A DNA stretch of 64,000 nt, taken from Chloroflexota bacterium. Its GTDB lineage: Bacteria > Chloroflexota > Anaerolineae > DTLA01. How positions within the stretch are numbered: the stretch's first letter is position 1; the number at the start of each line of letters is the position of its first letter. The notes under the pieces were generated by a model. The model had not been told where the DNA came from. It searched no databases and worked only from the letters and a program-made list of their open reading frames with translations. This document shows positions 1 through 64,000 of the stretch, piece by piece. The stretch is taken from positions 10,243 to 74,242 of the forward strand of contig JADBJK010000055.1 in NCBI GenBank assembly GCA_014874485.1. The letters run 5' to 3'. The translations under genes and the position numbers were made by a program.

Positions 1-1
1 C

Positions 2-1474
<1,473 letters not shown>

Positions 1475-1537
1475 CGGCGGCGGGAATCGGGGATACAAGG
1501 CAACCACGAATGGGCGCGAAGGCGATGTGGCACCCCG

Positions 1538-2001
1538 GAGATTGCTTCGGGCGCTTCGCGCCCTCGCAATGACATCCCATCTGTCCTTGCGAGCGAAGCG
1601 AAGCATCTCGGTCGGCGAGATTCTTCGGCGCTTCGCGCCTCAGAATGACAGTCTGGCTCTGTCATTGCGAGCGAAGCGAAGCATCTCGGTCGGCGAGATT
1701 CTTCGGCGCTTCGCGCCTCAGAATGACAGTCTGGCTCTGTCATTGCGAGCGAAGCGAAGCATCTCGGTCGGCGAGATTCTTCGGCGCTCCGCGCCTCAGA
1801 ATGACAGTCTGGCTCTGTCATTGCGAGCGAAGCGAAGCATCTCGGTCGGCGAGATTCTTCGGCGCTCCGCGCCTCAGAATGACAGTCTGGCTCTGTCATT
1901 GCGAGCGAAGCGAAGCATCTCGGTCGGCGAGATTCTTCGCGGCTTCGCCGCTCAGAATGACAGGGCGGGGGGCTGTCATTGCGAGCGAAGCGAAGCAATC
2001 C
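1538..2001. repeat. Tandem array of about 6 near-identical 78-bp units built from the palindromic element tgtcattgcgagcgaagcgaagc...cgcttcgcgcctcagaatgaca
   Basis: Direct reading gives period 78 bp with copies starting near 1659, 1737, 1815, 1893 and 1971. The array sits in the convergent gap between gyrB (+) and sigA (-). Confidence 0.9.
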
Positions 2002-2061
2002 CCACGTGCCTTCTCACGCCATGCTTCGCGGCTCAAACGGCAGGGGCCAGCCCTACGCGTA

Positions 2062-3156
2062 CTACCGCAGGTAGTCCCGCAGTTTGCTGCTGCGGCGGGG
2101 ATGGCGCAGCCGCGTGAGCGCCTGGGCCTCTCTCTGGCGGATGCGCTCGCGGGTGAGGCCGAACTTGCGCCCCACCTCCTCCAGCGTGTGCGTCTGCCCG
2201 TCCACCAGGCCGAAGCGCATCTGCAGAATCCGCACCTCGCGCTGGCTGAGGGCGCACATGAGTTCCTCCAGTTGCTCGCGGAGGAGGGAGCGCGAGGCCG
2301 CCGTGCTGGGGCTGACCGACGTCTCGTCCTTGATGAACTCGCCCAACTCGCTGTCGCCGTCCTCCCCGACGGGGGCCTCCAGCGACAGGATGCGCGTGGC
2401 CGCCTTCATGATGCGGCGCACCTTGTCCTCGGGCAGGTTCAGGCGCTCGGCCAGTTCTTCGTGCGTCGGCTCGCGTCCCAGTTCCTGCGCCATGTCCTGC
2501 GACATGCGGGCCACGCGGGCGATCTGGTCGTGCATGTGGATGGGGACGCGGATGGTGCGGCTCTGGTCGGCCACCGCGCGGGCCACCGCCTGGCGAATCC
2601 ACCACGTGGCGTAGGTGCTGAACTTGTAGCCGCGGCGATAGTCAAACTTCTTGACCGCGCGAATGAGGCCGATGTTGCCCTCCTGAATCAGGTCCAGGAA
2701 TGGCACTCCCCTGCCGATGTACTTCTTGGCGATGCTGACGACAAGGCGCGAGTTGGCGCGGATGAGGTGATCGCGGGCCTCCTCCCCTTCACGGACCCAG
2801 GCCTCCAGTCGCTCGCGGCGCGCGGGCGAGAGATTGGGCTGTTCCAGCATGCGCCGCGCCTTCTGCCCGCGCTCCATGCGCTTGGCGAGGGCCACCTCAT
2901 CCTCGGCGGTGAGCAGGGGCACGCGGCCAATCTCCCGCAAGTACAGGTTGATCGGATCGCTCACGTCGGCGGGCGATTCGTCAATCTCCGGGTACTCTCC
3001 CGCGTCCAGGTCGGGGACATCGTCGTCGGCCAGCGCTTCCATGGCAGGCCAAGGGGCTTCGTCGTCAAGGGGACAGAGGGCAAAATCCTCTTCCGGTTCG
3101 GTGAATGCAGCAACCTCGTCGTCCGTCTCGCCGATTGGTAGGCGGTTAAGGTTCAA
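2062..3156 (-). CDS. sigA: RNA polymerase sigma-70 factor (SigA/RpoD family)
   Basis: Region 1.2 through 4 motifs are present: [62 protein letters not shown], and the C-terminal 4.2 HTH. Confidence 0.9.
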
Positions 3157-3630
3157 GTTGCCTCCTCACTCTATGATCCATCTATAAAACGTGCGAACGT
3201 GCGATCCAGTTCCGATGAGACCGATAGGCTCACTACCACCGAGCGTTCCCAAACCCTTCTCATTATTATACCACAGTTTTCGTAAAATGGCACAATGAAT
3301 TTTCGCGTAGATTCGGTTTTGCCCCTTGTCGGTGGGGCGGGCCACGCGGCCTGCGCGAACCATCGTCCTGGGGGCGAAGCATCTCGGACGGGAACTGCGC
3401 CCTGCGCCGCTTCGTGCAGATTCGGGGTCTTCGCGTATGAAACCTTCACCTTCATTCGCGCAGGTCCGTCGGCCCGCGCGGCTCCGCGTTTCTTCGCCGC
3501 GTCGCGGTTGAGGACGACCGTGCCACCGGCAAACTGGGGTGGGCGTGTTCAATCAGGCCCGCCCCCACATCCCCCTTTGGCGCGCCCTGTGGTATAATGC
3601 GCCAACACCCACGAAAGGACATCCAAGCGA

Positions 3631-4125
3631 ATGGACGAAGACCGGACAAAGCCCGAAGTCGCCATCGCCGAGTTGCTCGTGCAGCGGCGGCTGACCTTGG
3701 CCGTGGCCGAATCGTGCACGGGCGGCCTTATCTGCCACCGCATCACCAACGTGCCGGGGAGTTCGCGCTATCTGGAGGGCGGCGTCGTGGCCTACTCCTA
3801 CGCGGCGAAGGAACGCATCCTGGGCGTGGATCACGACACGCTGTACGAGCACGGGGCGGTGAGCGAGGAGACGGCGCGCGAGATGGCCGACAACGTCCGG
3901 CGCGCGTTCGGCACGGACATCGGCCTGGCGGTTACGGGCATCGCCGGGCCGACGGGCGGGCTTCCGGGCAAGCCGGTGGGGCTGGTGTACATCGCGCTGT
4001 CGGCGCGGGGGTTCTCGCAGTGCGTGCGGCACGTGTGGCCCTTTGACCGCGAGGGCAACAAGGCGGCCTCCGCGGAAGCCGCCCTGCAGATGCTGCTGAC
4101 GTACCTGCGGAACCTGGACAGGTAG
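3631..4125 (+). CDS. CinA C-terminal domain protein (PncC-like nicotinamide-nucleotide amidohydrolase)
   Basis: LTLAVAESCTGGLICHRITNVPGSSRYLEGGVVAYSYAAKERILGV is the CinA_C signature. A TGgTATAAT extended -10 lies about 35 nt upstream. Confidence 0.85.
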   Translation: MDEDRTKPEVAIAELLVQRRLTLAVAESCTGGLICHRITNVPGSSRYLEGGVVAYSYAAKERILGVDHDTLYEHGAVSEETAREMADNVRRAFGTDIGLAVTGIAGPTGGLPGKPVGLVYIALSARGFSQCVRHVWPFDREGNKAASAEAALQMLLTYLRNLDR

Positions 4126-4134
4126 CGCGGCCCG

Positions 4135-4539
4135 CTACTTGCCCGCGCGTTCGGCCTTTTCGCGCACCTTCTGCCCGAAGCGCTGCACGTCTATGATCGC
4201 GCGGGTGTGGGTGCCCTCGCCGATCTTCTCCTGCTCGTCCCACGCTTCCACGCGGAACACCAGTTTGCGGCCGTCCACCTGCACCAGTTCGGACTTGGCC
4301 GTAACCGTCATGCCGACCGGCGTGGCCGCCAGGTGGCGCACGTCCAGGCCGATGCCTACCGTCCGGTGCCCTTCGGGCAACAGGTGGTCCACCGCCTTGA
4401 CGGAGGCGATCTCCATCAGCAGGATCATCTGCGGCGTGGCGAACACGTGAACGTTGCCGCTGCCCAGGTGCTTGGCCGTATGTTCAGGCCCCACCACGAG
4501 ACTCACCGTGCCCGTGAGGCCGGGCGTGAGTTGTTCCAT
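4135..4539 (-). CDS. Hotdog-fold thioesterase family protein
   Basis: 134 aa with a hotdog/thioesterase-like sequence. Start chosen at MEQLTPG, which is preceded by an AAGGAGGG RBS. Confidence 0.7.
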   Translation of the reverse strand: MEQLTPGLTGTVSLVVGPEHTAKHLGSGNVHVFATPQMILLMEIASVKAVDHLLPEGHRTVGIGLDVRHLAATPVGMTVTAKSELVQVDGRKLVFRVEAWDEQEKIGEGTHTRAIIDVQRFGQKVREKAERAGK

Positions 4540-4622
4540 CGGGTTCCCTCCTTGCGTGCGGTGTCTTCGGGCATGAAAAGAGCCAGGCACGGACGTCCTG
4601 GCTCGCCGGGTGTGCGCGTCGC

Positions 4623-6458
<1,836 letters not shown>

Positions 6459-6769
6459 CCTCTATCCTCCGTATTTCACCCGCCTCTGTGAGGCGCCTCT
6501 AAATCCATCACTCAACGGACGGCCCGCTTTGTCCCCGTCCATATTCCATTCCATTTCCAACTTTATATTATACCAGACTTTGCCCGTGCACACCAAAAAG
6601 CCCGCCGCGGGTTCATCTGTTGTTGCCAGGTCGCACGCCGCCCGTCGTGCCTGATTGCGAGCGGAGCAGCCTGTGCGCTCCGCGCGTCAGAACGACAGGA
6701 CGGGCAGGAGCGCCCTGGATAGCCCCGCCCTTCTGTTGCGACGTCCTGCGAAGCGCGTCGCAATTGCCC

Positions 6770-6962
6770 CCTCTGGTGCATTTCAATTTGGGGGTGAGGC
6801 TGTTGCCATGGGCAGCCTCTTTTCCCCTGACGTAGAGCGATGGATCTGCTTGACCTCACCTAACCCCTCCCGCACCCTCCCCTTTCCTCTCCGCGGGCGG
6901 AGAGGAAAGGGGAGGGCCGGGGTTGGGGATAGGTGAGGTAGATTCCGCTCGGCAACCTAACG
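6770..6962 (+). repeat. About 190-bp C-rich element with a long imperfect hairpin (copy A). A near-identical copy lies at 29271-29458.
   Basis: Aligns to 29271-29458. The internal 17-bp perfect stem is cctcccctttcctctcc/ggagaggaaaggggagg, and the outer stem is cctcacctaacccc/ggggataggtgagg. Confidence 0.8.
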
Positions 6963-7139
6963 ATGCTTGGTCATTCCGCCCCAAAATTGAAATACACCCG
7001 CCCCCTCTGGCGGTCTCCAGCAAAGCGTGGAACTGAGCGACACAACCTGCATTCTGGGTCCGCTTTTGACACGCGGCGCGTTCTATGCTATGCTTTGGCC
7101 AACAACACGATACGCAAGGCGACGAACGGGAACAGTAGG

Positions 7140-7455
7140 CGGCCCGCAAAGGCCCCAGCGAGCCGGAACGGTGAAAGCCGGCGCCCGCGCACCGCCGAAC
7201 CCGCCCGGGAGCCAGCGGCGAAAAGGCCCGCCCGATAAGCCGCTTCGGGTTCCGCCCGTTACCGCGGAGCGGTCTGGCGCTTTCCGTCATTGCCGATGAG
7301 CGCACCGACGAAGAACCTCGCGGCAGAGGATTCTTCGCTCCGCTCGGAATGACAATGACCGGAGGCAGACCGGCTGAGCGGCCGATGCCTCGGCCAGCAA
7401 GGTGGTACCACGGGGTCATCCGCCTCGTCCTTGTAGGACGGGGCGTTTTTGTTGA
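7140..7455 (+). promoter_or_regulatory. Putative T-box leader (tRNA-Pro sensing) upstream of proS
   Basis: T-box-like motif aaGGTGGTACCACGG at 7399-7413. It is followed by a hairpin ccgcctcgtcc-ttgt-aggacggggcg plus TTTTT at 7421-7453. A family-1 palindromic repeat (7285-7355) is embedded in the leader. Confidence 0.4.
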
Positions 7456-7520
7456 ACGACGAGCGGTCAGCAGTCAGCCCACGAATTCACGACCGCTGAC
7501 CGCTGACCGCTGATTGCTGA

Positions 7521-8987
<1,467 letters not shown>

Positions 8988-9252
8988 CCGCTAGGCGGTG
9001 ATGCCTCGCCGCGGAGCGCTGAGATTCGCACCGTACGCCGAACGTGGACATGCCCCCGACCCAGCGCCCTCGCGAAGGGACAAGGTGCGGGGCCGCGCAT
9101 GGGGCGGGGGCGAAGCGAACCAACCCCTGACCGCGGGGACTGCCCTGCGGCATTCGGCGCGCAGGCCCGGAGGGCTTCCCTTCCGGGCCTGGCAAGACCG
9201 TTCTCTTGTTGGGCCGGCGTGCGACGGTGCAGGCCGGGCCCCGGCCGCAAAC

Positions 9253-10347
9253 CTACGCCGCCGCGGGCGCGGGGGCGAACATCCGCTTCCTCAGCGCAAA
9301 CGCCACGTTCACCAGGCCGATCATCACCGGCACCTCAATCAGCGGGCCGATGACGGCGGCGAAGGCCGCGCCCGACTCAATCCCGAAGACCGCCACGGCC
9401 ACCGCGATGGCCAGTTCAAAGTTGTTGCTGGCGGCGGTGAAGGCCAGCGTCGTCGTCTTGCGGTAGTCCGCGCCGATCTTGTGCCCCATCCAGAAACTGA
9501 CCAGGAACATGATCACGAAGTAGAAGACCAGCGGGATCGCGATGCGCACCACGTCCAGCGGGATGGTAACGATGAGGTTCCCCTTCAGGCTGAACATCAC
9601 CACGATGGTGAACAGGAGCGCGCCCAGCGTCATCGGGCTGATGCGCGGCACGAACTGGGTCTCGTACCATTCGCGGCCCTTGGCCCGCATGAGGATGAGG
9701 CGGGTGAGGAACCCGGCGATGAACGGGATGCCCAGGTAGATGAACACGCTCTTGGCGATTTCGCCGATGGTAACGTGCACCACCGTGCCCTGCAGGCCGA
9801 ACCACCCGGGCAGCACGGTGATGAACACGTAGGCGTACACGCTATAGAAGAAGACCTGGAACAGGCTGTTGAACGCCACCAGGCCCGCAGCGTACTCCGT
9901 ATCGCCGTGCGCCAGTTCGTTCCACACGATGACCATCGCGATGCAGCGCGCCAGGCCGATCATGATGAGGCCGGCCATGTATTCGGGATAGGCGCGCAGG
10001 AACACGATGGCGAGGATGAACATGAGGATGGGGCCGATGATCCAGTTCTGCAATAGCGAGAACCCCAGGATCTTCCAGTTGCGGAACACGTCCCCCAGTT
10101 CCTCGTAGTGCACCTTCGCCAGCGGCGGGTACATCATGAGGATTAGCCCGATGGCGATGGGGATGTTGGTTGTGCCCACCGACACGGCCTTGTTGAAGGA
10201 CTGCACGGCGGCGGGGAACAGGTATCCCAGGCCCACGCCCACCGCCATCGCCAGGAAAATCCACAGGGTCAGGAAGCGGTCCAGAACCGACAGTTTTGCG
10301 ACCACACGCGGGGCCGCCGTTGGTGCTGCTGAGACGTTTTCTGCCAT
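9253..10347 (-). CDS. arsB: Arsenite efflux transporter, ACR3 family
   Basis: [27 protein letters not shown]...[25 protein letters not shown]...[13 protein letters not shown] is typical ACR3. Start placed at MAENVS with an AAGGAGAG RBS. Confidence 0.9.
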
Positions 10348-10440
10348 TTGCCTCTCTCCTTGCGTGATATGGGTTGCTTTCCAGGGCAACGCAATCTTCC
10401 GACATGAGCGGAAGCGACCGACAGGAGCGCCGGCCCGGGA

Positions 10441-10683
10441 CTATCCCTCGGCCTCCTTGAGCCAGGCGATGATCTCCTCCTTGCGAGGGATGCGCCCCGA
10501 CGACTTCACCCGGCCGTTGATCACCAGCCCAGGGGTTCCGAGAATCGGGTAGGTCATGATCTCCGCGATGTCGGTTACTTTGACAAACTCGGCCTGGACG
10601 CCGGCTTCCTGCGCGGCCTCGCGGGCCACGCGCTCCAGGCGCAGGCAGTTGGGGCACCCCGTGCCCAGGATTCGGATTTCCAT
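10441..10683 (-). CDS. Thioredoxin-fold small protein (redox-active disulfide protein 2 type, CPNC motif)
   Basis: 80 aa, ILGTGCPNCLRLERV ... GTPGLVINGRV. A GGAGGT RBS precedes it. This family is typically paired with COG0701 permeases. Confidence 0.8.
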   Translation of the reverse strand: MEIRILGTGCPNCLRLERVAREAAQEAGVQAEFVKVTDIAEIMTYPILGTPGLVINGRVKSSGRIPRKEEIIAWLKEAEG

Positions 10684-10712
10684 AGAATCATTACCTCCAT
10701 CAAGTGTTGTGA

Positions 10713-12186
10713 TTACTCGCTCGCGTGGGCCGTCGCTGTAACGCGGCGGTTGCGGCGGTCAATCAAGGCCAGCGCCAGCGCCAGCACCCCAATGCTCGCA
10801 ACCAGATACCCCAGCAACACCAGCGCGCTGGCACCGTCCACCCATGCGCCGTAGATGAGCCCAGACAGCGTGCTGAACAGCGCAACCAGCGCCACGTAGG
10901 TCCAGGCTTTCTTCTTGCCGATAATTTTGGACGTGATGAGAATGCTCTGGAGCGAGAGTTCCGGGTCGGCCATCAGGTAGGCGAGGAGCGGACCGCGGTG
11001 CATTCCCAGGTCCAGGAACATCTTGGCGATGGGCACTTCCACCAGCGTGGGGAAGTACATGAACACGCCGAAGACCACACCCGCGAAGGCGCCCAGGAAG
11101 GTGTTCCGGCCGGCCAGCGTCTGAATCCACTCAGGCTGGATAATGCGGCGGACCATGCCGACGACGAACACGCCCACGATGAGGAGCGGGAATATCTGCT
11201 GCACAAAGCGCCACGTCTCCCAGAGCCACTCCTGGATATCGTAGGGGTCAAAGGCTTTCCAAGCGACGACGCCAATGGCGATCATAGTCAGCGCAACGCC
11301 GAACATCTTGCCCGTGAGCAGGATGTCCAGCCCCCCGGCGTGAGGAACCCAGCCAGCAGCAGCCACGATGAACGTGAGGGCAATGAGGCCCAGCGACACC
11401 CACGTCCACCGGTTGAAGCCCTGGTCCACCTTGCCCAGGCCGCGCCAGGCGGTCAGCCCGATGAGCGCCAGCAGGCCGATAAGGATTGCCCCCTGCGCCG
11501 AGACGCCCTCCTCGCCCTTCGCGGCGTCAAAAGGCACCAGTTGGTACAGGAAGTCCTGGAAACGATCCATGCCGCTGATGGGAAGCGTGATGGTCGCGTA
11601 GGAGTTGGTGAACAGGCCAACCTTCAGCGTACCAGCGATGAGCAGCGCGACCAACAGCAACAGGAAGATGAGCGTCTTGCGATGCAGCGTGGTCTTTACA
11701 TCCATCCCGTTGGTCTCCAGGTCGTGCTGGGCATCGTCCTTGCGGAAGATGAGCGCCATGATCAGGCCGATACCGATGCCGAAGGTAACGGACAGGATGA
11801 TGCGGGCCAGCGCGATGTCGCCGCCAATCGCCACGCCGGTATAGGCCAGGGCCAGGATGTTGCCCGCCGGCGCGAAGAACAGGAACGTCATGGCTGGGCC
11901 CAACCCCGCGCCCTTGCGGTAGATGCCCGCGAATAGCGGCACGATGGTGCAGGAGCACACGGCGAGGACGCTCCCCGCGAGCGCCGCGGCGGGGTAGGAA
12001 ATGTACTTTGGGGTATTCCGGCCCAAAAAGCGCGTGATGGCTTCCTTGGGGACAAGGGCCGTGAGCGCGCCCGCGATGAAAAACGCGGGCAGAAGGCACA
12101 ACAGTACGTGGGCCGCGAGGTACGACGCCAGATTCCCCAGGCCCGACTGCAACAGGTACACGATGTAGTTCAGCGCTTCGGACACG
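10713..12186 (-). CDS. Duplicated-domain permease of the COG0701/ArsP-like family
   Basis: Multi-TM protein carrying the CSCTIVPLFAGIYRKGAGLGPAMTFLFFAPAGNILAL hallmark. Start inferred at a GTG preceded by GGGAGG; the longer ORF in the track has no plausible start context. Confidence 0.75.
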
Positions 12187-12393
12187 AAAGCCTCCCGGAG
12201 TTCTGCGAATGATCCGATGGCGGCAGGCTGCCTGCGATGGGTACCTGGCCGGTGTGAATCATTCAGTTTTCTGAATATTTTATGCGGGCCAGTGGATTTG
12301 TCAAATTCGCGCCCTGCGCGCGTTGCCAATCTGCGAGACCTGGTGTATACTGGGACTCGCAACGAAATGTACAGCATGAAGGAGGGCGCGTCC

Positions 12394-13527
12394 ATGAAAG
12401 TCTCCTGTCTGCAGGACAATCTTGCGAAGGGCCTGTCCATCGTTCAGCGCGCGGTCCCAAGCCGCTCCTCTCTCCCCATCCTGGGCACCATTCTGGTTGC
12501 GACCGACGGCCCCCGCCTGAAGTTGGCGGCCACCAATCTGGAGATCGGCATCAACTGCTGGATCGGCGCCAAGGTGGAGGACGAGGGAGCCGTGGCCATT
12601 CCCGCGCGCCTTCTGGTGGATTTCGTCAACTCGCTGCCTCCTGAGCGCATAGAGATGGACCTGAACGTGCGCACCAACACCCTGCACCTGAAGTGCGCCC
12701 GCTTTGAAGCCAACATGAACGGCATGGACCCCTCGGACTTTCCGGTCATCCCCGCGCCGGAGGAGAACAACCGCGTGTCCATGGACGCGGATGTGCTCCG
12801 CGACGTGATACGTCAGGTTACCATCGCCGCCGCCACCGACGAGAGCCGCCCGGTGCTGACCGGCGTTTCGGTAACCGTGGAGGGCGGCCAGGCCACCTTC
12901 GCGGCCGCCGACGGGTTCCGCCTTTCGGTTCGCACCGCGCCACTTAAGGAGGCGGCTGCGGCCCCCATGACGTTCATCGTCCCGGCCCGCGCCCTGGACG
13001 AACTCGCACGCATCGCCACGGACCAGGAAGACCCCGTGGAGATGTGCATCCCCGAAGGGCGCAACCAAATCCTGTTCCACCTGAGCAGCGTGGATTTGGT
13101 CTCGCAACTGATAGAGGGCCGCTTCCCGGACTACAAGCAGATCATCCCGCGCGCCTTCACGACGCGCACGGTGATGAACACCGGCGAACTCCTGCAGGCT
13201 GTGAAGACGACGAACATCTACGCCCGTGAGGCTTCCAACATCGTGAAGTTGCGCATCGTCCCCGGCAATGACCTGGCGCCCGCGCACGTGGAACTGAACG
13301 CGACCGCGGCCCAGGTGGGCGACAACGTGGGCGAGGTGGACGCCACGGTGGAAGGCCAGGGCCTGGAGATCGCCTTCAACTCCCGCTACCTGATTGACGT
13401 GCTGTCCGTCATCTCGGAGGCGCAGGTGGCGCTGGAGACCACCACGCCGTCCAGCCCAGGGGTCATCCGCCCCGTGGGTTCCGGCGACTTCCTGCACGTG
13501 GTGATGCCCATGCACATCACGCAGTAG
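12394..13527 (+). CDS. dnaN: DNA polymerase III beta sliding clamp
   Basis: MKVSCLQDNLAKGLSIVQRAV...PILGTILVATDG...; three-domain length about 377 aa. An AAGGAGGG RBS sits 6 nt upstream of the ATG at 12394. Confidence 0.95.
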   Translation: MKVSCLQDNLAKGLSIVQRAVPSRSSLPILGTILVATDGPRLKLAATNLEIGINCWIGAKVEDEGAVAIPARLLVDFVNSLPPERIEMDLNVRTNTLHLKCARFEANMNGMDPSDFPVIPAPEENNRVSMDADVLRDVIRQVTIAAATDESRPVLTGVSVTVEGGQATFAAADGFRLSVRTAPLKEAAAAPMTFIVPARALDELARIATDQEDPVEMCIPEGRNQILFHLSSVDLVSQLIEGRFPDYKQIIPRAFTTRTVMNTGELLQAVKTTNIYAREASNIVKLRIVPGNDLAPAHVELNATAAQVGDNVGEVDATVEGQGLEIAFNSRYLIDVLSVISEAQVALETTTPSSPGVIRPVGSGDFLHVVMPMHITQ

Positions 13528-13529
13528 GC

Positions 13530-13870
13530 GGGATTCACCGCAGAGAGCGCAGAGAGCGCAGAGGGGAAAAGAATATCGTCTCTCTGCGCTCTCTTTGTCC
13601 ATACGGCGCATCATACCGCGCCGCTTTTGTTTTGCCGCCCTCTGGTGCTATAATCCACAGCGGGTACGCGGAAATCGCCGCCGTTTCACCGCAGAGCACG
13701 CTGAGAGCGCAGAGGGGAAAAGAATATCGTCTCTCTGCGCTCTCTTTGTCCATACGGCGCATCATACCGCGCCGCTTTTGTTTTGCCGCCCTCTGGTGCT
13801 ATAATCCACAGCGGGTACGCGGAAATCGCCGCCGTTTCACCGCAGAGCACGCTGAGAGCGCAGAGGATAG
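13530..13870 (+). repeat. Tandem units of about 153 bp. Each carries a 12-bp perfect hairpin and a terminator, and the middle units carry a TTGttt-N16-TATAAT promoter.
   Basis: Unit: ...caccgcagagcacgctgaGAGAGCGCAGAGgggaaaagaatatcgtCTCTCTGCGCTCTCtttgtccatacGGCGCatcataccGCGCCgcTTTTGTTTTgccgccctctggtgcTATAATccacagcgg. TATAAT occurs at 13649-13654 and 13800-13805. Confidence 0.85.
13661..13785 (+). ncRNA. Candidate small RNA. It would be transcribed from the repeat-borne TATAAT promoter, contain the 12-bp-stem hairpin, and end at an intrinsic terminator.
   Basis: Consensus -10 at 13649-13654, predicted TSS about 7 nt downstream, a stable hairpin, then a GC stem plus cTTTTGTTTT at about 13756-13785. 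No coding potential. Confidence 0.35.
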
Positions 13871-14027
13871 GGCCTTTCGCCATGGCCTTTGGCCTCTGGC
13901 TCCTGGCAGCCGTCCAGAGCAACATGCGGATGGCGAAGGGCCAGCGGCTCTGGCTACCATCTCCGCGTTGTTGGCGCGCGGATCTTTCAGCGCGACCCAA
14001 CGGACAACGGTTCACGGAGAGGATGGT

Positions 14028-15242
14028 TTGCGCCTGAAGCGGTTGACGCTCGTCAATTTCAGAAACTACAGCCGCCTGGAGATCGCCTTTGACCGCCCTC
14101 TGATTGTGCTGCAGGGCGACAACGCCCAGGGGAAAAGCAACCTGCTGGAGGCCATCTACATGTTGGCCACCAGCAAATCGCCCCGCGCCAACAGCGATCG
14201 CGACCTGCTCAACTGGTTCGCCGAGAGCGACATCCAGCCCTACGCCCGCATTGACGCCGAGGTGGAGCGCGGCCCGCGCACCGAGCGAATTGAAATCACC
14301 GTGCTGAAGACCAACGGAGGGACCAACGGCCCTGCCGTTCGCAAGCAGATTCGCATCAACGGGGTCAATCGGCGCGCTCTGGACCTGCTAGGCCACCTGA
14401 ACGTGGTGCTGTTCGTGCCGCAGGATGTGGAACTTGTGGACGGAAGCCCCTCGGTGCGGCGGCGGTACCTGGACATCATGCTGTGCCAGATCAACCCCCG
14501 CTACTGCCGCGCGCTCAGCGAGTACTCGCACGCGGTGGTGCAGCGGAGCCACCTGCTGCGGCGGCTGCGCGAGCGGCCTGGCGACCCCGCCCAGTTGGCC
14601 TACTGGGATGAGATGCTGACCACGCGGGGGTCGGAGGTCATCACCTGGCGGCGGCGCGCGGTCATCGCCCTGGACCAACTGGCGGGCGCCATCCACCGCG
14701 AACTGACCAACGGGAGCGAACTCCTGCGCCTGAAGTATCAGCCCAGCCTGCCGATTCCCGAGGCGCTCCAGCCGCCGCTGGGCTTGGAACTGGCCGTCGC
14801 GCAAGACGAGATCGCGGCGATTCAGGCCGCGTTCGCCGAGCGGCTTGCCCGCCTGCGCCCCGCCGAGTTGCACCAGGGGGCCTGCCTGGTGGGACCCCAC
14901 AGGGATGACTTGCGCTTTCTGGTCAATGGGCGCGACCTCCAGACCTATGGCTCGCGCGGGCAGCAGCGCACGGCGGCGCTGTCGCTCAAGATGGCGGAGA
15001 CCCGCCTGATGCACGCGGAGACGGGCGAGCACCCTGTCCTCCTGCTGGACGACGTCCTGTCCGAACTGGACACGAAGCGGCGCGAGTGCCTGCTGGAAGC
15101 GGTCAACGGCGTGGAGCAGGCCATCCTCACCACCACGGACCTGACGCTGTTCTCGGCGGACTTTCTCGCGCGGGCCGATTCCCTGCGAGTAACCGAGGGA
15201 CGCCTCCAGCGCCTGAATGTGGGGAGTGGGCCTGATGACTAG
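14028..15242 (+). CDS. recF: DNA replication and repair protein RecF
   Basis: LRLKRLTLVNFRNYSRLEIAFDRPLIVLQGDNAQGKSNLLEAIYMLATSKS (Walker A). Start assigned to an in-frame TTG at 14028 preceded by GGAGAGG. The ORF in the track is over-extended into the repeats. Confidence 0.85.
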   Translation: MRLKRLTLVNFRNYSRLEIAFDRPLIVLQGDNAQGKSNLLEAIYMLATSKSPRANSDRDLLNWFAESDIQPYARIDAEVERGPRTERIEITVLKTNGGTNGPAVRKQIRINGVNRRALDLLGHLNVVLFVPQDVELVDGSPSVRRRYLDIMLCQINPRYCRALSEYSHAVVQRSHLLRRLRERPGDPAQLAYWDEMLTTRGSEVITWRRRAVIALDQLAGAIHRELTNGSELLRLKYQPSLPIPEALQPPLGLELAVAQDEIAAIQAAFAERLARLRPAELHQGACLVGPHRDDLRFLVNGRDLQTYGSRGQQRTAALSLKMAETRLMHAETGEHPVLLLDDVLSELDTKRRECLLEAVNGVEQAILTTTDLTLFSADFLARADSLRVTEGRLQRLNVGSGPDD

Positions 15243-15819
15243 GATGCATCGCACCGAGGGAGAGGACATCGCCCTTCTCCACGAGATTCGCGCCTTCGCG
15301 CGAGACCTGCGCCGCTCGGTGGCCCGCATCGCGCCACCCGCGGAAGATGAGCGCCGCCGCGTGTCCGAGAAGCCGCCCCGCGACCTGCTGGAAACGAGCC
15401 TCGCCTGGGTCAAGCAGTTTGTGCTCGCCGAGGCGCAGGTTCGCCCCAAGCCCCCCGACGACACCGCCCGCGAGGTCTATGCCCTGTGGCTGTTCGCGTC
15501 GTACATGGCGGAACATCAGGGGTTGTCGGTCATGGACACCGACTTTGACGCCTTGTACGAATTCTTCTTCTGGTGGTATCCCCGCCAGTGCGGGGATGCC
15601 AGCCCCGAGTTGACGGAAACGCTGTTCGGGTCGCTTCAGGACTTCTTCCAATTTCTGGTGGACAAAGGGGCATTGTCGGATACGGCGGCCGTGGACGACT
15701 TCTGGGGTTACCGAGACGATGCGCTGCGCCTCCTGGCGCTGTACGAGCAACTGGACCCCGAATCGCCGTACTTTGAGGAGCAGTTTGACGCGCTCTTCGG
15801 CCTGGACTGGCAGGAGTAG
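15235..15819 (+). CDS. Hypothetical acidic protein downstream of recF
   Basis: Open frame overlaps the recF stop. No recognisable domain. The position is analogous to small recF-associated genes in other bacteria. Confidence 0.45.
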   Translation: MTRMHRTEGEDIALLHEIRAFARDLRRSVARIAPPAEDERRRVSEKPPRDLLETSLAWVKQFVLAEAQVRPKPPDDTAREVYALWLFASYMAEHQGLSVMDTDFDALYEFFFWWYPRQCGDASPELTETLFGSLQDFFQFLVDKGALSDTAAVDDFWGYRDDALRLLALYEQLDPESPYFEEQFDALFGLDWQE

Positions 15820-15826
15820 CGCGGCG

Positions 15827-16570
15827 CTACTTCAGCGGGCGCTTGGCGGGAATCCCCGGTCGGCGGGGATAGGCGTCGGGCGTGCACGCGGCCTTCCGCA
15901 CGACCACCAGGCGGCGCTCCTCCACCAGGCCCGGCAGCGCGATCTTGACGATCTTCACCAACTCCCCGCCCAGGACGGTGAACGCCCGACCCGATTGGGC
16001 CACCTCCGCCTCGGCGGTCTCGCCCTTCATCGCGATCACCTTGCCCCCCAGCCGCGCGAAGGGCAGCGTCAATTCGGCCAGGGCGGGCATCTCGGCGACG
16101 GCGCGTGCCACCACCCAGTCGTACTGCTCGCGGTGCGCGGGGTCCTTGGCCAAATCCTCCGCGCGGCCGTGGAGAATCTCCAGGTCGGCCAGGCCCAGCA
16201 CATCGCGCAGGTGCTCCAGGAACCGCACCTTCTTGCCTGTGGCCTCCAGCAGCACAACGCGCCAGCGGGGGCACACGATCTTCAGCGGGACGCCCGGAAA
16301 CCCCGCGCCGCTGCCCACGTCCAGGAGCCGCAGGCGCTCGCCCGCGCGGCGCTCCCGCCCAGGGGGACCGCAAACCTCCCGCATGGCCACCAGGCACGTG
16401 AGCGAATCCAGAAAATGGCGGACTTCTATCTGCTCCTCCTGGGTGATGGCGGTGAGGTTGAACTTCTTGTTCCACTCCAGGAGTTCGCGCCGGTAGGTGT
16501 GGAATGCCTCCACCTGCCTGGGCGAGAGCGGGATGCCCATCTCCTTCGCGTGGCGCACCAGCAGGTCCAT
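15827..16570 (-). CDS. rsmG: 16S rRNA (guanine527-N7)-methyltransferase RsmG (GidB)
   Basis: MDLLVRHAKEMGIPLSPRQVEAFHTYRRELLEWNKKFNLTAI...LLDVGSGAGFPGVPLKIV is the GidB signature. The 5' extension in the track ORF overlaps the next gene in another frame. Confidence 0.9.
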   Translation of the reverse strand: MDLLVRHAKEMGIPLSPRQVEAFHTYRRELLEWNKKFNLTAITQEEQIEVRHFLDSLTCLVAMREVCGPPGRERRAGERLRLLDVGSGAGFPGVPLKIVCPRWRVVLLEATGKKVRFLEHLRDVLGLADLEILHGRAEDLAKDPAHREQYDWVVARAVAEMPALAELTLPFARLGGKVIAMKGETAEAEVAQSGRAFTVLGGELVKIVKIALPGLVEERRLVVVRKAACTPDAYPRRPGIPAKRPLK

Positions 16571-16592
16571 CGGCAACCTCCCGCTCACCCGT

Positions 16593-17993
16593 TCACAGTT
16601 CCACCGTCTCGCCGGGCATGGGGACGTGGACTTCGGGGACGCCCAGTTCCCGGATGGCGTCGGCCAGCGACAGCGACGCGTGCTCCTCGCCGTGGACGAT
16701 GAACACGCGCCGAAGCCCTGTCCGCCGGACCTGCCGCACGTAGTCCAGCAGTTCGTCGCGGTCGGCGTGGGCGCTGTAGCCGTCAATGCGCTCCACCGCG
16801 GCGCGCACCGTGTATTCCTCGCCGAAGATTCTGACCTTGTGCCATCCGTCCACGATCTTGCGGCCCAGCGTCTGCTCGGCCTGGTAGCCGACGAACAGGA
16901 TGGTGTTGCGGGGGTCCTCAATGTTGTTCTTCAGGTGGTGCAGGATGCGCCCGGCCTCGCACATGCCCGACGCGCTGATGATGACCGCGGGTTCCTTCAG
17001 CGCGTTGAGTGCCTTGGACTCCTCCACGTCGCGCACGTAGCGAAGGCGGCGAAAGCCGAAGGCATCCTCCACGTCGGCGCGCTCAATGAAGGCGTTGATT
17101 TCGCGGTCGTAGCATTCGGGGTGCAGCCGGAAGATCTCCGTTACGTTGACGGCCAGCGGGCTGTCCACGAAAACCGGCAGTTCGGGGAGTTTGCCGGCCA
17201 AGGTCAGGCGGTGCAGCGCATAGACCAACTCCTGGGTGCGGCCCACGGCGAAGGCGGGGATGATGACCTTGCCGCCCCTGCGGACGGTGTCCAGAATGAC
17301 GCGCTGCAGTTGCGCCTCGGCCTCTACCGGCGACTCGTGCGTGCGGTCGCCGTAGGTGCTCTCCAGAATCAGCGTGTCCACGTCCTGCACAACATAGGGG
17401 TTGCGTAGGATGGGCAGGTTGGGCCGGCCCAGGTCGCCGCTGTACACGACCTTGCGGGTGTGGCCGTTCTCGCGCACGGCGACCTCCACCATGGCGGAGC
17501 CCAGGATGTGGCCCGCGTCGCGGAAGGTGGCCGTGGCCTCGTCGGTCAGGGGAATGGGGCGGTTGTAGCCCACCCCCAGGAAGTGCTCCACCGCCGCCAG
17601 TGCATCGTCCAGCGAGTACAGCGGCTTCAGAGGCGGCTCCCCTTTGCGTGCCCGCTTCTTGTTGACGTAGGCCACGTCGGCGGCCAGGACGTGGGCCGAA
17701 TCCCGAAGCATGGCGCTGCACAGGTCCACGGTGGCAGGCGTGGCGTACACGTGGCCGGCGAACCCCTCGCGCACCAGGGTCGGGATGTTGCCGCTGTGGT
17801 CAATGTGGGCGTGGGACAGCAGCACCGCGTCTACGCCGGCGGGCCTGAACTCAAACCGCTGGTTTCGGTCAAAGAAGTCCTGCCGCCTCCCCTGGAACAG
17901 GCCACAATCCAGGAGGATGGATTTCCCGGCGATTTCCAGCCGGTGCCTGGCCCCGGTTACGCTGCGCACCGCGCCGAGGAACTGGATTCTCAC
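16593..17993 (-). CDS. MBL-fold metallo-hydrolase with beta-CASP and RNA-metabolising domain (RNase J/CPSF-like ribonuclease)
   Basis: HAHIDHSG metallo-beta-lactamase motif, beta-CASP region, and 466 aa length typical of CPSF-like bacterial ribonucleases. Confidence 0.8.
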   Translation of the reverse strand: MRIQFLGAVRSVTGARHRLEIAGKSILLDCGLFQGRRQDFFDRNQRFEFRPAGVDAVLLSHAHIDHSGNIPTLVREGFAGHVYATPATVDLCSAMLRDSAHVLAADVAYVNKKRARKGEPPLKPLYSLDDALAAVEHFLGVGYNRPIPLTDEATATFRDAGHILGSAMVEVAVRENGHTRKVVYSGDLGRPNLPILRNPYVVQDVDTLILESTYGDRTHESPVEAEAQLQRVILDTVRRGGKVIIPAFAVGRTQELVYALHRLTLAGKLPELPVFVDSPLAVNVTEIFRLHPECYDREINAFIERADVEDAFGFRRLRYVRDVEESKALNALKEPAVIISASGMCEAGRILHHLKNNIEDPRNTILFVGYQAEQTLGRKIVDGWHKVRIFGEEYTVRAAVERIDGYSAHADRDELLDYVRQVRRTGLRRVFIVHGEEHASLSLADAIRELGVPEVHVPMPGETVEL

Positions 17994-18523
17994 GATGCCT
18001 CCTTGCGTCGGCGTTTGTCCGAGTTGTGCGGGCTATTATGGCCGATGGCACCGTTTCCGTCAAGCCAGGCGCAACACGTCGTGCGCGCGAGCGGCCCGAC
18101 ACACAACACCTTGTGCTTAACGATAATCACTCTTAAAACTCCGTGCGGGCACAGTTTTAACACGATTTTCCCTTCCTAAAATCCGCAACTTGGTGTAACA
18201 TAAAAGGGCCGTAGAGATGGGCGGCACGGGGGCCTTCCAGGGAGATGCTGGCGGGTGAGCGCGAACCCCGCAGCAGGCATGCGCGAGTACAAGGCCGGAC
18301 ATTGGTGTTCGCGTCCCCAAAAGCAGAAGGCAAGTCGCCCTCTCCGTTACCCGGTTCAACTCCTTCACAAGTTTCTTTGCCCGTGGTTTGCCGACAACAG
18401 AATACGGGATTCTTTGACCCCTCCGGGCTCATGGTAGTTTCGGCGGGCAGGCTGGCCCGGTGGGTTGTAGTTTCTTGTACCCTTTGATCGGAACACAACC
18501 ATCTCTCTTCACAGCGCGTCCAT

Positions 18524-19921
18524 ATGACCAATACATCCGACCGGCAGGACAAACTGACGCCCCTAGAGGCATGGCAGGCAACGCTTGGAGAACTGCAACT
18601 GCAGTTAGCGAAGTCTACCTTTGACGCATGGTTGAAAGATACCACGCTGGTGGCCGCCGAAGACGGCGTCTTCACCATCGGCGCGCGGAACTCCTACGCC
18701 CGCGACTGGTTGGACAACCGCATGCGCGGCCTCGTCAAGCGCACCCTCACGCGCATCGTGGGCCGCCAGGTGGACGTTCGCTTCATCGTGGACGCCAAGC
18801 CGGTGGAATCGCCCGCCCCCAAAGACCTCATCGGATACGACCCGTCCGAGGACGCGCAGGCCCAGGTCAACAGACCCAACGGCCAGGCGTGCGCCCTGAA
18901 TCCGCGCTACACCTTTGAGACCTTCGTCGTGGGGAACGGCAACCGCGTGCCCTACGAAATCTCGCGGGCCGTGAGCGAGCGTCCGGGCATGGCCTACAAC
19001 CCGCTGTTCCTCTACGGCGGCGTGGGCCTGGGCAAGACCCACCTGCTGCACGCCATCGGCCTCAACGCGGCCCAGCGCGGGCTCAACGTGCTCTACGTGC
19101 CCTCGGAGCAATTCACCAACGACCTGGTCTGCGCCATCCGCGCGCGCACCACCGAGGAGTTCCGCAACAAGTACCGCAGCGTGGACGTGCTCCTGCTGGA
19201 CGATATCCAATTCATCGCCGGCAAGGACGCCTCGCAAGAGGAGTTCTTCCACACGTTCAACGCGCTGCACAGCGCCAACCGCCAAATCGTGGTGGCGTGC
19301 GACCGCCCCCCACGCGATGTCCTGGGCCTAGACGAGCGGCTGCGCTCGCGGTTTGAGGGCGGGCTGGTGGTGGAAATCGCCCCGCCCGATTTCGCCGCGC
19401 GCATGGCCATCCTCCAGGCCAAGTCCACGGCCAGGGCCTGTAGCGTCCCGATGCCCATCCTGGAACTCATCGCCCAGACTGTGGAGACCAACGTGCGCGA
19501 ACTGGAAGGCGCGCTCAACCGCGTCATCGCCCAGTGGGAAGCGCTGCGCCAGCCGCCCACGTTGGAGACCACGCAGGCCATCTTGAAGGACATGCTGCCC
19601 AGCAAAGGGCGACCCTCGCCCGAGGCCATCCTGCAGGCTGTAGCCGACTATTTCGGGGTTGACCCCCAGGACATGCTTGGGGCGTCGCGCAAACAACAAA
19701 TCGCCCTGCCCCGCCAGATTGCCATGTACCTGCTATGCGCCGAGACCGACCTCTCGCTCGCGCAGGTCGGTGCGTTCATGGGCAAGCGCGACCACACGAC
19801 CGTCCTCCACGGGCGGGACAAAATCCGCGACCTGATGGAGACCGACGCCGCGATTCGCCTGCATGTCCAGACCATCCGAGAGCGCATGCGCCAGCCAGCC
19901 GCCGTCCGCCAGACGGCGTGA
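18524..19921 (+). CDS. dnaA: Chromosomal replication initiator protein DnaA
   Basis: NPRYTFETFVVGNGNRVPYEISRAV...LFLYGGVGLGKTHLLHAIG (AAA+ Walker A), a sensor region, and the C-terminal DNA-binding domain ...IAMYLLCAETDLSLAQVGAFMGKRDHTTVLH. Confidence 0.95.
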   Translation: MTNTSDRQDKLTPLEAWQATLGELQLQLAKSTFDAWLKDTTLVAAEDGVFTIGARNSYARDWLDNRMRGLVKRTLTRIVGRQVDVRFIVDAKPVESPAPKDLIGYDPSEDAQAQVNRPNGQACALNPRYTFETFVVGNGNRVPYEISRAVSERPGMAYNPLFLYGGVGLGKTHLLHAIGLNAAQRGLNVLYVPSEQFTNDLVCAIRARTTEEFRNKYRSVDVLLLDDIQFIAGKDASQEEFFHTFNALHSANRQIVVACDRPPRDVLGLDERLRSRFEGGLVVEIAPPDFAARMAILQAKSTARACSVPMPILELIAQTVETNVRELEGALNRVIAQWEALRQPPTLETTQAILKDMLPSKGRPSPEAILQAVADYFGVDPQDMLGASRKQQIALPRQIAMYLLCAETDLSLAQVGAFMGKRDHTTVLHGRDKIRDLMETDAAIRLHVQTIRERMRQPAAVRQTA

Positions 19922-19924
19922 TTC

Positions 19925-20956
19925 TCACAGAATCAGCATGGCGTCGCCGAAACTGTAGAAGCGGTACCGCTCGCGAATGGCCTCCTGATACGCCCGATCT
20001 ATCAAATCCTTCCCCGCGAACGCCGACACCAGCAACAACAGCGTGGATCGTGGCAGGTGGAAGTTGGTGATCATCACGTCCACGGCGCGGAACGTGTACC
20101 CAGGGTAAATGTACAGCCCCGTCGGGCCTGAATACGGCTGCGCGACGCCGCTCTGCGCGGCAGTCTCCAGGGCGCGCACCACCGTGGTGCCGACCGCGAC
20201 GACGCGCCGCCCCTCCGCCTTGGCCGCGCGGATGCGCTCGGCCACTTCCGACTTGACCTCGCACCACTCGGTGTGGATGCGGTGCTCCTCAATGTGCTTC
20301 TCGCCGATGGGGCGGAAGGTGTCCATGCCGATGTGCAGTGTAACGAACGCCAACTCGCACCCCATGGCCAGGACTGCATCCAGCAGCGCGGGCGTGAAAT
20401 GCAGCCCTGCCGTGGGCGCGGCGACGGAGCCTTGCACCCGCGCGTACACCGTCTGGTAGCGGTCGGGGTCGCGGAGCGGCTCGTGGATGTAGGGCGGGAG
20501 CGGGATGACGCCGAGGGATTCCAGGTGCGGCTCCACCGGCTCGGCGAACTCCAAGATGCGGCCGCCCGACTCGGTGACGGCGATCACCCGCGCCTCCAGC
20601 GCCTCGCCGAAGACCAGCGTCCCGCCCTCGCGGATTCTTCGCCCGCGCACCAGCGCCTCCCACGTCTGGGGGCCGCGCTTGGCGACGAGCAGCACTTCTA
20701 CCTTGCCGCCGGTTCCGGCCTTGCGCCCGTAGATGCGCGCGGGGATGACGCGGCTATCGTTGCAGACCAGCAGGTCGCCCGCCCGCAGGTACCGCACGAT
20801 GTCGCGGAAGATGCGGTGCTCCAGCGCTCCGGTGTCGCGGTGCACCACCAGCAGGCGCGAGGAATCGCGCGGCTCCACGGGCGTCTGCGCGATGAGTTCG
20901 GGAGGGAGGTGGTAGTCAAAGTCGGTGGTCTTCACGATAGCAGTAACCCTGTGCAA
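19925..20956 (-). CDS. queA: S-adenosylmethionine:tRNA ribosyltransferase-isomerase
   Basis: VKTTDFDYHLPPELIAQTPVEPRDSSRLLVV...GDLLVCNDSRVIPARIYG is the QueA signature. Confidence 0.9.
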   Translation of the reverse strand: MHRVTAIVKTTDFDYHLPPELIAQTPVEPRDSSRLLVVHRDTGALEHRIFRDIVRYLRAGDLLVCNDSRVIPARIYGRKAGTGGKVEVLLVAKRGPQTWEALVRGRRIREGGTLVFGEALEARVIAVTESGGRILEFAEPVEPHLESLGVIPLPPYIHEPLRDPDRYQTVYARVQGSVAAPTAGLHFTPALLDAVLAMGCELAFVTLHIGMDTFRPIGEKHIEEHRIHTEWCEVKSEVAERIRAAKAEGRRVVAVGTTVVRALETAAQSGVAQPYSGPTGLYIYPGYTFRAVDVMITNFHLPRSTLLLLVSAFAGKDLIDRAYQEAIRERYRFYSFGDAMLIL

Positions 20957-21005
20957 ATCACCCAGCAGAATTGGAACGCACTCGGAGGTGGCAGGGAATC
21001 GGTCT

Positions 21006-21740
21006 TCATAGGAGTGCAGCGGAACGCCTCAGAGTTGGACGTTCGTCCCATGTCCGTCCGTCCAGGATACGCCCCGCCTTGGCTTTCCGAACGCCTCCCC
21101 ACTGTTTGAAGAAAAACGGCACTCCGTGCTGTTGACACAGGTCGCGGATGTCTTTTACCCATTTCGGAGAGAGAGGTCTGGCGCCGGGGCCCGACTCGCC
21201 ACCGACTATGACCCAATCTATCCCTGCTAGGCTAAGGTCTTTGATCGGTCCCAGTAAGGGCTCCAGCGAGAGGAACTTGACCAGAGCCCCGGTTTCACGC
21301 AGGTGATCGGCACGGAATGCGTATTCCTGGCTCTCTATGGTAACCCCCATCCACACGTTTGAGGGCCAGTCAAGATTGGCACTGAGATCTCGCAAGCGCT
21401 CCGAGCGCTTCGTAAGCACCTGGAAAGTATGCCAGTGAGCCTGCCTCATCGTATCAAACACCCGCTGGATGAACCAAAGAGGGACCTCCTCGTGGAACAG
21501 GTCGCTCATGGAGTTCACGAAGATCATCTGCGGCTTCTTCCAAGAGAGTGGCACATCTAGGGCATCTTCATGCAGCGTCAATTTGAAGCCCCTGCTGTAG
21601 TGCGGGTGCCCCATTGCTCGCAATCTTATTGCCATCCGCTCAGCATAGCAGTTCCTACAGCCAGGACTGACTTTCGTACACCCCGTCAGCGGATTCCACG
21701 TGGCTTCGGTCCACTCAATGGCACTATTCTGAGCCATCAC
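21006..21740 (-). CDS. Phage Gp37/Gp68 family protein (DUF5131, three-Cys-motif protein)
   Basis: N-terminal [30 protein letters not shown] matches the conserved three-cysteine signature of Pfam Phage_Gp37Gp68. The local GC content is clearly lower than the flanks. Confidence 0.8.
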
Positions 21741-22557
21741 CGAGCCCCCTGTCTTTGTATTTCCTGAAGATGTCTTGGACTATCTTGCCTGCAACTGGCT
21801 TGTGTGAGGCAAAGAACAGATAATACACCACGGCCCCTTTTGTGTTGCGCATCGGAATGGGTTCAGGGACATGCGCAAATCCGGCAACCGTTTGCAGACG
21901 GCGACGAAAGGCTTCCGCGATAATATCGGTATCCACCTTCATCTCCATGCCAAACAGGTTCCTCGTCGTGTCATATGCGATGTCCCGCCATGAGCCGTCA
22001 CCCCAAAACGCATCCATTCTATGTCGCTGCCGCTCGTCCACCCTCTCTGGGTTTTTCCACAATACGTTGCGGTTCATGTCCATGACGGGAAAATTAAGGA
22101 ATATCTCTATTGCTTTCATCTCTCCCGCTGCCTGCACAACTTCCCAGTTCAAATGCAGACCATAGGGATCGAGCAAACACAACCCCCGCCGATAGTCTTC
22201 ATAGCGGACTCTCGTGAAAATCTCGCTCAGCAGCAGTTTATTGCAGTCACCTTCGTGTACGTAGACGTTTGGATACTTCGCAACGGTCTCTCTCAGTGCC
22301 TGGGTTTTTCGCCTATCCAGATCAATGAGGTGGTATTCTTTGAAAGGCGGCTTGACCTCCAATGCATTCAGCGGCGACCCTAACACGAAACCCTGTGTTC
22401 TGCGAGAGATGTGTTTGCCAGCACCTGCGAAGGCATCTATGTAGACATGATGCAGTGAAGGGCTGCGTTGGGCACTGAGGATGGTGGAGTATGCCTGTGC
22501 ATACTCGCGCACGATATCCAACTTGATCTCTGACCAGTAGCCAATCTCGTCAAACAT
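21724..22557 (-). CDS. Three-Cys-motif partner protein TcmP-like (SAM-methyltransferase-like DAFAGAG motif)
   Basis: It lies immediately upstream of the Gp37/Gp68 gene on the same strand, and its stop overlaps that gene's start by 17 nt. Contains [13 protein letters not shown]...HLIDLD. Start chosen at MFDEIG, preceded by AGGAGA. Low GC. Confidence 0.65.
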
Positions 22558-22651
22558 GTCATCTCCTTGCCGCTGGCAGTCAAGCAACATTGCCCCCTGC
22601 GTTGATTCTTGCACTGTCGTCGCAATCCGTCAAGTTTCAGCCGGGGAGAAG

Positions 22652-23644
22652 TTAGCGTTCCTTATCAACCCATTCTCTGACCGCATCTACATTCGCCTCG
22701 GGCGTGCCCAGGTGGATGACGCAGCCCGGGCCGAGGATGAAGCGGTCGCCGCCCGTCTGCGCGAGGGCATCTCGGGCCTCGGCGACGGCCTCCTCGGGCA
22801 CCCCGCTGTGGAACGCGCCGCCCGGGGCATGATTCAGCCCGCCGATGAGCACCCCCGAGAAGTGCGCCCGCGCCTCCGCCAGGCTTGGCCCGGTCGGGCT
22901 ACGGTCGTGCCAGTTGACCGCCTGCACGGGATAGTCCCGCGCCACCTCAAACCGCAAGTTGGGCCTGCACAGGTGCAGGATGTTGAACCACGTCCTTGCG
23001 GCGACCCGCTCCAACACAGGCAGGTCGTAGGCCAGGCCGAACTCGCGGAATGCGTCGGGCGGGAGCGCGTCGCGCGTGGCCCCCTGCACCGCCAGGAAGA
23101 TGCCATCCGCGCCCGCCTCCACGCAGGCCTGGGCGAAGTCGGCGGCGGTCTCGGTGATGGCCTTCAGCCCCACGTGCAGGTCGGGGCCGGCCGACAGGGC
23201 GTGCCGGTACACCGCGTCGCCCGCCAGGTTCCGCGCGATGGTGAGCGGCGCGAACGCCGTCGCCACGATGGGAATCCCCGACCCCAGTTCGTCGCGCAGC
23301 ATGCGCAGCGCCCGCACCTGATTGCCCAGAGCGCCCCGCAGGGGGTCAAGCGGGCGCAGGCTCCGCCAATCGGCGGGCGCTTTGACAACGTGCTCGGCCA
23401 CGGGCACGTGCCCCTCGCTGCGGTCGTAGCCCGCGAAGCGGTTGCCCCAGTCCACGGTAAACGCCCAGTTGTTGAACATCGCTTTCACAAAGTCCAGGTC
23501 CCAACGGCGGACGAAGCGGACCGTCGCCTTCACCAGACCTTCCGGTGTGGCGTCTTCGGGCGGCAGATGCCGCCAGATGGCGAACGGGACGCGGTCCGTC
23601 TTCTCGCCTCGGATGACCCGCCTGATTCGCTCCGATTTGTCCAT
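22652..23644 (-). CDS. Uroporphyrinogen decarboxylase (URO-D) family protein (MtaA/CmuA-like)
   Basis: 330 aa with a URO-D-like sequence. AGGAG RBS. Confidence 0.75.
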   Translation of the reverse strand: MDKSERIRRVIRGEKTDRVPFAIWRHLPPEDATPEGLVKATVRFVRRWDLDFVKAMFNNWAFTVDWGNRFAGYDRSEGHVPVAEHVVKAPADWRSLRPLDPLRGALGNQVRALRMLRDELGSGIPIVATAFAPLTIARNLAGDAVYRHALSAGPDLHVGLKAITETAADFAQACVEAGADGIFLAVQGATRDALPPDAFREFGLAYDLPVLERVAARTWFNILHLCRPNLRFEVARDYPVQAVNWHDRSPTGPSLAEARAHFSGVLIGGLNHAPGGAFHSGVPEEAVAEARDALAQTGGDRFILGPGCVIHLGTPEANVDAVREWVDKER

Positions 23645-23657
23645 CTCCTAAATCCTT

Positions 23658-24878
23658 TCATTCGCTTGTCGCCGGCGATTTCCGCCCGGGCAGAAACAGG
23701 ATTAGCGGAAGCGCGGCCAGGGTCGCAACCGCGCCCAGGACGAACGCCCAGCGAAGCCCGATCCAGTCGCCGAGAACGCCGGCCAGGGCAACCGCCAGCG
23801 CGTAGATGATGAAGTTCATGGAGCCGTACACCCCATTGGCCAGCGCCCGATGTTCGGGGAAACTCTCCTGCACCAGCGCGGTGAGCACCGTCGGCACACA
23901 CAGCGACGTGAACCCCAGCAGGAGCAGCATCCCGACCTGGGCAAGCCCGCGCGTGGACAGGAAGGCGAACATGCACAGCGGCGCGGTCGTGAACAGCAGC
24001 GCCAGCGTCTGCCTTCGCCCCAGCGAGTCGCTCACCGAACCCGCCGCCAGCGCCCCGGCCACGCCCGCGGCCTGGAGTATGGACAGCGACGCGCCCGCCA
24101 CCCACAGGCTTGCGCCACGGTCCCGCAGGAACACCGGCAGGAACGTGGTGATCGCGGCGACCATGGGCGACCGCAGGAGCGTGATGCCGATAAGCGGGAG
24201 CAGCAGCGGCTTCATCCCCGGCAGAATCTGCCGCCAACTGCCCACGCGCACGTTGCTCGCGGGCGCGGTCTGGGCCGCCGACAGGCGCGAGGCGATGAAC
24301 AGCGCGGTCAGGACGCCGATGATCATCAGCCAGGGCAGCCCCTTCAGGCCGAGGAACTGTATCGCACTCACGAGCAGGACAGGCCCGATGGTGTAACCCA
24401 GTTCGCCGCCCACCATCCAGATGCCGATGCCGCGCCCAAGCCGCCTGCCGGCCAGCCGCCCCGCCAGCGGCGGCGCTACCGAATGGAACGCAGCGGAACT
24501 CAACCCCGCCAGGGTGAGCATCAGCGCCACGATGCCATACGCGGGCGCTACACCCAGCAGGCTCATCAGGATGCCAGTTACGGCCGGGCCGAGGATGACC
24601 AACAGGCGCAGGTTGACCTTGTCGGCCAGGTGGCCGATGACCGGCTGCAACACCGACGGCCACTGCAGGAACACCATGAGCAGGCCCGCCTCCGTCTTGG
24701 ACAGGGCCAGGTTGGTGATGAACGTGGGCAGGAGCGGGGCCAGGAACGACGCGTACATGTCGTGCACCGTGTGGCCCACGGCTATCGTGATGACGCGGCT
24801 TGCCTGGAACCCCTGCACTTCCCCCTCAGGGGCTGGCGGTGAAACAGGCCCTTTGCGGGCGGTAACGATGGCCTTCAT
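23658..24878 (-). CDS. MFS transporter
   Basis: 12 predicted TM segments with MFS-like loops. Start at MKAIVT preceded by AAAGAGG. The 5' extension in the track has no support. Confidence 0.85.
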   Translation of the reverse strand: MKAIVTARKGPVSPPAPEGEVQGFQASRVITIAVGHTVHDMYASFLAPLLPTFITNLALSKTEAGLLMVFLQWPSVLQPVIGHLADKVNLRLLVILGPAVTGILMSLLGVAPAYGIVALMLTLAGLSSAAFHSVAPPLAGRLAGRRLGRGIGIWMVGGELGYTIGPVLLVSAIQFLGLKGLPWLMIIGVLTALFIASRLSAAQTAPASNVRVGSWRQILPGMKPLLLPLIGITLLRSPMVAAITTFLPVFLRDRGASLWVAGASLSILQAAGVAGALAAGSVSDSLGRRQTLALLFTTAPLCMFAFLSTRGLAQVGMLLLLGFTSLCVPTVLTALVQESFPEHRALANGVYGSMNFIIYALAVALAGVLGDWIGLRWAFVLGAVATLAALPLILFLPGRKSPATSE

Positions 24879-24930
24879 GCGAACCTCTTTGCATAGGGTG
24901 GTCTCGGTGGAGGGTGGGGCGGGCGCACGG

Positions 24931-25725
24931 TCAGGTCGTGTGGCCCTGGGCCGACGCGGAGGCTCCGCTCCGGGCGACGATCCACTCGTGCGTCGTCTGC
25001 CACACGAATTCGCGCTCGCTGTCCACCGTGAGGCAGTGGCCCGAGTTGTGGAGCACGATGAGCGTCTTGTCGGCCGAGCCGATCTCGTCGTGGACGATCT
25101 GCCCGCAGTCGGTGCGGATGGACGCATCGCGGCTGCTCTGGAAGATGAGCACCGGCACCGTGATGGACGGCAGCAGGCGGCGCGCTTCCTTCTGGATGAG
25201 CGAGACCTGGTAGGCCGACTCGCCGGGGATCACGTCGTAACTCCACAGCATCTTGTGGGCCTCGGGGTCGGTCAGGTCCGAGTCCTGGGGTTCCTCCTTG
25301 CGGTTCCAGCGCATGATGTGGCGGAACGGCCGCACGAACTTCATGCGCCAGTCGCGGGCGATGAGGGCCGGCGCGTACAAGATCGCGCCCGCGATGGTCG
25401 GGTACCGCGCGGCGAGGCAAAGCGTCAGCAGCGAGCCGAGGGACAGCCCGCCGACGAACACCTGCGCGCACTCGGCCCGAAGGCGCACGAGGGCCTCCTC
25501 CGCCGAGGCGTACCAGTCGCGCCAGGTGGTTTTCGCCAGGTCGCGGTAGTCGGTCCCGTGGCCCGCCAGGAGCGGCGCGGAGACGGTGAGGCCCTGGCGG
25601 GCCAGGTACTCGCCCAGCGGGCGCATCTCGGGCGGCGAGCCGGTGAACCCGTGAATCAGCAGGCAGCCGACCGGGCCGCCGCGGAAGTAGAACGGTTTCG
25701 GGTCAAGCCAGGGATGCTGCGTCAT
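24931..25725 (-). CDS. Alpha/beta hydrolase (carboxylesterase / lysophospholipase-like)
   Basis: LLIHGFTGSPPEMRPLGEYLARQGLTVSAPLLAGHGT...GGLSLGS nucleophile elbow. Confidence 0.8.
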   Translation of the reverse strand: MTQHPWLDPKPFYFRGGPVGCLLIHGFTGSPPEMRPLGEYLARQGLTVSAPLLAGHGTDYRDLAKTTWRDWYASAEEALVRLRAECAQVFVGGLSLGSLLTLCLAARYPTIAGAILYAPALIARDWRMKFVRPFRHIMRWNRKEEPQDSDLTDPEAHKMLWSYDVIPGESAYQVSLIQKEARRLLPSITVPVLIFQSSRDASIRTDCGQIVHDEIGSADKTLIVLHNSGHCLTVDSEREFVWQTTHEWIVARSGASASAQGHTT

Positions 25726-25749
25726 CTTGCCTTGCCTCCGATGGCGATC

Positions 25750-27072
25750 TCATGCGCGGGGCGCATCCGCCCGCCGGACGATGAGTTTCACGCCGTCCAC
25801 GGCGGTAACGACGACCCGCTCGCCCGCGCGGATGGGCGGGTCCTCTGCCACCGCCGACCAGGACTCGCTCCCGGCCAGGACGATGCCCGACGGGTTCAGG
25901 TCCACCTGCACGATGCCCTCCACGCCCACGAGCGTTTGCACGCCCACCGGCACGCGGAGGCGTTGGGCGCGAACCCCCGCCGACAGGGCGAACAGGAACA
26001 GGGCCGCCGTCCCCGCCGTAACCCCCGCGATGAGCCATCGGTTCACGTTGAGGTGGGGCAGCGTGGGCGAGGGCGGCGTGAGCGGGCTGAACAGGATGAG
26101 CGAGCCGAGGATGAGCGCGATGGCCCCGCCGACGCTGAGCGCGAACCCGGACACCTTGATGTCCAGCGCGAAGAAGATGAGCGCCAGCACGATGAGGGCG
26201 ATCCCGCCCCAGTTCAGCGGCAGGCTCTCCGAGATGATGAAGGCCAGCACCAGGCAAATCGCGCCGGTGATTCCGGGCAACACCGCGCCCGGGTGGTACA
26301 ACTCAATGATGATAGCGAGCATCCCGATAATCCACAGGACGTAGGCGATGTCGGGGTTGACCAGGGTATGCAGGAACGACTCAAACGGCGTCATCCGCGT
26401 ATCCACAAGGACCGCGCCGCGCGTGGACAGGGCTACCTCGCCGGCCGCGGTCTTGACCGTGCGGCCGTCCAGCGCGGCGACAAGGCTCGGCAAATCGTCG
26501 GCCAGCAGGTCCACCACGTTCAGCCGCAGGGCCTCCTGGGATGTGATGGCCAGGCTCTTGACCACCGACTCCTCGGCCCACTGGGCGTTGCGGCCGTAGC
26601 GTTCGGCCAGAGACCGCGCCAGGGCCGCCGCGTCCTGGGTAACCTTGTCGCCCAGGACGCCGGGGATATCCCCGCCGCTGGCGTCAACCGGATGGGCGGC
26701 ACCGATGCTGGTGGAGGGCGCCATGGCCGCGACGTGCGCCGCGAGCGCGATGAACGTCCCCGCGGACCCGGCCCGCGCCCCGGGCGGCGAGACATATACG
26801 GCCACCGGCACAGGCGACCCCAGAATCAACTGCACCATGTCGCGCATGGACTGAAGCGAGCCGCCGGGCGTGTCCAGCACGATGACGTACAGCGACGCCT
26901 GAGTTTGCCCCAGCGCGCGCTGGACGTAGCGCGTCGTTACGGGGTCAATGATGCCCTTGACGTAGAGCACGCGCACCGTTGGCTGTGGAGCCTGCGCCTG
27001 CGCATGGTGGCTCCCCACCGCCGACAACACGACCAACCCCAGGAGCGCAACCAGAACCAGTTTTCTCATCAT
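25750..27072 (-). CDS. NfeD-family membrane-bound serine protease (ClpP-class)
   Basis: Signal/TM segment, a ClpP-like domain VIVLDTPGGSLQSMRDMVQLI, central TM segments, and a C-terminal OB-fold domain. Confidence 0.8.
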   Translation of the reverse strand: MMRKLVLVALLGLVVLSAVGSHHAQAQAPQPTVRVLYVKGIIDPVTTRYVQRALGQTQASLYVIVLDTPGGSLQSMRDMVQLILGSPVPVAVYVSPPGARAGSAGTFIALAAHVAAMAPSTSIGAAHPVDASGGDIPGVLGDKVTQDAAALARSLAERYGRNAQWAEESVVKSLAITSQEALRLNVVDLLADDLPSLVAALDGRTVKTAAGEVALSTRGAVLVDTRMTPFESFLHTLVNPDIAYVLWIIGMLAIIIELYHPGAVLPGITGAICLVLAFIISESLPLNWGGIALIVLALIFFALDIKVSGFALSVGGAIALILGSLILFSPLTPPSPTLPHLNVNRWLIAGVTAGTAALFLFALSAGVRAQRLRVPVGVQTLVGVEGIVQVDLNPSGIVLAGSESWSAVAEDPPIRAGERVVVTAVDGVKLIVRRADAPRA

Positions 27073-27184
27073 CTCCACCCACCCAGAACGCGCTTGAACC
27101 CGCACCGTGAGTATAGCAAGGGGCTAGCCGCCGCGCAAGAACGGGTCGGGCGGAAGACCACTTGCCCCCCGTGGACGTTCGCAT

Positions 27185-27600
27185 CACGAAAGCCACGAAA
27201 GGCACGGAGGGCTTTTCGGGCCTTTCGCGCCATTTCGCGGCTTTCGCGCTCCAAATCCCTGCGGGCGCACGGGTCGCGCAGCGTGCGTCATCGCCTCGCG
27301 CGTGGCGGCCAGCACTTGACCCCAGAGAAAACTGTCCGTTGGCATTGCTTCGCTCGCAATAACGTGGGAAGCACTTGCGACGCACTCGGAGGTGCGCCGC
27401 AAGTGGAAGCATCAGCGAAGCGAAGCCTCTTGGTTAGCGAGATTCTTCGGCGCTCCGCGCCTCAGAATGACAATGTCCTCTGTCATGCTTCGCTTCGCTC
27501 AGCATCTCGGTTGGCGAGATTCTTCGGCGCTGCGCGCCTCAGTAGGGACAATTCATGAATTGTCCCTACGGGCGCTGCGCTCTTCGCAAGGGCATGCCGT
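27185..27600. repeat. Cluster of dispersed palindromic repeats: cacgaaag family, TTGCGACGCACtCGGAGGTGCGcCGCAA palindrome, family-1 element, and GTAGGGACAATTCATGAATTGTCCCTAC REP-like palindrome
   Basis: Direct reading. The same motifs recur at 36380-36600, 40850-41090 and 53356-53385. Confidence 0.85.
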
Positions 27601-27653
27601 CAAGAATCCAAGCGGAGAAGCCCCTGCTCCCCGCCGTCAGGCTGTTCGGCTCG

Positions 27654-29123
27654 TTACCACCGATACCGCACGGTGTAGGTGATCTTGGCCTCGCCGTCCT
27701 TGGGCACGTTCACGCGGAACTCCACGCTGGTGGCGTCCAGTTTGGTGTAGTCGTGGCTCTTGGTCGTAATCTCCCACTCGCTCCAGCGGAACAGGTGCTC
27801 CACCACCCGCACCTCCACCGCCTCGCTCTTGTGGTTGCGGACGCTGATCTCAAAACTCTCCTCAATGGCCCGCTCGCCCAGCGTCTTGAAGTCAGTCTGC
27901 TTGCGCTCGCCCACGATGTCAAAGGCGTCGCCCAGGTACAGGCGCACGCGCTCGTCCTTGGGCGTGTGGTCAATGGCATCCTCGCCCACGAACTCGGTCC
28001 CGCCGCCCGTGTCCTCCTTGTACACGCGCACACGGCCCTTGGGCAGCGGCACGCCCAGCCCGTCGGCCTCGGAGTTCTTGAACTCCACCAGCACCATGAC
28101 CTTCTTGTTGCTCGTGGGGCCGTAGGTGGGGTCGGTGATGGGGCCGTAGTAATACCACGACCCGCCGCCCAGGCCGTCGTACACATAAATCTTCTCGGCC
28201 TTGACGCCTTCCGCGCTCACGAATTCAATCTGCTTGGTCTGCTGGTCCTTCACCGTTACGGGCCGCTGCACCTCGTACAGGTGATACTCAAAGAACTGAC
28301 GCTCGGCCACCTGTTCAGGCGTCGGCGCGAGGCCGGCCTTGCGGGCCAGGTCGTAGGCGGTGAGTTCCTGCGCGGGCTGGACGCGGTGGATGTCGCCGGC
28401 GATGAGTTTCAGCCGCGCGTCCTTGTACGTCGCGCCGCTGCGGTTGTCCACCGTAACCCAGCCGTTCAGCCCCAGCGAGGCGTCGTCGGCGGCCAGCACC
28501 ACCACGTAGTCCGCAGACCACGTGATGCCGCTCGTGAGGTACGTTACTTCCACGTTGTGGGTACCGGACTTGGCCGCGTCCAACTGCCACAGGAGCGACG
28601 GCTTGGTGATGAGGCCCTCGGGGAGCGCCGGAAACTGGAACTCGCGCACCTGATTGGCCTTGACGACGGTTACCTTGCCGTCGGTGCCCTGCAGGATGAT
28701 GTCGTCGGCCCCGCTGAGCAGTTTGCCGGTGTACACGCTCCCATCCTCGGTAACCAGCGTGATCTGCTGGTCCAGGTACTTGTGCAGCAGTTTGGCCGAC
28801 CCCACGACATCGTACTCGTAGTTCTGCTCCAGCACGGTGGTGCCTTCGGGGTCGGTCAGGGAGCGGAAGTGGACCGAGGTGGGGTCAATGCCCGATGCCA
28901 CGTCGGAGAAGCGGACGAAGTTCAGGCCCTTCTCCAGCGTCATCGGTCGGCGGTCTTTCACGAGGCCCAGGTCCGAGTTGTACACCGTCAACTCCACGCC
29001 GGGCGACTCGGCGCGGGCGGGCGTGGGCGATAGCCGCGCCGCCAGGTTGCTGCCGGCGGAACACGCGGCCAGTGCCAGCACCGCCACTACGGACAGAACG
29101 CGAAACCAACGTGCGTATCTCAT
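27654..29123 (-). CDS. DUF4139 domain lipoprotein (mucoidy-inhibitor MuiA-like family)
   Basis: Lipoprotein signal ...LALAACSAG, 489 aa. Start at MRYARWF preceded by GGAGGGA. Confidence 0.75.
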   Translation of the reverse strand: MRYARWFRVLSVVAVLALAACSAGSNLAARLSPTPARAESPGVELTVYNSDLGLVKDRRPMTLEKGLNFVRFSDVASGIDPTSVHFRSLTDPEGTTVLEQNYEYDVVGSAKLLHKYLDQQITLVTEDGSVYTGKLLSGADDIILQGTDGKVTVVKANQVREFQFPALPEGLITKPSLLWQLDAAKSGTHNVEVTYLTSGITWSADYVVVLAADDASLGLNGWVTVDNRSGATYKDARLKLIAGDIHRVQPAQELTAYDLARKAGLAPTPEQVAERQFFEYHLYEVQRPVTVKDQQTKQIEFVSAEGVKAEKIYVYDGLGGGSWYYYGPITDPTYGPTSNKKVMVLVEFKNSEADGLGVPLPKGRVRVYKEDTGGGTEFVGEDAIDHTPKDERVRLYLGDAFDIVGERKQTDFKTLGERAIEESFEISVRNHKSEAVEVRVVEHLFRWSEWEITTKSHDYTKLDATSVEFRVNVPKDGEAKITYTVRYRW

Positions 29124-29270
29124 GTCTCCCTCCTGCGACAGACTGCGGTATATGCGCCTTTGAGACGCCTGCGCAGGGGCGTTTGTTCCGCGAGGCGGCA
29201 TCCCCGCCTTCGGCTTCCTCACGTTCGCGTGTGGTGAGGGGGACCAGGGGTAAGGTAGCCCGCTCTGCGG

Positions 29271-29458
29271 GTGCACTTCAGTTTGGGGACAAGGCTGCTG
29301 CAATGGGCAGTCTCTTTCGCCGCCAGACGTAGGGCGATGGGGTTGCTGGACCTCACCTAACCCCTCCCACACCCTCCCCTTTCCTCTCCGCGGGCGGAGA
29401 GGAAAGGGGAGGGCCGGGGTGGGGATAGGTGAGGTAGATTCTGCGCGAAAACCCAACG
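29271..29458 (+). repeat. Copy B of the about 190-bp C-rich hairpin element seen at 6770-6962
   Basis: About 90% identical to copy A, in the same orientation. It lies in the divergent promoter region between the DUF4139 gene and arsR. Confidence 0.8.
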
Positions 29459-29546
29459 CCATTCGGTAACTCTTGCCCCGAAATGGAAACGCACCTCGTC
29501 CCGCCCGCAACTTGACAAGGCCGCGGCGCGGTGTATCCTACTGGGT

Positions 29547-29924
29547 ATGAGAGCAAGAACGCTGGACAACGGCTATGCCGCCATGGCGAAACTGCACAAG
29601 GTGCTATCCCACCCGGTGCGCCTCCGCATCCTGGAGATGCTGGCCCAGTGCGGGGAGGCGTGCGTGTGCCACCTCACCGCGGCGCTGGGGCGGCGGCAGC
29701 CCTACATCTCCCAGCAACTGGCCATCCTGCGCGAGGCCGGCCTCATCGCCGAACGCCGCGACGGCACGCTCATGTACTACCGGCTCACCGACGAGCGGGT
29801 GATGGACCTCATCGCCGCGAGCCGCAATTGGGCTGCGGCCAAATACGGGGAGTCGGTGCAATTCCCCTCGTCGGAGGAGGGTCCGCTGCCAGGATGTTCT
29901 TGCCCCGTGTGCTCCAGAGACTGA
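29547..29924 (+). CDS. arsR: ArsR/SmtB family metalloregulator with an As(III)-type CVC site and a C-terminal CSCPVC cluster
   Basis: HPVRLRILEMLAQCGEACVCHLTAAL (type-1 ArsR ELCVCDL-like site), wHTH, and C-terminal GCSCPVCSRD. Confidence 0.85.
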   Translation: MRARTLDNGYAAMAKLHKVLSHPVRLRILEMLAQCGEACVCHLTAALGRRQPYISQQLAILREAGLIAERRDGTLMYYRLTDERVMDLIAASRNWAAAKYGESVQFPSSEEGPLPGCSCPVCSRD

Positions 29925-30039
29925 CGGCCTTTACTTTTGCCGCCGAGACATTCAGAACAATGCATATTTGACAGCGGGGCAGCACGGGGTATACTTCAAA
30001 TGGGCAGCACGCCCTGTGCTTACCACCGGGATTGTTGAT

Positions 30040-30115
30040 AGTCTGTCATTGCGAGGGGCGAAGCCCCGAAGCAATCTCCGGCGCGCGAGATTGCTTCGCT
30101 TCGCTCGCAATGACA
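30040..30115. repeat. Family-1 palindromic element (tgtcattgcgaggggcgaagccccgaagcaatctcc...gagattgcttcgcttcgctcgcaatgaca)
   Basis: A near-perfect inverted repeat. The same family occurs at more than 10 loci in this window. Confidence 0.85.
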
Positions 30116-30213
30116 ACAGGCAACTTACTCTGTGGTCAACTACCAGGGCGCCAGCCTAAGGCCATGCCCCATTTCCGAGCCACACCGATGCAAGCGCGCA
30201 GGGAGGATGCACA

Positions 30214-30741
30214 ATGCTGTGCAAGGAGTACGACCTGGAAGTCATCTCGCCACCATGCGATCCGGGATCGGAGCGCTGGAGCGCCTTCGTGCGGCTCCAG
30301 GAGGACATCAGCGAGGTCATGCCCTACCTCAATACACTGTGGAAGAATGCTATCTACGACCATGAAAACCGCATCCTGACGATGGTGCGGGGAGGCCGCC
30401 GCTACACCCTCCGCCCGCACGAGGTGGCCATTAGCAACCTGGAGGACCGCCAGGAGGCCCAGCGCGTGGCCGAGCGCATTTTGGATGAGATCAACAGGGT
30501 GTGGGACAGGCGGCATGAGATCGTGCCTTCCTACGAGAAGCGCCACCAGCCCACCGTGATGGAAATCTACAAACTCCTGCCGGGCGGGAACTGCAAGCAG
30601 TGCGGCGACCCCACCTGCTTCGTCTTCGCCAGCAAACTGGTGGCCGGGACGACGGAACTGACGCGCTGCGTGCGCCTCTACGAAGCGGAGTTCGCCGACA
30701 AGCGAGCGCGCCTGGAGGAGATTCTGGGGTTGGTGGGTTGA
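30214..30741 (+). CDS. Small Fe-S protein with a CX2CX4CX16C (CFeSP/AcsC-type, PF04060-like) cluster motif
   Basis: NCKQCGDPTCFVFASKLVAGTTELTRC has the exact 2/4/16 Cys spacing. GGGAGG RBS. Confidence 0.6.
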   Translation: MLCKEYDLEVISPPCDPGSERWSAFVRLQEDISEVMPYLNTLWKNAIYDHENRILTMVRGGRRYTLRPHEVAISNLEDRQEAQRVAERILDEINRVWDRRHEIVPSYEKRHQPTVMEIYKLLPGGNCKQCGDPTCFVFASKLVAGTTELTRCVRLYEAEFADKRARLEEILGLVG

Positions 30742-30749
30742 GACATTCT

Positions 30750-32675
30750 TTGAAGTCCATAGCCGTGCCCCCAACAAAGTGCCTCTTCCGCCTAGCCGCC
30801 CTGATCGTCATCCTGGCGCTGGCCCTGTTGCCGACGGCCATCCACGCCCAGCAGCCGGTCGTCCGCGCCGTGCTGTTCTACTCGGACACCTGCCCGGTCT
30901 GCCACACGGTGCTGGAACAAGTCCTGCCGCCCCTTCAGGCGCAGTACGGCTCGCAACTGGAAATCGCGAAGGTGGAGATCACCCCGCCGGCGAACTACGA
31001 ACTCCTGCTGCACATGGAGCAGGTGCACGGCGTCCCGCCGGACAAGGGGGTGGTGCCCGAACTGTTCATCGGCGACCGCGTGCTGTTCGGTGCCGACGAG
31101 ATTCGCGACAACCTGCCCGCGCTGATCCAGACCTACGCGGCGCAGGGCGGCGTGGACTGGCCCGCGGGCTACGGCGACCAGGCGGGACCCACCACGTGGC
31201 CGCCCACCGGCGTCAAGCCCACGCCCAAGGCGTGCCATATCTGCGACGAGGGCGACCCCGTCGTGAAGATGTACTTCTTCTGGAGCAGCCTCTGCCCCGA
31301 ATGCCGCCGCGTGCAGGATGAGGTACTCGGGCCGCTGCAGGAGCGGTACGACCGCCAGTTGGTGGTGGACGCCCGCGATGTGGAGAAGTCCCCCGCCGAC
31401 TACGACCTGCTCACGGCGCTGGAGCGGCAGTTCGGCACGGGCGAAGGGGCGTTCCCGGTCATCTTCATCGGCGACCATGTGCTCCATGGCGAGCAGGCGG
31501 CCCGCGAACAGCTGGCCGCGCTGGTGGAATACTACATGAACGAGGGCGGCGTGGATTTCCCCAAACTGACCGGCCCCGCCGCGCCATCGGGCACGCCCAC
31601 CGGCCAGCAGCCCGCCATCCACCTGGCCTACTTCTACCAGGTGGGCTGCCACGAGTGCGACCGCGCCCAGTATGACCTGAAGTACTTGCAGAGCAAGTAC
31701 CCGCAGTTGCAGGTTCACGAGTACGACATCAAGGAGCAGGCCGCGCTGGCTGAGTGGCTGGGCGAACGCACCGGCGTGCCGCTGAACAAGCGCCTCACCG
31801 CGCCCGCGGCATTCGTCGGTTCGGACTTCCTGCTGGGCGGGGACATCAACGCCCAGACGCTGGAGAACGTCGTGAAGAAGTACGCGGCGACCGGCAGCGA
31901 GGCCTACTGGCGGGAGCAGGAAGACCTGTCGCAGGCGGGCGAGAGCATCCTGAGCCGCTTCCGCTCGTTCGGCGCGCTCACGGTCGTGGCCGCGGGCCTG
32001 GTGGACGGGCTGAACCCGTGCGCCTTCGCCACCATCGTGTTCTTCATCTCGTACCTGGCCTTCACGGGGCGCAAGGGCCGCGACATCCTGCTGGTGGGGG
32101 GCATGTTCGCCCTGGGCGTCTTCCTGACGTACCTGGGCGTCGGGGTGGGCCTGCTCAAGTTCCTGGCCAGCCTGCCGTTCCTGCCCGCCATCGGCCGCTA
32201 CCTGTACGGCTTCACGGCGGCGCTGTGCTTGCTCCTGGCGATAGGCAGCCTGTACGACTGGTATCAGGCGCGGCGCGGGCGGCCCGAAGAGATGAAACTG
32301 AAACTGCCCACGCGGATGCGCCGCTGGATCAACCGCGTCATCCGCGAAGGGGCCAGTGCGCGGGCTATCGCGGGGGTTGCGTTCATCACCGGCGCGGTTG
32401 TGTCTCTGATTGAGTTGGCCTGCACCGGACAGGTTTACCTGCCTACCATCCTGTTCGTCCTCGGCGTGCCGGCGTTGAGGGTGCGGGCGTTGGCCTATCT
32501 GCTGGTGTACAACATCGCGTTCGTAGTGCCGCTCGTCATCGTGTTCCTCATGGCCTACTGGGGGACGACATCGGAGCGGCTTGGGCAGTTCATCAACCGT
32601 CGCGCCGGCACCATCAAACTGGCGACCGCAGGGCTGTTCACCCTGCTGGCCGTTTGGATGATCACGTTCCTGTGA
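30750..32675 (+). CDS. Fusion protein: signal peptide, three glutaredoxin/thioredoxin-like CxxC domains (CPVC, CPEC, CHEC), and a C-terminal CcdA/DsbD-type thiol-disulfide transporter
   Basis: Three repeats, each with a CxxC...(V/F)P..FIGD..L.G pattern. The C-terminal 6-TM region carries LNPCAFATIVFF and a second Cys, as in CcdA. Start assigned to a TTG just after the upstream stop. Confidence 0.75.
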   Translation: MKSIAVPPTKCLFRLAALIVILALALLPTAIHAQQPVVRAVLFYSDTCPVCHTVLEQVLPPLQAQYGSQLEIAKVEITPPANYELLLHMEQVHGVPPDKGVVPELFIGDRVLFGADEIRDNLPALIQTYAAQGGVDWPAGYGDQAGPTTWPPTGVKPTPKACHICDEGDPVVKMYFFWSSLCPECRRVQDEVLGPLQERYDRQLVVDARDVEKSPADYDLLTALERQFGTGEGAFPVIFIGDHVLHGEQAAREQLAALVEYYMNEGGVDFPKLTGPAAPSGTPTGQQPAIHLAYFYQVGCHECDRAQYDLKYLQSKYPQLQVHEYDIKEQAALAEWLGERTGVPLNKRLTAPAAFVGSDFLLGGDINAQTLENVVKKYAATGSEAYWREQEDLSQAGESILSRFRSFGALTVVAAGLVDGLNPCAFATIVFFISYLAFTGRKGRDILLVGGMFALGVFLTYLGVGVGLLKFLASLPFLPAIGRYLYGFTAALCLLLAIGSLYDWYQARRGRPEEMKLKLPTRMRRWINRVIREGASARAIAGVAFITGAVVSLIELACTGQVYLPTILFVLGVPALRVRALAYLLVYNIAFVVPLVIVFLMAYWGTTSERLGQFINRRAGTIKLATAGLFTLLAVWMITFL

Positions 32676-32789
32676 TAGCCGCAGCCCGCGAGCGCGGCCC
32701 CGACTTTTGGGAAAAACCGGCGTAACGTGGTATCATTGTGAGTGCGGCGCTGGCCCCGCGATGGGCATCCGGCAGCGGTGCCGCGTAGT

Positions 32790-33005
32790 ACCCTGCCACA
32801 GGGTTTCTGGATGGTGTGTCATTGCGAGGGCGCGCAGCGCCCGAAGCAATCCCAGTCCCTGTCTGTCATGCTGAGCGAAGCGAAGCATCAGCGAAGCGAA
32901 GCATCTCGGTTCACGAGATTCTTCGGCGCTCCGCGCCTCAGAATGACAGTCGGTCCGGGATTGCTTCGCTCCGCTCGCAATGACAACGGGCGGTTTTCTC
33001 TGTGG
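32790..33005. repeat. Cluster of family-1 palindromic elements (two adjacent copies)
   Basis: tgtcattgcgagggcgcgcagcgcccgaagcaatcc ... catctcggttcacgagattcttcggcgctccgcgcctcagaatgaca ... gattgcttcgctccgctcgcaatgaca. Confidence 0.85.
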
Positions 33006-33035
33006 TCTAGCAGCAGTCCACTTGTGAGGTGAAGC

Positions 33036-34109
33036 GTGGCCAAGAAACGCAAGAAGAAACAGACACAGCAGACCCCTCGCCCTGCCCAGTCCGCCGCCAA
33101 GAAGGGCGAGGCGAAGCCGAAACCCAAGAAGAAAACCGCCCCCGGTGCCGGCATCAAGCGCTGGATCGCGCCCGTGGCGTTGGCGCTGGTCGTGGTCGCG
33201 GCGCTCATCACCGCCCAGGCGCTCATCCGCCGCAACGCCGCGCGGCCCACCGGCCCGTGGACCCTCACCATCCTGCACACCACCGACGTGGAGGGCTACT
33301 TAGACCCCTGCGGCTGACGCCCCCCCAAGGGGGGTGTGGCCCGTCGGGCCACCGTCATCAAGGACTACCGCGCCAAGACCCCGTACCTGCTCGTCCTGGA
33401 CGCAGGCGATGCGCTCTTTGGACAGCCGGTCTCTGACATCAGCCAGGGCAAGGCCCTTACCGAGGCGATGGGCCTCATGGGATACAACGCCATGGCCATC
33501 GGCGAGCGCGACCTGGCCCATTTCCCAGAACTCCTGGACCGCTCGCGCGAGGCCAAGTTCGCCTTCCTGTCGGCCAACCTGGTGTACGCCGACTCGGGCA
33601 AGCCGGTCTTCACGCCCTACATCGTGCAGGACGTGGGCGGGCGCAAGGTTGCCATCATCGGCCTGACCCCGGCCGACGATACGTTCAAGTCCTTCGTGCC
33701 GCCGTCAACGAACATCACGGCCAAGGACCCGGTTGAGACCGCCCGCGAGTACGTCGCCAAGGCCCACGCCGACAAGGTGGATGCCGTCGTCATCCTGTCG
33801 CACCTGGGCAACGTCATGGACCGCAAGATCGCCACCGAGGTGAACGGCATCACGGCCATCGTCGGGGGCCACTCCTACGACCTGCTGCAGGAGACGCTGC
33901 AACTCAACAACACCGTCATCGGCCAGGCGGGCTATGGCGGCGAGTGGCTCGGCGAAATCACCGTGGACTTTGACGCCGAAGGCAACGTTACGTCGGCGAA
34001 GGCCGGCGTGATCCCGCTCACCGAGGATTACGCCGACGACCCCGAACTGGCCGCGCTGGCCGCTCGGTACAATGCCGCGCTCCCGCCGACGCCCACCGTC
34101 CAGCCGTAG
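33036..34109 (+). pseudogene. 5'-nucleotidase/metallophosphoesterase-like gene interrupted by an in-frame TGA at 33315-33317 and with degenerate catalytic motifs (pseudogene, or a recoded/Sec gene)
   Basis: The two track ORFs (33036-33317 and 33336-34109) are in the same frame and separated only by TGA: ...HTTDVEGYLDPCG*RPPKGGVARRATVIKDYR... This is homologous to the HTNDxHG...GGxARxATxIK region of UshA-family enzymes. GNHEF is replaced by GERDL. Confidence 0.5.
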
Positions 34110-34131
34110 TGCACGCGGGGAGGTGTCCGCA

Positions 34132-34941
34132 ATGGCCGTGCTGGGCAAGACGATTACCGTCGTCGTGAAAGGGGGCGGCGACCTGGCTTCGGGCGTCGCC
34201 TGGCGGCTGTGGAATTGCGGGTTCCGGGTGGTGGTTACCGAAATCCCCGCCCCCACCGTCATCCGCCGCAAGGTGGCCTTCGCCACGGCCGTGTGGGAAG
34301 GCGAGACGACCGTGGGCGGCGTGCGGGCGCGCAAGGTAGAGGGCGCGGAGGGCGTTCGGGCCGCCTGGGCCGAGGGCGTTCTCCCCGTCGTCGTAGACCC
34401 CGAAGCCGCCATCATCCGCGAACTGCGCCCGGACGTGGTGGTGGACGCCATCCTGGCCAAGCGTAACCTGGGCACGCATATCACCGACGCGCCCCTGGTC
34501 ATCGGGCTGGGGCCGGGGTTCACCGCCGGCGAGGATGTCCACGCGGTCATAGAGACGATGCGAGGCCACACCCTGGGGCGCGTGATCTGGCAGGGCCAGG
34601 CTCTGCCCAACACGGGAATCCCCGGCGAGGTGGGCGGCCACGCCGAGTTGCGGGTGGTGCGCGCGCCTTGCGCGGGGGTGTTCCGCGGCGTGCGCGAAAT
34701 CGGCGACATGGTGGACGAGGGCGACATCGTCGCCTATGTGGACGCCGAGCCGGTGCGCGTGCGATTGAAGGGCGTCCTGCGCGGGTTGCTCCACGATGGG
34801 CTGACCGTGCACGCCAACATGAAGGTGGGCGACGTGGACCCGCGCGCCGAGCGCGAGCACTGCTTCACCATCTCGGACAAGGCGCTGGCCATCGCGGGCG
34901 GCGTGCTGGAGGCCATCCTTCACGCCATGCGCGCGGGCTAG
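34132..34941 (+). CDS. YqeB/EF2563-family protein (XdhC-like Rossmann; selenium-dependent molybdenum hydroxylase system accessory protein family)
   Basis: ITVVVKGGGDLASGVAWRLWNCGFRVVVTEIPAPTVIRRKVAFATAVWEGETTVGGVRARKV matches the conserved N-terminal pattern of this family. GGGAGG RBS. Confidence 0.6.
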   Translation: MAVLGKTITVVVKGGGDLASGVAWRLWNCGFRVVVTEIPAPTVIRRKVAFATAVWEGETTVGGVRARKVEGAEGVRAAWAEGVLPVVVDPEAAIIRELRPDVVVDAILAKRNLGTHITDAPLVIGLGPGFTAGEDVHAVIETMRGHTLGRVIWQGQALPNTGIPGEVGGHAELRVVRAPCAGVFRGVREIGDMVDEGDIVAYVDAEPVRVRLKGVLRGLLHDGLTVHANMKVGDVDPRAEREHCFTISDKALAIAGGVLEAILHAMRAG

Positions 34942-34985
34942 TGCCAACTGGGCACGGATGCTTTGCCGCAGGGATTCTTGATGGG

Positions 34986-35452
34986 TTGTCATTGCGAGGG
35001 GCGAAGCCCCGAAGCAATCTCCGAACGTGAGATTGCTTCGCTTCGCTCGCAATGACAGATAAGGTGTCTTTGCGAGGGGCGAAGCCCCGAAGCAATCTCC
35101 GAACGTGAGATTGCTTCGCTTCGCTCGCAATGACAGATAAGGTGTCTTTGCGAGGGGCGAAGCCCCGAAGCAATCTCCGAACGTGAGATTGCTTCGCTTC
35201 GCTCGCAATGACAGATAAGGTGTCTTTGCGAGGGGCGAAGCCCCGAAGCAATCTCCGAACGTGAGATTGCTTCGCTTCGCTCGCAATGACAGATAAGGTG
35301 TCTTTGCGAGGGGCGAAGCCCCGAAGCAATCCCACGGGATGCGAGATTGCTTCGCTTCGCTCGCAATGACAGATAAGGTGTCTTTGCGAGGGGCGAAGCC
35401 CCGAAGCAATCCCACGGGATGCGAGATTGCTTCGCTTCGCTCGCAATGACAG
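34986..35452. repeat. Second tandem array of about 6 x 78-bp units of the family-1 palindromic element (variant tttgcgaggggcgaagccccgaagcaatctccgaacgtgagattgcttcgcttcgctcgcaatgacagataaggtgtc)
   Basis: Period 78 bp, with copies starting near 34990, 35068, 35146, 35224, 35302 and 35380. It sits in the convergent gap between the YqeB-like gene (+) and the CN-hydrolase gene (-). Confidence 0.9.
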
Positions 35453-35494
35453 ATGGCAATGCTCTCCGCAGTCAACCACGGGCCGGGCACGCCG

Positions 35495-36280
35495 CTACAG
35501 GTACAATTCCGGGCGCTGCCCCTGGCCGACGGGCAGTTTTCGCCGCGCCTCGGCCACGTCGGCCAGATCCACGTCGGCGCACAGGATTTGCTCCGCGGTG
35601 CCCGCCTCGGCGATGCGCTCGCCCCAGGGCGACGCCACCACCGACAGCCCCGCCAACGGCTCGCCGCAGCATAGGCCCACCCCGTTGGCCCCCACGAGGA
35701 ACGCCAGGCTCTGCAACGCCGTCGCCACCGTGAGGATGCGCCAGTGCTCCGCCCGCGCCTGCGGCCACTGCGCCGCGACCAGCAGCACCTCCGCGCCGAG
35801 GGCCGCCATGCGCTGGAACAGGCCGGGGAATCGCAGGTCGTAGCAGATGGCCAGGCCGATGCGCCCGATGTCCGTCGGCACGACCACAACATCGCCGCCA
35901 GGGGTGAAGTAGTCCGGTTCGCGCAGCAGGGGGATCAGGTGCGCCTTGCGGTAGCGGGCCAGCAGGTTCCGACCAGGCCCTGCCAGCGCCAGCGTGTTGT
36001 AGAACCGGTCGCCGTCGCGCTCGGCCAGGCCCCAGGCCACGTGGGCGCGGTAGCGGGCGGCCAGGCCCGCCATCGCCGCGGTCGTCTCGCCATCCAGCGG
36101 CTCGGCCAGCGTGTCCAAGCGAGGCAGGTCGTAGCCGCAGGCGGCCAGTTCCGGGAGCAGCACCAGTTGCGCGCCGTCATCCAGCGCGCGCCGGGCCAGG
36201 TCGGCCATGCGGCGGCGGTTGGCGGCAGGGTCGCCCGCGGCGATGTGCATTTGGATTGCGGCCACGCGGACCTTGGGCAT
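35495..36280 (-). CDS. Carbon-nitrogen hydrolase family protein (nitrilase/amidase superfamily)
   Basis: RVAAIQMHIAAGDPAANRRRM...LVLLPELAACGY...GLAICYDLRFP: the catalytic E-K-C triad context is present. Confidence 0.85.
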   Translation of the reverse strand: MPKVRVAAIQMHIAAGDPAANRRRMADLARRALDDGAQLVLLPELAACGYDLPRLDTLAEPLDGETTAAMAGLAARYRAHVAWGLAERDGDRFYNTLALAGPGRNLLARYRKAHLIPLLREPDYFTPGGDVVVVPTDIGRIGLAICYDLRFPGLFQRMAALGAEVLLVAAQWPQARAEHWRILTVATALQSLAFLVGANGVGLCCGEPLAGLSVVASPWGERIAEAGTAEQILCADVDLADVAEARRKLPVGQGQRPELYL

Positions 36281-36379
36281 TCTGGAATCCTCTCCAAGAT
36301 AGGCCGGTTACAAAACCCGTCTTTGCGTGTAGGGGCGGCCTGGCAGGCCACCCCTACTGCTTGGCCATAGAGAAAATTG

Positions 36380-36600
36380 CCAGTTGTCATTACGAGCGAA
36401 GCCAAGCCATCCAGTCGGCCCACGTGCGACGCACCTCGGAGGTGCGTCGCACGTGCCTTCTCACGTCATGCTGAGCAAAGCGACGCATCTCGGTTGGCGA
36501 GATTCTTCGGCGCCCCACGCCTCAGCCCGTAGGGACAATTCATGAATTGTCCCTACGGGCGCTCCGCGCCCTCGCAATGACACACCGTCAAGACTCCCTG
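36380..36600. repeat. Repeat cluster: family-1 element, CGTGCGACGCACCTCGGAGGTGCGTCGCACG palindrome, and REP-like GTAGGGACAATTCATGAATTGTCCCTAC
   Basis: Direct reading. It shares the two palindromes with 27370-27575. Confidence 0.85.
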
Positions 36601-36623
36601 TGGTAGAGTACTACACGGATGCT

Positions 36624-38099
36624 CTACGGCGCGTAGCGGAACGGATGGCGCGCCGAATGCTTCTCGGCAACCAGTTCCTCAAACGTCGGCCGGCCTTCCA
36701 GCGCCTTGCGGACTGCTGCTTTCATCGCCTTGAAGTTGTTGATGCGCACCCGCCATCGGTTGCTGGCCCCCGGATGCACGAACACGTTGGCGATGAGCAC
36801 GATGTCGTCCAGCAGCGCCGGCGGCAGCGTGCCATCCTTGACCAGCGCCTCCAGCGCCATGACCACGCCGCCCGCCGCGTGCTCGTACACGTTCTCGGCC
36901 TGGCGCTTGGTGCGCACCGTTACCGTCGGCACCAGCAGCGTCTTCGGGCGGTCAAAGATGATGCGGAGTTCGTGGCCCGGACGCGGCTCGGCCAGCGCCC
37001 GCTCTATGGCCTTGCCCACCGGGCCGTCCTTGCGGCCGATGAGCAGGTCAATGTGGGCCAGTTCCGAGAAGGGCGGGCCGGCGAACCCCTCGCCCACCAG
37101 GAGCGTCATGTCCCGCACCTCACTGGGTGCGGCGGGCGGCTTGGGGAACTGGCTCGTCGCCGTCGGGCCGCCCGGGTACAGGTGGTAGGTCATGGGGCGC
37201 GGCGGAATCTTGCCCAACTCCTCCAGCACGCCGCGCACCTCTTCGTAATCCTCGCGGCGGAAGGCGTCGCCCTTCATCATCGGGTGGCGCGAATCGCCGA
37301 TGGGAAGCCCCAGCAGTTGCAGCGCCTCCTTGACCGCCTGGGTCGGCCCCTGCCGCGCCAAGATGCGGACGAACCGCTGGATGCGCGCCATCAGGGTCTG
37401 CGCCGTCGCCAGGTCGCCCGACAGGACGGCCTTGTAGATGGTCTGCCACACGTCCGGGATGACGTTGGCGCTGGCCAAGATCGCGCCGTCGGCTCCCATC
37501 GCCAGCGCGGCGGGCACGATTTCGTCGTGGCCAGTGAAGATGCCGATCTTGCCGCGCACCTTCTCAAACACCGCCATCAGGTAGGGCATGTCGCCGCTGG
37601 AGTCCTTGATGCCCACGACGTTCTCCAGATAGGCCATGCCCTCGGTCGTCCACCACTGGTAGTGCGTCCCCGCGCACTGGGGGATGTTGTACAGGATGAG
37701 CGGCACGCCCAGTTTGTTCAGCGCGTCGTAGTGATCGTACACCTCGTTAAACGACGGCTTGAGGTAATAGGGCGCGGCGACCAGAGCGGCCGTAACGCCC
37801 GCGTCCCTGGCCCACGCCGTCATCTTGACCGTCTCGCGGGTGGACGGGTAGGCCGTGCCCGCCACGACCGGCACGCGCCCGTTGACCTCATCCAGGGCGA
37901 TCTCAATGGCCCGCTTGCGCTCGTCTTCCAGCATGTACACGAATTCGCCCGTCGTGCCGCAGGGGACGATGCCATTGACATGGGGCAGGACGTAGCGGAT
38001 GAGTTCGCGGTAGGCGGCCTCATCCACCCGGTCGTCCTTGGTGAAGGGCGTTACCAGGGCAGGGAAGATTCCTTTGAACCAATCGGGTTTCTTTGACAT
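36624..38099 (-). CDS. Fusion of a DapA/NAL-family (dihydrodipicolinate synthase-like) lyase with a C-terminal formaldehyde-activating enzyme (Fae) domain
   Basis: N-terminal GIFPALVTPF...VPCGTTGEF... is DapA-family. The C-terminal LLVGEGFAGPPFSELAHIDLLIGRKDGPV...DDIVLIANVFVHP...KHSARHPF aligns with Fae ([20 protein letters not shown]...KSATHPF). Start at MSKKPDWF with an AAGGAGAG RBS. Confidence 0.8.
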   Translation of the reverse strand: MSKKPDWFKGIFPALVTPFTKDDRVDEAAYRELIRYVLPHVNGIVPCGTTGEFVYMLEDERKRAIEIALDEVNGRVPVVAGTAYPSTRETVKMTAWARDAGVTAALVAAPYYLKPSFNEVYDHYDALNKLGVPLILYNIPQCAGTHYQWWTTEGMAYLENVVGIKDSSGDMPYLMAVFEKVRGKIGIFTGHDEIVPAALAMGADGAILASANVIPDVWQTIYKAVLSGDLATAQTLMARIQRFVRILARQGPTQAVKEALQLLGLPIGDSRHPMMKGDAFRREDYEEVRGVLEELGKIPPRPMTYHLYPGGPTATSQFPKPPAAPSEVRDMTLLVGEGFAGPPFSELAHIDLLIGRKDGPVGKAIERALAEPRPGHELRIIFDRPKTLLVPTVTVRTKRQAENVYEHAAGGVVMALEALVKDGTLPPALLDDIVLIANVFVHPGASNRWRVRINNFKAMKAAVRKALEGRPTFEELVAEKHSARHPFRYAP

Positions 38100-38115
38100 G
38101 GGTCTCTCCTTTGCC

Positions 38116-39537
38116 CTACGCGCCGAACGCCTGGCGGATGGCGGCGTTCGTTGCGGCCAGCACCGCATGATACAGGGCGTGGCGATCCAGGGCCTTGGGG
38201 TGTACGCTGGCCTGCACCAGCATCACGTGCGTGTCCATGGCCGACTTGGGAATCGTGCCGTCTTCCAGCGCGTCCACGATGGCGCGGGCCACCGCCGCCT
38301 GCGTGGGGCCGTAGATCATGTTGGCCTGGCGCAGGTTCCGCAGTTCCGCCGTCGGGACGATGAGCGTGGACGGGCGCACGGTGAGGTTCGGCTCCAGGAT
38401 GGTGGTCAGCGCCTCGTAGCCGTGGCGCGGGTAGGTGAGTTGCAGCGCGAACGCCTCGCCCACAAGGCCGTCCTTCGGCCCCGCGACCAGGTCTATCTGC
38501 ACGTTCTCCGGCTCCACGCCCGCCGTGCCGGTCCCCACACGCAGCGAGGCGGCCTTCACCTGTTCGGCTGAGATGCCCAGCGCGGCGAACCGCCCGGCCA
38601 GGGGGCCGTCGGGCGGCGCGTAGGCGCTGTCGTCGGGGGCCACCTTGCCCAGGCGCTCCAGTTCCAACTGGATCTCGGCGCGGTCCTCGTGGGTCAGGCT
38701 GCCGCCGACTTTGAGCGGACGCCGCGCCTGCCCCACCGGAATCCCCATCATGTTCAGCGCCTGCTTGACGGCCAGGCCGCCGCCGTAGCGGCAGAAGATG
38801 CGCGACAGTTTCTGGACGCTACGCTGGAGCGCGCGGGCTTCCTCTATGCGGCCCTCCTGCACGGCGGCATAGACCTGCTGCCACACTTCGGGGTACACGT
38901 TGGCGCTGGCCAGAATCATGCCGGTGCAGCCCCCCGCCAGCGCCGGCAGCACCACCTCGTCGTGGCCGACGAACACGTCAATCCGCCCCTGCACCATCTC
39001 CAGAATCTCCATGGTGTAGGTGAGATTCCCCGACGAGTCCTTGATGCCCACGATGTTGGGGATGTCCGACAGGTCTTCCACCACGTTGCGCGGCAGGTAG
39101 GCATCCACCACCTGCGGGATGTTGTACAGCAGGATGGGGATGTCCACCGCCATCGCCACGTCGTAGAAGTGCTGATAGATGCCCTTGTCGGACGGGTGCA
39201 GAAAGAACGGGGTAACCACCAGGCAGGCGTTGGCCCCGGCTTCCTTCGCGTTGCGGGCCAGGAGGATGGTCTCCTTCGTCCCGGCAGCGCCCGTGCCGGC
39301 GATGATGGGCTTGCGCCCTGCCACCTCATCCACGACGATGGAGATGACGCGCTTTTGCTCATCGGGGGTCATGTACGGGAACTCGCCGGTCGTCCCGCAG
39401 GGCACGAACCCGTCCACATGGGGCAGCAGGTGGCGCACCAGCGCGCGCAGCGCCGGCTCGTCCACCTCCTCATCTTTGGTGAAAGGCGTTACCAACGCGG
39501 GGAAGACGCCCCGCAACCACGGCAGTTTTGCAGGCAT
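38116..39537 (-). CDS. Paralogous DapA-family lyase with a divergent Fae-like C-terminal domain
   Basis: MPAKLPWLRGVFPALVTPF...VPCGTTGEFPYM. The C-terminal LRVGTGTAGVEPENVQIDLVAGPKDGLVGEAF...HVMLVQASVHP is Fae-like. GGAGG RBS. Confidence 0.75.
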   Translation of the reverse strand: MPAKLPWLRGVFPALVTPFTKDEEVDEPALRALVRHLLPHVDGFVPCGTTGEFPYMTPDEQKRVISIVVDEVAGRKPIIAGTGAAGTKETILLARNAKEAGANACLVVTPFFLHPSDKGIYQHFYDVAMAVDIPILLYNIPQVVDAYLPRNVVEDLSDIPNIVGIKDSSGNLTYTMEILEMVQGRIDVFVGHDEVVLPALAGGCTGMILASANVYPEVWQQVYAAVQEGRIEEARALQRSVQKLSRIFCRYGGGLAVKQALNMMGIPVGQARRPLKVGGSLTHEDRAEIQLELERLGKVAPDDSAYAPPDGPLAGRFAALGISAEQVKAASLRVGTGTAGVEPENVQIDLVAGPKDGLVGEAFALQLTYPRHGYEALTTILEPNLTVRPSTLIVPTAELRNLRQANMIYGPTQAAVARAIVDALEDGTIPKSAMDTHVMLVQASVHPKALDRHALYHAVLAATNAAIRQAFGA

Positions 39538-39642
39538 TCGGGAACCTCCGATGCAAAATCTCGCGGGGCGCGCAGGGGATACCGCAGACCGCCGTCCGGC
39601 GACCCGGGCGCCCCGCACGCCACCGCGAACGATGCGAGTTGG

Positions 39643-40593
39643 CTACGGCTTCGGGATAGCCAGGCCCTTGCAGCCCTGCTTGGAGAGGATGAGGTCGGGC
39701 TGGTTCTCCTGAATCAGGGTGTGGATGATCTCGGCGTACTTCACCTTCTCGCGGGCGAAGTCGGCCAGGGCCTGGGGGCTGGTCCACGGCTTGTACAGCG
39801 CCCCCGGCCCGGCAGCGCAGGCGGGCCCAGGCTCAATCTTGAAGTAGCAGGGCGCGCAGACCCGCGCCATCTCGGCCCCGTCGTAGAAGCGGTTGTACCC
39901 ACCGAAGGACTCCGCCAGGTAGATGTGCAGGTCCATGGGGATGTCCACGGCCTGGCGGATGGAGGCCAGTTGCGGCAGGCTCAGGTCGCCCACGGGGTTG
40001 AAGGTGCCCGCGCCCAGCGACTGGAGCACCTTGCCGCCCGCCGCCGAGGCGTGCCCCGCGTAGATGGAGACCTTGAACGTTACGTCATCGGGAATCTCGC
40101 CCGCCTTGCGGAGTTCGTTCAGGAGCCACAGGAGGCCCTCGTCAATCACCAGGAAGCCGCGGAAGCCGATCTCAATGCACGTGAGGATGTCGGTGATGAC
40201 GTAGCGGAGTTGGTCGGAGCCGCGGAAGCGGAGGCCCGACAGGCCACCTTCGGGGGTAACGACTTGCCGCCCCACGTCCCACGCGGCGCGCGGCCCGGGC
40301 GTCAGGATGACTTCCAGCCTGTTCTCGGCGGCGATCTGGGCGAAGTCGCGCAGTTCCGCCCGGTCCAGGAGCGTGGCGCCCATGACTACGGAGATGACGC
40401 GGTGGATGGGGATCTTGCGCCGGTTCATCTCATCAACAAGCGCCTCCAACACGTTGGGCCGCTCCACGCCCGAGATTTCCATGCGGTAGTGGGCGCCATC
40501 GGGGAAGCGCTTGGGGCTGGATGGGAGGTCGTAGGCGTCCCGGCCGGGGATGCCCACCTTCTCCATCATCTTGGCGACGCGATCCATATTCAT
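39643..40593 (-). CDS. Hypothetical protein (possible TIM-barrel enzyme) in the same orientation as, and directly downstream of, the DapA-Fae pair
   Basis: 316 aa with an AAGGAGGG RBS. No family recognised by eye. Confidence 0.4.
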   Translation of the reverse strand: MNMDRVAKMMEKVGIPGRDAYDLPSSPKRFPDGAHYRMEISGVERPNVLEALVDEMNRRKIPIHRVISVVMGATLLDRAELRDFAQIAAENRLEVILTPGPRAAWDVGRQVVTPEGGLSGLRFRGSDQLRYVITDILTCIEIGFRGFLVIDEGLLWLLNELRKAGEIPDDVTFKVSIYAGHASAAGGKVLQSLGAGTFNPVGDLSLPQLASIRQAVDIPMDLHIYLAESFGGYNRFYDGAEMARVCAPCYFKIEPGPACAAGPGALYKPWTSPQALADFAREKVKYAEIIHTLIQENQPDLILSKQGCKGLAIPKP

Positions 40594-40743
40594 TTGTCAA
40601 CCCTCCTTCGCAATATTCACTGGCCTCTTTGCCGCAAATTCCCGCGGAGGTAAGGACAACCACACCGTTCCGCCCGCAGTATACCATGCGGGGCGAGGGG
40701 TGTCAATCTGGGGCGAGGCGGTTCGGCGCGTCCTCCGGCGGCG

Positions 40744-41124
40744 GAATTCACCGCAGAGACGCAGAGAACACAGAGGGTAGAGATTGAACTTGAGTTCTCC
40801 GCGCTCTCTGCGCTCTCTGTGGTGCGGTACGGATTTCACCGCGGGGAGCGCGGCGGATTTGGAACACGAAAGCCGCGAAAGGACACGAAAAGGCGCGAAA
40901 ACCTTTCGTGCCTTTCGTGCGGTTTCGTGCCCTCCGTGCTCCGATCTCCGCGCGCTCTGCGTTCTCTGCGGTGCGGTACAGATTTCACCGCGGGGAGCGC
41001 GGCGGATTTGGAACACGAAAGCCGCGAAAGGACACGAAAAGGCGCGAAAACCTTTCGTGCCTTTCGTGCGGTTTCGTGCCCTCCGTGCTCCGATCTCCGC
41101 GCTCTCTGCGCTCTCTGCGGTGAA
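40744..41124. repeat. Composite repeat: two direct copies of about 149 bp (caccgcagag family plus cacgaaag family modules)
   Basis: ggtgcggtacggatttcaccgcggggagcgcggcggatttggaacacgaaagccgcgaaaggacacgaaaaggcgcgaaaacctttcgtgcctttcgtgcggtttcgtgccctccgtgctccgatctccgcg... is repeated at 40821 and 40970. It is flanked by ctctgcgctctctgcggtg palindromes. Confidence 0.85.
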
Positions 41125-41127
41125 GTA

Positions 41128-42333
41128 CTACTCGTACCGCAAGCGCCAGAACCCGAGGCCGAAGAACACGGCGGCGAAGGCCAGCAGCACCCCCGCCTCG
41201 GGCAGGATGCCGCCAACCCCCTGCCCGCGCACGACGATGTCGCTGAACCCGGCCATGGCCCACGTCGTCGGGAATATCCGCACCACCTGCTGGTACACCT
41301 GCGGCGTGATCTCCAGCGGCCACCACGCGCCCCCTAGTGCCGCCATGAGCATGCCGCTGCTGATGGCCATCCAGTTGGCCTGGCTGGGCGTCTTGGCTAC
41401 GGTACCCACCAGCACGCCCAAGGCCACGAACGCCAGCGCGAAGGCCAGCATCATGAGGGCCAGCGCCAGCGGCGACCGTCCCCAGTTGACACCCAAGACC
41501 AGCGCCCCGAACACAATCAACAGCGCCATCTGCACCATGCCGTGGATCAGCCGCCCGCCGATTTTGCCGCCGAGGATGATTTCCCGCCCGACCGGCATCG
41601 CCAGCAGACGGCGCAGCGTCCCCTGCCGCCGCTCATCAATGAAGATGGCGGCCACCCCGATGAGGGGAATGGACACCCACGTAACCAACTGCCCCACCGA
41701 CGACTGTTCGGCAGCGTTGGCGCTGGTGCGGATGACTTCGGGCGCGTAGGTCGTCTCGGCGCGGGCGGGCGGGTTCGCCAGCAGTTCCTGCGCCATCGCC
41801 ATGGCCTGCTGGAAGTACGCCCGTCTCGCCGCCGCGTCGGCGAAGGGGCGTATCCGTTCGGCCTCGGCGACGCTGGCGGTGGCTGCCAGGACGGCGTTGC
41901 TCACCCTGTCCGCCGCGGCGCGCACGGCTTGCTCCACCGCCAGCGCGCGCGTGTCGTTGGGCGCCTGGGTCAGCGTGAGGTCCGACACGCGGCCCGCCAT
42001 CAGCGCCTCGCCGAACCCGGTGGGGATGATGAGCGCGGCGGCCACCTTGCCGTCCTTGACCAGGGCCTCGGCCTCGGCGCGGGTTCGGGCGACCGGCCTC
42101 ACCACATCCGACTCTGCGAGGAGCGCCGTCAGTTGGGACGACAGGGCGCTCGCGTCCTCGTCCGCCACCGGCAGGGTGTAGCGGTTGTCGCCGTCGGAAC
42201 TCCCGCCCCCCGACATCGTAGCGGCCAAGATGAGCGTGAAGATAACGGGCAGGACAAGGAAGAAGATCAGTTCGGACTTGTCCGCGAACCCCATCTTGAA
42301 GTCCAGCCATGCAATCGCAAGCAGTTTTCGCAT
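41128..42333 (-). CDS. ABC-2 type transporter permease
   Basis: N-terminal TM, a large extracytoplasmic loop, and five C-terminal TM segments. Start at MRKLLAIAWLDF. Confidence 0.8.
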   Translation of the reverse strand: MRKLLAIAWLDFKMGFADKSELIFFLVLPVIFTLILAATMSGGGSSDGDNRYTLPVADEDASALSSQLTALLAESDVVRPVARTRAEAEALVKDGKVAAALIIPTGFGEALMAGRVSDLTLTQAPNDTRALAVEQAVRAAADRVSNAVLAATASVAEAERIRPFADAAARRAYFQQAMAMAQELLANPPARAETTYAPEVIRTSANAAEQSSVGQLVTWVSIPLIGVAAIFIDERRQGTLRRLLAMPVGREIILGGKIGGRLIHGMVQMALLIVFGALVLGVNWGRSPLALALMMLAFALAFVALGVLVGTVAKTPSQANWMAISSGMLMAALGGAWWPLEITPQVYQQVVRIFPTTWAMAGFSDIVVRGQGVGGILPEAGVLLAFAAVFFGLGFWRLRYE

Positions 42334-42353
42334 TTCCATCCCTCGCAGCACAA

Positions 42354-43616
42354 TCACGCGTACTGCCGGCGGAAGATGACCGACGCCGCGATGAACAGCA
42401 CCACGGCCAGCGCCAGAAGCCCGGCAATAGGCACGAGCACGTCGCCCAGCGTCCCGCCCGCCGTCAACTTGTTGAACGCGTCCAGGCCCCAGGCGTTGGG
42501 CGTGATGAGCGACGCCGTCCGTATCCACTGGGGCAGGGCCTGGCGGGGGAAGAAGTTGCCGGCCAGCCCGCCGAAGGCCAGCGACAGAATCGTGCCCATC
42601 TGGTTGGCCTGGCCCGCCGTGCGTGCGTAGGCGGCCAGGACCAGTGCCCAGCCTGTAGCCGCCGCGACCAGCGCCAGCGTTACGGGCACCACCGCCGAAA
42701 GCGGGCCGTACTTCACGCCGAGCATGAGCCTGCTGGCCACCAGCAGGATGCCCATCTGGGCGAGGCCCGTCAGGTAGATGCCGCAGACCTTGCCGCCCAG
42801 CACCTGGAACGCGGTTGTGGGCGTCGCGAGCAGGCGGGGCAGTGTGCCCCAGTCGCGCTCGGCGAGCAGGGTCTTGCCGCCGTTGCTCACCGTGAACATG
42901 AGGAACAGGATGGCCATGCTGGGGGCCATGTACGTGAGCCAGTCAAACCCGCCCTGGGGGTCTTCTGCGGCAGTCTCGCCCTTGACCGCGATGAGGCGGG
43001 TCTCGGTGGCCTGGCGCGCCGCCCGCTCGCCGATTTCCATGCCCTTGGTCAGCGCCTCCTGCGGCGCGAGGAGGCCGCTGGCGATGAGTTGCGACACGGC
43101 TACCTGCCCGCCCGCCGCTCCCGCCGAAACCCGGCTGAGGAACTGGTCCACGATGCCGCGCACGATGCCCGCGCTGATGGGACGGTCGGGGTTGGCGTAC
43201 ACTTCCACCACGGCCTGCGGGCGGTTCGCCAGCGCCGAGGGGTCGCCGCTGGCCAGGCCCGACGGCACGATGCTCTCGCTCAGGTCGGCCGGGATGACGA
43301 CCGCCGCCGCGGCCTTGTTGGCGTCCACAGCGGCGCGAGCCGCCGCCTCGTCCGCCGTTACGGTAACGTCCAGCAGGTCGGCCAAATCGGGCGACTGGAA
43401 GGTCTGCTGGAGGTAGCCGCCGAACTCGCCGCCATCGTGATTCACCACGAACACAGGGATTCCGCTGAGGCCGCCCCCGCCGCCGCTCAGGCCGCCAAAC
43501 GCGAACGCCATGACCAGGGTGAGCGCGTAGGGCGCGGCCAGCATGATGATGAGCGCCGTCGGGTCGCGGAATGTGGTAACGAGGTCCTTCCACGCCACGT
43601 TGAGAATCTTGCGCAT
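42354..43616 (-). CDS. ABC-2 type transporter permease (second subunit)
   Basis: MRKILNVAWKDLVTTFRDPTALIIMLAAPYALTLVMAFAF, same architecture as the previous gene. Confidence 0.8.
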   Translation of the reverse strand: MRKILNVAWKDLVTTFRDPTALIIMLAAPYALTLVMAFAFGGLSGGGGGLSGIPVFVVNHDGGEFGGYLQQTFQSPDLADLLDVTVTADEAAARAAVDANKAAAAVVIPADLSESIVPSGLASGDPSALANRPQAVVEVYANPDRPISAGIVRGIVDQFLSRVSAGAAGGQVAVSQLIASGLLAPQEALTKGMEIGERAARQATETRLIAVKGETAAEDPQGGFDWLTYMAPSMAILFLMFTVSNGGKTLLAERDWGTLPRLLATPTTAFQVLGGKVCGIYLTGLAQMGILLVASRLMLGVKYGPLSAVVPVTLALVAAATGWALVLAAYARTAGQANQMGTILSLAFGGLAGNFFPRQALPQWIRTASLITPNAWGLDAFNKLTAGGTLGDVLVPIAGLLALAVVLFIAASVIFRRQYA

Positions 43617-43626
43617 GGCCGACCTC

Positions 43627-44577
43627 CTAATCCCGCAGCGCCCGGCCCGTCAGGTGCAGGAACACGGCTTCCAGCGTCGGCTCCTGGATGTCCACCGAGC
43701 GCACCTTGACGCCCAGTTCGTTGGCTTTCGTGATGACCGGCGGCAGGGCGTCCTCCGCTTCGGGGACGATGAGCACGATTTCGTGGTCGGCTGTGGAGAC
43801 CCGGACCACGCCCGGCACGCCCCGCAGGGCTTCGGCCAGCGGCTCGGCGGCTTGGTCCTCCGCCAAGTGCAGGCGCAGCGTCTCGTGCTCGCCCACCAGC
43901 CGGGTGAGTTCCTTCTGCGTGCCCAGCGCGATCAACTTGCCGTGATCCATGATGCCCACGCGATGGGAAAGTTCTTGCGCTTCCTCCATGTAGTGGGTCG
44001 TGTAGAGCACGGTCATCCCCTCGCGGTTGAGTTCCTTGACCATGTCCAGGATGTTGCGGCGGCTCTGGGGGTCTATGCCCACCGTCGGCTCATCCATGTA
44101 CACGATCTGCGGCTTGTGGAGCAAGCCGACGGCGATGTTGAGCCTGCGCTTCATCCCGCCGGAGAAGGTGCCCACCCTGGACTTGGCCCTGTCGGCCAGC
44201 CCGACCTGCTGCAGGACTTCGTCCACGCGCCGTGACAGTTCCCTGCCGCCCATGCCGTACATGCGCCCCCAGAAGACAAGGTTCTCCCGCGCACTGAGGA
44301 CGTTGTACAGGGCGATTTCCTGCGGCACCACGCCGATGGCGCGCTTGACCGCCATCGGCTCGCGGATGACCGAATGGCCCGCCACGAACGCATCACCTGC
44401 GGTGGGGGCGAGCAGGCAACTGAGCATGGAGATGGTGGTCGTCTTGCCCGCGCCGTTGGGCCCCAGTAGGCTGAAGATTTCCCCCTGCTGGATTTCAAAG
44501 GACACGTCGTCCACGGCCAGGACGTTCTCGGGCATGTACCGTTTGGATAGGTTCTGAACCCGGACTATGGCTGTCAT
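43627..44577 (-). CDS. ABC transporter ATP-binding protein
   Basis: Walker A GPNGAGKTTT, signature LSGGMKRRL, Walker B. Start at MTAIVRV with a GGAGGAG RBS. Confidence 0.9.
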   Translation of the reverse strand: MTAIVRVQNLSKRYMPENVLAVDDVSFEIQQGEIFSLLGPNGAGKTTTISMLSCLLAPTAGDAFVAGHSVIREPMAVKRAIGVVPQEIALYNVLSARENLVFWGRMYGMGGRELSRRVDEVLQQVGLADRAKSRVGTFSGGMKRRLNIAVGLLHKPQIVYMDEPTVGIDPQSRRNILDMVKELNREGMTVLYTTHYMEEAQELSHRVGIMDHGKLIALGTQKELTRLVGEHETLRLHLAEDQAAEPLAEALRGVPGVVRVSTADHEIVLIVPEAEDALPPVITKANELGVKVRSVDIQEPTLEAVFLHLTGRALRD

Positions 44578-44671
44578 TCGCTCCTCCTCACCGTTTGTGT
44601 GCATTCGCGGTTTCTCTCCGTTATGCGATTCTTGGCGGCTGCGCCGCCGGGGGGTTCGCCGGAACGACCGC

Positions 44672-45517
44672 CTACAGCAGACGGGAAATCCACGCGGCGA
44701 TGTCGTCCACCACTTCGCGGGCCACGTTGCCGGCCACGTCGTACTCGGCGGGGTTCGGCTGGCCGCTGCCCGCCATGAACAGGTGGTTCAGGCTGGGGTA
44801 CGACTTGAACTGCACGCCGGAGCGGTCGGCAAGCCCCGCCTTCCACGCCGCAAAGTCCGCCATCGTAACCTGGTAGTCCCGCTCGCCCTGGAGGATGAGC
44901 ATGGGCACGGTCAGCGATTGCGCCGTCGCGACGGGGTCATAGGCCAGGATGTCGGCCCAGTACGCCTTGCCCGCGCCCAGGATCACCTCGCCCTCCTTGA
45001 AGTCCAGCGCCTTGACCCGCTCCACCTGCTGGCGGAGTTCGTCCAGCGCCTGCGCCTCTTCCGGTGCAACCGTGCCGTCCAGTGCGGCCAGGTACTCGCT
45101 CTGCGCCAGCATGAGGTCGGCCAGGTTCCGATTGCTGGCCGCCAGCAGGATGAGGCCCGCCAGGCGCGGGTCGCGGGCCGCGATGCGCGGGGCCACAGTT
45201 CCGCCCAGGCTGTGGCCCAGGACGAACACCCGATGGGGGTCAATGCCGCTGACGCCGCGCAGGTACTCGGCAGCCGCCAGCGCGTCGTTCACAACCTCCT
45301 CGTTGACGGTCAACGTCGCCATGGACGCCATCATCTGGCCGGGGCACTGCTTGGTGCGCTTCTCGTACCGCAGGACGGCGATGCCCCGCGTCGCAAGCCC
45401 CCACGCCAAATCCTTGAACGGCTTGTTGGGGCCGATGGTCTCGTCGCGGTCATTCGGCCCCGACCCGTGCACGAGGACGACCGCAGGGAACGGCCCCGCG
45501 CCCTTGGGCATGGTCAA
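44672..45517 (-). CDS. Alpha/beta hydrolase (dienelactone hydrolase/peptidase S9-like)
   Basis: VVLVHGSGPNDRDE...LGHSLGG nucleophile elbow. Confidence 0.8.
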   Translation of the reverse strand: MTMPKGAGPFPAVVLVHGSGPNDRDETIGPNKPFKDLAWGLATRGIAVLRYEKRTKQCPGQMMASMATLTVNEEVVNDALAAAEYLRGVSGIDPHRVFVLGHSLGGTVAPRIAARDPRLAGLILLAASNRNLADLMLAQSEYLAALDGTVAPEEAQALDELRQQVERVKALDFKEGEVILGAGKAYWADILAYDPVATAQSLTVPMLILQGERDYQVTMADFAAWKAGLADRSGVQFKSYPSLNHLFMAGSGQPNPAEYDVAGNVAREVVDDIAAWISRLL

Positions 45518-45601
45518 CGTGGCCGGGAGCGGGCAATCGCCGTCGGCCAGGGAGACCTCCGTCTCCGAGAAGGCGGCTGGGTCAGCGTAGTCGGGCGTTC
45601 T

Positions 45602-46027
45602 TCAGGTGCCCCCGCTGCCGGGCGGGACAAACCACAGTCCGGCGATGCGCCCCTGGGCATCAAAGACCACCTTCATGTCCAGCGGGTTGCGGGCGAAATC
45701 GCAGGCTACGTAGGCGATGCGATATCCGGCCTCCTGCGTCATCCGCACCTCCTTGATGCCCTTGAGGTCGCCGACGTTGCGGATGACCTCCTCCCACGTG
45801 GCCTTGAGTTTGGCGACGGGGAACGCCGCGGCCATCTGGGGGTCAAACATGGCGGCGGCCTCGGCGTACTTGCGTTCCGCCAGCAGGTTGGTGAAGTACC
45901 GCGCGGCGGTCTCCAGGTCGCCGGATGGCGGCGTGGGCATGGGGGTAGGCGTGGCCTTCGGGCTGCACGCGCCGAGCAGGAGCAGACCCAGGGCCAGCAC
46001 ATAGGCGGGCGTCCAACTTCGCTTCAT
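45602..46027 (-). CDS. DUF3887-like lipoprotein
   Basis: Signal plus lipobox LLLGACS. Start at MKRSWT preceded by GAGGAG. The family is often encoded beside alpha/beta hydrolases. Confidence 0.55.
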   Translation of the reverse strand: MKRSWTPAYVLALGLLLLGACSPKATPTPMPTPPSGDLETAARYFTNLLAERKYAEAAAMFDPQMAAAFPVAKLKATWEEVIRNVGDLKGIKEVRMTQEAGYRIAYVACDFARNPLDMKVVFDAQGRIAGLWFVPPGSGGT

Positions 46028-46252
46028 GGCAGGCTCCTCAATAGCGAATTCCACGGCGCGGAATTGGGGCCATGCCGCGCCGCAGGTACCGCGCACGATT
46101 GTGCCAGAGCCTGGCCTGAGTGTCAAGACGCGGTGAGGCCGGGGCGCGGGGCGAGAACGTTCATCCGCGAATCACACGAATCGGCACGAATAGCGATTCG
46201 CGCCCATTCGCGGACAGCGTCGGCAGAAATGCTCCGCAGGTCAGGCTACGGG

Positions 46253-46520
46253 CCGGGGCGGGGGCGTTTGGAGCGCGAAGGCGCGAAAGACGCGCGGGGC
46301 TGAACCCCGCGCTGAAGGGACAAAGCCCCGTTGGGGCTTGGGTAGCCCGCAGGGCTTCGCCCATTCAGCCCGACGGCTTCAGCCTCGGGCCGGGGGCGCG
46401 AGGCGTTTGGAGCGCGAAGGCGCGAAAGACGCGCGGGGCTAAACCCCCGCGCTGAAGGGACAAAGCCCCGTTGGGGCTGGGGCAGCCCGCAGGGCTTCGC
46501 CCATTCAGCCCGACGGCTTC
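46253..46520. repeat. Two direct copies of an about 135-bp GC-rich unit containing perfect hairpins (gcgcgggg-ctgaa-ccccgcgc)
   Basis: ggcgtttggagcgcgaaggcgcgaaagacgcgcggggctgaaccccgcgctgaagggacaaagccccgttggggcttgggtagcccgcagggcttcgcccattcagcccgacggcttc is repeated. Confidence 0.85.
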
Positions 46521-46610
46521 GCCCATTCGGGGAGGGGGCGCCGCGCCCGCATTTGACATCCGGGCGCAGTGGTACAAAATGCAGCGCAGAACCCCACGCC
46601 GGAGACCGAC

Positions 46611-47192
46611 ATGCCGTCAGGGAAAATCCACCAGCGGGTCAACGAGGCGGCGCTGCTGCTCGGCACGCCCACCGCTTTTGCCCTCACGTGGTACGCCACG
46701 TCCGACGTGCGGATGGCGCTGGAGATCACCGGCTACGCCCTGGCGGGGATGCTGTTCGGCACCTATTTCGCCGACCCCGACCTGGACCAAGACCACATCA
46801 CGCGCACCGAGGCGCGCATTCGCCGGTGGCCCGTCGTCGGCATCCCGCTGTACATCGCGTTTGTGGCCTTCTGGTATCCCTACGCCAAGCAGACGCGCCA
46901 CCGAGGGCTGTCGCACGCGCCCATCATCGGCACGTTGCTGCGGCTGGGGTACATCCTGCTCGTCTTCACGCTCATCAACACGATTGGCCGGTGGATTCTC
47001 TTCGGTACGCCAAAGGGGTGGGGCGACCTGCTGACCTCGCTCATCGTGTGGATGGTGCGCCGTCCCGAGCAGGCCGGGGCATGGATCGCGGGCGAGTGCC
47101 TTGCGGACCTCCTCCACGCCCTGGCCGACCGCCTGTGGCCCGCGACGGTGCGAACGGCGTCGGTCCGCTGGAGCCTGCGGAACCGCGAGTGA
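46611..47192 (+). CDS. Membrane protein, YdjM/DUF2227-like putative metal-dependent hydrolase
   Basis: Four predicted TM segments. Start at MPSGKIHQ. Confidence 0.45.
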   Translation: MPSGKIHQRVNEAALLLGTPTAFALTWYATSDVRMALEITGYALAGMLFGTYFADPDLDQDHITRTEARIRRWPVVGIPLYIAFVAFWYPYAKQTRHRGLSHAPIIGTLLRLGYILLVFTLINTIGRWILFGTPKGWGDLLTSLIVWMVRRPEQAGAWIAGECLADLLHALADRLWPATVRTASVRWSLRNRE

Positions 47193-47201
47193 GAGGCGGC
47201 G

Positions 47202-48164
47202 CTAGCCTGCGGCCGTCGGCGCAGCCACGGGGTTGCGCAGCGTGCCCAGCCTCTCTATCGTGGCCTCCACCACGTCGCCCGGCTTCAGATACCACGACGT
47301 GTCCGGCTCCCGTCCCAGCGCCACGCCCGACGGCGTGCCCGACGTGATCACGTCTCCGGGCTCCAGCCCCATGCGCGACCAGTAGGCGATGAGGGCCGCG
47401 AAATCAAAGATGAGGTCGCTGGTGTGCCCGCGCTGGCGAATTTCGCCGTTCACGCGCAACTCCATGCTCAGCACGTGCGGGTCGGGCAGTTCGTCCGCCG
47501 TGAGCAGGTACGGCCCCATTGGGCAAGACGTGGGGAAGTTTTTGCCCAACGTGAGGAACCCCGCTTTCATCTCGGCCACCTGCACCTCGCGGGCGCTCAC
47601 GTCGTTGAGGATGGTGTACCCCGCCACGTGCCGCAGTGCGTCTTCAGGCCGGATGCCCGTCCCGCCCACGCCGATGACCGCCGCCAGCTCCACCTCGTAG
47701 TCCAGTTTCTGCGTCCACGGCGGCATGACGATGGCTTCCTCGGGGCCGATAACCGACGACGGCGCTTTGAGAAAGGCCAGGGGCATTTCGGGCGGCTTGG
47801 CAGAGAGCCCCTTCGTCTCCTCCAGATGCTTACGGAAGTTGAGGCCTGGGCAGATGATTTTGCCAGGGCGGGCAATGGGTTCCTCTAGCCGAACCTGCGC
47901 CAGAGGCACGGCGACGCCGAACGGCAGGGCATCCCAGCGGCGCAACGCTGCATCCAGAACCCTGCGGAGCATGTCCAGGCTCTTCGCCCACGAACGCAAG
48001 AGCGGAAGGACGTCGTTGGGGATGGGCGCGTAGCGGCTGGCGGGGAACGCCCATGCCCGCGCCCGGGCCACGTCCAGCACGTGAAGCCCGTCGGGGCGCT
48101 CCACCAGGATCCCAAGCCTTCCGCACTTCCGGCTCTTGGCAGGGCAATAACGCACAAGTTTCAT
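47202..48164 (-). CDS. Fumarylacetoacetate hydrolase (FAH) family protein
   Basis: The C-terminal domain ...GEIRQRGHTSDLIFDFAALIAYWSRMGLEPGDVITSGTPSGV is the FAH-fold signature. Confidence 0.85.
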   Translation of the reverse strand: MKLVRYCPAKSRKCGRLGILVERPDGLHVLDVARARAWAFPASRYAPIPNDVLPLLRSWAKSLDMLRRVLDAALRRWDALPFGVAVPLAQVRLEEPIARPGKIICPGLNFRKHLEETKGLSAKPPEMPLAFLKAPSSVIGPEEAIVMPPWTQKLDYEVELAAVIGVGGTGIRPEDALRHVAGYTILNDVSAREVQVAEMKAGFLTLGKNFPTSCPMGPYLLTADELPDPHVLSMELRVNGEIRQRGHTSDLIFDFAALIAYWSRMGLEPGDVITSGTPSGVALGREPDTSWYLKPGDVVEATIERLGTLRNPVAAPTAAG

Positions 48165-48204
48165 CGCGGCCTCCTTGATGGGTGTCGGAATGATGGGCGG
48201 GCGG

Positions 48205-48525
48205 TCATGCCCGAATCATGACGAGCATCATCTTGAACCGCTGCACAGCCTTCAGCGCGTGGGGCTTGTGCGCGGGCATCAGGATCATCTCGCCGGCGCG
48301 CACGCGGAACGGCGTCCCCGCGATGGTGATTTCGGCTTCGCCATCCAGCACGAGCACCAGCGCGTCAAACGGCGCGGTGTGTTCGCTCAATCCTTGCCCC
48401 TCATCAAAGGCAAACAGCGTAACCGTGCCCGTCTTCTGGCTGACGATTTCGCGGCTGACCACCGCGCCGTCCTGGTACGCCACCAGTTCCGACGGGTTCA
48501 CGACCTGCGCGTCCAAAGCGCCCAT
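48205..48525 (-). CDS. Cupin domain protein
   Basis: 106 aa. EHTAPFDALVLVLDGEAEITIAGTPFRVRAGEMILMPAHKPHAL is a cupin motif. GGAGGA RBS. Confidence 0.75.
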   Translation of the reverse strand: MGALDAQVVNPSELVAYQDGAVVSREIVSQKTGTVTLFAFDEGQGLSEHTAPFDALVLVLDGEAEITIAGTPFRVRAGEMILMPAHKPHALKAVQRFKMMLVMIRA

Positions 48526-48737
48526 AGGTGTCCTCCAGAGGTTTGATGATCGGTGCAGGCCCATCATATCACACTTCCGCCCGCGAATCAACGCGCGCCC
48601 TCGCGGCTGCGTCGCGTGCACCCCCGCCCGTCTGGCGTGCTGCCGTCGGCCGGAACATGGCCTTGACGCGGCTTCGCATCTGCGGTAATCTTGCGCCACG
48701 CACAAACCGACGAAGGCAAAGCGAAGGAGCGACAGCC

Positions 48738-49607
48738 ATGGCTGAACTGACAGAAACCCGCATACCGGTCTCCGACGGCATCCACCTGCACGCGGTTGTC
48801 GCCGGGCCGGAGGATGGGCCGCTTGTGGTGCTCCTGCACGGATTCCCGGAGTTCTGGCACTCGTGGCGGCGGCAGATACCGCCCCTGGCGGAAGCCGGTT
48901 TCCGCGTCGTCGCCCCCGACCAGCGCGGCTACAACTTGAGCGACAAGCCGCGCGGCGTGCACGCCTACCGCCTGGACGCGCTCACCGCCGACGTCGCCGC
49001 GATCCTGGACTGGGCCGGACGCGACCGCGCCGTCATCGTGGGGCACGACTGGGGCGGGGCGGTGGCCTGGCGCTTCGCCATGGACTACCCCCAGCGCGTG
49101 GAGCGGCTCGTCATCATGAACGCGCCGCATCCGGTGGCCTTCGCGCGAGAGATGCGCCACTGGAGCCAGCGGCGGCGCAGTTGGTACATGTTCTACTTCC
49201 AGATTCCGTGGCTGCCGGAGACCCTGTTCGCGCTGTCGCCCTTGGGCACGGCGCGCCTGTTCTTCCGCAAGGCCGCTTTCCGCAAAGGCGCGTTCTCGGA
49301 CGACGACGTGCGGGCGTTCGCCACGGCGATGGGCCAGCCCGGCGCGCTCCGCGCCATGATTCACTGGTACCGCGCTGCGTTCCGATACCCGCCTGCCCAG
49401 CGCGTGCGGCCGATAGAAGCGCCGACGCTGCTCATCTGGGGTGTGAAGGACATCGCGCTGGGCGTGGAGTTGACGCGCGGCCTGGAGAAGTGGGTGCCCA
49501 ACCTGACCGTGCACTACATCCAGGACTGCGGCCATTGGGTGCAGAACGAGGCAACGGAAGAGGTGAACGCGGCGCTGCTGGGTTTCCTGCGGGCATCGGG
49601 CGCATAG
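48738..49607 (+). CDS. Alpha/beta hydrolase (epoxide hydrolase/haloalkane dehalogenase-like)
   Basis: VLLHGFPEFWHSWRRQIPPLAEAGFRVVAPDQRGYNLSDKP...VGHDWGG. AAGGAG RBS. Confidence 0.85.
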   Translation: MAELTETRIPVSDGIHLHAVVAGPEDGPLVVLLHGFPEFWHSWRRQIPPLAEAGFRVVAPDQRGYNLSDKPRGVHAYRLDALTADVAAILDWAGRDRAVIVGHDWGGAVAWRFAMDYPQRVERLVIMNAPHPVAFAREMRHWSQRRRSWYMFYFQIPWLPETLFALSPLGTARLFFRKAAFRKGAFSDDDVRAFATAMGQPGALRAMIHWYRAAFRYPPAQRVRPIEAPTLLIWGVKDIALGVELTRGLEKWVPNLTVHYIQDCGHWVQNEATEEVNAALLGFLRASGA

Positions 49608-49610
49608 CGG

Positions 49611-49745
49611 AGACCGCAGAGATTTACTCCGAATTCTCCGCGATCTCTGTGTTCTCTGCGGTGAACTGGATTCACCACAGAGACGCAGAGAACACAGAGA
49701 TTTCCTTCAAAATTCTCCGCGCGCTCTGCGTCTCTGCGGTGATAG
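49611..49745. repeat. caccgcagag-family palindromic elements
   Basis: ggattcaccacagagacgcagagaacacagag...ctctgcgtctctgcggtg inverted repeats. Confidence 0.8.
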
Positions 49746-49864
49746 AGGCCAGGTATGGACAGCGGCATCCCGTCGTGCGAATTCGGGTCATTCGCGGATG
49801 ACGCTTTCAGAGCGCAGGGCGGAACTTGCACATCTCGCCCGTCAATGCTATAATGTACGCGCTT

Positions 49865-49938
49865 GGGCGAGTAGCTCAGTCGGTCAGAGCGCACGGTTCA
49901 CATCCGTGAGGTCGTAGGTTCGAGCCCTATCTCGCCCA
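49865..49938 (+). tRNA. tRNA-Val (anticodon CAC)
   Basis: Cloverleaf by eye: acceptor GGGCGAG/CTCGCCC, D-stem GCTC/GAGC, anticodon stem CACGG/CCGTG with loop TTCACAT, T-arm GTAGG-TTCGAGC-CCTAT, discriminator A. A gcTATAATg promoter lies about 15 nt upstream. Confidence 0.85.
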
Positions 49939-49942
49939 CCTT

Positions 49943-49975
49943 CGGTCGCGAAGCGTGCCCCTTCGCGACTTTTTT
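49943..49975 (+). terminator. Intrinsic terminator after tRNA-Val
   Basis: gtcgcgaag-cgtgcccc-ttcgcgac hairpin followed by TTTTTT. Confidence 0.6.
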
Positions 49976-50677
49976 CTACCTCATCGCAGGAGGTGCGCCA
50001 TCGGACACACGCTCCAGGCCAGCCTGTGGGTCGCCGCTTCTGTCCTCGTGTACCTCGCCGCGTCCCTTGTCTTGGACACTGCGGAGACGAGCCCCGATGC
50101 ACCGTTCCGCCGAGTCCTCCTTCGCGCGCGGCAGACCGGCCTTGACCGCCTGGCGGGGCTTGCGTACTACGTGGGCCTGCCCTTCGTGGCCATGCTGGCG
50201 GGCGCGGCGGACTTCCCCCTCCATCTGGGCCTTGCGGGCATGGATTGGCCGGCCTCGCTGGCCAGGGGGGCTGGGCTGGGGGTGGCCGTGTTCGTGGGCC
50301 TGGCGGGCATCGCCGGATACGCGCGCCGCCATGGACTTGGACAGCGGGCCTCCGGCAAATCCAACACCGACTGGGATGCGTGGCTCGTGGCCCTGTGCCA
50401 GCAGGCACACTGGGCGTTCTACCGGCTCCCCGCCATCCTGCTCACGGGCGATTTCCTGCTGGGCACGTCCCTGGGCGCGACGCTGGCGCTGCTGGAGCGC
50501 GTGGCCGACCCGCGTTGGCGTCGCCAGGCCACGAGTGCCGATGCCGCCCTGGGTGCATGGCTGGATGTGGCGCTCCTCGTAGGGATGTCGGCGGCGTTCT
50601 ACCTCGTGCGCAATTTCTTTGTCCTGTGGGGCGTTCACGCCCTGCTCATCTGGGCGGTGCGTAAGGCGTTTCGCTGA
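49955..50677 (+). CDS. Hypothetical membrane protein (start uncertain)
   Basis: Long open frame with several hydrophobic segments. The track start overlaps the tRNA terminator, so the true start is probably downstream. Confidence 0.35.
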   Translation: MPLRDFFLPHRRRCAIGHTLQASLWVAASVLVYLAASLVLDTAETSPDAPFRRVLLRARQTGLDRLAGLAYYVGLPFVAMLAGAADFPLHLGLAGMDWPASLARGAGLGVAVFVGLAGIAGYARRHGLGQRASGKSNTDWDAWLVALCQQAHWAFYRLPAILLTGDFLLGTSLGATLALLERVADPRWRRQATSADAALGAWLDVALLVGMSAAFYLVRNFFVLWGVHALLIWAVRKAFR

Positions 50678-50734
50678 CCGTCGGGCGCGCTCGTGGGAAC
50701 GAGAAAAGGGGAGCGAAGCGAAGCAAATCCACGA

Positions 50735-50960
50735 ATCGCACGAATCTACACGAATGCAGGGGGGCCATTCGTGTTCATTCGCGCGGGTTGGCGGTTTCTC
50801 CACATTGTCATTGCGAGCGAAGCGAAGCATCTCGGTCGGCGAGATTCTTCCGCGCTGCGCCGCTCAGGATGACAATGGTAAACTTGTAGGGGCGACTCGG
50901 CGAGTCGCCCCTACTTCGGGCACTCCGTGCCCTCGGATGACACACCATCAGGAATCACTG
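50735..50960. repeat. Repeat cluster: cacgaatcgcacgaatctacacgaatgcagggg motif, family-1 palindromic element, and REP-like GTAGGGGCGACTCGGCGAGTCGCCCCTAC
   Basis: Direct reading. The cacgaat motif recurs inverted at 60040-60100 and partially at 46170-46200. Confidence 0.85.
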
Positions 50961-51002
50961 TGGCAGAGTACCCGCGCGTCTCGCCGGGTTGCGGGGATGG
51001 GC

Positions 51003-51260
51003 CTACGCCAGGAGCAGGCTCAGCACCACGAGCACAACCAGCATGACCGCTGCGATGATGCCCAGCCGCCGCAGGTCTTTCAGCACGTAGTGGTACTCCT
51101 GCTTGAAATCCACCGCCTGGCCGCGCTTGTAGGCCGTGGCCGCTGCGGCTTCCTTCTGAGCCGGGGCCGCGGCCGCCTTCACCGGTCGGTCAAACGTCGT
51201 CTGCGGCACCGGTCGCCGTTGGGCGCGCGGCCTCTGGGACTTCCTCGTCTTCTTCGCCAT
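51003..51260 (-). CDS. Small basic protein with a C-terminal TM segment, downstream of the sortase gene
   Basis: 85 aa with N-terminal KK/R-rich and A-rich regions and one C-terminal TM. No LPXTG motif. Confidence 0.35.
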   Translation of the reverse strand: MAKKTRKSQRPRAQRRPVPQTTFDRPVKAAAAPAQKEAAAATAYKRGQAVDFKQEYHYVLKDLRRLGIIAAVMLVVLVVLSLLLA

Positions 51261-51281
51261 GTCTTCCTATCCTCCGATGAA

Positions 51282-52187
51282 TTATTGCACCAGCGCCGCA
51301 ATCACAACGATGCGGTGCGTGTCTATCCTGTAGGGGTAGCAGGTGATGAGCGTCAGAATCGGGTCGGGTGTCGGGTCCATCACCTCCACCTGCGTGGGCT
51401 CAATGATGCGCTTCGCCACCACCTTGTACCGGTACGGCTGGGACCCCGCGTAGACGATGATCTCGTCCTCCAGTTCCAGTTTGTGCAGGTCGCGGAAGAT
51501 CTCGCCGTAGATGTCGTTGTGGGCCGAGATGACGCAGTTACCGCGCTCGCCCGGGTTGGCCGAGCCGATGTGATGCCCCGCGCCTTTCTTCAGTTGCTCC
51601 CACCCGTCGCCTTCCACCACGCGCGCGTCCACGTTGATGGCCGGGATCACGATGCGCGTCGGCTGCTCGGGCCCAGGGGTGGGGATGGGCACGGCCACTT
51701 CGGGCGACACCAGGTGCTGGTATTGCGCCGGCACCGGCTCGCGCCCGGGCACCGGCGGCTCGTGCCCGCCTGGGAGCACCCGCACCTCAATCAGCGCGGT
51801 GGCCGTGGGCGTGGGCCGATTGGACCCGCTGGCCTCCACCACGTCGCGGTTCAACTCCTGCAGGTTCAGGAACGTGCCGGCCAGGATGACCAGAAGCCCC
51901 ACCAGCGCCAGAATCTCCACGGCGAGCAGCAACTGCTCGCGGATGCGCTTCATATCCAGGCGGCGCGGGCTGCGCGTCTCCGGCTTCGCCGGCTCCTGCG
52001 GTTGCGGCTGCGCGGGCTGCACGGGCGCAGGAGCAGGGGCCACCGTCGGCTCCACCGGCTGTACCACGCGCCCCTCCGACGCCAGGCGGCGCAGCCTCTG
52101 GGCGCGCTCCTCCCGCTTCTTCAGCAGCAGAAGCCGCTCCAGTTCCTCTACGCTCAGTTCTTCCGCAGACCGTTTTCTACCAAACAC
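51282..52187 (-). CDS. Sortase family transpeptidase
   Basis: N-terminal TM anchor and a catalytic domain with HIGSANPGERGNCVISAHND ... TLITCYP (TLxTC). GTG start 3 nt after the upstream stop. Confidence 0.8.
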   Translation of the reverse strand: MFGRKRSAEELSVEELERLLLLKKREERAQRLRRLASEGRVVQPVEPTVAPAPAPVQPAQPQPQEPAKPETRSPRRLDMKRIREQLLLAVEILALVGLLVILAGTFLNLQELNRDVVEASGSNRPTPTATALIEVRVLPGGHEPPVPGREPVPAQYQHLVSPEVAVPIPTPGPEQPTRIVIPAINVDARVVEGDGWEQLKKGAGHHIGSANPGERGNCVISAHNDIYGEIFRDLHKLELEDEIIVYAGSQPYRYKVVAKRIIEPTQVEVMDPTPDPILTLITCYPYRIDTHRIVVIAALVQ

Positions 52188-52189
52188 GA

Positions 52190-53269
52190 TTAGGCAACCC
52201 GTTCCACCTTGACATTGCGCTTGGCCAGTTCGGCGAAGAACGGCTCAGGCTCCAGGCATCCCTCCGGCGCGAACACGCCCGCGGGCAACCCGCCCCGCGC
52301 CAGCATCAGCGCGCCGATGGCCGCGGGTATACCGGTGAGCCGCCCCATCTTGTCCACCGTGGCGTACACCAGCCGCCGCTCCTGGCCGTCCTTGCGCCCG
52401 ATGACGTCCACGCGCGCGCCCGAGAACGGCACCCCGCCCGCGCGGAAGATGCCCTCAATGGCGTGGATGACCTTCGCCACTCGGTCAATCTTCCTGGGCG
52501 TGTTGATGAGCCGCAGCGCGTTGAACACGTCCACGAGTTTGTTGTTCCAGTCGGGCGTCAGCGCGCCCTTCAGCGTAACCGTCTTCGCGCGGATGTACCG
52601 CGGGATGGTCAGCGGCTCCGGGTGTCCGCAATGGAACACGCGGATGCGGCCCAGCGGCGGCGGGAACTCCACCACCTCGGCACCCGACGACGCCGGGATG
52701 TTCTTCCACTCGCCGTCCATGTACGTGGGCACCTCGCCGGTTACTGCGTAGAACACGTGCTTGATGACGGCCAACCCCTGGGAGTCCGCCGCCCCGCCTG
52801 CCCAGGCCACATGGATGGCGTCCACCTCGTCCAGGCGGAATGCACCGTCGCGGGCCATCAGGTTCGTGATGCCCGGCGTCCACCCCAGGCCCGTGATGGC
52901 GGTGATGCCCGCCTCGCGCGCAGGGGCGTCCAGCGCCAGCACGTCGGGTATCGGCCCATAGTCGTCGCAGATGTCCACGTAGTTCACGCGGGCCTTGACG
53001 GCGGCGCGGGTCATGGGCGCGGCGAACTTGTAGAACGGGCCGATGCACCCCACCGCCGCGTCCGCGCCCCGCATGACTTCCACCAGCGAGTCCTCTTTCG
53101 TGGCATCCACGAACCGGGCCGAGGCGCGCGGCCCCAGTTCCTCGGCCAACTTCTTGGCCGCGTCTAGCCGATAGTCGGCGATGACGATTTCCGCGTCGCT
53201 GTGCGCGGCGATGTCGCGCACGACGAAACTCCCCATGTCTCCGCAGCCACCCAGGACGACGATTTTCAT
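52190..53269 (-). CDS. Saccharopine dehydrogenase NADP-binding family protein
   Basis: MKIVVLGGCGDMGSFVVRDIA Rossmann motif. AGGAGG RBS. Confidence 0.85.
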   Translation of the reverse strand: MKIVVLGGCGDMGSFVVRDIAAHSDAEIVIADYRLDAAKKLAEELGPRASARFVDATKEDSLVEVMRGADAAVGCIGPFYKFAAPMTRAAVKARVNYVDICDDYGPIPDVLALDAPAREAGITAITGLGWTPGITNLMARDGAFRLDEVDAIHVAWAGGAADSQGLAVIKHVFYAVTGEVPTYMDGEWKNIPASSGAEVVEFPPPLGRIRVFHCGHPEPLTIPRYIRAKTVTLKGALTPDWNNKLVDVFNALRLINTPRKIDRVAKVIHAIEGIFRAGGVPFSGARVDVIGRKDGQERRLVYATVDKMGRLTGIPAAIGALMLARGGLPAGVFAPEGCLEPEPFFAELAKRNVKVERVA

Positions 53270-53355
53270 GTCAGACCTCCTGTAACTCTCGCCAAGGGAT
53301 GCCGAAAGACGATTCGGTTCCATCTCTTGCTGGTGAACCACTCGCATGTGCTGCT

Positions 53356-53385
53356 GACTTTCACAGACCTCCAGTTGCGACGCAC
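53356..53385. repeat. Palindrome AGTTGCGACGCACCTCGGAGGTGCGTCGCAACT (third copy of this family)
   Basis: A 10 to 14-bp stem with a tcgga loop. The same core occurs at 27373 and 36423. Confidence 0.85.
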
Positions 53386-53564
53386 CTCGGAGGTGCGTCG
53401 CAACTGAAACCCTGTTTCTTTCAGTCTCCAACGAGATTTGGAACCAATCGCAGGCAAAACACCGCAGCGCAGAGAATGAGGGGCGGCAATGAGCGAACTC
53501 CTGCGCTGCGCGCGACCGGCCCCGACTCGGATGTGAAAGAACAACGGTTTGGACTAATTCCTCA

Positions 53565-55156
53565 TTATAGCCCAGGTTTGCGCCGCGTCAAACGAAGTCG
53601 GCGCGCCACCGCACGGCTCAGCGTGGCCCATTCCTCCACGCGCAGCGCCGAGATGAGCGCGGCATACACCCCCACGCCGACCACCGCCCCCACGCCGACC
53701 TGCACGAGCCACGGGATGGACCCTTCAGCACCCACCCTCGCAGCGACCTGTCCCGCGCTCCAGTGGACTGCAAGCGCCATGCCACCGGCGGCCACCAACG
53801 ACTTCAACGCCGTCGCCCCGATGCGGCTCTGGCGCAGCGATTTGCGCAGCAGGAACAGCATGATGAGCGCGTGGCCGGTCAGTTGGCACGAGTTGGCGAT
53901 GACCAGGCCGAGCATCCCCAGCGGGCGGATGAGCGCCAGCGCCACCACCAGGTAGATGCCCACGGCGGCAACGCCCACCAGCGCGGGCGTCAGCGTGTTC
54001 TTGCGGGCGTAGAAGGCGAAGATGAGCAACTGGTCAATCCCCGCGAAGGTGAGGCCGATGAGGTAGAACCGCAGCGCGTTGGCAACCTGCACCGTGTCGT
54101 GGGGGCCGAATTCGCCGTGCTGGAAGATGAGGGCCACCACCGGCCGGGCCAGGACGAACAGCCCCAGCGTCGCGGGGACGAGCAGCACCAGCACCATGCG
54201 CAGCGAGATGCCCAGGGTTCGCTCGTAGGCGGCGTCATCGCCGGCGTAGTCCGAGCGGGCCAGTGACGGCAGCGAGGCCAGCGAAATCGCCGCGGCCACC
54301 AGCCCCAGCGGGAACTGCACCAGGTTCGTGGCGTACTGCATCCAGGCGATGCTTTCCCCGCCCGTCCGGGACGCCAGGTTGCGGTCTATGGCGATCCCAA
54401 TCTGGCTGACCACAAGCCCCAGGACGATAGGCAGATACAGTTTCAGGATGCGTCGCAGGCCTGGGTGGCGCAGGTCCAGGGAAAACCGAAAGCGCCCATC
54501 CCGCAATCCAGGAGCCAACAGGGCGAACTGGAGCAGCGCGCCCAGGACGATGCCCACCGCCAGCGCGTACACGTCCAACCACGCTGCGAAGAACATCGCC
54601 GCCAGGATGAGCCCCAGGTTGTAAACAGCCGCGCCGAACGCGGGATAGGCGAACCGTTGGAGGCTGTACAGCACGCCGATGGCGATGCCGGAAACGCCGA
54701 ACACCAGCACCGCAGGGAGGACGATGCGGATGAGCCGCGTGGTCATGGCCAGGACCTCCGGCTCAAACCCGCCGCCCAGAAGCCACGCCACCACCGGCGC
54801 GCCCAACTCCAGCAGCAGAATCAGCGCCGTCAGCAAGACGGCAGCCAGGCTGAACAGAACGCTGGCCAGTTCCCACAATTCCTTCTTGCGGGTCTCGGCA
54901 TAGTCGCTGAGCACAGGGATGAGCGCGGAACTGAGCATGCCCCCGATGAGCAAATCAAAGATCATGGTGGGGACTTGGGAGGCCACCCGGAAGGCGCTCA
55001 GGTACGGGGACGCCCCGAAGTAGTCGGCAATGACCAGTTCGCGCACCAGGCCCAGCAGGCGGCTCACGATGTTGCCCGCGCCGATGATGCCCGCCGCGCC
55101 CGCGATGCTGGTTACCGTCTTTTGGGTTGAGTCTGCCGGTGGAGTGATTTCAGCCA
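53565..55156 (-). CDS. murJ: Lipid II flippase MurJ (MviN)
   Basis: IAGAAGIIGAGNIVSRLLGLVRELVIADYFGAS...AFRVASQVPTMIFDLLIGGMLSSALIPV is the MurJ signature, with about 14 TM segments. Start uncertain (TTG near 55156). Confidence 0.85.
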
Positions 55157-55240
55157 AAGCGCGCCTTGCCCCTTGCCCTCCAATGCCAGCGCATTGTACA
55201 CGAGGACGGGGGCACGGGCAAAAGCGTGGTCGCTCGTCAG

Positions 55241-55318
55241 GATTCACCGCAGAGAACACAGAGAACGCAGAGATTTCAGGGCAAACCTCTGCGGTCTCCG
55301 CGTGCTCTGCGGTGAATC
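55241..55318. repeat. caccgcagag-family near-perfect palindrome gattcaccgcagagaacacagag...ctctgcggtgaatc
   Basis: Direct reading. Confidence 0.85.
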
Positions 55319-55447
55319 TCTGTGTTGGCGAGGGAACGTCGTGCCGCTATAATAGGCCTGCGCGGGAACTTCCCTGTGGCGAGGGGCGTCAGCAATTTGG
55401 GATTTGGAGCGCGAGGGGAGGTGCGGATTGTGATGCGCAGAAGTGCG

Positions 55448-57451
55448 GCTGGATGGCTGTTGGCGGCGGCCTTGGCAGTGGCGGCCGTACTCCCTTCGGC
55501 GCCTGTCCGCGCTGCCAATGGCACGTGGCAGGCGCAGTACTGGGCCAACCGGTTCCTGTCGGGCGCGCCCGCCCTCGTCCGCACGGAGACGGCCGTGAGT
55601 TTTGACTGGGCGTTCGGTTCGCCCGGCGCGGGAATCCCCAAGGACAACTGGTCGGCGCGGTGGGAGTACACCGGCGCGTTCGCGGCGGGCTGGTACCGCT
55701 TCCGCACGTTCACCGATGACGGCGTGCGCGTCTGGGTGGACGACAAGCCCGTCATTGACCAATGGTTTGACATGCCCGGCGTTGCCAACACGGGCGACGT
55801 GTACCTCGCCACGGGCACGCATCGGGTCAAGATGGAGTACTACGAGCACACCGGCTGGGCGCGCGCCTATCTCTCCTGGTTGCGCTTCTCGGGTGAACCG
55901 GAGTACACGGGCTGGAAGGGCGAGTACTTCAACAACCGCAACCTCACAGGCAGCCCCGCTTTCGTCCGCGACGACCCGAAGGTGGACTTTGACTGGGGTT
56001 GGGGCGATGCGTACCCGGGCATCGGCCTCGGCGCGGATGACTTCTCCGTGCGCTGGACGCGGCGCATGCGCTTTGACGCGGGCTACTGGCGGTTCAAGGC
56101 CACCGTCAGCGACGGGATTCGCATCTACGTGGACGGGCAGAAGGTTGTGGACTCGTGGCGCGAGCAGGACACGACCTTCGTCAGCGGCGATGTGTACCTC
56201 GCGGCCGGCGAGCATGAGGTCAAGGTGGAGTACTTTGAGGGGCGCGGGCGGGCGATTGTGCGCGTGGAATGGGAGCAACTATCGGCTCCCGCGCAGCCTT
56301 CGCCCACACCTGCGTACACTCAGTGGAAGGGCGAATACTACGCCAACCGCTACCTGTCCGGGACGCCAACCCTCGTGCGGAATGACGCCGAGGTTCGCTT
56401 CAACTGGGGCCTTGGCTCTCCCGCAAGCAACATCCCTGCGGATGAGTTCTCGGTGCGGTGGACGCGGACGCTGTCTTTCGCGGCGGGCACGTACCGATTC
56501 TACGCGCGCGCCGACGACGGAGTGCGTCTCTGGGTGGACGGCCAACTGATCATAGACCGCTGGCACGATCAGGCCGCCACCACGCACCAGGGCGACATCG
56601 CGCTGAACGCAGGCCCCCACGACATCCGCCTGGAATACTACGAGAACGGCGGCTTTGCCGAGATCGCCCTATGGTGGGAACCCATCGCCTCTGCGGCACA
56701 ATGGCAGGCCGAGTACTTCAACAACGTGGCCCTGGCTGGCGCGCCTGCGTGGAGCGGGTCGGTGGCGGAGATTCAATTTGACTGGGGCGGTGGCAGTCCG
56801 GCGCCGGGCGTTGCCGCCGACCGGTTTTCGGCCCGCTACACGTTCGCGGCGCAGTTCGCTGCGGGGCTGTACGTGTTCCGCGTGCGCTCCGACGACGGGG
56901 TGCGTCTGTGGGTGGATGACCAACTGGTACTGGATCGCTGGGTCGTGCGGTCGGCAACCGACGACGAGGCGGCGCTGCAACTGGCCGCAGGCACGCACCG
57001 CATTCGGCTGGAATACTTTGAGGATGTCGGCCTGGCGGAGTTACGCCTCTCCTGGGAGAAGCGCGAGGACGCGGGCAGCACCGCCTGGCGCGGCGAATAC
57101 TTCACCAATCCCTGGCTCATCGGATACCCGACGGTTACCCGACAGGATGCCGCTGTGGATTTCAACTGGGGCACCGGCTCGCCGGCATCCGGCATTCCCG
57201 CAGATAACTTCTCGGCGCGCTGGACGCGGACGCTGGTGCTCCCCGCGCCGCGCACGCTGACCTTCTCGCTGCGCACGGACGACGGCGCGCGCCTGTGGGT
57301 GGACGGGCAGTTGGTGCTGGATCGCTGGTACGACCAGGTAGCCACAACGACACACACCGCACGGGTCGCGCTGCCGGCGGGCGTCCACACGATTGTGCTG
57401 GAGTACTACGAGCACGGCGGCCTCGCGTCGGCGTGGCTGGGTTGGCAGTAG
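55448..57451 (+). CDS. Secreted protein made of six tandem PA14 domains
   Basis: Signal peptide, then six repeats of about 112 aa of the pattern W.GEYF.N..L.G.P.......V.F.W....P...IP.D.FS.RWT....F.AG.YRF....DDGVR.WVD...V.D.W (PA14). Confidence 0.85.
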   Translation, partial: AGWLLAAALAVAAVLPSAPVRAANGTWQAQYWANRFLSGAPALVRTETAVSFDWAFGSPGAGIPKDNWSARWEYTGAFAAGWYRFRTFTDDGVRVWVDDKPVIDQWFDMPGVANTGDVYLATGTHRVKMEYYEHTGWARAYLSWLRFSGEPEYTGWKGEYFNNRNLTGSPAFVRDDPKVDFDWGWGDAYPGIGLGADDFSVRWTRRMRFDAGYWRFKATVSDGIRIYVDGQKVVDSWREQDTTFVSGDVYLAAGEHEVKVEYFEGRGRAIVRVEWEQLSAPAQPSPTPAYTQWKGEYYANRYLSGTPTLVRNDAEVRFNWGLGSPASNIPADEFSVRWTRTLSFAAGTYRFYARADDGVRLWVDGQLIIDRWHDQAATTHQGDIALNAGPHDIRLEYYENGGFAEIALWWEPIASAAQWQAEYFNNVALAGAPAWSGSVAEIQFDWGGGSPAPGVAADRFSARYTFAAQFAAGLYVFRVRSDDGVRLWVDDQLVLDRWVVRSATDDEAALQLAAGTHRIRLEYFEDVGLAELRLSWEKREDAGSTAWRGEYFTNPWLIGYPTVTRQDAAVDFNWGTGSPASGIPADNFSARWTRTLVLPAPRTLTFSLRTDDGARLWVDGQLVLDRWYDQVATTTHTARVALPAGVHTIVLEYYEHGGLASAWLGWQ

Positions 57452-57687
57452 CGGCTGGCGGGCGTGGTCAGGGGTCCGCTCACTCCACCCGTTTTCCGGC
57501 GGGTGATGAAGCGCAGTTCTCGTTCTGTGGCGGCATTTCGTGCGGTGCCGATACGCCCTGCCTGCACAATCGCGCGCGTGCCGCGGTTGACATATCCGCA
57601 CAAGTGCGTGTACAATAGCACAAACGGAGCGTTTGGAATGGTCAGGTGCGTGTCAAGTGCCGCCTGTCCACCTTTTCGGGAGGGAGC

Positions 57688-58851
57688 ATGAACGAACGCC
57701 AACTGCTGATGATTCCTGGCCCCATCTCGTTTGACCCCGCCGTGTTGCGCGCCATGTCCATCCCCACCGACAGCCACGTCAGCCAGGAGTTCGTGGACCT
57801 CTTCGGCCAGGTGCTGGACGACATGCTCCAGGTCTTCCTGGCCCCCCACGGGTATCCGTTCGTCGTCGCGGGCTCCGGCACGTTGGCGATGGAGTTGGGC
57901 TTGGCGAACCTGGTGGAGCCGGGCAATCGGGTCCTGGTCCTGCGCACGGGCGTCTTCGGCGAGCGGTTCAGCGACATCGCCCGCCGCCAGGGGGCCGAGG
58001 TGGACGAAATCGTCGCGCCGCTGGGCGAAGTGCCCGACGTGGCGGAGGTGGAGGCCAAACTGGCCTCGGCCCCGTACAAGGTGATGACCGCAACCCACGT
58101 GGACACATCCACCGGCGTCGCGGTGGACGTGAAGGCGCTGGCGGCCCTGGCCCGGAAGCACGGCGCGCTGTCGGTGGTGGACGGCGTATGCGCGACGGCG
58201 GGCATGGAATGTCGGCAGGAAGAGTGGGGCGTGGACGTGTACCTCACCGCCTCGCAGAAGGCCATCTCGGTGCCGCCCGGGCTGGCGCTGCTGGTGGCCA
58301 GCGAGCGCGCGATTGAGGCGTTCCGCCGCCGCAAGACGCTGGTCCGCAGTTACTACGCCGACTGGGGCAAGTGGCTGCCCATCATGGAGTCGTACCGCCA
58401 GCGCAAGGCCGCCTACTTCGGCACGCCCGCGGTCAACCTCGTGTACGCGCTGCGCGTTAGCCTGGCGCAGATACTGGCCGAGGGGATGGATGCGCGGTTC
58501 CGCCGCCACCAGCGCCTGAGCGACGGGTTCAAGGCGGCGGTGGCTGCCATGGGCCTGCAGCAAGTGCCTGCGCGCCCTGAGATCGCCGCCACGACCCTGA
58601 CCGCGGTGTACTACCCCGACGGCGTGGGGGCCGAGTTGCTGAAGAAGGTGGCGGATGAGGGCGTGATCCTCGCGGGTGGCCTGCACCCCGACATCAAGAC
58701 GAAGTACTTCCGCGTGGGCCACATGGGGCCGGCGGGGCCGTCCGACATCCTGGCGACGGTCGGGGCCATTGAGCGCAGCCTGAAGGCGCTGGGGTATGCG
58801 GTGGAATTAGGCCGCGGCGTGGAGGCAGCCCAGCGGGCCATGGGCGTTTAG
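57688..58851 (+). CDS. Class V aminotransferase (alanine-glyoxylate/serine-pyruvate aminotransferase-like)
   Basis: LLMIPGPISFDPAVLRAM...TASQKAISVPPGLALLV (PLP lysine region). GGGAGGGA RBS. Confidence 0.85.
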   Translation: MNERQLLMIPGPISFDPAVLRAMSIPTDSHVSQEFVDLFGQVLDDMLQVFLAPHGYPFVVAGSGTLAMELGLANLVEPGNRVLVLRTGVFGERFSDIARRQGAEVDEIVAPLGEVPDVAEVEAKLASAPYKVMTATHVDTSTGVAVDVKALAALARKHGALSVVDGVCATAGMECRQEEWGVDVYLTASQKAISVPPGLALLVASERAIEAFRRRKTLVRSYYADWGKWLPIMESYRQRKAAYFGTPAVNLVYALRVSLAQILAEGMDARFRRHQRLSDGFKAAVAAMGLQQVPARPEIAATTLTAVYYPDGVGAELLKKVADEGVILAGGLHPDIKTKYFRVGHMGPAGPSDILATVGAIERSLKALGYAVELGRGVEAAQRAMGV

Positions 58852-58896
58852 CGGGTTTTCGGGCCGTTTGAACCTTCGGCCTGCGACCATTGTATT

Positions 58897-59499
58897 TTGA
58901 ATAGAGGGAGTGCATCTGTGGCAGAAAGTGCGGACGCTGCCCTCATCTCACAGGCGCAGTCGGGCGATGTGGCCGCTTTTGAGGCGCTGTACAAGAAGTA
59001 CAGCACGATGGTGTTCCGCACGGCCTATGCCATCCTGCGCGACCGGTACGCTGCCGAAGAAGTAACGCAGGAATGCTTCGTCCGCGCCTACCGCGGGCTG
59101 GCGCGCGTGCAGGCGTGCGACTCGCTGGGGCCGTGGCTGCACCGCATCGCCGTGAACCTGAGTTACAACTGGTGGAGGCAGACGCACCGCTACCGGCTCT
59201 TGCCGCTGGACTCCCTGACGGTCTTGGAACATTCGGCCCGGACCGAGTCGCCCCAGGCGGCGCTTTACCGCGCCGAGGTCAACGACGCGCTGGCGCAGGC
59301 GCTGGATACCCTGGGGTTTGACCAGAAAGTCGCGCTGATCCTGTTCTATCTGGGCGGCTTTTCGCTGGAGGAAATCGCGTACATCCTGGACTGTCCCGTG
59401 GGCACGGTGAAGTCCAGACTGCACTACGGGCGCAGCAAACTCAGGCGCACGTTGGAGCAGATGCAACGCACCCTACCCGAGGTGGCGTACGAGTTCTGA
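58897..59499 (+). CDS. ECF-type RNA polymerase sigma-70 factor
   Basis: Region 2 (FEALYKKYSTMVFRTAYAILRDRYAAEEVTQECFVRAY) and region 4 (LILFYLGGFSLEEIAYILDCPVGTVKSRL). Confidence 0.85.
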   Translation: MNRGSASVAESADAALISQAQSGDVAAFEALYKKYSTMVFRTAYAILRDRYAAEEVTQECFVRAYRGLARVQACDSLGPWLHRIAVNLSYNWWRQTHRYRLLPLDSLTVLEHSARTESPQAALYRAEVNDALAQALDTLGFDQKVALILFYLGGFSLEEIAYILDCPVGTVKSRLHYGRSKLRRTLEQMQRTLPEVAYEF

Positions 59500-59921
59500 T
59501 GATGTGGAGACGCGCAAGGCGAGTTTCCGATGACGAGTTGGACTGGGCGATTCGCTCAACCCTGCGGGCGGAGACCGAGGGGCTAGAGCCTTCGCCGCAG
59601 GTGTGGGCCCGCGTGCGCGCGCGCATCGCGGATGGCCGTCCGGACCAGGAGCGACAGGCCCGCGCCGTCCTGTGGCACGCGCGCCTCGCCAACGCCATTC
59701 AGGGAGCCGTACTGGCTATGCTCGTGCTCGGGTTTGGGCTTGGGCTGAGCCGGGGCTTCCTCGGCCCCGATTGGCACCAGACCACTGCCCATTCGGTCCC
59801 TACCGTTACCTACGTCAGCAAGTCCGCTGGCCGATACCCGAAAGACGTGCTCAATGCCAAGCGGCTGATGCAGATAGATAAGCAGAAACCCGCGCCTGGG
59901 GCCTGGCGGTTGCCCCAGTAG
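59499..59921 (+). CDS. Putative anti-sigma factor (single-pass membrane protein)
   Basis: Start overlaps the sigma-factor stop (ctgATGATGtgg). One TM segment. This is the typical ECF sigma/anti-sigma arrangement. Confidence 0.5.
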   Translation: MMWRRARRVSDDELDWAIRSTLRAETEGLEPSPQVWARVRARIADGRPDQERQARAVLWHARLANAIQGAVLAMLVLGFGLGLSRGFLGPDWHQTTAHSVPTVTYVSKSAGRYPKDVLNAKRLMQIDKQKPAPGAWRLPQ

Positions 59922-59939
59922 GCTGACCGGGTTCCGAAT

Positions 59940-60130
59940 GCGTTTGCGACTGTCATTGCGAGGGTGCAGCGCCGAAGAATCTCGGCGTCCGAGATGCTTC
60001 GTTCGCAATGACAATGTGGGGAAAGCGCCAATCCGCGCGAATGAACAGAAGTGGCACCCCTGCATTCGTGTAGATTCGTGCGATTCGTGGATTGAACATT
60101 CGCGCAGCGCCGAAGAATCTCGGCGTGGTG
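59940..60130. repeat. Family-1 palindromic element plus an inverted cacgaat-family motif
   Basis: tgtcattgcgagggtgcagcgccgaagaatctcggcgtccgagatgcttcgttcgcaatgaca; cgcgaatgaacagaagtggcacccctgcattcgtgtagattcgtgcgattcgtgg. Confidence 0.85.
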
Positions 60131-60262
60131 GAAAATCGCGAATCGGCAAGAACAACAATTCGCATCCATTCGGGATTCGGGTCTGAGGCGGTTTGCGCGC
60201 AAGGACAGGTGGGTGAGGGCGGTGTGGCTCGTCAAGGAGACGGGCCGAATGCCGAAACGTGG

Positions 60263-60291
60263 GCTTGACGGAATGCAGGAATGTGTTATAA
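60263..60291 (+). promoter_or_regulatory. Near-consensus sigma-70 promoter (TTGACG-N17-TGtTATAAT) driving the peptide ABC importer operon via an about 150-nt leader
   Basis: cTTGACggaatgcaggaatgTGtTATAATag; the first gene's ATG is at 60447. Confidence 0.5.
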
Positions 60292-60446
60292 TAGTACAGA
60301 CTCGTTGTCCTGAGTTGTTCCGTGCATCACGTCCCCACCGCCGTGGACTTTCTGTAACAGGAAAGGGGGTGGTTGCCGAAACCTAACGCGACAGGAAACC
60401 CTTGGGTAGTTCAAATCCGCAAAGACTCTAAGGAGGAAATGGGAAG

Positions 60447-62084
60447 ATGAACAAGAAGTTCGTGCTGGTTTCGCTGCTCGTTGTCGTCGCGATGCTGGTC
60501 TCGGCCTGCGGCGGCGGGGGCGAGAAGTTGGCCAAGTCCATCAACTTGAACCTTGGCACCGAGCCGCCCACGCTGGACCCCGGCCTGGCCACCGACACCA
60601 CGTCGGTTCAGTGCGATGAGTTGCTCTTCTTGGGCCTGACCGACTTTGACGACAAGACCCTGGAGACCATCCCCGAACTGGCCACCAAGTGGGAAGTCTC
60701 GCCCGATGGCCTGACCTGGACGTTCTACATGCGCAAGGACGTCGTCTGGGTGCACTACGACCCCGCGACCAAGAAGGTAACGGAGAAGGGCCCCGTAACC
60801 GCCTATGACATTGAGTACGGCGTGAAGCGCACCCTGGACCCGGTTACCGCGTCCGACTACGCGTATGTGGACTACATCATCAAGAACGGCCAGAAGTTCA
60901 ACACCGGCGAGATCACCGACGCCAACGAAGTCGGCGTGAAGGCGCTGGATGCCTACACCATCCAGTTCACGCTGGAGAAGCCGGCGGGCTACTTCGCGGG
61001 TATCGCGGGCATGTGGGTCAACCGCCCGGTTCCTCGTGAGCCCATTGAGAAGTTCGGCGACAAGTGGACCGAGCCTGGCAACATCTGGACCAACGGCCCG
61101 TACATGCTGGAGACGTGGGAACACGAGAACAAGATGGTCATGGTGAAGAACCCGAAGTTCTTCAACGCCAAGAACGTCTCCATTGAGACCATCAACTGGG
61201 CCATGGTCGTGGAAGAGTCCACCGCGTTCGCCATGTACGAGAACGGCGAACTGGATGTCTGCGGTGTCCCGTCGGCCGACCTAGACCGCGTGCGAGCCGA
61301 TCCGGTGCTCAGCAAGGAACTGTACACCGCCCCGTACCTGTGCACCTACTACTACGGCTTCAACAACACCAAGCCGCCGTTTGACAACAAACTGGTCCGC
61401 CAGGCGTTCTCCATGACCATTGATCGCAAGAAACTGGTTGAGACCGTGTTGAAGGGCGGCCAGAAGCCGGCCAAGACCTTCGCTTGCCCGGGCATCTTCG
61501 GCTCCCCGGCGGAAGACCCGAACTTCCCCGAGATTCCGTTTGATCCCGCGAAGGCGAAGCAGTTGCTGGCCGAGGCCGGGTATCCCGATGGCAAGGGCCT
61601 GCCCGAGATCACCCTGATGTACAACACCTCGGAAGGCCACAAGCGCATCGCCGAGTTCATCCAGCAGGGTTGGAAGGAGCACCTGGGCGTGGAAGTCAAA
61701 CTGGCCAACCAGGAGTGGGCGGTCTACCTGAAGACGGTCCATGGCCCGGACACGCCGCAGATTTACCGCCTTGGCTGGTGCGCCGACTACCCGGATGAGA
61801 ACAACTGGGTGCTGGAAGTCTTCCACCCGACGCTCGGCTCCAACGACATCAAGTGGAACAACGCCGAGTTCGCCCGGTTGACCGAGGAAGCGGCAGCCGC
61901 ATCGGATCCGGCGAAGCGCAAGGAACTCTACTTCCAGGCTGAGAAGATCCTGGTCCACGACGAAGCGGCCATCGCTCCCATCTACTACTACGTCCGCGTC
62001 GTCTGCACCAAGCCGTACGTAGAGCGCACCTACGCTCCGTTGGGCGGCGAGCACATTGACAAGTGGAAAGTGAAAGCCCACTAG
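60447..62084 (+). CDS. ABC transporter substrate-binding protein, family 5 (peptide/nickel, DppA/OppA-like)
   Basis: Lipoprotein signal LVSACGG and SBP_bac_5-like sequence throughout. AAGGAGG RBS. Confidence 0.9.
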   Translation: MNKKFVLVSLLVVVAMLVSACGGGGEKLAKSINLNLGTEPPTLDPGLATDTTSVQCDELLFLGLTDFDDKTLETIPELATKWEVSPDGLTWTFYMRKDVVWVHYDPATKKVTEKGPVTAYDIEYGVKRTLDPVTASDYAYVDYIIKNGQKFNTGEITDANEVGVKALDAYTIQFTLEKPAGYFAGIAGMWVNRPVPREPIEKFGDKWTEPGNIWTNGPYMLETWEHENKMVMVKNPKFFNAKNVSIETINWAMVVEESTAFAMYENGELDVCGVPSADLDRVRADPVLSKELYTAPYLCTYYYGFNNTKPPFDNKLVRQAFSMTIDRKKLVETVLKGGQKPAKTFACPGIFGSPAEDPNFPEIPFDPAKAKQLLAEAGYPDGKGLPEITLMYNTSEGHKRIAEFIQQGWKEHLGVEVKLANQEWAVYLKTVHGPDTPQIYRLGWCADYPDENNWVLEVFHPTLGSNDIKWNNAEFARLTEEAAAASDPAKRKELYFQAEKILVHDEAAIAPIYYYVRVVCTKPYVERTYAPLGGEHIDKWKVKAH

Positions 62085-62243
62085 TCTAGGACGACCTTAC
62101 GGCTACGTAGCCCCGCGCAGGGGCTACGTAGCCCTTTCGCATCAGACAATCCAGAGACCGCAGAGAGGCGGCTGAAAGACGTACCAAAGGCGGCTCTTGC
62201 GCCGCCAGGTTTTTTTCAAAGTAACCTGTGTGGGGGAAGTGGA

Positions 62244-63164
62244 ATGCTGAGATACATCGTGCGAAGACTCTTGTGGATGATTCCGGTATTGCTGTTCATC
62301 TCCATTGTAACCTTTGCGTTGTCGCACGCGGTGCCAGGTGGCCCATTTGACCGCGAGAAGAAACTTCCGCCGGAAGTGGTGGCCAACCTGGAGAAGTACT
62401 ATGGACTGGACAAACCCCTGTACCAGCAATACCTGAATTATATTGGCAATATTGTTACGAAGTTTGATTTTGGCCCGTCCATGCGGCAACGCGGCCGCAC
62501 CGTCAATGAGATTTTCGCAGATCACCTGCCGATTTCGGCGCAGTTGGGCGTGTTGGCGCTTCTCGTAGCACTTGTCATCGGGATTCCGCTGGGGATTGTG
62601 GCTGCGCTGAAACAGAACACGTTCTGGGACTATCTCGGGATGGGGATTGCGGTGTTCGGGGTTTCTGTGCCGAACATTGTGCTGGGCCCGCTGCTCATCT
62701 GGATTTTCGCGCTGGCCCTGGGCTGGTTCCCGGTCGCAGGCTGGGGCAAGCCGTCGCAGATGGTCCTGCCCTCCATTGCCCTGGGGCTGGGCTCCTCGGC
62801 CATCATCGGGCGACTCACCCGCGCCAGCATGTTGCAGGTGATCCGCGAGGACTACATCCGCACGGCCCGCGCCAAAGGGCTCACGGAGCGCGTGATCATG
62901 GTCCGCCACGCCCTCAAGAATGCTTTCATCCCTGTAGCGACGGTGCTGGGGCCCATGTTCGCCGCGCTGACCACCGGCACCTTCGTGGTGGAGCAAATCT
63001 TCGCGATTCCAGGGATGGGCAAGTACTTCATCACCAGCGTAACCAACCGCGACTACGCGGTGGTGATGGGCACGACGCTCCTGTACGCCGTGTTCCTGGT
63101 CATCGCAAACCTGGCTGTGGACATTACGTACGCATTCCTAGATCCGCGTATTCGCTATACATAA
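62244..63164 (+). CDS. ABC transporter permease (DppB/OppB-like)
   Basis: MLRYIVRRLLWMIPVLLFISIVTFAL..., EAA-like loop. Confidence 0.9.
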   Translation: MLRYIVRRLLWMIPVLLFISIVTFALSHAVPGGPFDREKKLPPEVVANLEKYYGLDKPLYQQYLNYIGNIVTKFDFGPSMRQRGRTVNEIFADHLPISAQLGVLALLVALVIGIPLGIVAALKQNTFWDYLGMGIAVFGVSVPNIVLGPLLIWIFALALGWFPVAGWGKPSQMVLPSIALGLGSSAIIGRLTRASMLQVIREDYIRTARAKGLTERVIMVRHALKNAFIPVATVLGPMFAALTTGTFVVEQIFAIPGMGKYFITSVTNRDYAVVMGTTLLYAVFLVIANLAVDITYAFLDPRIRYT

Positions 63165-63249
63165 CCTAAGACCGCTCGCCGCCCAGGCCACTGCACACGG
63201 AAAGTCGCCGGATGCGAGTGGCCGGGATAGAGCGTGAGGAGGAGATAGA

Positions 63250-64000
63250 ATGACCGTTCAAGAGCGAGCCGCCAGCCGACTTACGGCACGCGAGCAGCGC
63301 GAGACCAACCTGTGGGCCGACGCGTTCCGAAGGCTCATCCGCAACCGTGCGGCGTTGGTCGGCGGCCTCATTGTCCTTGGCCTGATCCTGACGGCCATCT
63401 TCGCGCCCCAAATCGCGCCGATGCACTACGCCGAGGGCGATTCGTACAACGCCCTGACCGTGCCTTCCTGGCTGGCACCCTTCCTGCCCATCAAGAACAT
63501 CCAGTCGTATGCCAAGATCAACAACAATTTCCTGCTCGGTTCTGACGAACTGGGCCGAGACATCTTCAGTCGCATCGTCTATGGCACGCGGGTCTCGCTG
63601 CCCGTGGGGTTCATGGGTGCCCTCACAGCCCTCATTATCGGCCTGGCTTATGGCTGCATTTCCGGCTACTACGGTGGCAAGGTGGACAACATCATGATGC
63701 GCATTGTGGACATCATGTACGCTTTCCCCACGATGCTGCTCATCATCCTGCTCATGGCGTTCTTCAAGTCCACCTTCGCCCAAGTCCAGGAGCCGGGCAC
63801 AATCGCCTACACCTTCAACCAAATCAACAAGGTCGTGGACCGATTCCTGGGCCTGCAGGGTGGGGGCATGCTGTTCATCTTCATGGGCATCGGCCTGACC
63901 GCGTGGATGGGCATGGCCCGTCTGGCGCGCGGGCAGATTCTCTCCCTGAAGGAGAAGGAGTTCATTGAGGCGGCCCACACCGTGGGCGCGGGGGATTTGC
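63250..64000 (+). CDS. ABC transporter permease (DppC/OppC-like), 3' end outside the window
   Basis: A GAGGAGG RBS then ATG at 63250; the translation MTVQERAASRL...LIVLGLILTAIFAPQIAP...LGSDELGRDIFSRIVYGTRVSL is typical. It is not in the track because the frame runs off the window. Confidence 0.85.
   Translation, partial: MTVQERAASRLTAREQRETNLWADAFRRLIRNRAALVGGLIVLGLILTAIFAPQIAPMHYAEGDSYNALTVPSWLAPFLPIKNIQSYAKINNNFLLGSDELGRDIFSRIVYGTRVSLPVGFMGALTALIIGLAYGCISGYYGGKVDNIMMRIVDIMYAFPTMLLIILLMAFFKSTFAQVQEPGTIAYTFNQINKVVDRFLGLQGGGMLFIFMGIGLTAWMGMARLARGQILSLKEKEFIEAAHTVGAGDL

Follow-up and report, generated by a model that had tools for sequence, protein, structure and literature searches.

In a 64,000-nucleotide stretch of DNA from a Chloroflexota bacterium (hereafter the window), two genes of low GC content sit between queA and a gene of the URO-D family, and the question that this locus raises is how the two genes came to be there and what their products might do together. 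A sequence-only reading of the region had described them as a foreign cassette of phage origin, and had put them forward as a candidate for a previously undescribed system of DNA modification or anti-phage defence. Coordinates are those of the window throughout, and every feature for which coordinates are given, including both genes of the pair, lies on the minus strand, so that the two are indeed co-oriented as that reading had stated.

The cassette as a whole is about 1.73 kb long (20938..22664) and consists of a leader, a TcmP gene (21724..22557, 277 aa), a DUF5131 (Gp37/Gp68) gene (21006..21737, 243 aa) and a trailer; the first gene (PDC-M41A) encodes an RlmJ-like class-I SAM-methyltransferase-fold protein and the second (PDC-M41B) a three-Cys, radical-SAM-like protein. 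A 17-nt overlap between the two had been reported, and this is correct for the mechanical open reading frames (21006-21740 and 21724-22614), where DUF5131 begins at the GTG at 21740, but the ATG starts at 22557 (TcmP) and 21737 (DUF5131) are the ones backed by public gene calls and by homologue alignments, and with these the overlap of TcmP stop and DUF5131 start is 14 nt (21724..21737). A Shine-Dalgarno sequence, AAGGAG (22563..22568), precedes the ATG of TcmP by 5 nt, its GGAG being invariant in the leader alignment. A consensus scan also places a sigma-70-type promoter inside the cassette (22605..22633; TTGACG, 17 nt, then TGC-AAGAAT with an extended -10); the window and the related loci L088 and L186/L187 share TTGAC and GTGC.A.AAT without change, the remainder of the leader being poorly conserved. 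A riboswitch or other leader RNA element was considered and rejected, as Rfam finds no RNA element anywhere in the cassette.

The low GC content stands up when a profile is run, although the figures first quoted for it (near 50%, against about 65% in the flanks) need a small correction: the gene pair has a GC content of 0.537, against 0.68 for queA and 0.70 for the URO-D-like gene. The cassette lies at 0.52-0.55, where the window as a whole averages 0.653 (sd 0.032 for 1-kb windows), the pair is the lowest-GC stretch within the 64 kb, and GC3 is 0.60-0.65 for the pair and 0.87-0.90 for the flanks.

Upstream of the cassette is the URO-D-family gene, which is MtaA/CmuA-like (22652..23644; PF01208, E 2.8e-33), with scores under the cut-offs for the MtaA/CmuA models themselves, and downstream is queA (19925..20935, 336 aa; 465.6 bits to the QueA model NF001140, cut-off 324), for which a GTG start at 20935 is inferred from relatives and from 336-aa public gene calls. 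In three close relatives (L008, L009 and L010) the site is empty, with the stop codon of the URO-D-like gene overlapping the start of queA; homology between the window and these relatives stops at around 22664-22668 and returns at around 20937-20939, and because their site is empty the cassette must be an insertion. Taken with its deviant GC content, this bears out the claim of a foreign insertion between the two flanking genes. The last codons of the URO-D-like gene were altered by the event, the C-terminus reading REWVDKER* in the window and REWVGS* in L008.

At least three other related lineages (L088, L185 and L186/L187) also have the cassette at this site; dS between cassette copies exceeds 1, and dN/dS between the window and L088 copies is 0.07-0.12. 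Recent acquisition by a single lineage is ruled out by the filled sites and the high dS, while the sharing of the site by related lineages, together with purifying selection, shows the cassette to be old and polymorphic. In short, it was inserted into a URO-D-like/queA operon and then kept under purifying selection. As to the means of insertion, no integrase or transposase genes are present at the locus, the cassette has no terminal repeats of note and no target-site duplication, there is no conserved 3' (attC-like) site (the trailer is not conserved, and is down to about 8 nt in L185), and the only tRNA is 27 kb away; on these grounds an integron cassette, a transposon or insertion sequence, and a tRNA-targeted island were each rejected. 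Nor does queA appear to be a partner. It lies directly downstream of the cassette in at least four lineages, all within one clade to which the adjacency is limited, and it was not seen as a recurrent neighbour of the pair in 80 metagenome loci. Universal conservation of the pair beside queA had been named in advance as a sign of a housekeeping role; instead, the three relatives lack it, no pair was found within 8 kb of queA at any of 77 more distant Chloroflexota queA loci, and a housekeeping tie to queA can be rejected.

Of the two proteins, TcmP matches TIGR04474 with 208.6 bits (cut-off 53) over profile positions 1-262 of 263, and this is its only NCBIfam match; Pfam gives none, the RlmJ models of Pfam and NCBIfam do not match it, and among PDB sequences neither TcmP nor DUF5131 has a match at E <= 10. 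A class-I Rossmann methyltransferase fold with SAM-binding motifs is present. Motif I, DAFAGAG (22417..22437), is the glycine-rich SAM-binding loop and is located where the first Rossmann strand of the predicted model ends; its residues D41, F43, G45 and G47 do not vary among 50 homologues. The motif IV-like DPYG (D130, P131, Y132 and G133; 22159..22170), also invariant in homologues, aligns with DPPY in E. coli RlmJ but is shorter by one residue (a proline), and reads DPFG in the PDC-M30A paralogue. The nearest structures are the RNA methyltransferases RlmJ, Trm1, TYW2 and Trm5, and on the evidence of the model TcmP has the fold of a SAM methyltransferase, with the rRNA m6A methyltransferase RlmJ as its closest likeness and with the SAM-binding motifs intact. 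It must be remembered that methyl transfer by TcmP is not assured, because the DPPY loop is short by one residue.

DUF5131 matches PF07505 over its full length (340.5 bits, gathering score 28.9, E 7e-102, profile 1-243 of 243). Its three-Cys motif (C20, C27 and C30, spaced CX6CX2C; 21642..21698) forms part of the signature WNPxTGCxxxSxGCxxCYA, in which W, N, P, T, G, C20, S, G, C27, C30, Y and A are all invariant across 47 homologues; the identification of both proteins made in the sequence-only reading, as a Gp37/Gp68 three-Cys protein and a TcmP partner carrying DAFAGAG, is thus sound. The canonical radical SAM spacing CX3CX2C is absent, the motif aligning with that of a PA0069-like radical SAM protein when a 3-residue insertion is allowed; the Pfam Radical_SAM model (PF04055) finds no match at E <= 0.01, and SFLD carries DUF5131 as a radical SAM subgroup. 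The predicted fold is a partial (beta/alpha)6 barrel; strand 1 leads into the loop that holds the Cys triad, and this cluster loop is of low confidence in the model. The best structural match is spore photoproduct lyase, with TYW1 also among the matches, and as modelled DUF5131 is a small partial barrel of the radical SAM type, closest to spore photoproduct lyase.

The two genes are closely tied to one another, at least as seen from TcmP. Among the 61 loci with enough downstream sequence, TcmP is followed by DUF5131 in 60, the genes are co-directional in 60, and TcmP is adjoined by a three-Cys or radical-SAM partner in all 61; at locus L160 a canonical CX3CX2C radical SAM protein of the PA0069/Rv2578c type stands in DUF5131's place. 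Most related loci have a stop/start overlap of 1-4 nt, and adjacency is kept across three arrangements (co-directional in either order, and convergent). The pairing had been called obligate, and this is so from the TcmP side but not for DUF5131, which occurs in 181 phage records against only 5 with a TcmP match, some of the phage copies being apparently solitary. The supposed phage origin is not supported, the window's own TcmP subfamily being almost entirely cellular, with 3 matches in the 2.9 million contigs of IMG/VR. The TcmP family as a whole comprises 2,473 representative clusters (E <= 1e-10). No third conserved gene recurs in 87 loci, the recurrent ‘families’ given by neighbourhood clustering being shadow ORFs inside the pair, and the cassette contains no nuclease gene and hence lacks the combination of methyltransferase and cognate nuclease that marks restriction-modification. 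Possible TcmP-DUF5131 fusions, which might have pointed to a complex of the two proteins, were also considered, but among 150 representatives these amount to two fragmentary read-throughs (P0314 and P0316) and a duplicated artefact (P0343), and are unconvincing. Between the window and Bellilinea the B subunits are 73% identical and the A subunits 27%, the Bellilinea A subunit having a wHTH domain; sequence comparison suggests, then, a variable TcmP-type subunit and a highly conserved DUF5131 subunit.

Evidence bearing on defence comes from other loci rather than from the window. The pair had been placed in an island context, whereas it actually lies in a replication-origin neighbourhood, among dnaA, dnaN, recF-like, gidB, queA and transporter genes (the full list within about 10 kb being DUF4139, NfeD, hydrolase, MFS, URO-D-like, queA, dnaA, beta-CASP, gidB, recF-like and dnaN), with no defence gene over that distance; loci L089 and L092 likewise have no defence neighbours. 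A DnaA-box cluster was searched for beside dnaA and not found. Elsewhere the association with defence that had been proposed does appear: in a neighbourhood sample of 10 long loci, with crude ORF calling and a core-gene control, four have as a neighbour of the pair a DrmD-like SNF2 helicase, Type III Mod/Res, a BPTD_3080 restriction enzyme, GajA or an SspE/HEC-06-like gene, and the control set of queA loci has none of these. Bellilinea caldifistulae is a cultured relative whose copy of the sister system lies in a BREX island, with PglZ-BrxL and Helicase-DUF2290 preceding the pair. Across the four loci and Bellilinea, the classes represented are Type III RM, DISARM-like, Gabija and BREX. In prophage-type phages of Gordonia the pair adjoins the immunity repressor, and in S. 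meliloti TcmP is grouped with the validated defence gene hna in one putative transcription unit (PMC12445080).

PADLOC assigns the window's adjacent genes to PDC-M41 (A model, E 4.9e-82; B model, E 1.2e-118), a phage-defence candidate put forward through ‘guilt-by-embedding’, the pair having been found embedded in defence systems (Payne et al., bioRxiv 10.1101/2024.01.29.577857). A position in or next to known defence systems, which is how PDC-M41 was recognised, is seen in the four long loci and in Bellilinea and is not seen at the window locus. A pair that is both TIGRFAM-defined and a PADLOC candidate can hardly be called previously undescribed. That it has no assigned biochemical function remains true as far as the literature on DUF5131, TcmP and PDC-M41 goes, where we found annotation mentions only and no paper giving a biochemical function or a phage test.

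The explanation we favour, and to which we would give about an even chance, has two joined parts: that the cassette is a self-promoted accessory two-gene module of the TcmP/DUF5131 family, and that the pair, as we infer its function, is a two-enzyme SAM-dependent nucleic-acid-modifying module employed in conflict with phages or mobile elements. Both proteins would act as one enzyme system on a nucleic-acid base, most likely in DNA. The variable TcmP-type subunit would bind SAM and present or N-methylate the target base, and the conserved DUF5131 would use a [4Fe-4S] cluster to cleave a second SAM reductively and would carry out radical chemistry at that base, the nearest precedent being Trm5 followed by TYW1, an N-methyltransferase and then a radical SAM enzyme. 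The modification or lesion so formed would serve in conflict between cell, phage and mobile DNA, in an immune or self-marking role, which is proposed on the ground that copies of the pair lie within RM, BREX and DISARM-like loci and within the immunity regions of prophages. In favour of conflict are the defence neighbours, the Gordonia immunity region, the S. meliloti hna unit and the embedding reported by Payne et al. Against it, the window, L089 and L092 are without defence neighbours, there is no nuclease or effector and no obvious discrimination of self from non-self, and the pair proteins are 65-80% identical across phyla, which would be unusual for immune genes; the sample of 10 loci behind the count of defence neighbours is also a small one. 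A DNA substrate is called into question by the fact that TcmP's top structural matches act on RNA, and the proposed mechanism by the short DPPY loop, the lack of a PF04055 match to DUF5131 and the low-confidence cluster loop.

A more ambitious form of this explanation, which we advance tentatively and think rather doubtful, is that the two proteins make up a self-sufficient enzyme of immunity or counter-immunity, in which a variable, methyltransferase-like subunit does the targeting and radical SAM chemistry writes a novel modification or lesion into nucleic acid; by analogy, this may for example be a reaction of the spore photoproduct lyase type run forward on a methylated base. If true, it would represent a new chemical class of nucleic-acid conflict system, distinct from methylation, phosphorothioation, deazaguanine insertion and the products of viperin.

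The absence of any nuclease or effector from the two genes would also fit a pair that did no more than place an unusual base mark on the DNA that carries it, as an anti-restriction or orphan epigenetic function and not as an immune system. Its occurrence on conjugative plasmids, in phages, beside integrative elements and inside RM-type loci (where additional modification functions are common) fits such a role, as does the solitary copy in a core operon of the window's genome. However, phage self-modification genes are usually found among replication genes, whereas the temperate phages of Gordonia carry the pair in their lysogeny/immunity region, and the rarity of this TcmP subfamily in viral contigs also weighs against the idea; we think it unlikely.

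The structural likeness of DUF5131 to spore photoproduct lyase leads naturally to a second alternative, DNA repair, in which DUF5131 would directly reverse a lesion by radical chemistry (possibly an alkyl or crosslink lesion, removed without any need for oxygen), while TcmP would flip out and recognise the damaged base and not be a methyl donor. The degenerate DPYG loop is what might be expected of a non-catalytic binder, TcmP can pair instead with a PA0069/Rv2578c-type radical SAM protein, high conservation across phyla fits a universal substrate, and many phages carry DUF5131 alone among replication and recombination genes (RecET, RuvC, RepA, DNA methylase). Less easily accommodated are the patchy and horizontally mobile distribution, with presence/absence polymorphism among close relatives, the repeated occurrence of the pair inside prophage immunity regions and inside loci of the RM, BREX and DISARM-like kinds, and the invariance of all the SAM-binding motifs of TcmP, all of which make repair improbable in our view.

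We consider it quite improbable that the pair hypermodifies a base of rRNA or tRNA, either as a housekeeping add-on linked to queA and to the modification of tRNA or as a mobile ribosome protection of the Cfr/Erm kind. RlmJ, Trm1, TYW2 and Trm5, the closest structures to TcmP, do all act on RNA, conservation is very high, and in at least four lineages of the clade queA directly follows the cassette. Set against this are the empty sites of three close relatives, the 0/77 count for queA loci further afield and the metagenome loci in which queA does not recur, together with the wHTH domain on the paralogous A subunit and the DNA-targeting defence genes found as neighbours elsewhere. Finally, a viperin-like scheme for a small antiviral molecule, in which DUF5131 makes a chain-terminating analogue from a free nucleotide that TcmP modifies, would dispense with effector and self/non-self discrimination, and so suits a two-gene system, but the DPPY-like loop and RlmJ-like fold suggest a base within a polymer, the paralogous A subunit has its wHTH domain, no sequence-level link to viperin exists, and the scheme can be given very little credence.

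What makes the locus worth pursuing is that an abundant pair of SAM enzymes (2,473 TcmP clusters, and DUF5131 in 181 phage records) is without an assigned reaction, and that the proposed model of an RlmJ-like targeting or methylating subunit combined with an SPL-like radical SAM catalytic subunit is testable. Residues for mutation can be named in both proteins (C20, C27 and C30 in DUF5131; D41, G45, D130 and Y132 in TcmP), the related strains with filled and empty sites offer a natural comparison, and Bellilinea caldifistulae is a cultured host of the sister system. If the pair proves defensive, a radical-SAM-based mechanism would be added to bacterial immunity; if not, it would illustrate that candidates found through ‘guilt-by-embedding’ can be repair or epigenetic functions.

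Among known systems, PDC-M41 itself is the closest, both window proteins matching its A and B models in adjacent, co-oriented genes; however, it was defined from copies in BREX, DISARM or Type I RM, whereas the window copy stands alone, in a core operon not far from dnaA, and membership is silent on mechanism because PDC-M41 is itself only a candidate. Its sister PDC-M30 has the same B family, with an A subunit that is a TcmP homologue bearing a wHTH extension. The radical-SAM defence system Ophion is unrelated. The radical SAM mobile pair A and B (TIGR04471 and TIGR04470) resembles TcmP/DUF5131 in being a mobile two-gene set around radical-SAM-type proteins, but there both partners are radical SAM proteins while here one is of methyltransferase fold, and the scores are far under the equivalog cut-offs (78.6 bits for DUF5131 against 355, and 83 bits for the L160 partner against 410). 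Prokaryotic viperins (pVips) act on free nucleotides, require no methyltransferase-like partner and show no sequence similarity to the pair. Compared with spore photoproduct lyase and COG1533-type radical SAM proteins (PA0069, Rv2578c), DUF5131 is much smaller (243 aa) and has CX6CX2C in place of CX3CX2C. In a comparison with RlmJ, the 23S rRNA m6A2030 methyltransferase, whose family includes 2oo3, RlmJ has a gap where TcmP has the glycine loop DAFAGAG, the RlmJ catalytic loop is DPPY where TcmP has DPYG, and TcmP, unlike RlmJ, is always accompanied by a radical-SAM-type partner. Wybutosine synthesis, in which Trm5 and then TYW1 act on the same base, sets a pattern for the sharing of work proposed here: TYW2, Trm5 and TYW1 are all among the structural matches of the pair, but whereas the genes for Trm5 and TYW1 are unlinked and encode housekeeping tRNA enzymes, those for TcmP and DUF5131 are linked.

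Both genes lie on the minus strand of the window, at 20957-22651, as a co-oriented, overlapping pair with TcmP upstream of DUF5131. For TcmP a mechanical open reading frame runs from a GTG at 22614, while an identical public gene call gives 277 aa from an ATG at 22557, with AAGGAG 5 nt 5' of that ATG; for DUF5131 an ATG at 21737 (243 aa) is favoured over a GTG at 21740 because all homologues start with MA or MS, so that with ATG starts for both genes the overlap becomes 14 nt and not the 17 nt first proposed. The low GC content seen at first inspection was borne out when computed: the pair stands at 0.537, against 0.68 for queA, 0.70 for the URO-D-like gene and a window mean of 0.653, and is the window's lowest-GC stretch, about 4 standard deviations under the mean of 1-kb windows, with GC3 of 0.60-0.65 (flanks, 0.87-0.90). 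A further, milder dip (0.576-0.588), at 59700-62500, has unremarkable content: an ABC permease and a SBP_bac_5 solute-binding protein.

The family identities proposed in the sequence-only reading are clear from profile searches: DUF5131 matches PF07505 over the whole model (E 7e-102), and TcmP, for which a Pfam search gave no match, scores 208.6 bits against TIGR04474 (cut-off 53). That reading also held the pair to be a previously undescribed system, which it is not, since both proteins match the PADLOC candidate PDC-M41 (A, 4.9e-82; B, 1.2e-118); DUF5131 also matches PDC-M30B. The PDC systems are 145 candidates that were picked out by their location inside BREX, DISARM, Type I RM or Hma loci, and in the supplement to the same work PDC-M41 is cassette CAS_00149, its B family being shared with PDC-M30 (Payne et al., bioRxiv 10.1101/2024.01.29.577857). 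The locus is thus an additional instance of a catalogued but uncharacterised pair, for which no paper assigning a function was found in the literature; at an E threshold of 1e-3 the TcmP family comprises 4,514 representative clusters, and at 1e-10 it comprises 2,473. Overall, the earlier description of the locus was confirmed, and its interpretation held in part.

The host genome is a MAG from Anaerolineae or Anaerolineales, and scanning GTDB genomes with queA yielded 80 Chloroflexota loci. The three closest relatives (L008, with flanking proteins 91-95% identical, L009 and L010) keep the gene order NfeD, hydrolase, MFS, URO-D-like, queA, dnaA, and all three sites are empty: stop codon of the URO-D-like gene and start codon of queA overlap as GTGA or TTGA and enclose no further sequence; at the remaining 77 loci neither TcmP nor DUF5131 occurs within 8 kb of queA, so that universal conservation beside queA, which would have pointed to a housekeeping role, is not what is seen. 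Homology to the empty sites stops at about 22664 and restarts at about 20938, giving an insert of about 1.73 kb, which also changed how the URO-D-like gene ends, its final codons having been replaced (REWVDKER* in place of REWVGS*). The identical site is occupied in at least three further related lineages: L088 (flanks 83-88%, TcmP 80%, DUF5131 86% identical to the window), L185 (queA 84%, DUF5131 81%) and L186/L187 (TcmP 75%, DUF5131 77%). The cassette was therefore inserted, though long ago. The stop-to-start overlap in empty-site relatives (L008:7030-9020; window genes 22652-23644 and 19925-20935) suggests that the URO-D-family (MtaA/CmuA-like) gene and queA form a conserved coupled operon that the cassette has split.

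Comparison of the window with L088 shows purifying selection on the pair (dN/dS 0.07-0.12), which is therefore functional; dS is 1.05-1.20 for the pair and 0.52-0.72 for the flanks, and both copies retain GC3 near 0.6. As the closest relative is empty and more distant ones are filled, presence or absence does not track flank similarity, and the simplest account would be that filled and empty alleles have been swapped among relatives by homologous recombination. An integrase, transposase, terminal repeat, target duplication, conserved 3' site and nearby tRNA were sought around the cassette and none was found. In a leader that is otherwise poorly conserved, a promoter footprint (TTGAC-N17-TGC-(A/G)A(G/A)AAT) and a GGAG SD are preserved, so the cassette appears to carry its own expression signals. 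The two copies (window 20938-22664 and L088:780-2326) are separated by a synonymous divergence above one per site, yet GC3 has remained at 0.60-0.65 in both, without drift to the host value, which is 0.83-0.90 in the genes of the two host lineages; GC-biased gene conversion might act less strongly on accessory genes.

Among 87 TcmP-subfamily loci, 61 had enough downstream sequence to judge, and in 60 of these DUF5131 follows TcmP on the same strand, mostly with 1-4 nt of overlap; no third gene family recurs around the pair at the 87 loci. The exception, L160, is a natural partner swap: the DUF5131 position (L160:859-1761) is taken by a 301-aa radical SAM protein that is PA0069/Rv2578c-like and has the canonical CX3CX2C motif, so that DUF5131 is interchangeable with a canonical radical SAM protein. 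By hhalign the three-Cys motif of DUF5131 aligns to INPYVGCE---HGCKHCYC of that protein, and CX6CX2C is therefore the canonical motif with a three-residue insertion. The pairing proposed as obligate thus holds for TcmP, with a three-Cys or radical SAM partner in 61/61, but not for DUF5131, which occurs in 181 phage records with a TcmP match in only 5. In some phages a PDC-M30A-type partner replaces TcmP, and other phage copies appear solitary, within replication modules; the window's TcmP subfamily is nearly absent from IMG/VR (3 contigs). On alphaproteobacterial plasmids DUF5131 comes first and TcmP is adjacent, and in Gordonia phages, Synechococcus phages and S. meliloti pSymA the adjacent genes are convergent. 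Of the two subunits B is the conserved and A the variable one: the Bellilinea DUF5131 is 73% identical to that of the window, whereas its partner, a PDC-M30A protein with a wHTH domain, has only 27% identity to TcmP across the domain common to both (hhalign probability 98.6%). Gordonia phage BaxterFox (L093, NC_031226.1) has an unannotated DUF5131 frame at 32200-32928 (+), where three small opposite-strand ORFs are annotated; across 234 aa its product shares 57% identity with DUF5131 of the window.

The island context first proposed is not found in the window, where the pair is surrounded by genes of the origin region and of transport and the nearest 10 kb or so hold no defence gene (L089 and L092 have similar surroundings, likewise without defence genes), but it is found at four related loci. 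At ten related loci with long flanks, 129 neighbour proteins match 440 PADLOC families, including Type III methyltransferases (to 9e-289), a Type III restriction enzyme (3e-194), DrmD-like SNF2 helicases (to 8e-220), GajA (2e-203), a BPTD_3080 restriction enzyme (1202 bits) and an SspE/HEC-06-like protein, concentrated in L107, L113, L133 and L143; 124 control proteins from ten queA loci match 51 families and no RM, DISARM or Gabija component, a contrast that is semi-quantitative, the sample being small, the ORF calls crude and the control loci core and partly related. L107 is an example of the pair embedded within an RM locus: at 6999-15421 it is accompanied by a gene for a REP-associated tyrosine transposase, and the two are flanked by a BPTD_3080-family restriction endonuclease on one side and a Type III-like methyltransferase on the other. 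In Bellilinea caldifistulae (L190, 1-9732) the sister pair, PDC-M30A plus DUF5131, directly follows GmrSD_N, PglZ, BrxL and Helicase-DUF2290 and precedes an integrase/ParA/FtsK (integrative) element, and in Gordonia phages the pair lies between integrase and immunity repressor. In S. meliloti TcmP has been assigned to one putative transcription unit with hna (PMC12445080), and COG4422 is enriched in sponge symbionts together with defence COGs (PMC5649159).

Elsewhere in the window, a sub-threshold Rfam match inside dnaA (19013-19082, minus strand) to AsdA, an antisense RNA of dnaA mRNA (31.6 bits, gathering score 52, E 0.0014), is probably due to chance. The 530-nt gap beside dnaA (17994-18523) has lower GC (0.57-0.59), and no DnaA box close to consensus was found in it; instead, TAATCCACA boxes occur at 13651 and 13802 (within 13651-13810).

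The analysis shows the two protein folds with their conserved motifs, a strict adjacency and recurring defence-locus settings, and the mechanism is inferred. Working jointly, the two proteins would act on a base in nucleic acid: the TcmP-type subunit would recognise it and possibly N-methylate it, and DUF5131 would use a further SAM molecule for radical chemistry. Three features favour DNA as the substrate, namely the wHTH of the paralogous A subunit, the likeness of the B subunit to SPL and neighbours that are directed at DNA. At the level of the system, a part in conflicts involving phages or mobile elements is the reading with most support, and we give it about even credence. A modification-only or anti-restriction cassette, which would share the RM neighbourhoods, is improbable, though foremost among the alternatives; DNA repair, with the SPL-like subunit on its side and the recurrent defence loci on the other, follows as another unlikely reading. 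The best structural matches of TcmP are RNA enzymes, a counterpoint to a DNA substrate, and RNA modification is still quite unlikely beside the features favouring DNA. A viperin-like route, with a small molecule in place of a base, is very improbable. The analysis yields a concrete model and mutational targets, and for testing it strains that naturally differ in having a filled or an empty site are at hand, as is a relative in culture (Bellilinea caldifistulae, Anaerolineae); interest is moderate, owing to the large family of uncharacterised chemistry.

As to known systems, a sequence search detected no solved structure for either protein. DUF5131 (predicted structure pLDDT 75, the cluster loop poorly modelled) matches TIGR04471 at E 4.6e-22, under that model's cut-off, and did not match the Pfam Radical_SAM model; SFLD places it as a radical SAM subgroup in one megacluster with spore photoproduct lyase (PMC9477430). 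TcmP (pLDDT 87.8) resembles E. coli RlmJ by profile comparison (E 2.9e-5), GSPL aligning with GSPL and LLDP-YG with LIDPPYE, and its homologues show little or no variation in the glycine loop DAFAGAG, D79, G103-D104 and D130-P-Y-G133. This likeness and the conserved motifs make TcmP look like a SAM-binding amino-methyltransferase relative; its catalytic loop is one residue short, so that methyl transfer is putative.

Follow-up and report, generated by a model that had tools for sequence, protein, structure and literature searches.

The region at 29547-32675 of a 64,000-nucleotide stretch of Chloroflexota DNA (the window) is, as judged by sequence comparison, a known sort of system in a new architectural variant, in which a metalloid-sensing repressor is accompanied by a small iron-sulfur protein and by an exported membrane protein with three thioredoxin-like domains and a CcdA-like part. 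The best joint explanation, to which we assign a probability of roughly 0.5, is that the region represents a reduced version of the arsenic-resistance (ars) island typical of Anaerolineae, with ArsR control of the second and third genes (gene 2 and gene 3) and a thiol relay formed by their products. The link to arsenic is real, though indirect. Neither an ArsB/Acr3 pump nor an ArsC reductase, as expected of a canonical ars operon, is encoded within 29547-32675, which bears out the statement of an earlier, sequence-only reading of this DNA that none of the three genes is a standard ars gene. The open reading frames and motifs which that reading had listed are present and conserved (Table 1).

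Table 1. Features of the arsR-gene 2-gene 3 region and of the second ars cluster in the window
Feature	Coordinates	Strand	Basis or remark
Acr3-type (SBF family) arsenite efflux permease	9253..10389	-	Family profile, neighbour comparison
Thioredoxin_3 / TIGR00412 thioredoxin-like protein (ArsE-like)	10441..10683	-	93 bits, cutoff 62
ArsP-family permease, second ars cluster	10713..12185	-	Likely GTG start at 12185
Perfect palindrome ATTCAGAAAACTGAAT	12261..12276	.	Same motif class as 29950-29965
arsR sigma-70-like promoter, TTGACA-16-TATCCT	29512..29539	+	10/12 matches
ArsR/SmtB-family repressor, 125 aa	29547..29924	+	HTH_5 and NF033788 profile matches; Cys clusters
Candidate ArsR operator ATTCAGAACAATGCAT (ATTCA-N6-TGnAT)	29950..29965	.	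Palindrome match
Gene 2-gene 3 sigma-70-like promoter, TTGACA-16-TATACT	29968..29995	+	11/12 matches
One copy of 78-bp palindromic repeat (REP/MITE-like hairpin), gene 2 5' leader	30041..30121	+	Folding
Gene 2, 175-aa cytoplasmic protein	30214..30741	+	PF04060, homolog alignment, AF2 model
Gene 3: signal peptide, three Trx/Grx-like domains, CcdA-like 6-TM domain	30750..32675	+	Profiles, alignment
Trx/Grx-like domain 1, CPVC (C48, C51)	30855..31154	+	Invariant in gene 3 family
Linker CHIC (C162, C165)	31233..31244	+	Alignment; semi-conserved as C-H/K-x-C-D-E
Trx-like domain 2, CPEC (C182, C185)	31251..31544	+	Profiles, alignment
Grx-like domain 3, CHEC (C300, C303), membrane-adjacent	31611..31904	+	Profiles, alignment
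6-TM domain, remote DsbD/CcdA-superfamily relative	31962..32672	+	hhalign, hydropathy, positive-inside analysis

Gene organization and the ArsR regulator

The three genes had been read as a single operon headed by arsR, an arrangement refuted by the promoter of gene 2. Because the 290-bp spacer between arsR and gene 2 contains this near-consensus sigma-70-type promoter, in addition to the 78-nt repeat hairpin, the locus is better described as arsR followed by a gene 2-gene 3 pair with a promoter of its own. The gene 2 promoter sequence is identical in a related locus (L087). At arsR, the -10 box lies 7 nt ahead of the ATG, and the arsR mRNA is thus probably leaderless or very short-leadered. 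The hairpin in the gene 2 leader has a predicted folding energy of -46.9 kcal/mol (z = -6.0), and the same repeat forms tandem arrays elsewhere in the window and is present in two copies in L087.

A search for an ArsR-binding site had been suggested for the sequence preceding arsR. By eye, the ATTCA-N6-TGAAT palindrome was not found at arsR's own promoter; a candidate is present at the gene 2 promoter, 2 nt 5' of the -35 box. A perfect palindrome of the same class abuts the -10 box (TAAAAT, 12282-12277) of the arsP promoter in the second ars cluster of the window. In the 80 independent loci compared, the palindrome class occurs 18 times, and 8 of these sites are found no more than about 210 bp ahead of an ars-type gene. 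Such zones make up 5% of the sequence (binomial p 1e-6); permuted half-site controls gave 13 of 192. The position of the palindrome at gene 2, upstream of the -35 box rather than over the -10 box, counts against control by ArsR, as does its absence at arsR itself. Of the earlier proposal that the system is metalloid-induced, the arsR-headed operon was lost, and the ars connection was retained through the comparative context and the operator-like palindrome common to the arsP promoter and independent ars promoters.

The ArsR protein matches the winged-helix profile PF01022 (HTH_5; 51.3 bits, cutoff 22) and NF033788 (95.6 bits, cutoff 55). Its cysteines are positioned at 35, 39 and 41 (ACVCH) and at 117, 119 and 122 (GCSCPVC), with C39 and C41 forming a CVC motif in alpha3 and C117, C119 and C122 a C-terminal CSCPVC (CxCxxC) cluster. 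The CVC motif is a classical As(III)/Sb(III) site. Both clusters, noted in the sequence-only reading, are conserved among ArsRs of related Anaerolineae ars islands, CVC being kept in 10 of the 11 whose C-terminal tail contains Cys. The protein shares the HTH_5 fold and the CVC in alpha3 with type-1 ArsR (R773/E. coli); with AfArsR-type (C-terminal-Cys) ArsRs it has the C-terminal Cys cluster in common. Unlike either type, it possesses both clusters together, and the third alpha3 Cys found in R773 ArsR (ELCVCDLC) is missing. Its operator would be of the ATTCA-N6-TGAAT type.

The gene 2 and gene 3 proteins

Gene 2, preceded by a GGAGG ribosome-binding site 7 nt upstream, encodes an N-terminal alpha/beta domain of about 110 amino acids that includes C15, followed by a PF04060 [4Fe-4S]-type domain (43.3 bits, cutoff 23) with the motif C127-x2-C130-x4-C135-x16-C152. 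These four cysteines and the extra C15 are invariant among 39 homologs. In Foldseek, the AF2 model (pLDDT 91.8) matched the N-terminal Fe-S domain of the corrinoid iron-sulfur protein CFeSP (4djd_C, 2ycl_A) over 54-57 residues with 39-40% identity, and it superimposes on the 2ycl_A Fe-S domain with an rmsd of 1.4 A; matches of the N-terminal domain were weak and TBP-like. The earlier description of gene 2 as CFeSP-type was correct for the spacing and the Fe-S domain and incorrect for the identity of the protein, the resemblance being limited to a 33-residue Fe-S domain. Assignment to the CFeSP large subunit (AcsC/CdhE) was rejected, with NF003195 scoring 53 bits (cutoff 306) at profile positions 3-55 only. 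The CX2CX4CX16C spacing is common to gene 2, AcsC/CdhE and the N-terminal [4Fe-4S] domain (PF04060) of RnfB. By comparison, gene 2 lacks the corrinoid-binding and TIM-barrel domains of AcsC/CdhE and differs from both AcsC/CdhE and RnfB by the added, unrelated N-terminal domain of TBP-like fold with its invariant Cys.

Gene 3 encodes 641 amino acids from a TTG at 30750; an alternative start, chosen by a public gene caller, is a GTG at 30765. A start further upstream, as previously assumed, was corrected to one of these two positions. The three secreted CxxC domains that had been proposed (CPVC, CPEC, CHEC) were confirmed by the signal peptide and by profile matches above cutoff when the soluble part (residues 1-400) was scanned alone: Glrx-like, 34.3 bits (cutoff 26); Thioredoxin_2, 31.5 (27); and Glutaredoxin, 30.5 (22.9). 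In domains 1 and 3 the CxxC motif is conserved without exception, in domain 3 as part of an invariant GCxECxR motif. Domain 2 is wholly missing in family members of about 525 amino acids, and its CxxC is kept wherever the domain is present. The CHIC in the linker constitutes a fourth CxxC beyond the three domains.

The membrane domain contains the invariant motifs DGLNPCAF (C424, TM1) and ELACTGQVYLP (C558, TM4) and an invariant C493 in TM3, so that conservation of the Cys motifs extends to 41 gene 3 homologs as well as to the 39 of gene 2. Its assignment as a CcdA/DsbD-type conduit failed at the level of Pfam: neither DsbD_TM (PF02683) nor DsbD_2 (PF13386) gave a match at E <= 10, and none of the 41 family members matched either profile. 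An hmmsearch of the family against the PDB found no CcdA or DsbD chain, and the AF2 model of the domain was poor (pLDDT 68) and gave no structural match. The assignment stands as remote homology. Aligned by hhalign with 7 genuine DsbD_TM proteins, taken from CcdA genes found beside gene 3 relatives, the family reached a probability of 93.7% (E 2e-7, 203 columns), and both catalytic Cys columns were aligned. The CcdA relationship draws in addition on a weak alignment to NF040495, named 'ArsG' and annotated as an 'aromatic aminobenzylarsenical efflux permease', which is the only NCBIfam model to match the domain end-to-end (E 0.0035; positions 7-221 of the 225 in the profile). At 16.8 bits against an equivalog cutoff of 200, membership in ArsG was rejected; a genuine CcdA from locus L083 scored 46.5 bits with the same model.

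Hydropathy and positive-inside analysis predict an N-out 6-TM topology with K/R-rich loops on the cytoplasmic side. Wherever partners of the membrane domain were recognised in the family, they are thiol-oxidoreductase domains (AhpC/TSA, Trx or Grx), fused at the N terminus, the C terminus or both. Based on the N-out 6-TM topology, the cysteines in TM1 and TM4, the exported CxxC motifs and the AhpC/TSA or Trx fusions, a DsbD-like outward-facing thiol relay is the most economical reading of gene 3. With DsbD, CcdA, DipZ and ScsB it shares the 6-TM core, the positions of the TM1 and TM4 cysteines, the N-out orientation and the fusion to an extracytoplasmic redox domain. The DGLNPCAF and ELACTGQVYLP motifs differ from those recognised by the Pfam DsbD models, and three N-terminal Trx/Grx-like domains take the place of the Ig-like alpha and C-terminal gamma domains of DsbD.

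Genomic context, proposed mechanism and alternatives

Among the 80 gene 3 loci, gene 3 of the window belongs to a clade whose members sit inside ars islands (ArsR-ArsP-ArsE-like thioredoxins ... ArsC-Acr3), apart from the clades associated with suf and alaX. The island order around its relatives is ArsR-ArsP-Trx_3(xN)-(Trx-CcdA)-[gene 3]-ArsC-Acr3, and in L083 and L085 the genes flanking gene 3 include those for Acr3 and ArsC. The arsP, arsE-like and acr3 genes of the window lie about 18 kb from arsR-gene 2-gene 3. In a 98%-identical relative, usp, a 75-aa ORF and arsC (LMWPc) are located between genes 2 and 3, and it is this 1.95-kb difference that accounts for the adjacency of the two genes in the window strain. 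Every gene 2 homolog inspected sits in an ars-type island, often directly adjoining a gene 3 homolog in either order. Within the fetched flanks of up to 8 kb, a gene 2 homolog is near about 10 of the 80 gene 3 loci, and one ars island contains gene 2 without gene 3. The pair is thus not obligate, nor is the three-gene unit conserved as such among the loci compared.

Since about 55 of the 80 gene 3 relatives are in non-ars contexts (suf, alaX/MBL), the ancestral role of the family is general, and most members are housekeeping paralogs adjoining suf or alaX genes. Many genomes encode two or more paralogs. Unlike DsbD/CcdA, the family is nearly confined to Anaerolineae/Chloroflexota among matches carrying a name, and it shows no link to cytochrome c maturation in the neighbour clusters identified. 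Such a link, which the earlier reading had named as grounds for rejecting its proposal, was absent from 12 sequence-read recurrent clusters (including SufC, SufBD, MBL, AlaX-like, DsbD_TM, Trx and ferredoxin) and from those matched by ArsR, ArsP, Trx_3, Acr3 and FeS seed proteins. These represent the identified part of the 40 top clusters around the 80 loci, with seeds other than ResB/CcsA.

We propose that ArsR is a thiol-based metalloid-sensing repressor, which would bind the palindromes beside the gene 2 promoter and the distant arsP-arsE-like-acr3 promoter. Binding of As(III), or of a comparable soft metalloid, to the CVC and CxCxxC cysteines would release ArsR and derepress gene 2 and gene 3. 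As a divergent DsbD/CcdA-type thiol-disulfide relay, gene 3 would accept reducing equivalents from a cytoplasmic donor at its TM1/TM4 cysteine pair and pass them to the membrane-adjacent domain 3 and then to domains 1 and 2; a transfer from cytoplasmic thioredoxin to extracytoplasmic partners would fit the Trx, Grx and AhpC/TSA fusion partners. The exported domains could maintain extracytoplasmic thiols in the reduced state, break up As(III)-dithiol adducts or act as reductants of extracellular arsenicals. Gene 2, a cytoplasmic [4Fe-4S] protein, would most likely be a redox partner that supplies either the thiol relay or small ArsE-like thioredoxins.

Alternatively, gene 3 could be a thiol-assisted arsenical transporter and not an electron conduit, its TM cysteines binding and moving trivalent (organo)arsenicals, as proposed for ArsG, and its exported CxxC motifs serving as acceptor or chaperone sites. 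The handling of Hg by MerP and MerT offers an analogy. As(III) is classically bound by CxxC and vicinal thiols; among NCBIfam models ArsG alone aligns along the whole TM domain, and ArsG, the sole ars-linked protein of CcdA-like type to have been characterised, bears the name of an efflux permease in NCBIfam. The island context beside the ArsP and Acr3 transporters also fits transport, as does locus L083, where a genuine Trx-CcdA pair is encoded separately next to gene 3, which suggests that gene 3 may act differently. We nevertheless consider a transporter unlikely, given that gene 3 falls outside ArsG by score and that suf/alaX-adjacent paralogs and AhpC/TSA-type fusions suggest that the function of the family lies in redox chemistry. 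These same paralogs, their number per genome and the roughly 55 loci without ars neighbours would suit a general extracytoplasmic disulfide reductase or isomerase (DsbD/CcdA-ResA-like housekeeping), with gene 2 as an unrelated redox protein and the ArsR/arsenic context incidental in the window strain. The unit of the window itself is without arsC, acr3 and arsP, and arsR has its own promoter without the palindrome. However, gene 3 of the window clusters with ars-embedded relatives, away from the suf and alaX clades, arsC is within the unit of the 98% relative, the gene 2 promoter bears the palindrome that marks ars promoters, and cytochrome c maturation genes are missing from the identified recurrent neighbour clusters; a housekeeping role with incidental ars context is accordingly quite unlikely.

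It is also conceivable that the module answers another thiol-reactive stress (reactive sulfur species/sulfite, Hg/Cd/Sb or oxidants), with ArsR as a BigR-like redox or persulfide sensor and genes 2 and 3 restoring envelope thiol balance. Sulfite-sensing BigR is the second-best NCBIfam match of ArsR, and TsoR also matches; related islands contain OsmC, GCV_H, DGC and Pyr_redox_2 genes, which are not arsenic-specific, and the ArsP_1 proteins weakly match Cu/Zn-efflux and SaoE models. The BigR score is 67 bits (cutoff 155), however, and the CVC motif, ArsC-type reductases (best match TIGR02691, 100-118 bits, below the cutoff of 174) and Acr3 (256 bits, cutoff 283) recurring in the islands argue for arsenic, making a different stress distinctly improbable.

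Relationship to described systems

The claim that no equivalent had been described was wrong, since ArsE (TIGR00412, 'MTH895/ArsE family') and ArsG are named families in NCBIfam and DsbD/DipZ-type Trx-CcdA fusions are classical. The nearest counterparts are the ars-operon determinants that Chen, Zhang and Rosen are said to have named ArsEFG in 2019. They share with the present system a DsbD-superfamily membrane protein and thioredoxin-fold CxxC proteins in ArsR-controlled ars clusters, and ArsEFG-type parts (Trx_3/ArsE-like, Trx_2, DsbD_TM) adjoin gene 3 in related Anaerolineae islands. In contrast to ArsEFG, the three thioredoxin-like modules of gene 3 are exported and fused N-terminally to a far more divergent TM domain, which scores far below the ArsG cutoff and is undetected by Pfam DsbD_TM; gene 3 coexists with the discrete Trx-CcdA pair in L083 and does not replace it, and it is accompanied by a PF04060 Fe-S protein. 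These ArsEFG determinants had been described earlier as 'CcdA + thioredoxin + redox-active disulfide protein 2' (Castillo & Saier 2010, PMC2963123).

TsoR/TsoB (NF045707, NF045694) similarly pairs an ArsR-family regulator with a DsbD-type fusion membrane protein. TsoB is a rhodanese/DsbD-fusion selenoprotein, whereas gene 3 has neither a rhodanese domain nor selenocysteine, and both models match the window proteins weakly, far below their cutoffs (ArsR, 49 against 115 bits; gene 3, 15 against 805). In line with the ars-island explanation favoured here, arsenic raises the expression of an operon of this ars module type, ArsR-ArsP-ArsE(PF13192)-DGC, in P. mercurii ND132 (bioRxiv 10.1101/2022.10.17.512643).

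Gene 3 and its membrane domain family

The region 29547-32675 of the window holds three genes, all on the forward strand: arsR, a gene for an iron-sulfur protein (gene 2) and a gene for a membrane protein (gene 3). The product of gene 3 has, after a predicted signal peptide, an acidic exported region of 378 amino acids. The three secreted CxxC domains that the sequence-only reading had placed ahead of the membrane domain are all found in it, as thioredoxin/glutaredoxin-like domains with CPVC at position 48, CPEC at 182 and CHEC at 300, and a linker holds a fourth motif, CHIC at 162. The loops of the six-transmembrane (TM) domain are rich in K/R, consistent with a predicted N-out topology.

This TM domain had been assigned to the CcdA/DsbD type. 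It had no Pfam match in the window protein or in 41 homologs, and a search of PDB sequences with the gene 3 profile found neither CcdA nor DsbD, only weak thioredoxin matches. Its alignment to NCBIfam ArsG was weak and end-to-end (E 0.0035), and the match to TsoB was a fragment only. Profile-profile comparison with seven genuine DsbD_TM proteins, encoded beside gene 3 relatives, gave a probability of 93.7% (E 2e-7, 203 columns) and placed the invariant cysteines of DGLNPC424AF and ELAC558TGQ on both catalytic CcdA cysteines. The assignment thus stands as remote homology with aligned catalytic cysteines, but not as a Pfam match. We conclude that the TM domain probably represents a divergent branch of the DsbD superfamily, outside the curated CcdA, DsbD and ArsG families. 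An AF2 model of the domain was of low confidence and too poor for use; its Foldseek matches were noise and were discarded.

The membrane domain is the hallmark of a large family outside Pfam coverage, for which an exhaustive profile search gave about 3,800 clusters (50% identity). The domain is nearly always C-terminal to thioredoxin-like domains, which vary in number, and is sometimes followed by a C-terminal AhpC/TSA domain in family-wide profile searches. Among distant members (P0285, P0336 and P0359), some have a C-terminal AhpC/TSA-Redoxin domain after the TM domain, a DsbD-like sandwich, and others are proteins of 1274-1517 amino acids whose N-terminal regions are very long and contain HEAT repeats. 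Relatives of gene 3 were identified in at least 586 species-level genomes, almost exclusively Chloroflexota/Anaerolineae MAGs, and some genomes carry two copies. The family appears to be the Chloroflexota/Anaerolineae counterpart of DsbD.

Neighbor analysis of 80 gene 3 loci together with a neighbor-joining tree gave groups that are coherent by context. The clade containing the window member lies inside ars-type islands, a second group is downstream of sufC-sufBD, and a third is upstream of alaX-like and MBL genes. The suf-adjacent paralogs hint at an envelope thiol relay tied to Fe-S cluster assembly. A role in cytochrome c maturation was rejected because no such genes were among the recurrent neighbors identified at the 80 loci. 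In the paralogous clade, sufC/sufBD-like genes are directly upstream and on the same strand at loci L044, L048, L052, L056, L058, L064, L068, L076, L077, L080 and others.

The iron-sulfur protein and the ars islands

The CX2CX4CX16C spacing noted earlier for gene 2 is exact (C127-x2-C130-x4-C135-x16-C152), and 39 homologs show no variation at these four cysteines or at C15 of the N-terminal domain. A confident AlphaFold model (pLDDT 91.8) superposes in its C-terminal part on the N-terminal [4Fe-4S] domain of the corrinoid iron-sulfur protein, CFeSP (2ycl_A, 4djd_C). The description of gene 2 as CFeSP-type therefore applies to its Fe-S domain but not to the protein, which is no CFeSP: its score of 53 bits is below the cutoff of 306, and corrinoid domains are lacking. 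Homologs are annotated by JGI as "ArsR family metal-binding transcriptional regulator". We did not adopt a DNA-binding transcription factor as the function of gene 2: a domain-profile scan found no HTH domain in the protein, TBP-like matches of the N-terminal ~110 residues were weak (Foldseek, E > 0.1), and these matches included OGG1, whose N-terminal domain also has a TBP-like fold.

The gene 2 homologs inspected likewise sit in ars-type islands. They adjoin gene 3 homologs in either order at L004, L005, L016, L072 and L089-L092, and one is near gene 3 in about 10 of the 80 gene 3 loci, most loci being without; the ars island of L088 has a gene 2 homolog without gene 3. Among related islands, L083 has the order ArsR-ArsP-four Thioredoxin_3-Trx_2-DsbD_TM-gene 3-LMWPc(ArsC)-Acr3, and L085 the order ArsR-Pyr_redox_2-GCV_H-DGC-DGC-OsmC-two Thioredoxin_3-gene 3-FeS(PF04060)-Acr3. 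The ArsC-type and Acr3-type assignments match the best NCBIfam hits, and the Thioredoxin_3 proteins bear the NCBIfam name "MTH895/ArsE family". One gene 3 clade has been taken up by ars islands, where a conserved Fe-S protein and ArsE-like mini-thioredoxins in arrays accompany it. Related ars islands (L085 4745-8212; L004 55-2006; L016 3667-7131; L089 4964-6275) share a recurrent module made up of a Pyr_redox_2 flavoprotein, GCV_H, two DGC (PF08859) proteins and OsmC; in L089 there are also small MtrA-like (PF04208) and ferredoxin genes.

Fusions of thioredoxin and CcdA domains (DsbD, DipZ) are classical, and the earlier claim that no equivalent had been described cannot be upheld. The presence of CcdA/thioredoxin modules in ars operons was already pointed out in 2010 (Castillo & Saier 2010, PMC2963123). 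These determinants correspond to present-day ArsE and ArsG, identities that we drew from NCBIfam names, PMC9144182 and a preprint on P. mercurii ND132, which describes an ArsR-ArsP-ArsE-DGC operon induced by arsenic (bioRxiv 10.1101/2022.10.17.512643). By comparison with such modules, gene 3 has three exported N-terminal Trx/Grx-like domains and a TM domain invisible to Pfam. The exported, fused three-CxxC form argues that some chemistry, at least, takes place outside the cytoplasm. What is new is the architecture of gene 3, its lineage-wide expansion and its pairing with a PF04060 protein; with novelty limited to these, the system is a variant of an already known type, and nothing in it is categorically new.

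Proposed control by ArsR and proposed mechanism

In the regulator, residues 39 and 41 (ACVCH) and 117, 119 and 122 (GCSCPVC) are cysteines. Both the CVC motif and the extra C-terminal CSCPVC cluster described previously are thus present, and ArsRs from related loci keep them.

Features of the arsR region and of the second ars cluster (cluster and promoter region, 9253-12310) in the window
Feature	Position	Strand	Remarks
acr3	9253-10389	-	second ars cluster
ArsE-like Thioredoxin_3 gene	10441-10683	-	second ars cluster
arsP	10713-12185	-	second ars cluster
arsR promoter-like site	29512-29539	+	arsR's own
arsR	29547-29924	+	125 aa; ArsR/SmtB regulator; HTH_5 51 bits, NF033788 95.6 bits
Promoter of gene 2-gene 3	29968-29995	+	TTGACA-16-TATACT, near-consensus; after arsR stop codon
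Gene 2	30214-30741	+	175 aa; PF04060 Fe-S domain at residues 122-153, 43 bits (cutoff 23)
Gene 3	start TTG 30750 or GTG 30765	+	signal peptide, exported region, then 6-TM domain

The palindrome ATTCAGAACAATGCAT is directly upstream of the -35 box of the gene 2 promoter. At the arsP promoter (minus strand, TTGACA-16-TAAAAT), the perfect palindrome ATTCAGAAAACTGAAT (12276-12261) follows directly and abuts the -10 box. A first count of the palindrome in the window was circular, the pattern having been taken from its two sites there, and enrichment of the ATTCA-N6-TGAAT class was therefore measured across 80 independent loci, against permuted controls. Eight of 18 occurrences were in the roughly 210 bp preceding ars-type genes, regions that make up 5% of the sequence searched (binomial p 1e-6), compared with 13 of 192 for permuted half-sites; several were 25-60 nt ahead of arsR genes. 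These counts make a good comparative case for ATTCA-N6-TGAAT as a candidate clade-specific ars operator, and they support putative control by ArsR of genes 2 and 3. The proposed single three-gene operon is not supported, because genes 2 and 3 have a promoter of their own and probably form a separate transcription unit. No regulator gene adjoins the acr3/ArsE-like/arsP cluster of the window, and therefore the ArsR encoded at 29547 may control that cluster in trans.

In the most likely reading, to which we assign a probability of about 0.5, gene 3 is a DsbD-like reductant relay under ArsR with gene 2 as its partner. We infer both the protein bound to the palindrome and the inducer: As(III) would free the operator of ArsR, the exported CxxC domains would receive reducing equivalents from gene 3 via C424 and C558, and gene 2 would act as an Fe-S redox partner in the cytoplasm. 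The main rival, which we consider unlikely, is that the TM domain is an ArsG-like thiol-assisted arsenical permease with the exported CxxC domains as acceptors. The ars context on its own does not discriminate between conduit and permease, whereas the redox-domain fusions and housekeeping paralogs favor the conduit. A purely housekeeping envelope reductase and a response to another thiol-reactive stress are lesser alternatives.

A more specific version of the relay appears improbable to us. Genes 2 and 3 would constitute a dedicated arsenic-induced extracytoplasmic thiol system independent of thioredoxin reductase, in which the [4Fe-4S] cluster and C15 of gene 2 reduce disulfides with ferredoxin-derived electrons, as in ferredoxin:thioredoxin reductase or Hdr, and feed the CcdA-like domain, so that arsenate is reduced, or As(III) stripped off or sequestered, outside the cell by the exported CxxC domains. 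If true, such a ferredoxin-driven system would be an ars function without characterized precedent. The exported, fused three-CxxC form argues that some chemistry, at least, takes place outside the cytoplasm.

Strain differences and repeats

In Anaerolineales bacterium Kow00123 (locus L087), a relative with 98% identity, the order is ArsR-FeS-Usp-75aa-ArsC(LMWPc)-gene 3. Genes 2 and 3 are separated there by 1.95 kb (L087 1463-3416) encoding a 299-aa Usp protein, a 75-aa ORF and an LMWPc-type arsC, compared with 47 unrelated bp in the window (30742-30789); the tight junction thus reflects an indel between strains. Gene 3 also differs over its first ~13 codons. The candidate operator and this usp-arsC indel (with versus without) offer easy entry points for experiments. 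Another strain-level indel is seen at window positions 40784-44687: these ~3.9 kb lack an equivalent in the 97-98% relative (L087 13347 to 13692), which is collinear otherwise.

The leader of gene 2 contains one copy of a 78-bp palindromic repeat as a hairpin (30044-30121), and that of L087 contains two. Elsewhere in the window the repeat forms tandem arrays of about six units (1538-1997, 34987-35454) and scattered copies (for example, 27400-27620 and 36480-36605), and gives rise to spurious translations ("SLRAKRSNL...CHCERSEAIS"). Three more tandem repeats (13534-13866, 40796-41122 and 46241-46520) consist of about two copies each, with periods of 140-151 bp. Over 29300-33100, Rfam gave only sub-threshold miRNA-like matches on the palindromic repeat. 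A near-perfect, GC-rich hairpin of ~84 nt between a DUF4139 gene and arsR (29350-29435) also had sub-threshold miRNA-like matches, on both strands. The miRNA-like matches were rejected as hairpin artifacts. For the DUF4139 gene (27654-29126, minus strand), upstream of arsR, the start is probably at the lipoprotein-like MRYARWFRVLSVVAVLALAACSAG and not at that of a 618-aa ORF. The extension of the long ORF passes through the hairpin repeat.

Follow-up and report, generated by a model that had tools for sequence, protein, structure and literature searches.

An in-frame UGA as a probable selenocysteine codon in a stand-alone UshA-like PCGU gene of a Chloroflexota bacterium

We analyzed a stretch of 64,000 nucleotides from a Chloroflexota bacterium (referred to as the window), in which two forward-strand ORFs, 33036-33317 and 33336-34109, lie in one frame and are interrupted by TGA 33315-33317 alone. 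This arrangement had been pointed out in a first-pass annotation and was confirmed on the sequence. On read-through, positions 33036-34109 give 357 codons with a GTG start and a TAG stop, and the product reads ...LHTTDVEGYLDPCG-U-RPPKGGVARRATVIK... The TGA would be the last codon of a Pro91-Cys92-Gly93-Sec94 (PCGU) motif (33306..33317, forward strand), whose assignment rests on the retention of the TGA column in relatives. An N-terminal signal-anchor or transmembrane segment, W43-I64 (33162..33227, forward strand), could be read from the sequence, with a Lys-rich tail before it. Taken together, the same-frame ORFs and the top profile match (NF041198) mark 33036..34109 as a single candidate selenoprotein gene with a stand-alone UshA-like PCGU domain. 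GC3, used here as coding signal, is 0.97 on the 5' side of the TGA and 0.85 on its 3' side.

The gene is followed after 22 nt by yqeB (34132..34941, forward strand), with which it is probably co-transcribed. The YqeB protein matches TIGR03309 with 383.4 bits (cutoff, 220) over profile positions 1-255 of 256 and has no match in Pfam. On the 5' side, a same-strand cluster is headed by an ArsR/SmtB-family regulator (29547-29924, forward strand) and a 175-aa PF04060 Fe-S protein (30214-30741, forward strand). These are followed by a membrane protein (30765..32675, forward strand) that has three thioredoxin/glutaredoxin-like domains with CxxC and, at its C-terminus, a multi-pass region containing LNPCAF. 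Pfam recognized only the thioredoxin/glutaredoxin-like part of this protein, with no match to the DsbD/CcdA families, and its membrane region is read as DsbD/CcdA-like from the LNPCAF motif and the hydrophobic sequence. An intergenic region with palindromic repeat copies (32676..33035) separates it from the PCGU gene.

To follow the TGA codon across relatives, we compared both genomic and metagenomic loci. All 13 Chloroflexota genome loci (35-47% identity) have TGA in the identical column. Metagenomic sequences were retrieved with a pattern that permitted TGA, TGC or TGT at the Sec column; TGA was present in 119 of the 121 matches, two of the 121 were spurious, one was a genuine Cys homolog, and 117 were genuine family members with TGA in the same column. 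The conserved motif around the codon is ...HTND..G...PCG-U-....GG(V/L)ARRAT, and sequence is conserved on both flanks of the TGA in approximately 130 loci. Cys-containing forms exist as well: PCGC occupies the Sec column in one locus (L152, protein P0121) and in the clade P0121-P0146, and two further proteins (P0147 and P0149) carry CGC. Thus, both residues occur at this position in orthologs, with TGA kept and a PCGC clade present besides. Among homologs, every gene call of 245-257 aa starts at V/MARRAT and is therefore cut at the TGA.

Further examination of the region downstream of the TGA revealed that the two hairpins previously noted there are both present. The first (33318..33335, forward strand; CGCCCCCCC-AAG-GGGGGUG, C7/G6, -15.0 kcal/mol) lies as a spacer between the UGA and the second (33336..33352, forward strand; GUGGCCC-GUC-GGGCCAC, -12.2 kcal/mol), which has a 7-bp stem and the loop GUC (or C-GUC-G) and overlaps the codons for V-A-R-R-A-T. 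The published bacterial SECIS model (bSECISearch; PMC13188914 and its Fig. 2) calls for an apical loop of 3-5 nt whose first base is G and whose second is G or U, for a C-G pair (N1/N2) closing the loop, and for an upper stem of 6-7 bp. The second hairpin agrees with this model on every point, including loop start, C-G closure, 7-bp stem, spacing (the loop begins 25 nt after the UGA) and energy, and no essential difference was found. The element is unusual in its compactness, and most of its sequence is set by the conserved VARRAT peptide. No Rfam family matched the hairpin region.

The fold energy alone is unexceptional (z = -1.66) for sequence with 65% GC, so the significance of the structure comes from comparative data. 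Across 14 orthologs, 91% of cells are paired in the second hairpin versus 54-59% in the first, and 114 of the 121 family SECIS hairpins have energies of -7.5 kcal/mol or lower. Since the retrieval pattern fixed codon positions 1 and 2 of ARRAT, most stem pairs are dictated by the protein and only two, both at synonymous sites, are informative. The pair between the third positions of the Ala and Arg codons is maintained in 120/120 sequences (CG in 90, UA in 29 and UG in one), and that between the third positions of Val and Ala in 117/120, with six pair types; for each pair, none of 10000 permutations reached the observed covariation. The loop is G[G/U][C/A] throughout, and the first Arg codon is solely CGG or CGU. 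One relative (L078) differs in sequence, yet has a displaced 7-bp hairpin with the loop GUU. The suggestion of a SECIS-like placement, made originally for the two hairpins, consequently holds for the second, which fits the model and covaries, but not for the C7/G6 hairpin, which is poorly conserved (family median, -6.1 kcal/mol) and was rejected as a SECIS component; it is mostly a by-product of the Pro-Pro-x-Gly-Gly codons.

With a probability of about 0.9, we consider 33036-34109 to be one gene in which UGA-94 is decoded as Sec by means of the SECIS element 33336-33352 inside the VARRAT codons, its product being membrane-anchored and extracytoplasmic and comprising only the N-terminal domain of the UshA-like PCGU family. 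The conserved TGA, the Cys forms and the SECIS element all support the Sec-UGA within a C-G-U motif that had been proposed from the window sequence. It is very unlikely that two genes are present instead, with the UGA terminating a 93-aa membrane peptide and a cytosolic protein of 257 aa being initiated anew at GTG 33336. A GTG or ATG does occur 18 nt past the stop in most relatives and is used by gene callers. However, this apparent start coincides with the conserved Val/Leu/Met position in GG(V/L/M)ARRAT, where 51 of 120 sequences have a Leu codon (TTG or CTG); moreover, the 257-aa piece would lack strand beta-1 and motif I, the export signal resides on the 93-aa piece, and Cys-form homologs are single proteins.

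The two alternatives named in the first-pass annotation, a pseudogene and a homopolymer error, are both disfavored by the conserved TGA and by independent assemblies free of indels. A decaying pseudogene, with a one-time 5'-nucleotidase gene interrupted by a nonsense mutation and its motifs altered under relaxed selection, would account for the substituted catalytic motifs and for the GenBank records, in which each piece is a hypothetical or partial protein of its own. We regard it as highly improbable, considering that the TGA column persists in approximately 130 sequences, the most divergent at 35% identity, and that both flanks are conserved, that GC3 remains high on either side, that the substitutions are family-wide while the remaining columns are invariant, and that the SECIS element shows compensatory changes. 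A miscalled or misassembled C7/G6 run, producing a false stop or a frameshift, has next to no probability: the homopolymers directly adjoin the TGA, but the frame is the same on both sides of the site, the TGA precedes the runs and recurs in relatives without them, and independent assemblies agree with this sequence at 100% identity (L204) or, with no gaps, at 98% (L082 and L083).

Global reassignment of UGA was rejected because TGA is the ordinary stop of 15 of the 47 window genes. Three other in-frame TGAs in the window, chosen for coding signal on both sides, were also examined and not taken as Sec codons. TGA 25752 (reverse strand) separates adjacent same-frame genes, the downstream one having a Met start; TGA 38569 (forward strand) lies in an antisense shadow ORF; and TGA 45604 (reverse strand), located between ORFs called as separate genes in the 98%-identical locus L082, is provisionally read as an ordinary stop.

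Components of the Sec machinery were searched for in the window and in related genomes. Within the 64-kb window, E. coli SelA, SelB and SelD as tblastn queries gave no match and Rfam detected tRNA-Val only; a tRNA-Sec search with ARAGORN was negative for the window as well as for 16 related loci. SelA (P0165) is encoded in a 98%-identical MAG, GCA_054680255.1, the MAG and sequencing run to which L082 also belongs. In this MAG, a second PCG-TGA paralog adjoins selA and is convergent to it, and the same synteny of a PCGU gene and selA was observed in another locus (L002).

Among NCBIfam models, the top match of the read-through protein is NF041198 (UshA_like_PCGU; E 1.6e-51, profile 8-274). Its score, 175.5 bits, lies under the curated cutoff of 275 since the window protein ends, approximately 260 residues past the PCGU motif, where the C-terminal half of the model begins; positions ~275-519, the multihaem cytochrome c part, are absent, and the protein has no CxxCH motif. 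None of the other short forms scored reaches 275 bits, with five Sec forms and one Cys form at 130-194 bits. We rejected the idea that the missing half is a 5'-nucleotidase C-terminal domain because three homologs show a cytochrome c domain: P0147 aligns over the full NF041198 model (profile 17-518) with a multihaem cytochrome as its C-terminal part, P0152 aligns to profile positions 400-513 through its cytochrome region, and L117, itself a Sec form, carries a fused domain with four CxxCH motifs. The window protein and NF041198 have in common PCG-U in the loop after motif I, an UshA/CD73-type N-terminal domain, export, and Sec/Cys alternation at the same residue. A second model, NF049981 (UshA_like_Sel_2, 262 positions), describes UshA-like selenoproteins that are likewise short, with one domain and about the same length, and aligns end to end (profile positions 1-260), but the score is weak (43.9 bits; cutoff, 140) and the motif is CxxU in place of CxU. 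Thus, the short form scores below the cutoffs of both curated selenoprotein models, and annotation pipelines miss it.

The UshA-like CxU family has appeared in selenoproteome surveys since 2008; Zhang and Gladyshev (PMC2398784) entered it as 'COG0737 UshA-like, CxU', and it is also listed in two reviews (PMC9312934, PMC13188914). By its sequence, the window gene is therefore assigned to an already catalogued family, as its N-terminal domain alone. In the literature searched, no family member was reported to incorporate selenium, by either 75Se labelling or mass spectrometry. The main point, a genuine Sec codon, is in this sense an ordinary one, as the family is already present in the surveys and in NCBIfam. 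Its practical value concerns annotation: like dozens of relatives, the gene has been deposited as a 93-aa 'hypothetical protein' plus a 257-aa 'metallophosphatase/5'-nucleotidase'. To our knowledge, no current database annotates the stand-alone PCGU proteins as selenoproteins.

Pfam gave no match at all on the read-through protein, including Metallophos and PF02872. The domain following the Sec residue is homologous to CD73 and snake-venom 5'-nucleotidase (E ~1e-46), UshA (1e-29) and SoxB (1e-23). CD73, UshA, YfkN and SoxB, the known systems used for comparison, share a calcineurin-like dimetal phosphoesterase N-terminal domain. CD73/UshA-type enzymes differ in having the motif I, III and V ligands, which are lost in the family, and a C-terminal substrate-binding domain (PF02872), which the window protein lacks. 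CD73 contains a disulfide, Cys51-Cys57, in the loop preceding its equivalent of GGVAR, and the Cys-x-Sec pair of the window protein is located in the loop before GGVAR.

Active dimetal phosphoesterases were recognized by the motifs DxH (I), GD (II), GNH(E/D) (III), H (IV) and GH (V). The corresponding elements of the window protein are D-V-E, GD, G-E-R-D, H and GH, with HTTDVEG versus HTNDxHG and GERDL versus GNHEF. The ligand substitutions reported earlier for these two motifs are therefore correct, and they extend to the whole family: among 79 full-length members, the motif I His is found in none, the motif II Asp in 26 and the motif V His in eight, and the Asn and His of motif III are lost. 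Asp84, Asp125, His256 and His279 survive in the window protein and are not conserved across the family. As judged from these motifs, the ligands of dimetal phosphoesterases are lost family-wide. An N-terminal hydrophobic segment is present in 74 of the 79 members and a lipobox-like site in 48, and the window product is predicted from its export signals to be exported and membrane-anchored.

The gene context varies among relatives. The adjacency of yqeB is kept in L082, L204 and L142 only, i.e., it is limited to relatives with at least 86% identity, and yqeB is absent beside the PCGU gene at 13 more distant genome loci; a YqeB link as a family trait was rejected for this reason. The YqeB identity given in the first-pass annotation is thus upheld by the TIGR03309 match, but as an indication of a selenium context this neighbor is weak, the adjacency being lineage-specific. 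In 12 loci, a PCGU gene adjoins an ortholog of the membrane protein 30765..32675. The window has no stand-alone genes for thioredoxin and CcdA, and L142 has both at the position of the window intergenic region 32676..33035. In total, genes for the thioredoxin fusion, thioredoxin and CcdA were found beside the PCGU gene in 13 of the 66 loci with enough flank (~20%). The order of the ArsR/SmtB and PF04060 cluster genes is the same in L082. The cluster of the 98%-identical strain also holds an ArsC-like low-molecular-weight phosphatase.

The family-level facts added here are the loss of the dimetal site throughout the family, the predicted nature of its members as exported lipoproteins or anchored proteins, the inclusion of a multihaem cytochrome in the full-length curated model, and the frequent location of stand-alone forms beside CcdA/thioredoxin genes. 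Together they lead to a testable hypothesis, that of an extracytoplasmic selenol redox enzyme. At slightly less than even odds, the domain may have dropped phosphoester hydrolysis, and Cys92-Gly-Sec94 may act as a redox-active selenol/thiol (selenenylsulfide) center on the outer face of the membrane; the redox role is suggested by the cytochrome fusions and the CcdA/thioredoxin neighbors. In the canonical family, electrons would pass via the fused multihaem cytochrome c, and in the stand-alone Chloroflexota forms they could pass via a CcdA/DsbD-thioredoxin relay of the kind encoded directly upstream.

It is rather improbable that Sec is inserted and Cys-x-Sec serves instead as a soft-metal or metalloid ligand site replacing His/Asn, for binding, sensing or detoxification, and does not form a redox couple. 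The four surviving ligands in the window protein, the ArsR/SmtB metalloregulator at the head of the cluster and the ArsC-like phosphatase of the 98% strain are compatible with such a site. Nevertheless, these ligands are not conserved family-wide, the ArsR/ArsC context was seen in the window lineage only, and the multihaem cytochrome fusions and CcdA/thioredoxin linkage point to electron transfer.

Extending the redox reading, we tentatively propose that the stand-alone PCGU proteins might not simply be shortened versions of NF041198 but represent a distinct and abundant Chloroflexota family of surface-tethered selenoproteins, in which a 5'-nucleotidase scaffold has been turned into a selenol redox catalyst and a dedicated CcdA/DsbD-thioredoxin relay replaces the fused cytochrome, possibly with an extracellular chalcogen, metalloid or sulfur substrate; this broader proposal is doubtful. 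In the window lineage, the ArsR/ArsC-like and YqeB context gives a hint at a chalcogen, metalloid or sulfur substrate.

The first-pass annotation had proposed that two ORFs on the plus strand, 33036-33317 and 33336-34109, belong to one gene interrupted by a selenocysteine (Sec) codon, and this interpretation as a whole is supported by our analysis. Both ORFs, the first with a GTG start behind GAGGTG, were confirmed in the window sequence to share one frame and to be separated solely by the TGA triplet at 33315-33317. Read-through of this triplet yields a 357-codon product with a Lys-rich N-terminus, followed by a single hydrophobic segment (W43-I64) and then by ...TLTILHTTDVEGYLDPCG-U-RPPKGGVARRATVIKDY..., in which the PCGU motif ends at residue 94. 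GC3 values are 0.97 upstream and 0.85 downstream of the TGA codon; thus, both sides look coding.

A protein search returned dozens of homologs of 245-257 aa, with identities from 99% down to 35%. Every one of them starts at V/MARRAT, which indicates that these gene calls were truncated immediately past the TGA. In the genome collection, the pattern HTND..G...PCG followed by TGA in exactly the same column was found in 13 Chloroflexota loci (35-47% identity), and the remaining 66 retrieved loci were ordinary HTNDxH 5'-nucleotidases without the motif. We also scanned metagenomes with a pattern in which the Sec codon could be TGA, TGC or TGT, and obtained at least 121 matches. Among the 121 matches listed, 119 had TGA at this position and one (L152, PCGC) was a genuine Cys homolog; one TGA match (L164) and one TGT match (L190) were spurious. 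Without the spurious matches, at least 117 genuine members of the family with TGA remained, besides the one genuine Cys homolog. When the Cys form was used as a query, a Latescibacterota lipoprotein clade containing ...YSGN.GG...PCGC.IP.GG.ARRAT was detected. Retention of TGA in this column among orthologs, the known Cys forms and a fitting SECIS hairpin (see below) support the assignment of TGA as a Sec codon. A genome-wide reassignment of UGA was ruled out, since TGA serves as the ordinary stop codon in 15 of the 47 predicted genes of the window. A sequencing error in the homopolymer tracts, which had been raised as an alternative, is also excluded because the gene recurs in independent assemblies, with 100% identity in L204 and with 98% identity, 22 substitutions and zero gaps in L082 and L083.

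Both hairpins reported downstream of the TGA were verified: hairpin 1 (CGCCCCCCC-AAG-GGGGGUG, 33318-33335, -15.0 kcal/mol) and hairpin 2 (GUGGCCC-GUC-GGGCCAC, 33336-33352, -12.2 kcal/mol). Fold energy alone is unremarkable against a sequence of 65% GC (z = -1.66), and the case therefore depends on comparative data. In a 14-sequence alignment, pairing was maintained at 91% for hairpin 2, but only at 54-59% for hairpin 1, which has a family median energy of -6.1 kcal/mol and is largely a consequence of the Pro-Pro-x-Gly-Gly codons. Most pairs of hairpin 2 are dictated by the conserved VARRAT peptide, whereas two pairs link synonymous third positions and are hence free to vary. Covariation of these two pairs was analyzed in 120 non-redundant sequences. 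The pair between the third positions of the Ala and Arg codons is kept in 120/120 sequences (C-G 90, U-A 29, U-G 1; 98 expected under independence), and that between the Val/Leu and Ala third positions is kept in 117/120 (96 expected) and occurs as six pair types; for each pair, the observed pairing was reached by none of 10000 permutations. The loop of hairpin 2 in these sequences is GGC (82), GUC (28), GGA (9) or GUA (1), which restricts the first Arg codon to CGG or CGU; CGC and CGA do not occur, despite the GC-rich genomes. Locus L078 encodes a different peptide here (GFRRRAT), yet it has a displaced 7-bp hairpin with the loop GUU. The published bacterial SECIS model (PMC13188914, Fig. 2) specifies an apical loop of 3-9 nt, usually N1-G-[G|U]-N-N2, a stem of 4-16 bp, a UGA-to-loop distance of 16-37 nt and an MFE <= -7.5 kcal/mol. 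All values of hairpin 2 fall within this model (loop C-GUC-G, 7 bp, spacing 25 nt, -12.2 kcal/mol), and 114 of 121 family hairpins have energies <= -7.5 kcal/mol. The comparative sequence evidence strongly argues that Sec is inserted at residue 94 via this intragenic bSECIS.

With regard to the Sec machinery, selA, selB and selD are absent from the 64-kb window, whose sole tRNA is tRNA-Val. SelA (P0165) is encoded in the closest genome, MAG GCA_054680255.1 (contig BAAHHH010000025.1), which carries a 98% identical copy of the gene (L082), and also occurs in the same sequencing run; this defining feature of a selenoprotein gene is only partly established. In this MAG, selA is convergent with a second, lipobox-bearing PCG-TGA paralog, and the Caldilineae locus L002 has the same arrangement, so that a selenoprotein gene is physically linked to a Sec-synthesis gene. 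This paralog is a lipoprotein (...HTNDVRGFTEPCG-TGA-RPPKGGLARRAT) almost abutting selA in two Chloroflexota genomes (L206, paralog at 7391-8347 (-) and selA at 6001-7389; L002, 2737-3570 and 3583-4971). Besides, selD homologs with 33-36% identity to E. coli SelD were observed within ~3-6 kb of ordinary HTNDFH 5'-nucleotidase genes in Ruegeria/Sedimentitalea (L044, L048, L053, L054, L060, L062, L065 and L069), which may be coincidental synteny in Rhodobacteraceae.

The UshA-like PCGU family is already known, and the window gene is a stand-alone architectural form of it. A 'COG0737 UshA-like, CxU' family with 76 Sec sequences was reported in the GOS selenoproteome (PMC2398784) and is also tabulated in two reviews (PMC9312934 and PMC13188914); no function is given for it in these three papers. 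The top NCBIfam match of the read-through protein is NF041198 ('UshA_like_PCGU, UshA-like (seleno)protein', E 1.6e-51), spanning profile positions 8-274 of 519 with 175.5 bits, below the cutoff of 275. NF049981 ('UshA-like (seleno)protein family 2') gave 43.9 bits versus a cutoff of 140, and the Pfam search of this protein gave no match. All retrieved members are short (~256-294 residues beyond the motif), and six further short forms scored 130-194 bits against NF041198, none reaching the cutoff. The possibility that the missing half of NF041198 is a 5'-nucleotidase C-domain was rejected, since P0147, P0152 and L117 show a cytochrome there. P0147, which combines a UshA-like domain with a PF13435/PF14522 multihaem cytochrome, aligns to profile 17-518 in a single stretch (268 bits). 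In P0152, the highest-scoring stretch places the cytochrome region at profile 400-513, and L117 (metagenome contig FWPV01073642.1, match 256-299; 264 bits) contains a Sec PCGU domain fused to a C-terminal domain in which CxxCH occurs four times. PF13435/PF14522 domains are found in the Cys-bearing or motif-less relatives P0147-P0157. These alignments indicate that NF041198 describes proteins in which a PCGU domain is joined to a cytochrome c domain, whereas the window protein consists of the PCGU domain alone. The gene is mis-annotated in public records and missed by curated models.

Clear homology links the domain following Sec to the dimetal N-terminal domain of CD73 and snake-venom 5'-nucleotidase (E ~1e-46), as well as to that of UshA (1e-29), YfkN and SoxB (1e-23). 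The first-pass annotation had described it as catalytically degenerate, which proved correct and family-wide: unlike in CD73/UshA-type enzymes, the dimetal ligands are not conserved over 79 full-length members. The motif I His is present in 0/79 (W, M, R, Y, E or another residue stands there instead), the metal-bridging Asp of motif II in 26/79, and the His residues of motifs IV and V in 47/79 and 8/79, respectively; assorted substitutes occupy the Asn and His of motif III. Judging from these residues, the phosphoesterase site appears clearly to have been lost. An N-terminal hydrophobic segment was found in 74/79 members, a lipobox-like site in 48, and Pro/Thr-rich linkers in many; the proteins are predicted to be exported and membrane-tethered.

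The selenoprotein gene lies within a same-strand cluster flanked by opposite-strand genes. This cluster includes genes for an ArsR/SmtB regulator (29547-29924), for a PF04060 Fe-S protein (30214-30741) and for a membrane protein (30765-32675) that combines three thioredoxin/glutaredoxin-like domains with a multi-pass C-terminal region containing LNPCAF. Pfam matched only the thioredoxin/glutaredoxin-like domains of the latter, and we read its membrane region as probably DsbD/CcdA-like. The YqeB-family neighbour is indeed present (34132-34941, same strand, starting 22 nt past the selenoprotein gene), but this adjacency is confined to the close relatives L082, L204 and L142 and is missing from the 13 genome loci that are more distantly related. 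Thiol-redox neighbours, comprising the Trx-fusion membrane protein, a membrane-anchored thioredoxin (CIPC) and CcdA (PF02683), recur in 13 of 66 loci with sufficient flank. In L142 (86% identical), the thioredoxin (CIPC) and CcdA genes lie between the Trx-fusion and selenoprotein genes (-1450 to -286, counted from its PCGU gene). Both are missing from 32676-33035 of the window and from L082, where ~360 bp with palindromic repeats take their place, and the rest of the 64 kb contains no copy, a pattern suggestive of a deletion specific to this lineage. L082 (1555-3344) has three extra genes between the Fe-S and Trx-fusion genes that are all lacking in the window (30741-30765). They are Usp, an ORF of 75 aa and a gene for an ArsC-like LMW phosphatase, which scores 118 bits against arsC_pI258_fam, under the cutoff of that model. 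In addition, tandem PCGU paralogs, in which every copy has a TGA and a hairpin of its own, were found in 13 loci (L085, 619-662 and 1872-1915, and 12 others).

We infer a redox-active role for the Cys92-Gly-Sec94 pair, which would constitute a new active centre that alternates between the selenol/thiol and selenenylsulfide states and would be wired to electron carriers. The carrier might be the fused multihaem cytochrome in the curated family and a CcdA/DsbD-thioredoxin relay in the stand-alone forms. The CcdA/DsbD-thioredoxin pathway normally maintains exported CxxC(H) motifs in the reduced state (System II cytochrome c maturation). It is also possible that the Cys/Sec pair binds a metal or metalloid, a role suggested by the ArsR context of the gene cluster and by the surviving Asp and His residues.

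Several other features of the window were observed. Directly past yqeB lie 5.9 tandem copies (34987-35454) of an internally palindromic unit of 78 bp (…GCGAGGGGCGAAGCCCCGAAGCAATC…GATTGCTTCGCTTCGCTCGCAATGACA…), and single or partial copies are present in other intergenic gaps (30030-30110, 32800-32990 and 1540-2000). Its 11-mer core occurs 20 times versus 1.6 expected, and the unit looks like a REP/MITE-like intergenic element. Another TGA (45602-45604, minus strand) splits the same-frame ORFs 45602-46126 and 44672-45517 (…GSGGT*RTPDYADP…), which encode a DUF3887-like lipoprotein and an alpha/beta-hydrolase; GC3 is high on both sides, L082 annotates the two as separate genes, and we read this TGA as an ordinary stop. 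Moreover, 36624-38168 and 38116-39618 (minus strand) are tandem paralogs, each a fusion of a DHDPS-family domain and a formaldehyde-activating-enzyme (Fae) domain.

Follow-up and report, generated by a model that had tools for sequence, protein, structure and literature searches.

The formaldehyde-activating enzyme (Fae) is known as a fusion partner in archaea, where Fae-Hps (5,6,7,8-tetrahydromethanopterin hydro-lyase / 3-hexulose-6-phosphate synthase; NCBIfam NF009833) couples Fae to a formaldehyde-handling lyase. In the locus described here, Fae is joined to a barrel of the dihydrodipicolinate synthase (DHDPS) family, whose members are normally pyruvate-dependent. Arg138 of DHDPS (E. coli numbering, as for all DHDPS residues below) binds aspartate semialdehyde, and Tyr107 extends across the tight dimer. 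A further point of reference is PanB (3-methyl-2-oxobutanoate hydroxymethyltransferase, PF02548), whose reaction is reversible. A sequence-only reading of this DNA could not place the DHDPS-Fae fusion in a known pathway, and our literature search likewise returned no paper describing the fusion or the module.

Organization of the locus and of the fusion proteins

The window, a stretch of 64,000 nucleotides from a Chloroflexota bacterium, contains two tandem DHDPS-Fae fusion genes, DF2 (39537..38116, minus strand; 473 aa) and DF1 (38099..36624, minus strand; 491 aa), as the sequence-only reading had reported, together with the gene for a 316-aa protein, X316 (40593..39643, minus strand). The latter had been described as downstream; because the whole set is encoded on the minus strand, it lies upstream and is the first to be transcribed. 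Its ATG is preceded by a strong AGGAGG Shine-Dalgarno sequence, and a candidate sigma-70-like promoter (40706..40678, minus strand; TTGACA-17-TATACT with a TG extension) is located ~85 nt upstream of the start codon, with 11/12 consensus matches against an expectation of 0.7 such sites in the shuffled region. X316, DF2, and DF1 form one operon, and its conservation is seen across reference loci. That the two fusions make up a heteromeric aldolase is a proposal that we advance tentatively, at slightly under an even chance. A CN-hydrolase (nitrilase-superfamily) gene (35495..36280, minus strand), for which all NCBIfam matches are below cut-off, is found 343 nt downstream of DF1 and is possibly co-transcribed with it; it adjoins DF1 only in the closest three genomes (L008-L010) and probably lies outside the conserved module.

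Both domains were identified in both fusions with the Pfam profiles PF00701 (DHDPS) and PF08714 (Fae; cut-off 27 bits). DF1 consists of a DHDPS-type barrel (residues 8-278; 37266..38078, minus strand; E 5.5e-71), to which DHDPS and NanA are the nearest solved structures, and a complete Fae domain (residues 335-487; 36639..37097, minus strand; E 8.4e-33), which contains the AHIDL histidine and the ARHPF tail and aligns with Methylobacterium Fae (1y5y) over residues 7-166. In DF2, a DHDPS-type barrel (residues 8-289; 38671..39516, minus strand; E 4.4e-72) is followed by a truncated, degenerate Fae-like domain (residues 334-471; 38125..38538, minus strand; E 2.7e-37) with Gln in place of the Fae histidine. 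The Fae assignment holds for both proteins, with PF08714 scores of 114.1 (DF1) and 128.7 bits (DF2) and scores of 125.1 and 122.7 bits, respectively, against NCBIfam TIGR03126 (one_C_fae; curated cut-off 118.05), and both also match the Fae part of NF009833. The domain of DF2 had been called the more divergent of the two, which is not borne out by the Pfam scores, the DF2 domain scoring better than that of DF1. Besides carrying the Gln substitution, it is, however, truncated at its C-terminal end: the match spans only positions 1-138 of the 159 in the profile, and the Fae C-terminal tail is absent from the DF2 of the window. Among Pfam models, the DF proteins match DHDPS and Fae only, with no homology to PanB (PF02548).

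Across 19 DF1 and 25 DF2 orthologues, the GTTGE motif, Tyr133, Lys161, Gly186, and Ile203 do not vary, and every pyruvate-binding residue is retained; the Schiff-base machinery (Thr44, Tyr133, Lys161) is invariant in these proteins as well as in 61 single-copy fusions from low-GC metagenome contigs. Tyr107 and Fae His22 (numbering of Methylobacterium Fae) are invariant in DF1 orthologues, whereas in 23 of the 25 DF2 orthologues the Tyr107 position is Phe, and in 23 of the 25 the His22 position is Gln. DF1 thus retains Tyr107, His22, and the Fae tail, and DF2 lacks all three, a complementary loss that suggests an obligate DF1-DF2 heteromer. The 61 single-copy fusions retain all three features in one protein.

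The remaining diagnostic position, Arg138, bears on whether DF1 and DF2 are ordinary 4-hydroxy-tetrahydrodipicolinate synthases of the lysine pathway with an accessory Fae domain, as database labels would have it, which we consider very improbable. Source annotations do name relatives DapA, the closest solved structures are DHDPS, and DF2 (228.6 bits) exceeds the NCBIfam dapA equivalog cut-off of 206.15; DF1, however, falls below it (199.3 bits), and Arg138 is replaced throughout, by Cys in 19/19 DF1 orthologues, by Val, Thr, or Ala in 25/25 DF2 orthologues, and, without exception among the 61 single-copy fusions, by Cys (52/61), Val, or Ala. Given this replacement, a role as lysine-pathway DapA is disfavoured. 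The genomic linkage also argues against it, being to X316, which alternates between DF and panB, with no lysine-pathway homologue recognized among the annotated neighbours of X316/DF loci.

X316 and its genomic partners

Sequence searches of Pfam, NCBIfam, and the PDB gave no match for the window X316, in agreement with its earlier description as unrecognized. Structure prediction with AlphaFold2 gave a (beta/alpha)8 TIM barrel (pLDDT 95, pTM 0.92), for which the top PDB fold in Foldseek is the U32 peptidase Mk0906 (5d88; E 5e-8, TM-scores 0.41/0.51), with class II aldolases ranking after it and many TIM barrels close behind. The model thus confidently indicates a barrel, and one that appears distantly similar to peptidase U32. 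Pfam Peptidase_U32 (PF01136) weakly matches 25 of 32 members of the X316 family (best E 7.7e-8) but not the window X316, which does not reach its threshold, and the TrhP and UbiU models are also matched weakly by family members. In UbiU/UbiV, cysteines bind an iron-sulfur cluster. Cys246, Cys249, and Cys259 of X316 are conserved in its close subfamily only; the family-wide conserved set does not include them, and P0245, a panB-linked relative with 47% identity, has them only in part. X316 itself shares 74-99% identity across 80 reference genomes from several phyla, and relatives occur in 363 reference species (Chloroflexota, Bipolaricaulota, Fraserbacteria, Coatesbacteria, and WOR-3).

In a survey of 80 reference loci carrying X316, the gene adjoins DF2 (plus DF1) on the same strand in 25 loci and panB on the same strand in 29, and the two partners are never both beside it. 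Neither is near X316 in the other 26, and 12 of these have <2.5 kb of sequence beyond X316. With 315-327 bits, the PanB proteins encoded beside X316 exceed the equivalog cut-off of 207.55, and the panB homologue that follows the 47%-identity relative lies 10 nt downstream. In a neighbour-joining tree of X316, calculated without support values, loci of the DF type are intermingled with those of the PanB type. In Fraserbacteria and Bipolaricaulota, X316-panB directly follows formate-THF ligase, beside genes that we take to be MetF/MetV and FolD, which is a C1-carrier setting. A tblastn search with the PanB proteins of the X316 loci found no match within the window. The pairing of X316 with either the fusion or panB is the most informative fact about the locus and was missing from the sequence-only reading.

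Since the DF fusions occupy the slot held by PanB in related bacteria, they probably attach a C1 unit to a keto acid. Which keto acid is less evident. Within 10 kb of X316 or DF, panB is the sole pantothenate gene in the fetched loci; searches with E. coli sequences detected no panC, panE, or panD at this distance in those loci or in the window. Three loci (L047, L061, and L069) have X316 in an operon with homoserine dehydrogenase (430.8 bits; equivalog cut-off 373) and aldehyde dehydrogenase, in two gene orders, an arrangement suggestive of C4 (homoserine) chemistry and not of pantoate. Homoserine dehydrogenase also directly adjoins the single-copy fusion, convergently, in L126, L131, and L132, and lies 2 kb away in L158. 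These linkages, the isolated panB, and the pyruvate habit of the DHDPS family speak against a pantoate reading, and no DHDPS-family member is known to form an enamine from the branched 2-oxoisovalerate. The same observations, along with the retained pyruvate-binding residues, favour the alternative that the fusion is a pyruvate-specific aldolase forming 4-hydroxy-2-oxobutanoate (HOB) from pyruvate and formaldehyde supplied via Fae, that X316 processes HOB, and that the module has no pantoate role but links C1 units to homoserine/aspartate-family metabolism or serves formaldehyde assimilation or detoxification. We regard this alternative as possible but rather unlikely. The loci with homoserine dehydrogenase are few, the gene is convergent with the fusion on the metagenome contigs and hence not co-transcribed, no aminotransferase is consistently linked, and 29 loci have, as the alternative partner of X316, a bona fide panB with a high score, 2-oxoisovalerate being the known substrate of PanB.

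The fusion extends beyond Chloroflexota, as a check of its distribution revealed: DHDPS-Fae fusions carry the source labels Hadarchaeum, Bathyarchaeia, and Promethearchaeota, and are present on 80 low-GC metagenome contigs, those with a single fusion apparently being archaeal. At 13 of the 80 metagenome loci, the single-copy fusion has an X316 homologue (53-65% identity) next to it or <=3 kb away. The earlier suggestion of an aldehyde-handling or condensing module specific to one lineage therefore survives in part, a condensing role being the most plausible, while the specificity is contradicted by the 363 species and the archaeal-labelled fusions.

Proposed reaction and its implications

Taking domain content, residue patterns, and gene context together, we suggest, with the odds just shy of balanced, that DF1/DF2 may be a functional analogue of PanB, namely a class I 2-oxoacid hydroxymethyltransferase coupled to Fae, and that X316, encoded in the same operon, may catalyse an adjoining step. 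The mechanism that we infer, from its direction, acceptor, and C1 carrier to the chemistry of X316, would run as follows. DF1 and DF2 would come together as a heteromeric aldolase of class I (Schiff-base) type, and its Fae-type domain would deal with a C1 unit at the oxidation level of formaldehyde. A 2-oxoacid would form an imine with the conserved barrel lysine, and deprotonation at C3 would yield the enamine; the DF1 Fae domain, with its histidine intact, would interconvert formaldehyde and a methylene-pterin carrier and hand on the C1 unit; attack by the enamine would then give a 4-hydroxy-2-oxoacid, namely ketopantoate if the acceptor is 2-oxoisovalerate and 4-hydroxy-2-oxobutanoate if it is pyruvate. 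X316 would act on the same 2-oxoacid substrate or on the product. Among those window ORFs that were scanned, we detected no H4MPT-linked gene, so that a classical Fae function is unsupported here.

The opposite direction, as in archaeal Fae-Hps, seems quite unlikely: the aldolase would split a 4-hydroxy-2-oxoacid and Fae would trap the formaldehyde on a pterin as a C1 source, with X316 perhaps supplying the 4-hydroxy-2-oxoacid, e.g., by dehydrating a dihydroxy or sugar acid. The architectural parallel to Fae-Hps, with its NF009833 matches, and the reversibility of PanB are consistent with cleavage, as is a 41%-identity relative of X316, whose catabolic operon includes genes for a TctABC carboxylate transporter, a PrpD-like protein, and a plain DHDPS-family aldolase, a set resembling dehydratase-plus-aldolase sugar-acid pathways. 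However, the strong conservation of X316, its promoter and Shine-Dalgarno signals, and its housekeeping neighbours (presumably YebC-RuvC-RuvA) make it look biosynthetic rather than catabolic, and the close X316 subfamily has no linked transporter or regulator.

A broader version of the hydroxymethyltransferase proposal, which we consider speculative and on balance doubtful, is that the fusion is a pterin-linked ketopantoate/4-hydroxy-2-oxoacid synthase and a non-homologous counterpart of PanB, which would have passed from H4MPT-type archaea to Chloroflexota and there been duplicated into a catalytic/degenerate heteromer, with X316 as a near-invariant enzyme of the same pathway. If the hydroxymethyltransferase proposal is true, it would represent a new enzymatic way of extending a 2-oxoacid by a C1 unit, in which a Schiff-base aldolase has a built-in formaldehyde/pterin station, and it would take the place of PanB in many anaerobes and perhaps also in archaea that rely on methanopterin instead of folate. 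The labels DapA and Fae given to the fusions by source databases would both be wrong for function and would mislead reconstructions of lysine synthesis and methylotrophy, and a natural formaldehyde-fixing aldolase would be useful to synthetic C1 assimilation. For X316, ~80% identical across phyla, the panB/DF context gives concrete candidate substrates.

Comparison with known systems

Fae-Hps resembles the DF proteins in that Fae is fused to a formaldehyde C-C lyase, so that in both formaldehyde can move from a pterin carrier to an aldol site or back. The partner differs, being an OMP-decarboxylase-family hexulose-phosphate synthase in Fae-Hps and a DHDPS-type class I lysine Schiff-base 2-oxoacid aldolase in DF. 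Further distinctions of DF are its C-terminal Fae, the two Chloroflexota paralogues with complementary losses, and the conserved third gene, X316.

PanB shares with DF the operon slot beside X316 in sister lineages and the predicted reaction type, in which a C1 unit at the formaldehyde level is added to C3 of a 2-oxoacid. The putative equivalence (hydroxymethyl transfer to 2-oxoisovalerate) is positional. The two lack sequence homology; PanB, a metal-dependent enzyme, works through an enolate and takes its C1 unit directly from methylene-tetrahydrofolate, whereas DF is predicted to use a lysine enamine and a separate Fae-type C1 site. Compared with the DHDPS / N-acetylneuraminate lyase family (DapA, NanA, YagE/YjhH), DF has the same fold, Thr44-Tyr133-Lys161, and GTTGE but differs in lacking Arg138, in its C-terminal Fae, and in the Tyr107 to Phe change of DF2. 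X316, in turn, resembles peptidase U32 proteins (Mk0906, UbiU/UbiV, TrhP, RlhA) in its TIM barrel, Mk0906 being the best solved match. TM-scores are only 0.41-0.51, however, the window X316 matches no U32 model, the cluster cysteines of UbiU/UbiV have no family-wide counterpart in X316, and its genomic partners are 2-oxoacid C1 enzymes rather than members of RNA or quinone pathways.

Operon layout and chromosomal setting

On the minus strand of the window, ORFs encoding X316 (the 316-aa protein; 40593..39643), DF2 (473 aa; 39537..38116) and DF1 (491 aa; 38099..36624) follow one another, DF2 starting 105 nt past the end of X316 and DF1 16 nt past the end of DF2. DF1 and DF2 both match DHDPS, the DapA-type aldolase family (E about 1e-71), and both match formaldehyde-activating enzyme (Fae; E 8e-33 for DF1 and 3e-37 for DF2) above the NCBIfam Fae-domain cut-off, so that the Pfam and NCBIfam results confirm the two tandem DHDPS-family/Fae fusions recognized in the sequence-only reading. 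That reading had also placed an unknown gene downstream of the pair; the minus-strand gene order, together with a consensus-like promoter (TTGACA-17-TATACT; 40706..40678, minus strand) upstream of X316 and a strong Shine-Dalgarno sequence preceding it, instead makes X316 the first gene of the operon. A riboswitch or leader was rejected as a functional clue, as Rfam searches of 35400-41300 (E up to 10) gave no relevant riboswitch or leader RNA, those of the whole window only one tRNA, and the regions upstream of X316 in the examined loci have only the promoter and Shine-Dalgarno sequence in common. A CN-hydrolase (nitrilase-superfamily) gene 3' of DF1 (35495-36280, minus strand) scores below every NCBIfam cut-off and is placed this way in the three closest genomes alone (L008-L010; L-numbers denote loci from other genomes or contigs).

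The window consists of ordinary chromosomal DNA and probably lies close to the replication origin. Pfam matches among the scanned ORFs include dnaA, a RecF-like SMC-family ATPase, gyrB, ftsH and prolyl-tRNA synthetase, and partial gyrB (35-1474), the ATPase (13632-15242) and dnaA (18524-19921) are all less than 20 kb apart. The genomes closest to that of the window are labelled Caldilineae or Anaerolineae. No H4MPT-linked genes were found among the scanned window ORFs, and no panB was found in the window by tblastn. Two 78-nt tandem repeat arrays (1538-1997 and 34987-35454; 5.9 copies each, 94-98% matches) have consensus units with a common core in opposite orientation, and give rise to spurious long ORFs in which peptide motifs recur. 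Tandem repeats of about 140-151 nt, present in 2.0-2.2 copies each, lie between genes at 13534-13866, 40796-41122 and 46241-46520, the second of these just upstream of the X316 promoter and containing two terminator-like hairpins on the minus strand. The window also encodes a URO-D-family protein adjoining an MFS transporter (22652-25127, minus strand) and a 175-aa protein (30214-30741, plus strand) with the putative Fe-S domain PF04060, which we take to be associated with corrinoid and acetyl-CoA-synthase systems.

Active sites and ancestry of the fusion proteins

E. coli DapA served as the reference in an alignment of 19 DF1 and 25 DF2 orthologues. Neither set varies at the GTTGE motif, Tyr133, Lys161, Gly186 or Ile203, indicating that the 2-oxoacid Schiff-base machinery is intact. 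Arg138, which in DHDPS holds the carboxylate of aspartate semialdehyde, is replaced by Cys in 19/19 DF1 and by Val, Thr or Ala in 25/25 DF2 proteins. A phmmer alignment to a solved DHDPS shows this substitution too. The database names of close relatives, "4-hydroxy-tetrahydrodipicolinate synthase" and "formaldehyde-activating enzyme", are therefore unsafe; on their sequence features, the fusions are neither DapA nor plain Fae.

The two proteins differ at other key positions. Tyr107, which in DHDPS reaches into the active site of the tight dimer's partner subunit, is kept in DF1 and is Phe in 23/25 DF2 orthologues; the Fae histidine (AHIDL; His22 of Methylobacterium Fae) is kept in DF1 and is Gln in 23/25 DF2; and the Fae C-terminal tail (ARHPF), kept in DF1, is absent from the window's DF2. 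Such complementary losses are the pattern expected of an obligate DF1:DF2 heteromer with a division of labour. The pair is not always contiguous, since DF2 is present with no DF1 downstream within about 2 kb in L048 and about 8 kb in L066, where DF1 may be elsewhere in the genome or absent. A gene for a xylose-isomerase-like TIM barrel (Pfam AP_endonuc_2) separates DF2 from DF1 in three genomes of Anaerolineae or Caldilineae (L019 11414-12298; L039 3537-4403; L043 7723-8577) and may be an extra pathway member.

Proteins source-labelled Hadarchaeum, Bathyarchaeia and Promethearchaeota likewise combine the end of a DHDPS barrel with a complete Fae domain. A metagenome scan seeded with these sequences yielded 80 loci of low GC content, all with a single fusion (about 494 aa) sharing ~50% identity with DF1 as well as with DF2. 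All 61 full-length single-copy fusions keep Thr44, Tyr107, Tyr133, Lys161, the Fae histidine and the tail, and Cys takes the place of Arg138 in 52 of them. The single-copy fusion is probably the older form; the Chloroflexota pair appears to have arisen by its duplication, DF1 having stayed near the ancestor and DF2 having degenerated. H4MPT is a plausible C1 carrier of the archaeal form. The neighbours of the single-copy fusion, namely a TrmI/GCD14-family tRNA methyltransferase, a CoA-ligase-like protein and a kinase-like protein, were uninformative and were set aside as a pathway clue. The abundance of the DHDPS-Fae family shows that it is not a lineage curiosity; with these 80 loci, the archaeal-labelled proteins and X316 spread across several phyla, the suggested lineage specificity of the module does not hold, any more than the unknown gene's downstream position. 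Overall, the sequence-only interpretation is supported in part.

Neighbourhood and family of X316

Counting neighbours on the same strand in 80 reference loci, we found panB, encoding ketopantoate hydroxymethyltransferase, adjoining X316 in 29, DF2 (usually then DF1) in 25, and both in none; the remaining 26 have neither partner, 12 of them with <2.5 kb of sequence past X316. The adjoining PanB proteins reach 315-327 bits, where the equivalog cut-off is 207.55, and a 47%-identical X316 relative has panB 10 nt downstream. X316-DF linkage was seen again in 13/80 metagenome loci. In a neighbour-joining tree of X316 without support values, DF-type and PanB-type loci interleave: for instance, the DF loci L066 and L075 form a sister group to the PanB loci L024, L032 and L083, and the Bipolaricaulota/Fraserbacteria PanB clade is the sister of the clade to which the window belongs. 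In-place alternation of this kind is classically read as non-orthologous displacement, the two partners filling equivalent roles in the X316 pathway.

Several PanB-type loci place X316-panB within a methyl-branch gene cluster, as judged by identities read from sequence: formate-tetrahydrofolate ligase lies directly upstream in L011, L014, L021 and L022, joined by MetF, MetV and an Hdr-like protein in L021 and by MetV in L022, and FolD is divergent in L011 and L014. Since FolD, MetF and MetV, read in this way and not by profile search, adjoin Fhs-X316-panB in Fraserbacteria/Bipolaricaulota, X316 was rejected as a FolD or MetF substitute. In two separate lineages X316-panB stands head-to-head with mevalonate-pathway-type genes (L001/L030 group 6441-9808; L006/L083 6953-9806), which comprise two thiolase-family genes and DUF35-type (zf-ChsH2) genes in Bipolaricaulota and Fraserbacteria, and mevalonate kinase and UbiD/UbiX-type genes in a Chloroflexia MAG. 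In three DF-type loci, a gene read from its sequence as transaldolase or fructose-6-phosphate aldolase immediately precedes X316 on its strand (L045 8644-9519; L055 9154-9951; L070 9119-9862), and six further loci have one within about 10 kb.

X316 itself has no match in Pfam, NCBIfam or PDB sequences. Its AlphaFold2 model, built from a diverse alignment, is an eight-stranded TIM barrel (pLDDT 95, pTM 0.92). Among solved structures it matches the U32 peptidase Mk0906 best (E 5e-8), with class II FBP and tagatose-bisphosphate aldolases next, at TM-scores of only 0.4-0.5. Pfam Peptidase_U32 is weakly matched by 25 of 32 family members, and a few match the TrhP or UbiU models. Residues conserved throughout the family, which numbers 863 clusters at 50% identity, are Ser26, Phe30, Asp32, Glu39, Arg145, Asp151, Lys174, Ser176, Asn199, Arg213, Asp221, Arg235 and Lys252, a set that suggests an anionic substrate and possibly also a carboxylate-bound metal. 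X316 is more conserved than its partners: the window's subfamily is 74-99% identical over Chloroflexota, Bipolaricaulota/Acetothermia, Fraserbacteria, Coatesbacteria and WOR-3, compared with 61-74% for DF orthologues outside the three closest genomes and about 50% between phyla for the neighbouring PanB proteins. An iron-sulfur enzyme was rejected because conservation of the three cysteines ends with the close subfamily, and a PanB paralogue because the profile-profile probability is 0.7%. Distant relatives (35-41% identity) gave no functional clue, as they sit in unrelated catabolic operons (L088 521-8240; L093 1826-13091), one with GntR, TctCBA, a PrpD-like protein and a plain DHDPS-family aldolase, the other with a peptide ABC transporter, two Amidohydro_2 genes, creatininase, a short-chain dehydrogenase and an aldo-keto reductase, and other contigs are too short.

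Proposed reaction and known counterparts

What PanB and a Fae-aldolase would have in common is that they move a C1 unit at the formaldehyde level onto C3 of a 2-oxoacid. We tentatively propose, with confidence just short of even, that the DF pair is a Fae-coupled class I 2-oxoacid hydroxymethyltransferase equivalent to PanB. The 2-oxoacid would be bound as an imine on Lys161 and converted to the enamine, the Fae site of DF1 would exchange formaldehyde and methylene-pterin, and the enamine would attack the C1 unit to give a 4-hydroxy-2-oxoacid. In DHDPS the aldehyde partner binds at the Arg138 position, now a conserved Cys, which, speculatively, might carry formaldehyde as a transient hemithioacetal.

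The PanB parallel argues for 2-oxoisovalerate as the acceptor, giving ketopantoate, and what is usual in the DHDPS family points to pyruvate, with 4-hydroxy-2-oxobutanoate as the product. No panC, panE or panD homologue was found in any locus or in the window with E. coli queries, which favours pyruvate and is the ground on which a pantothenate operon was rejected. Pyruvate is also favoured by the operonic association of X316 with homoserine dehydrogenase, above its equivalog cut-off, and aldehyde dehydrogenase in two gene orders (L047 7343-10951; L061 20-3438; L069 10001-13550), and by homoserine dehydrogenase beside the single-copy fusion on four metagenome contigs (L126, L131, L132 and L158). 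X316 could be the source of the 2-oxoacid, acting for instance as a dehydratase, or could instead act on the 4-hydroxy-2-oxoacid product.

A literature search found no description of a DHDPS-Fae fusion or of X316, and nothing relevant on U32 proteins and pantothenate or missing pantoate enzymes. The DF architecture is a variant of the idea known from Fae-Hps, made from different parts, and the proposed DF reaction would be a variant of the reaction type known from PanB, again carried out with different parts.
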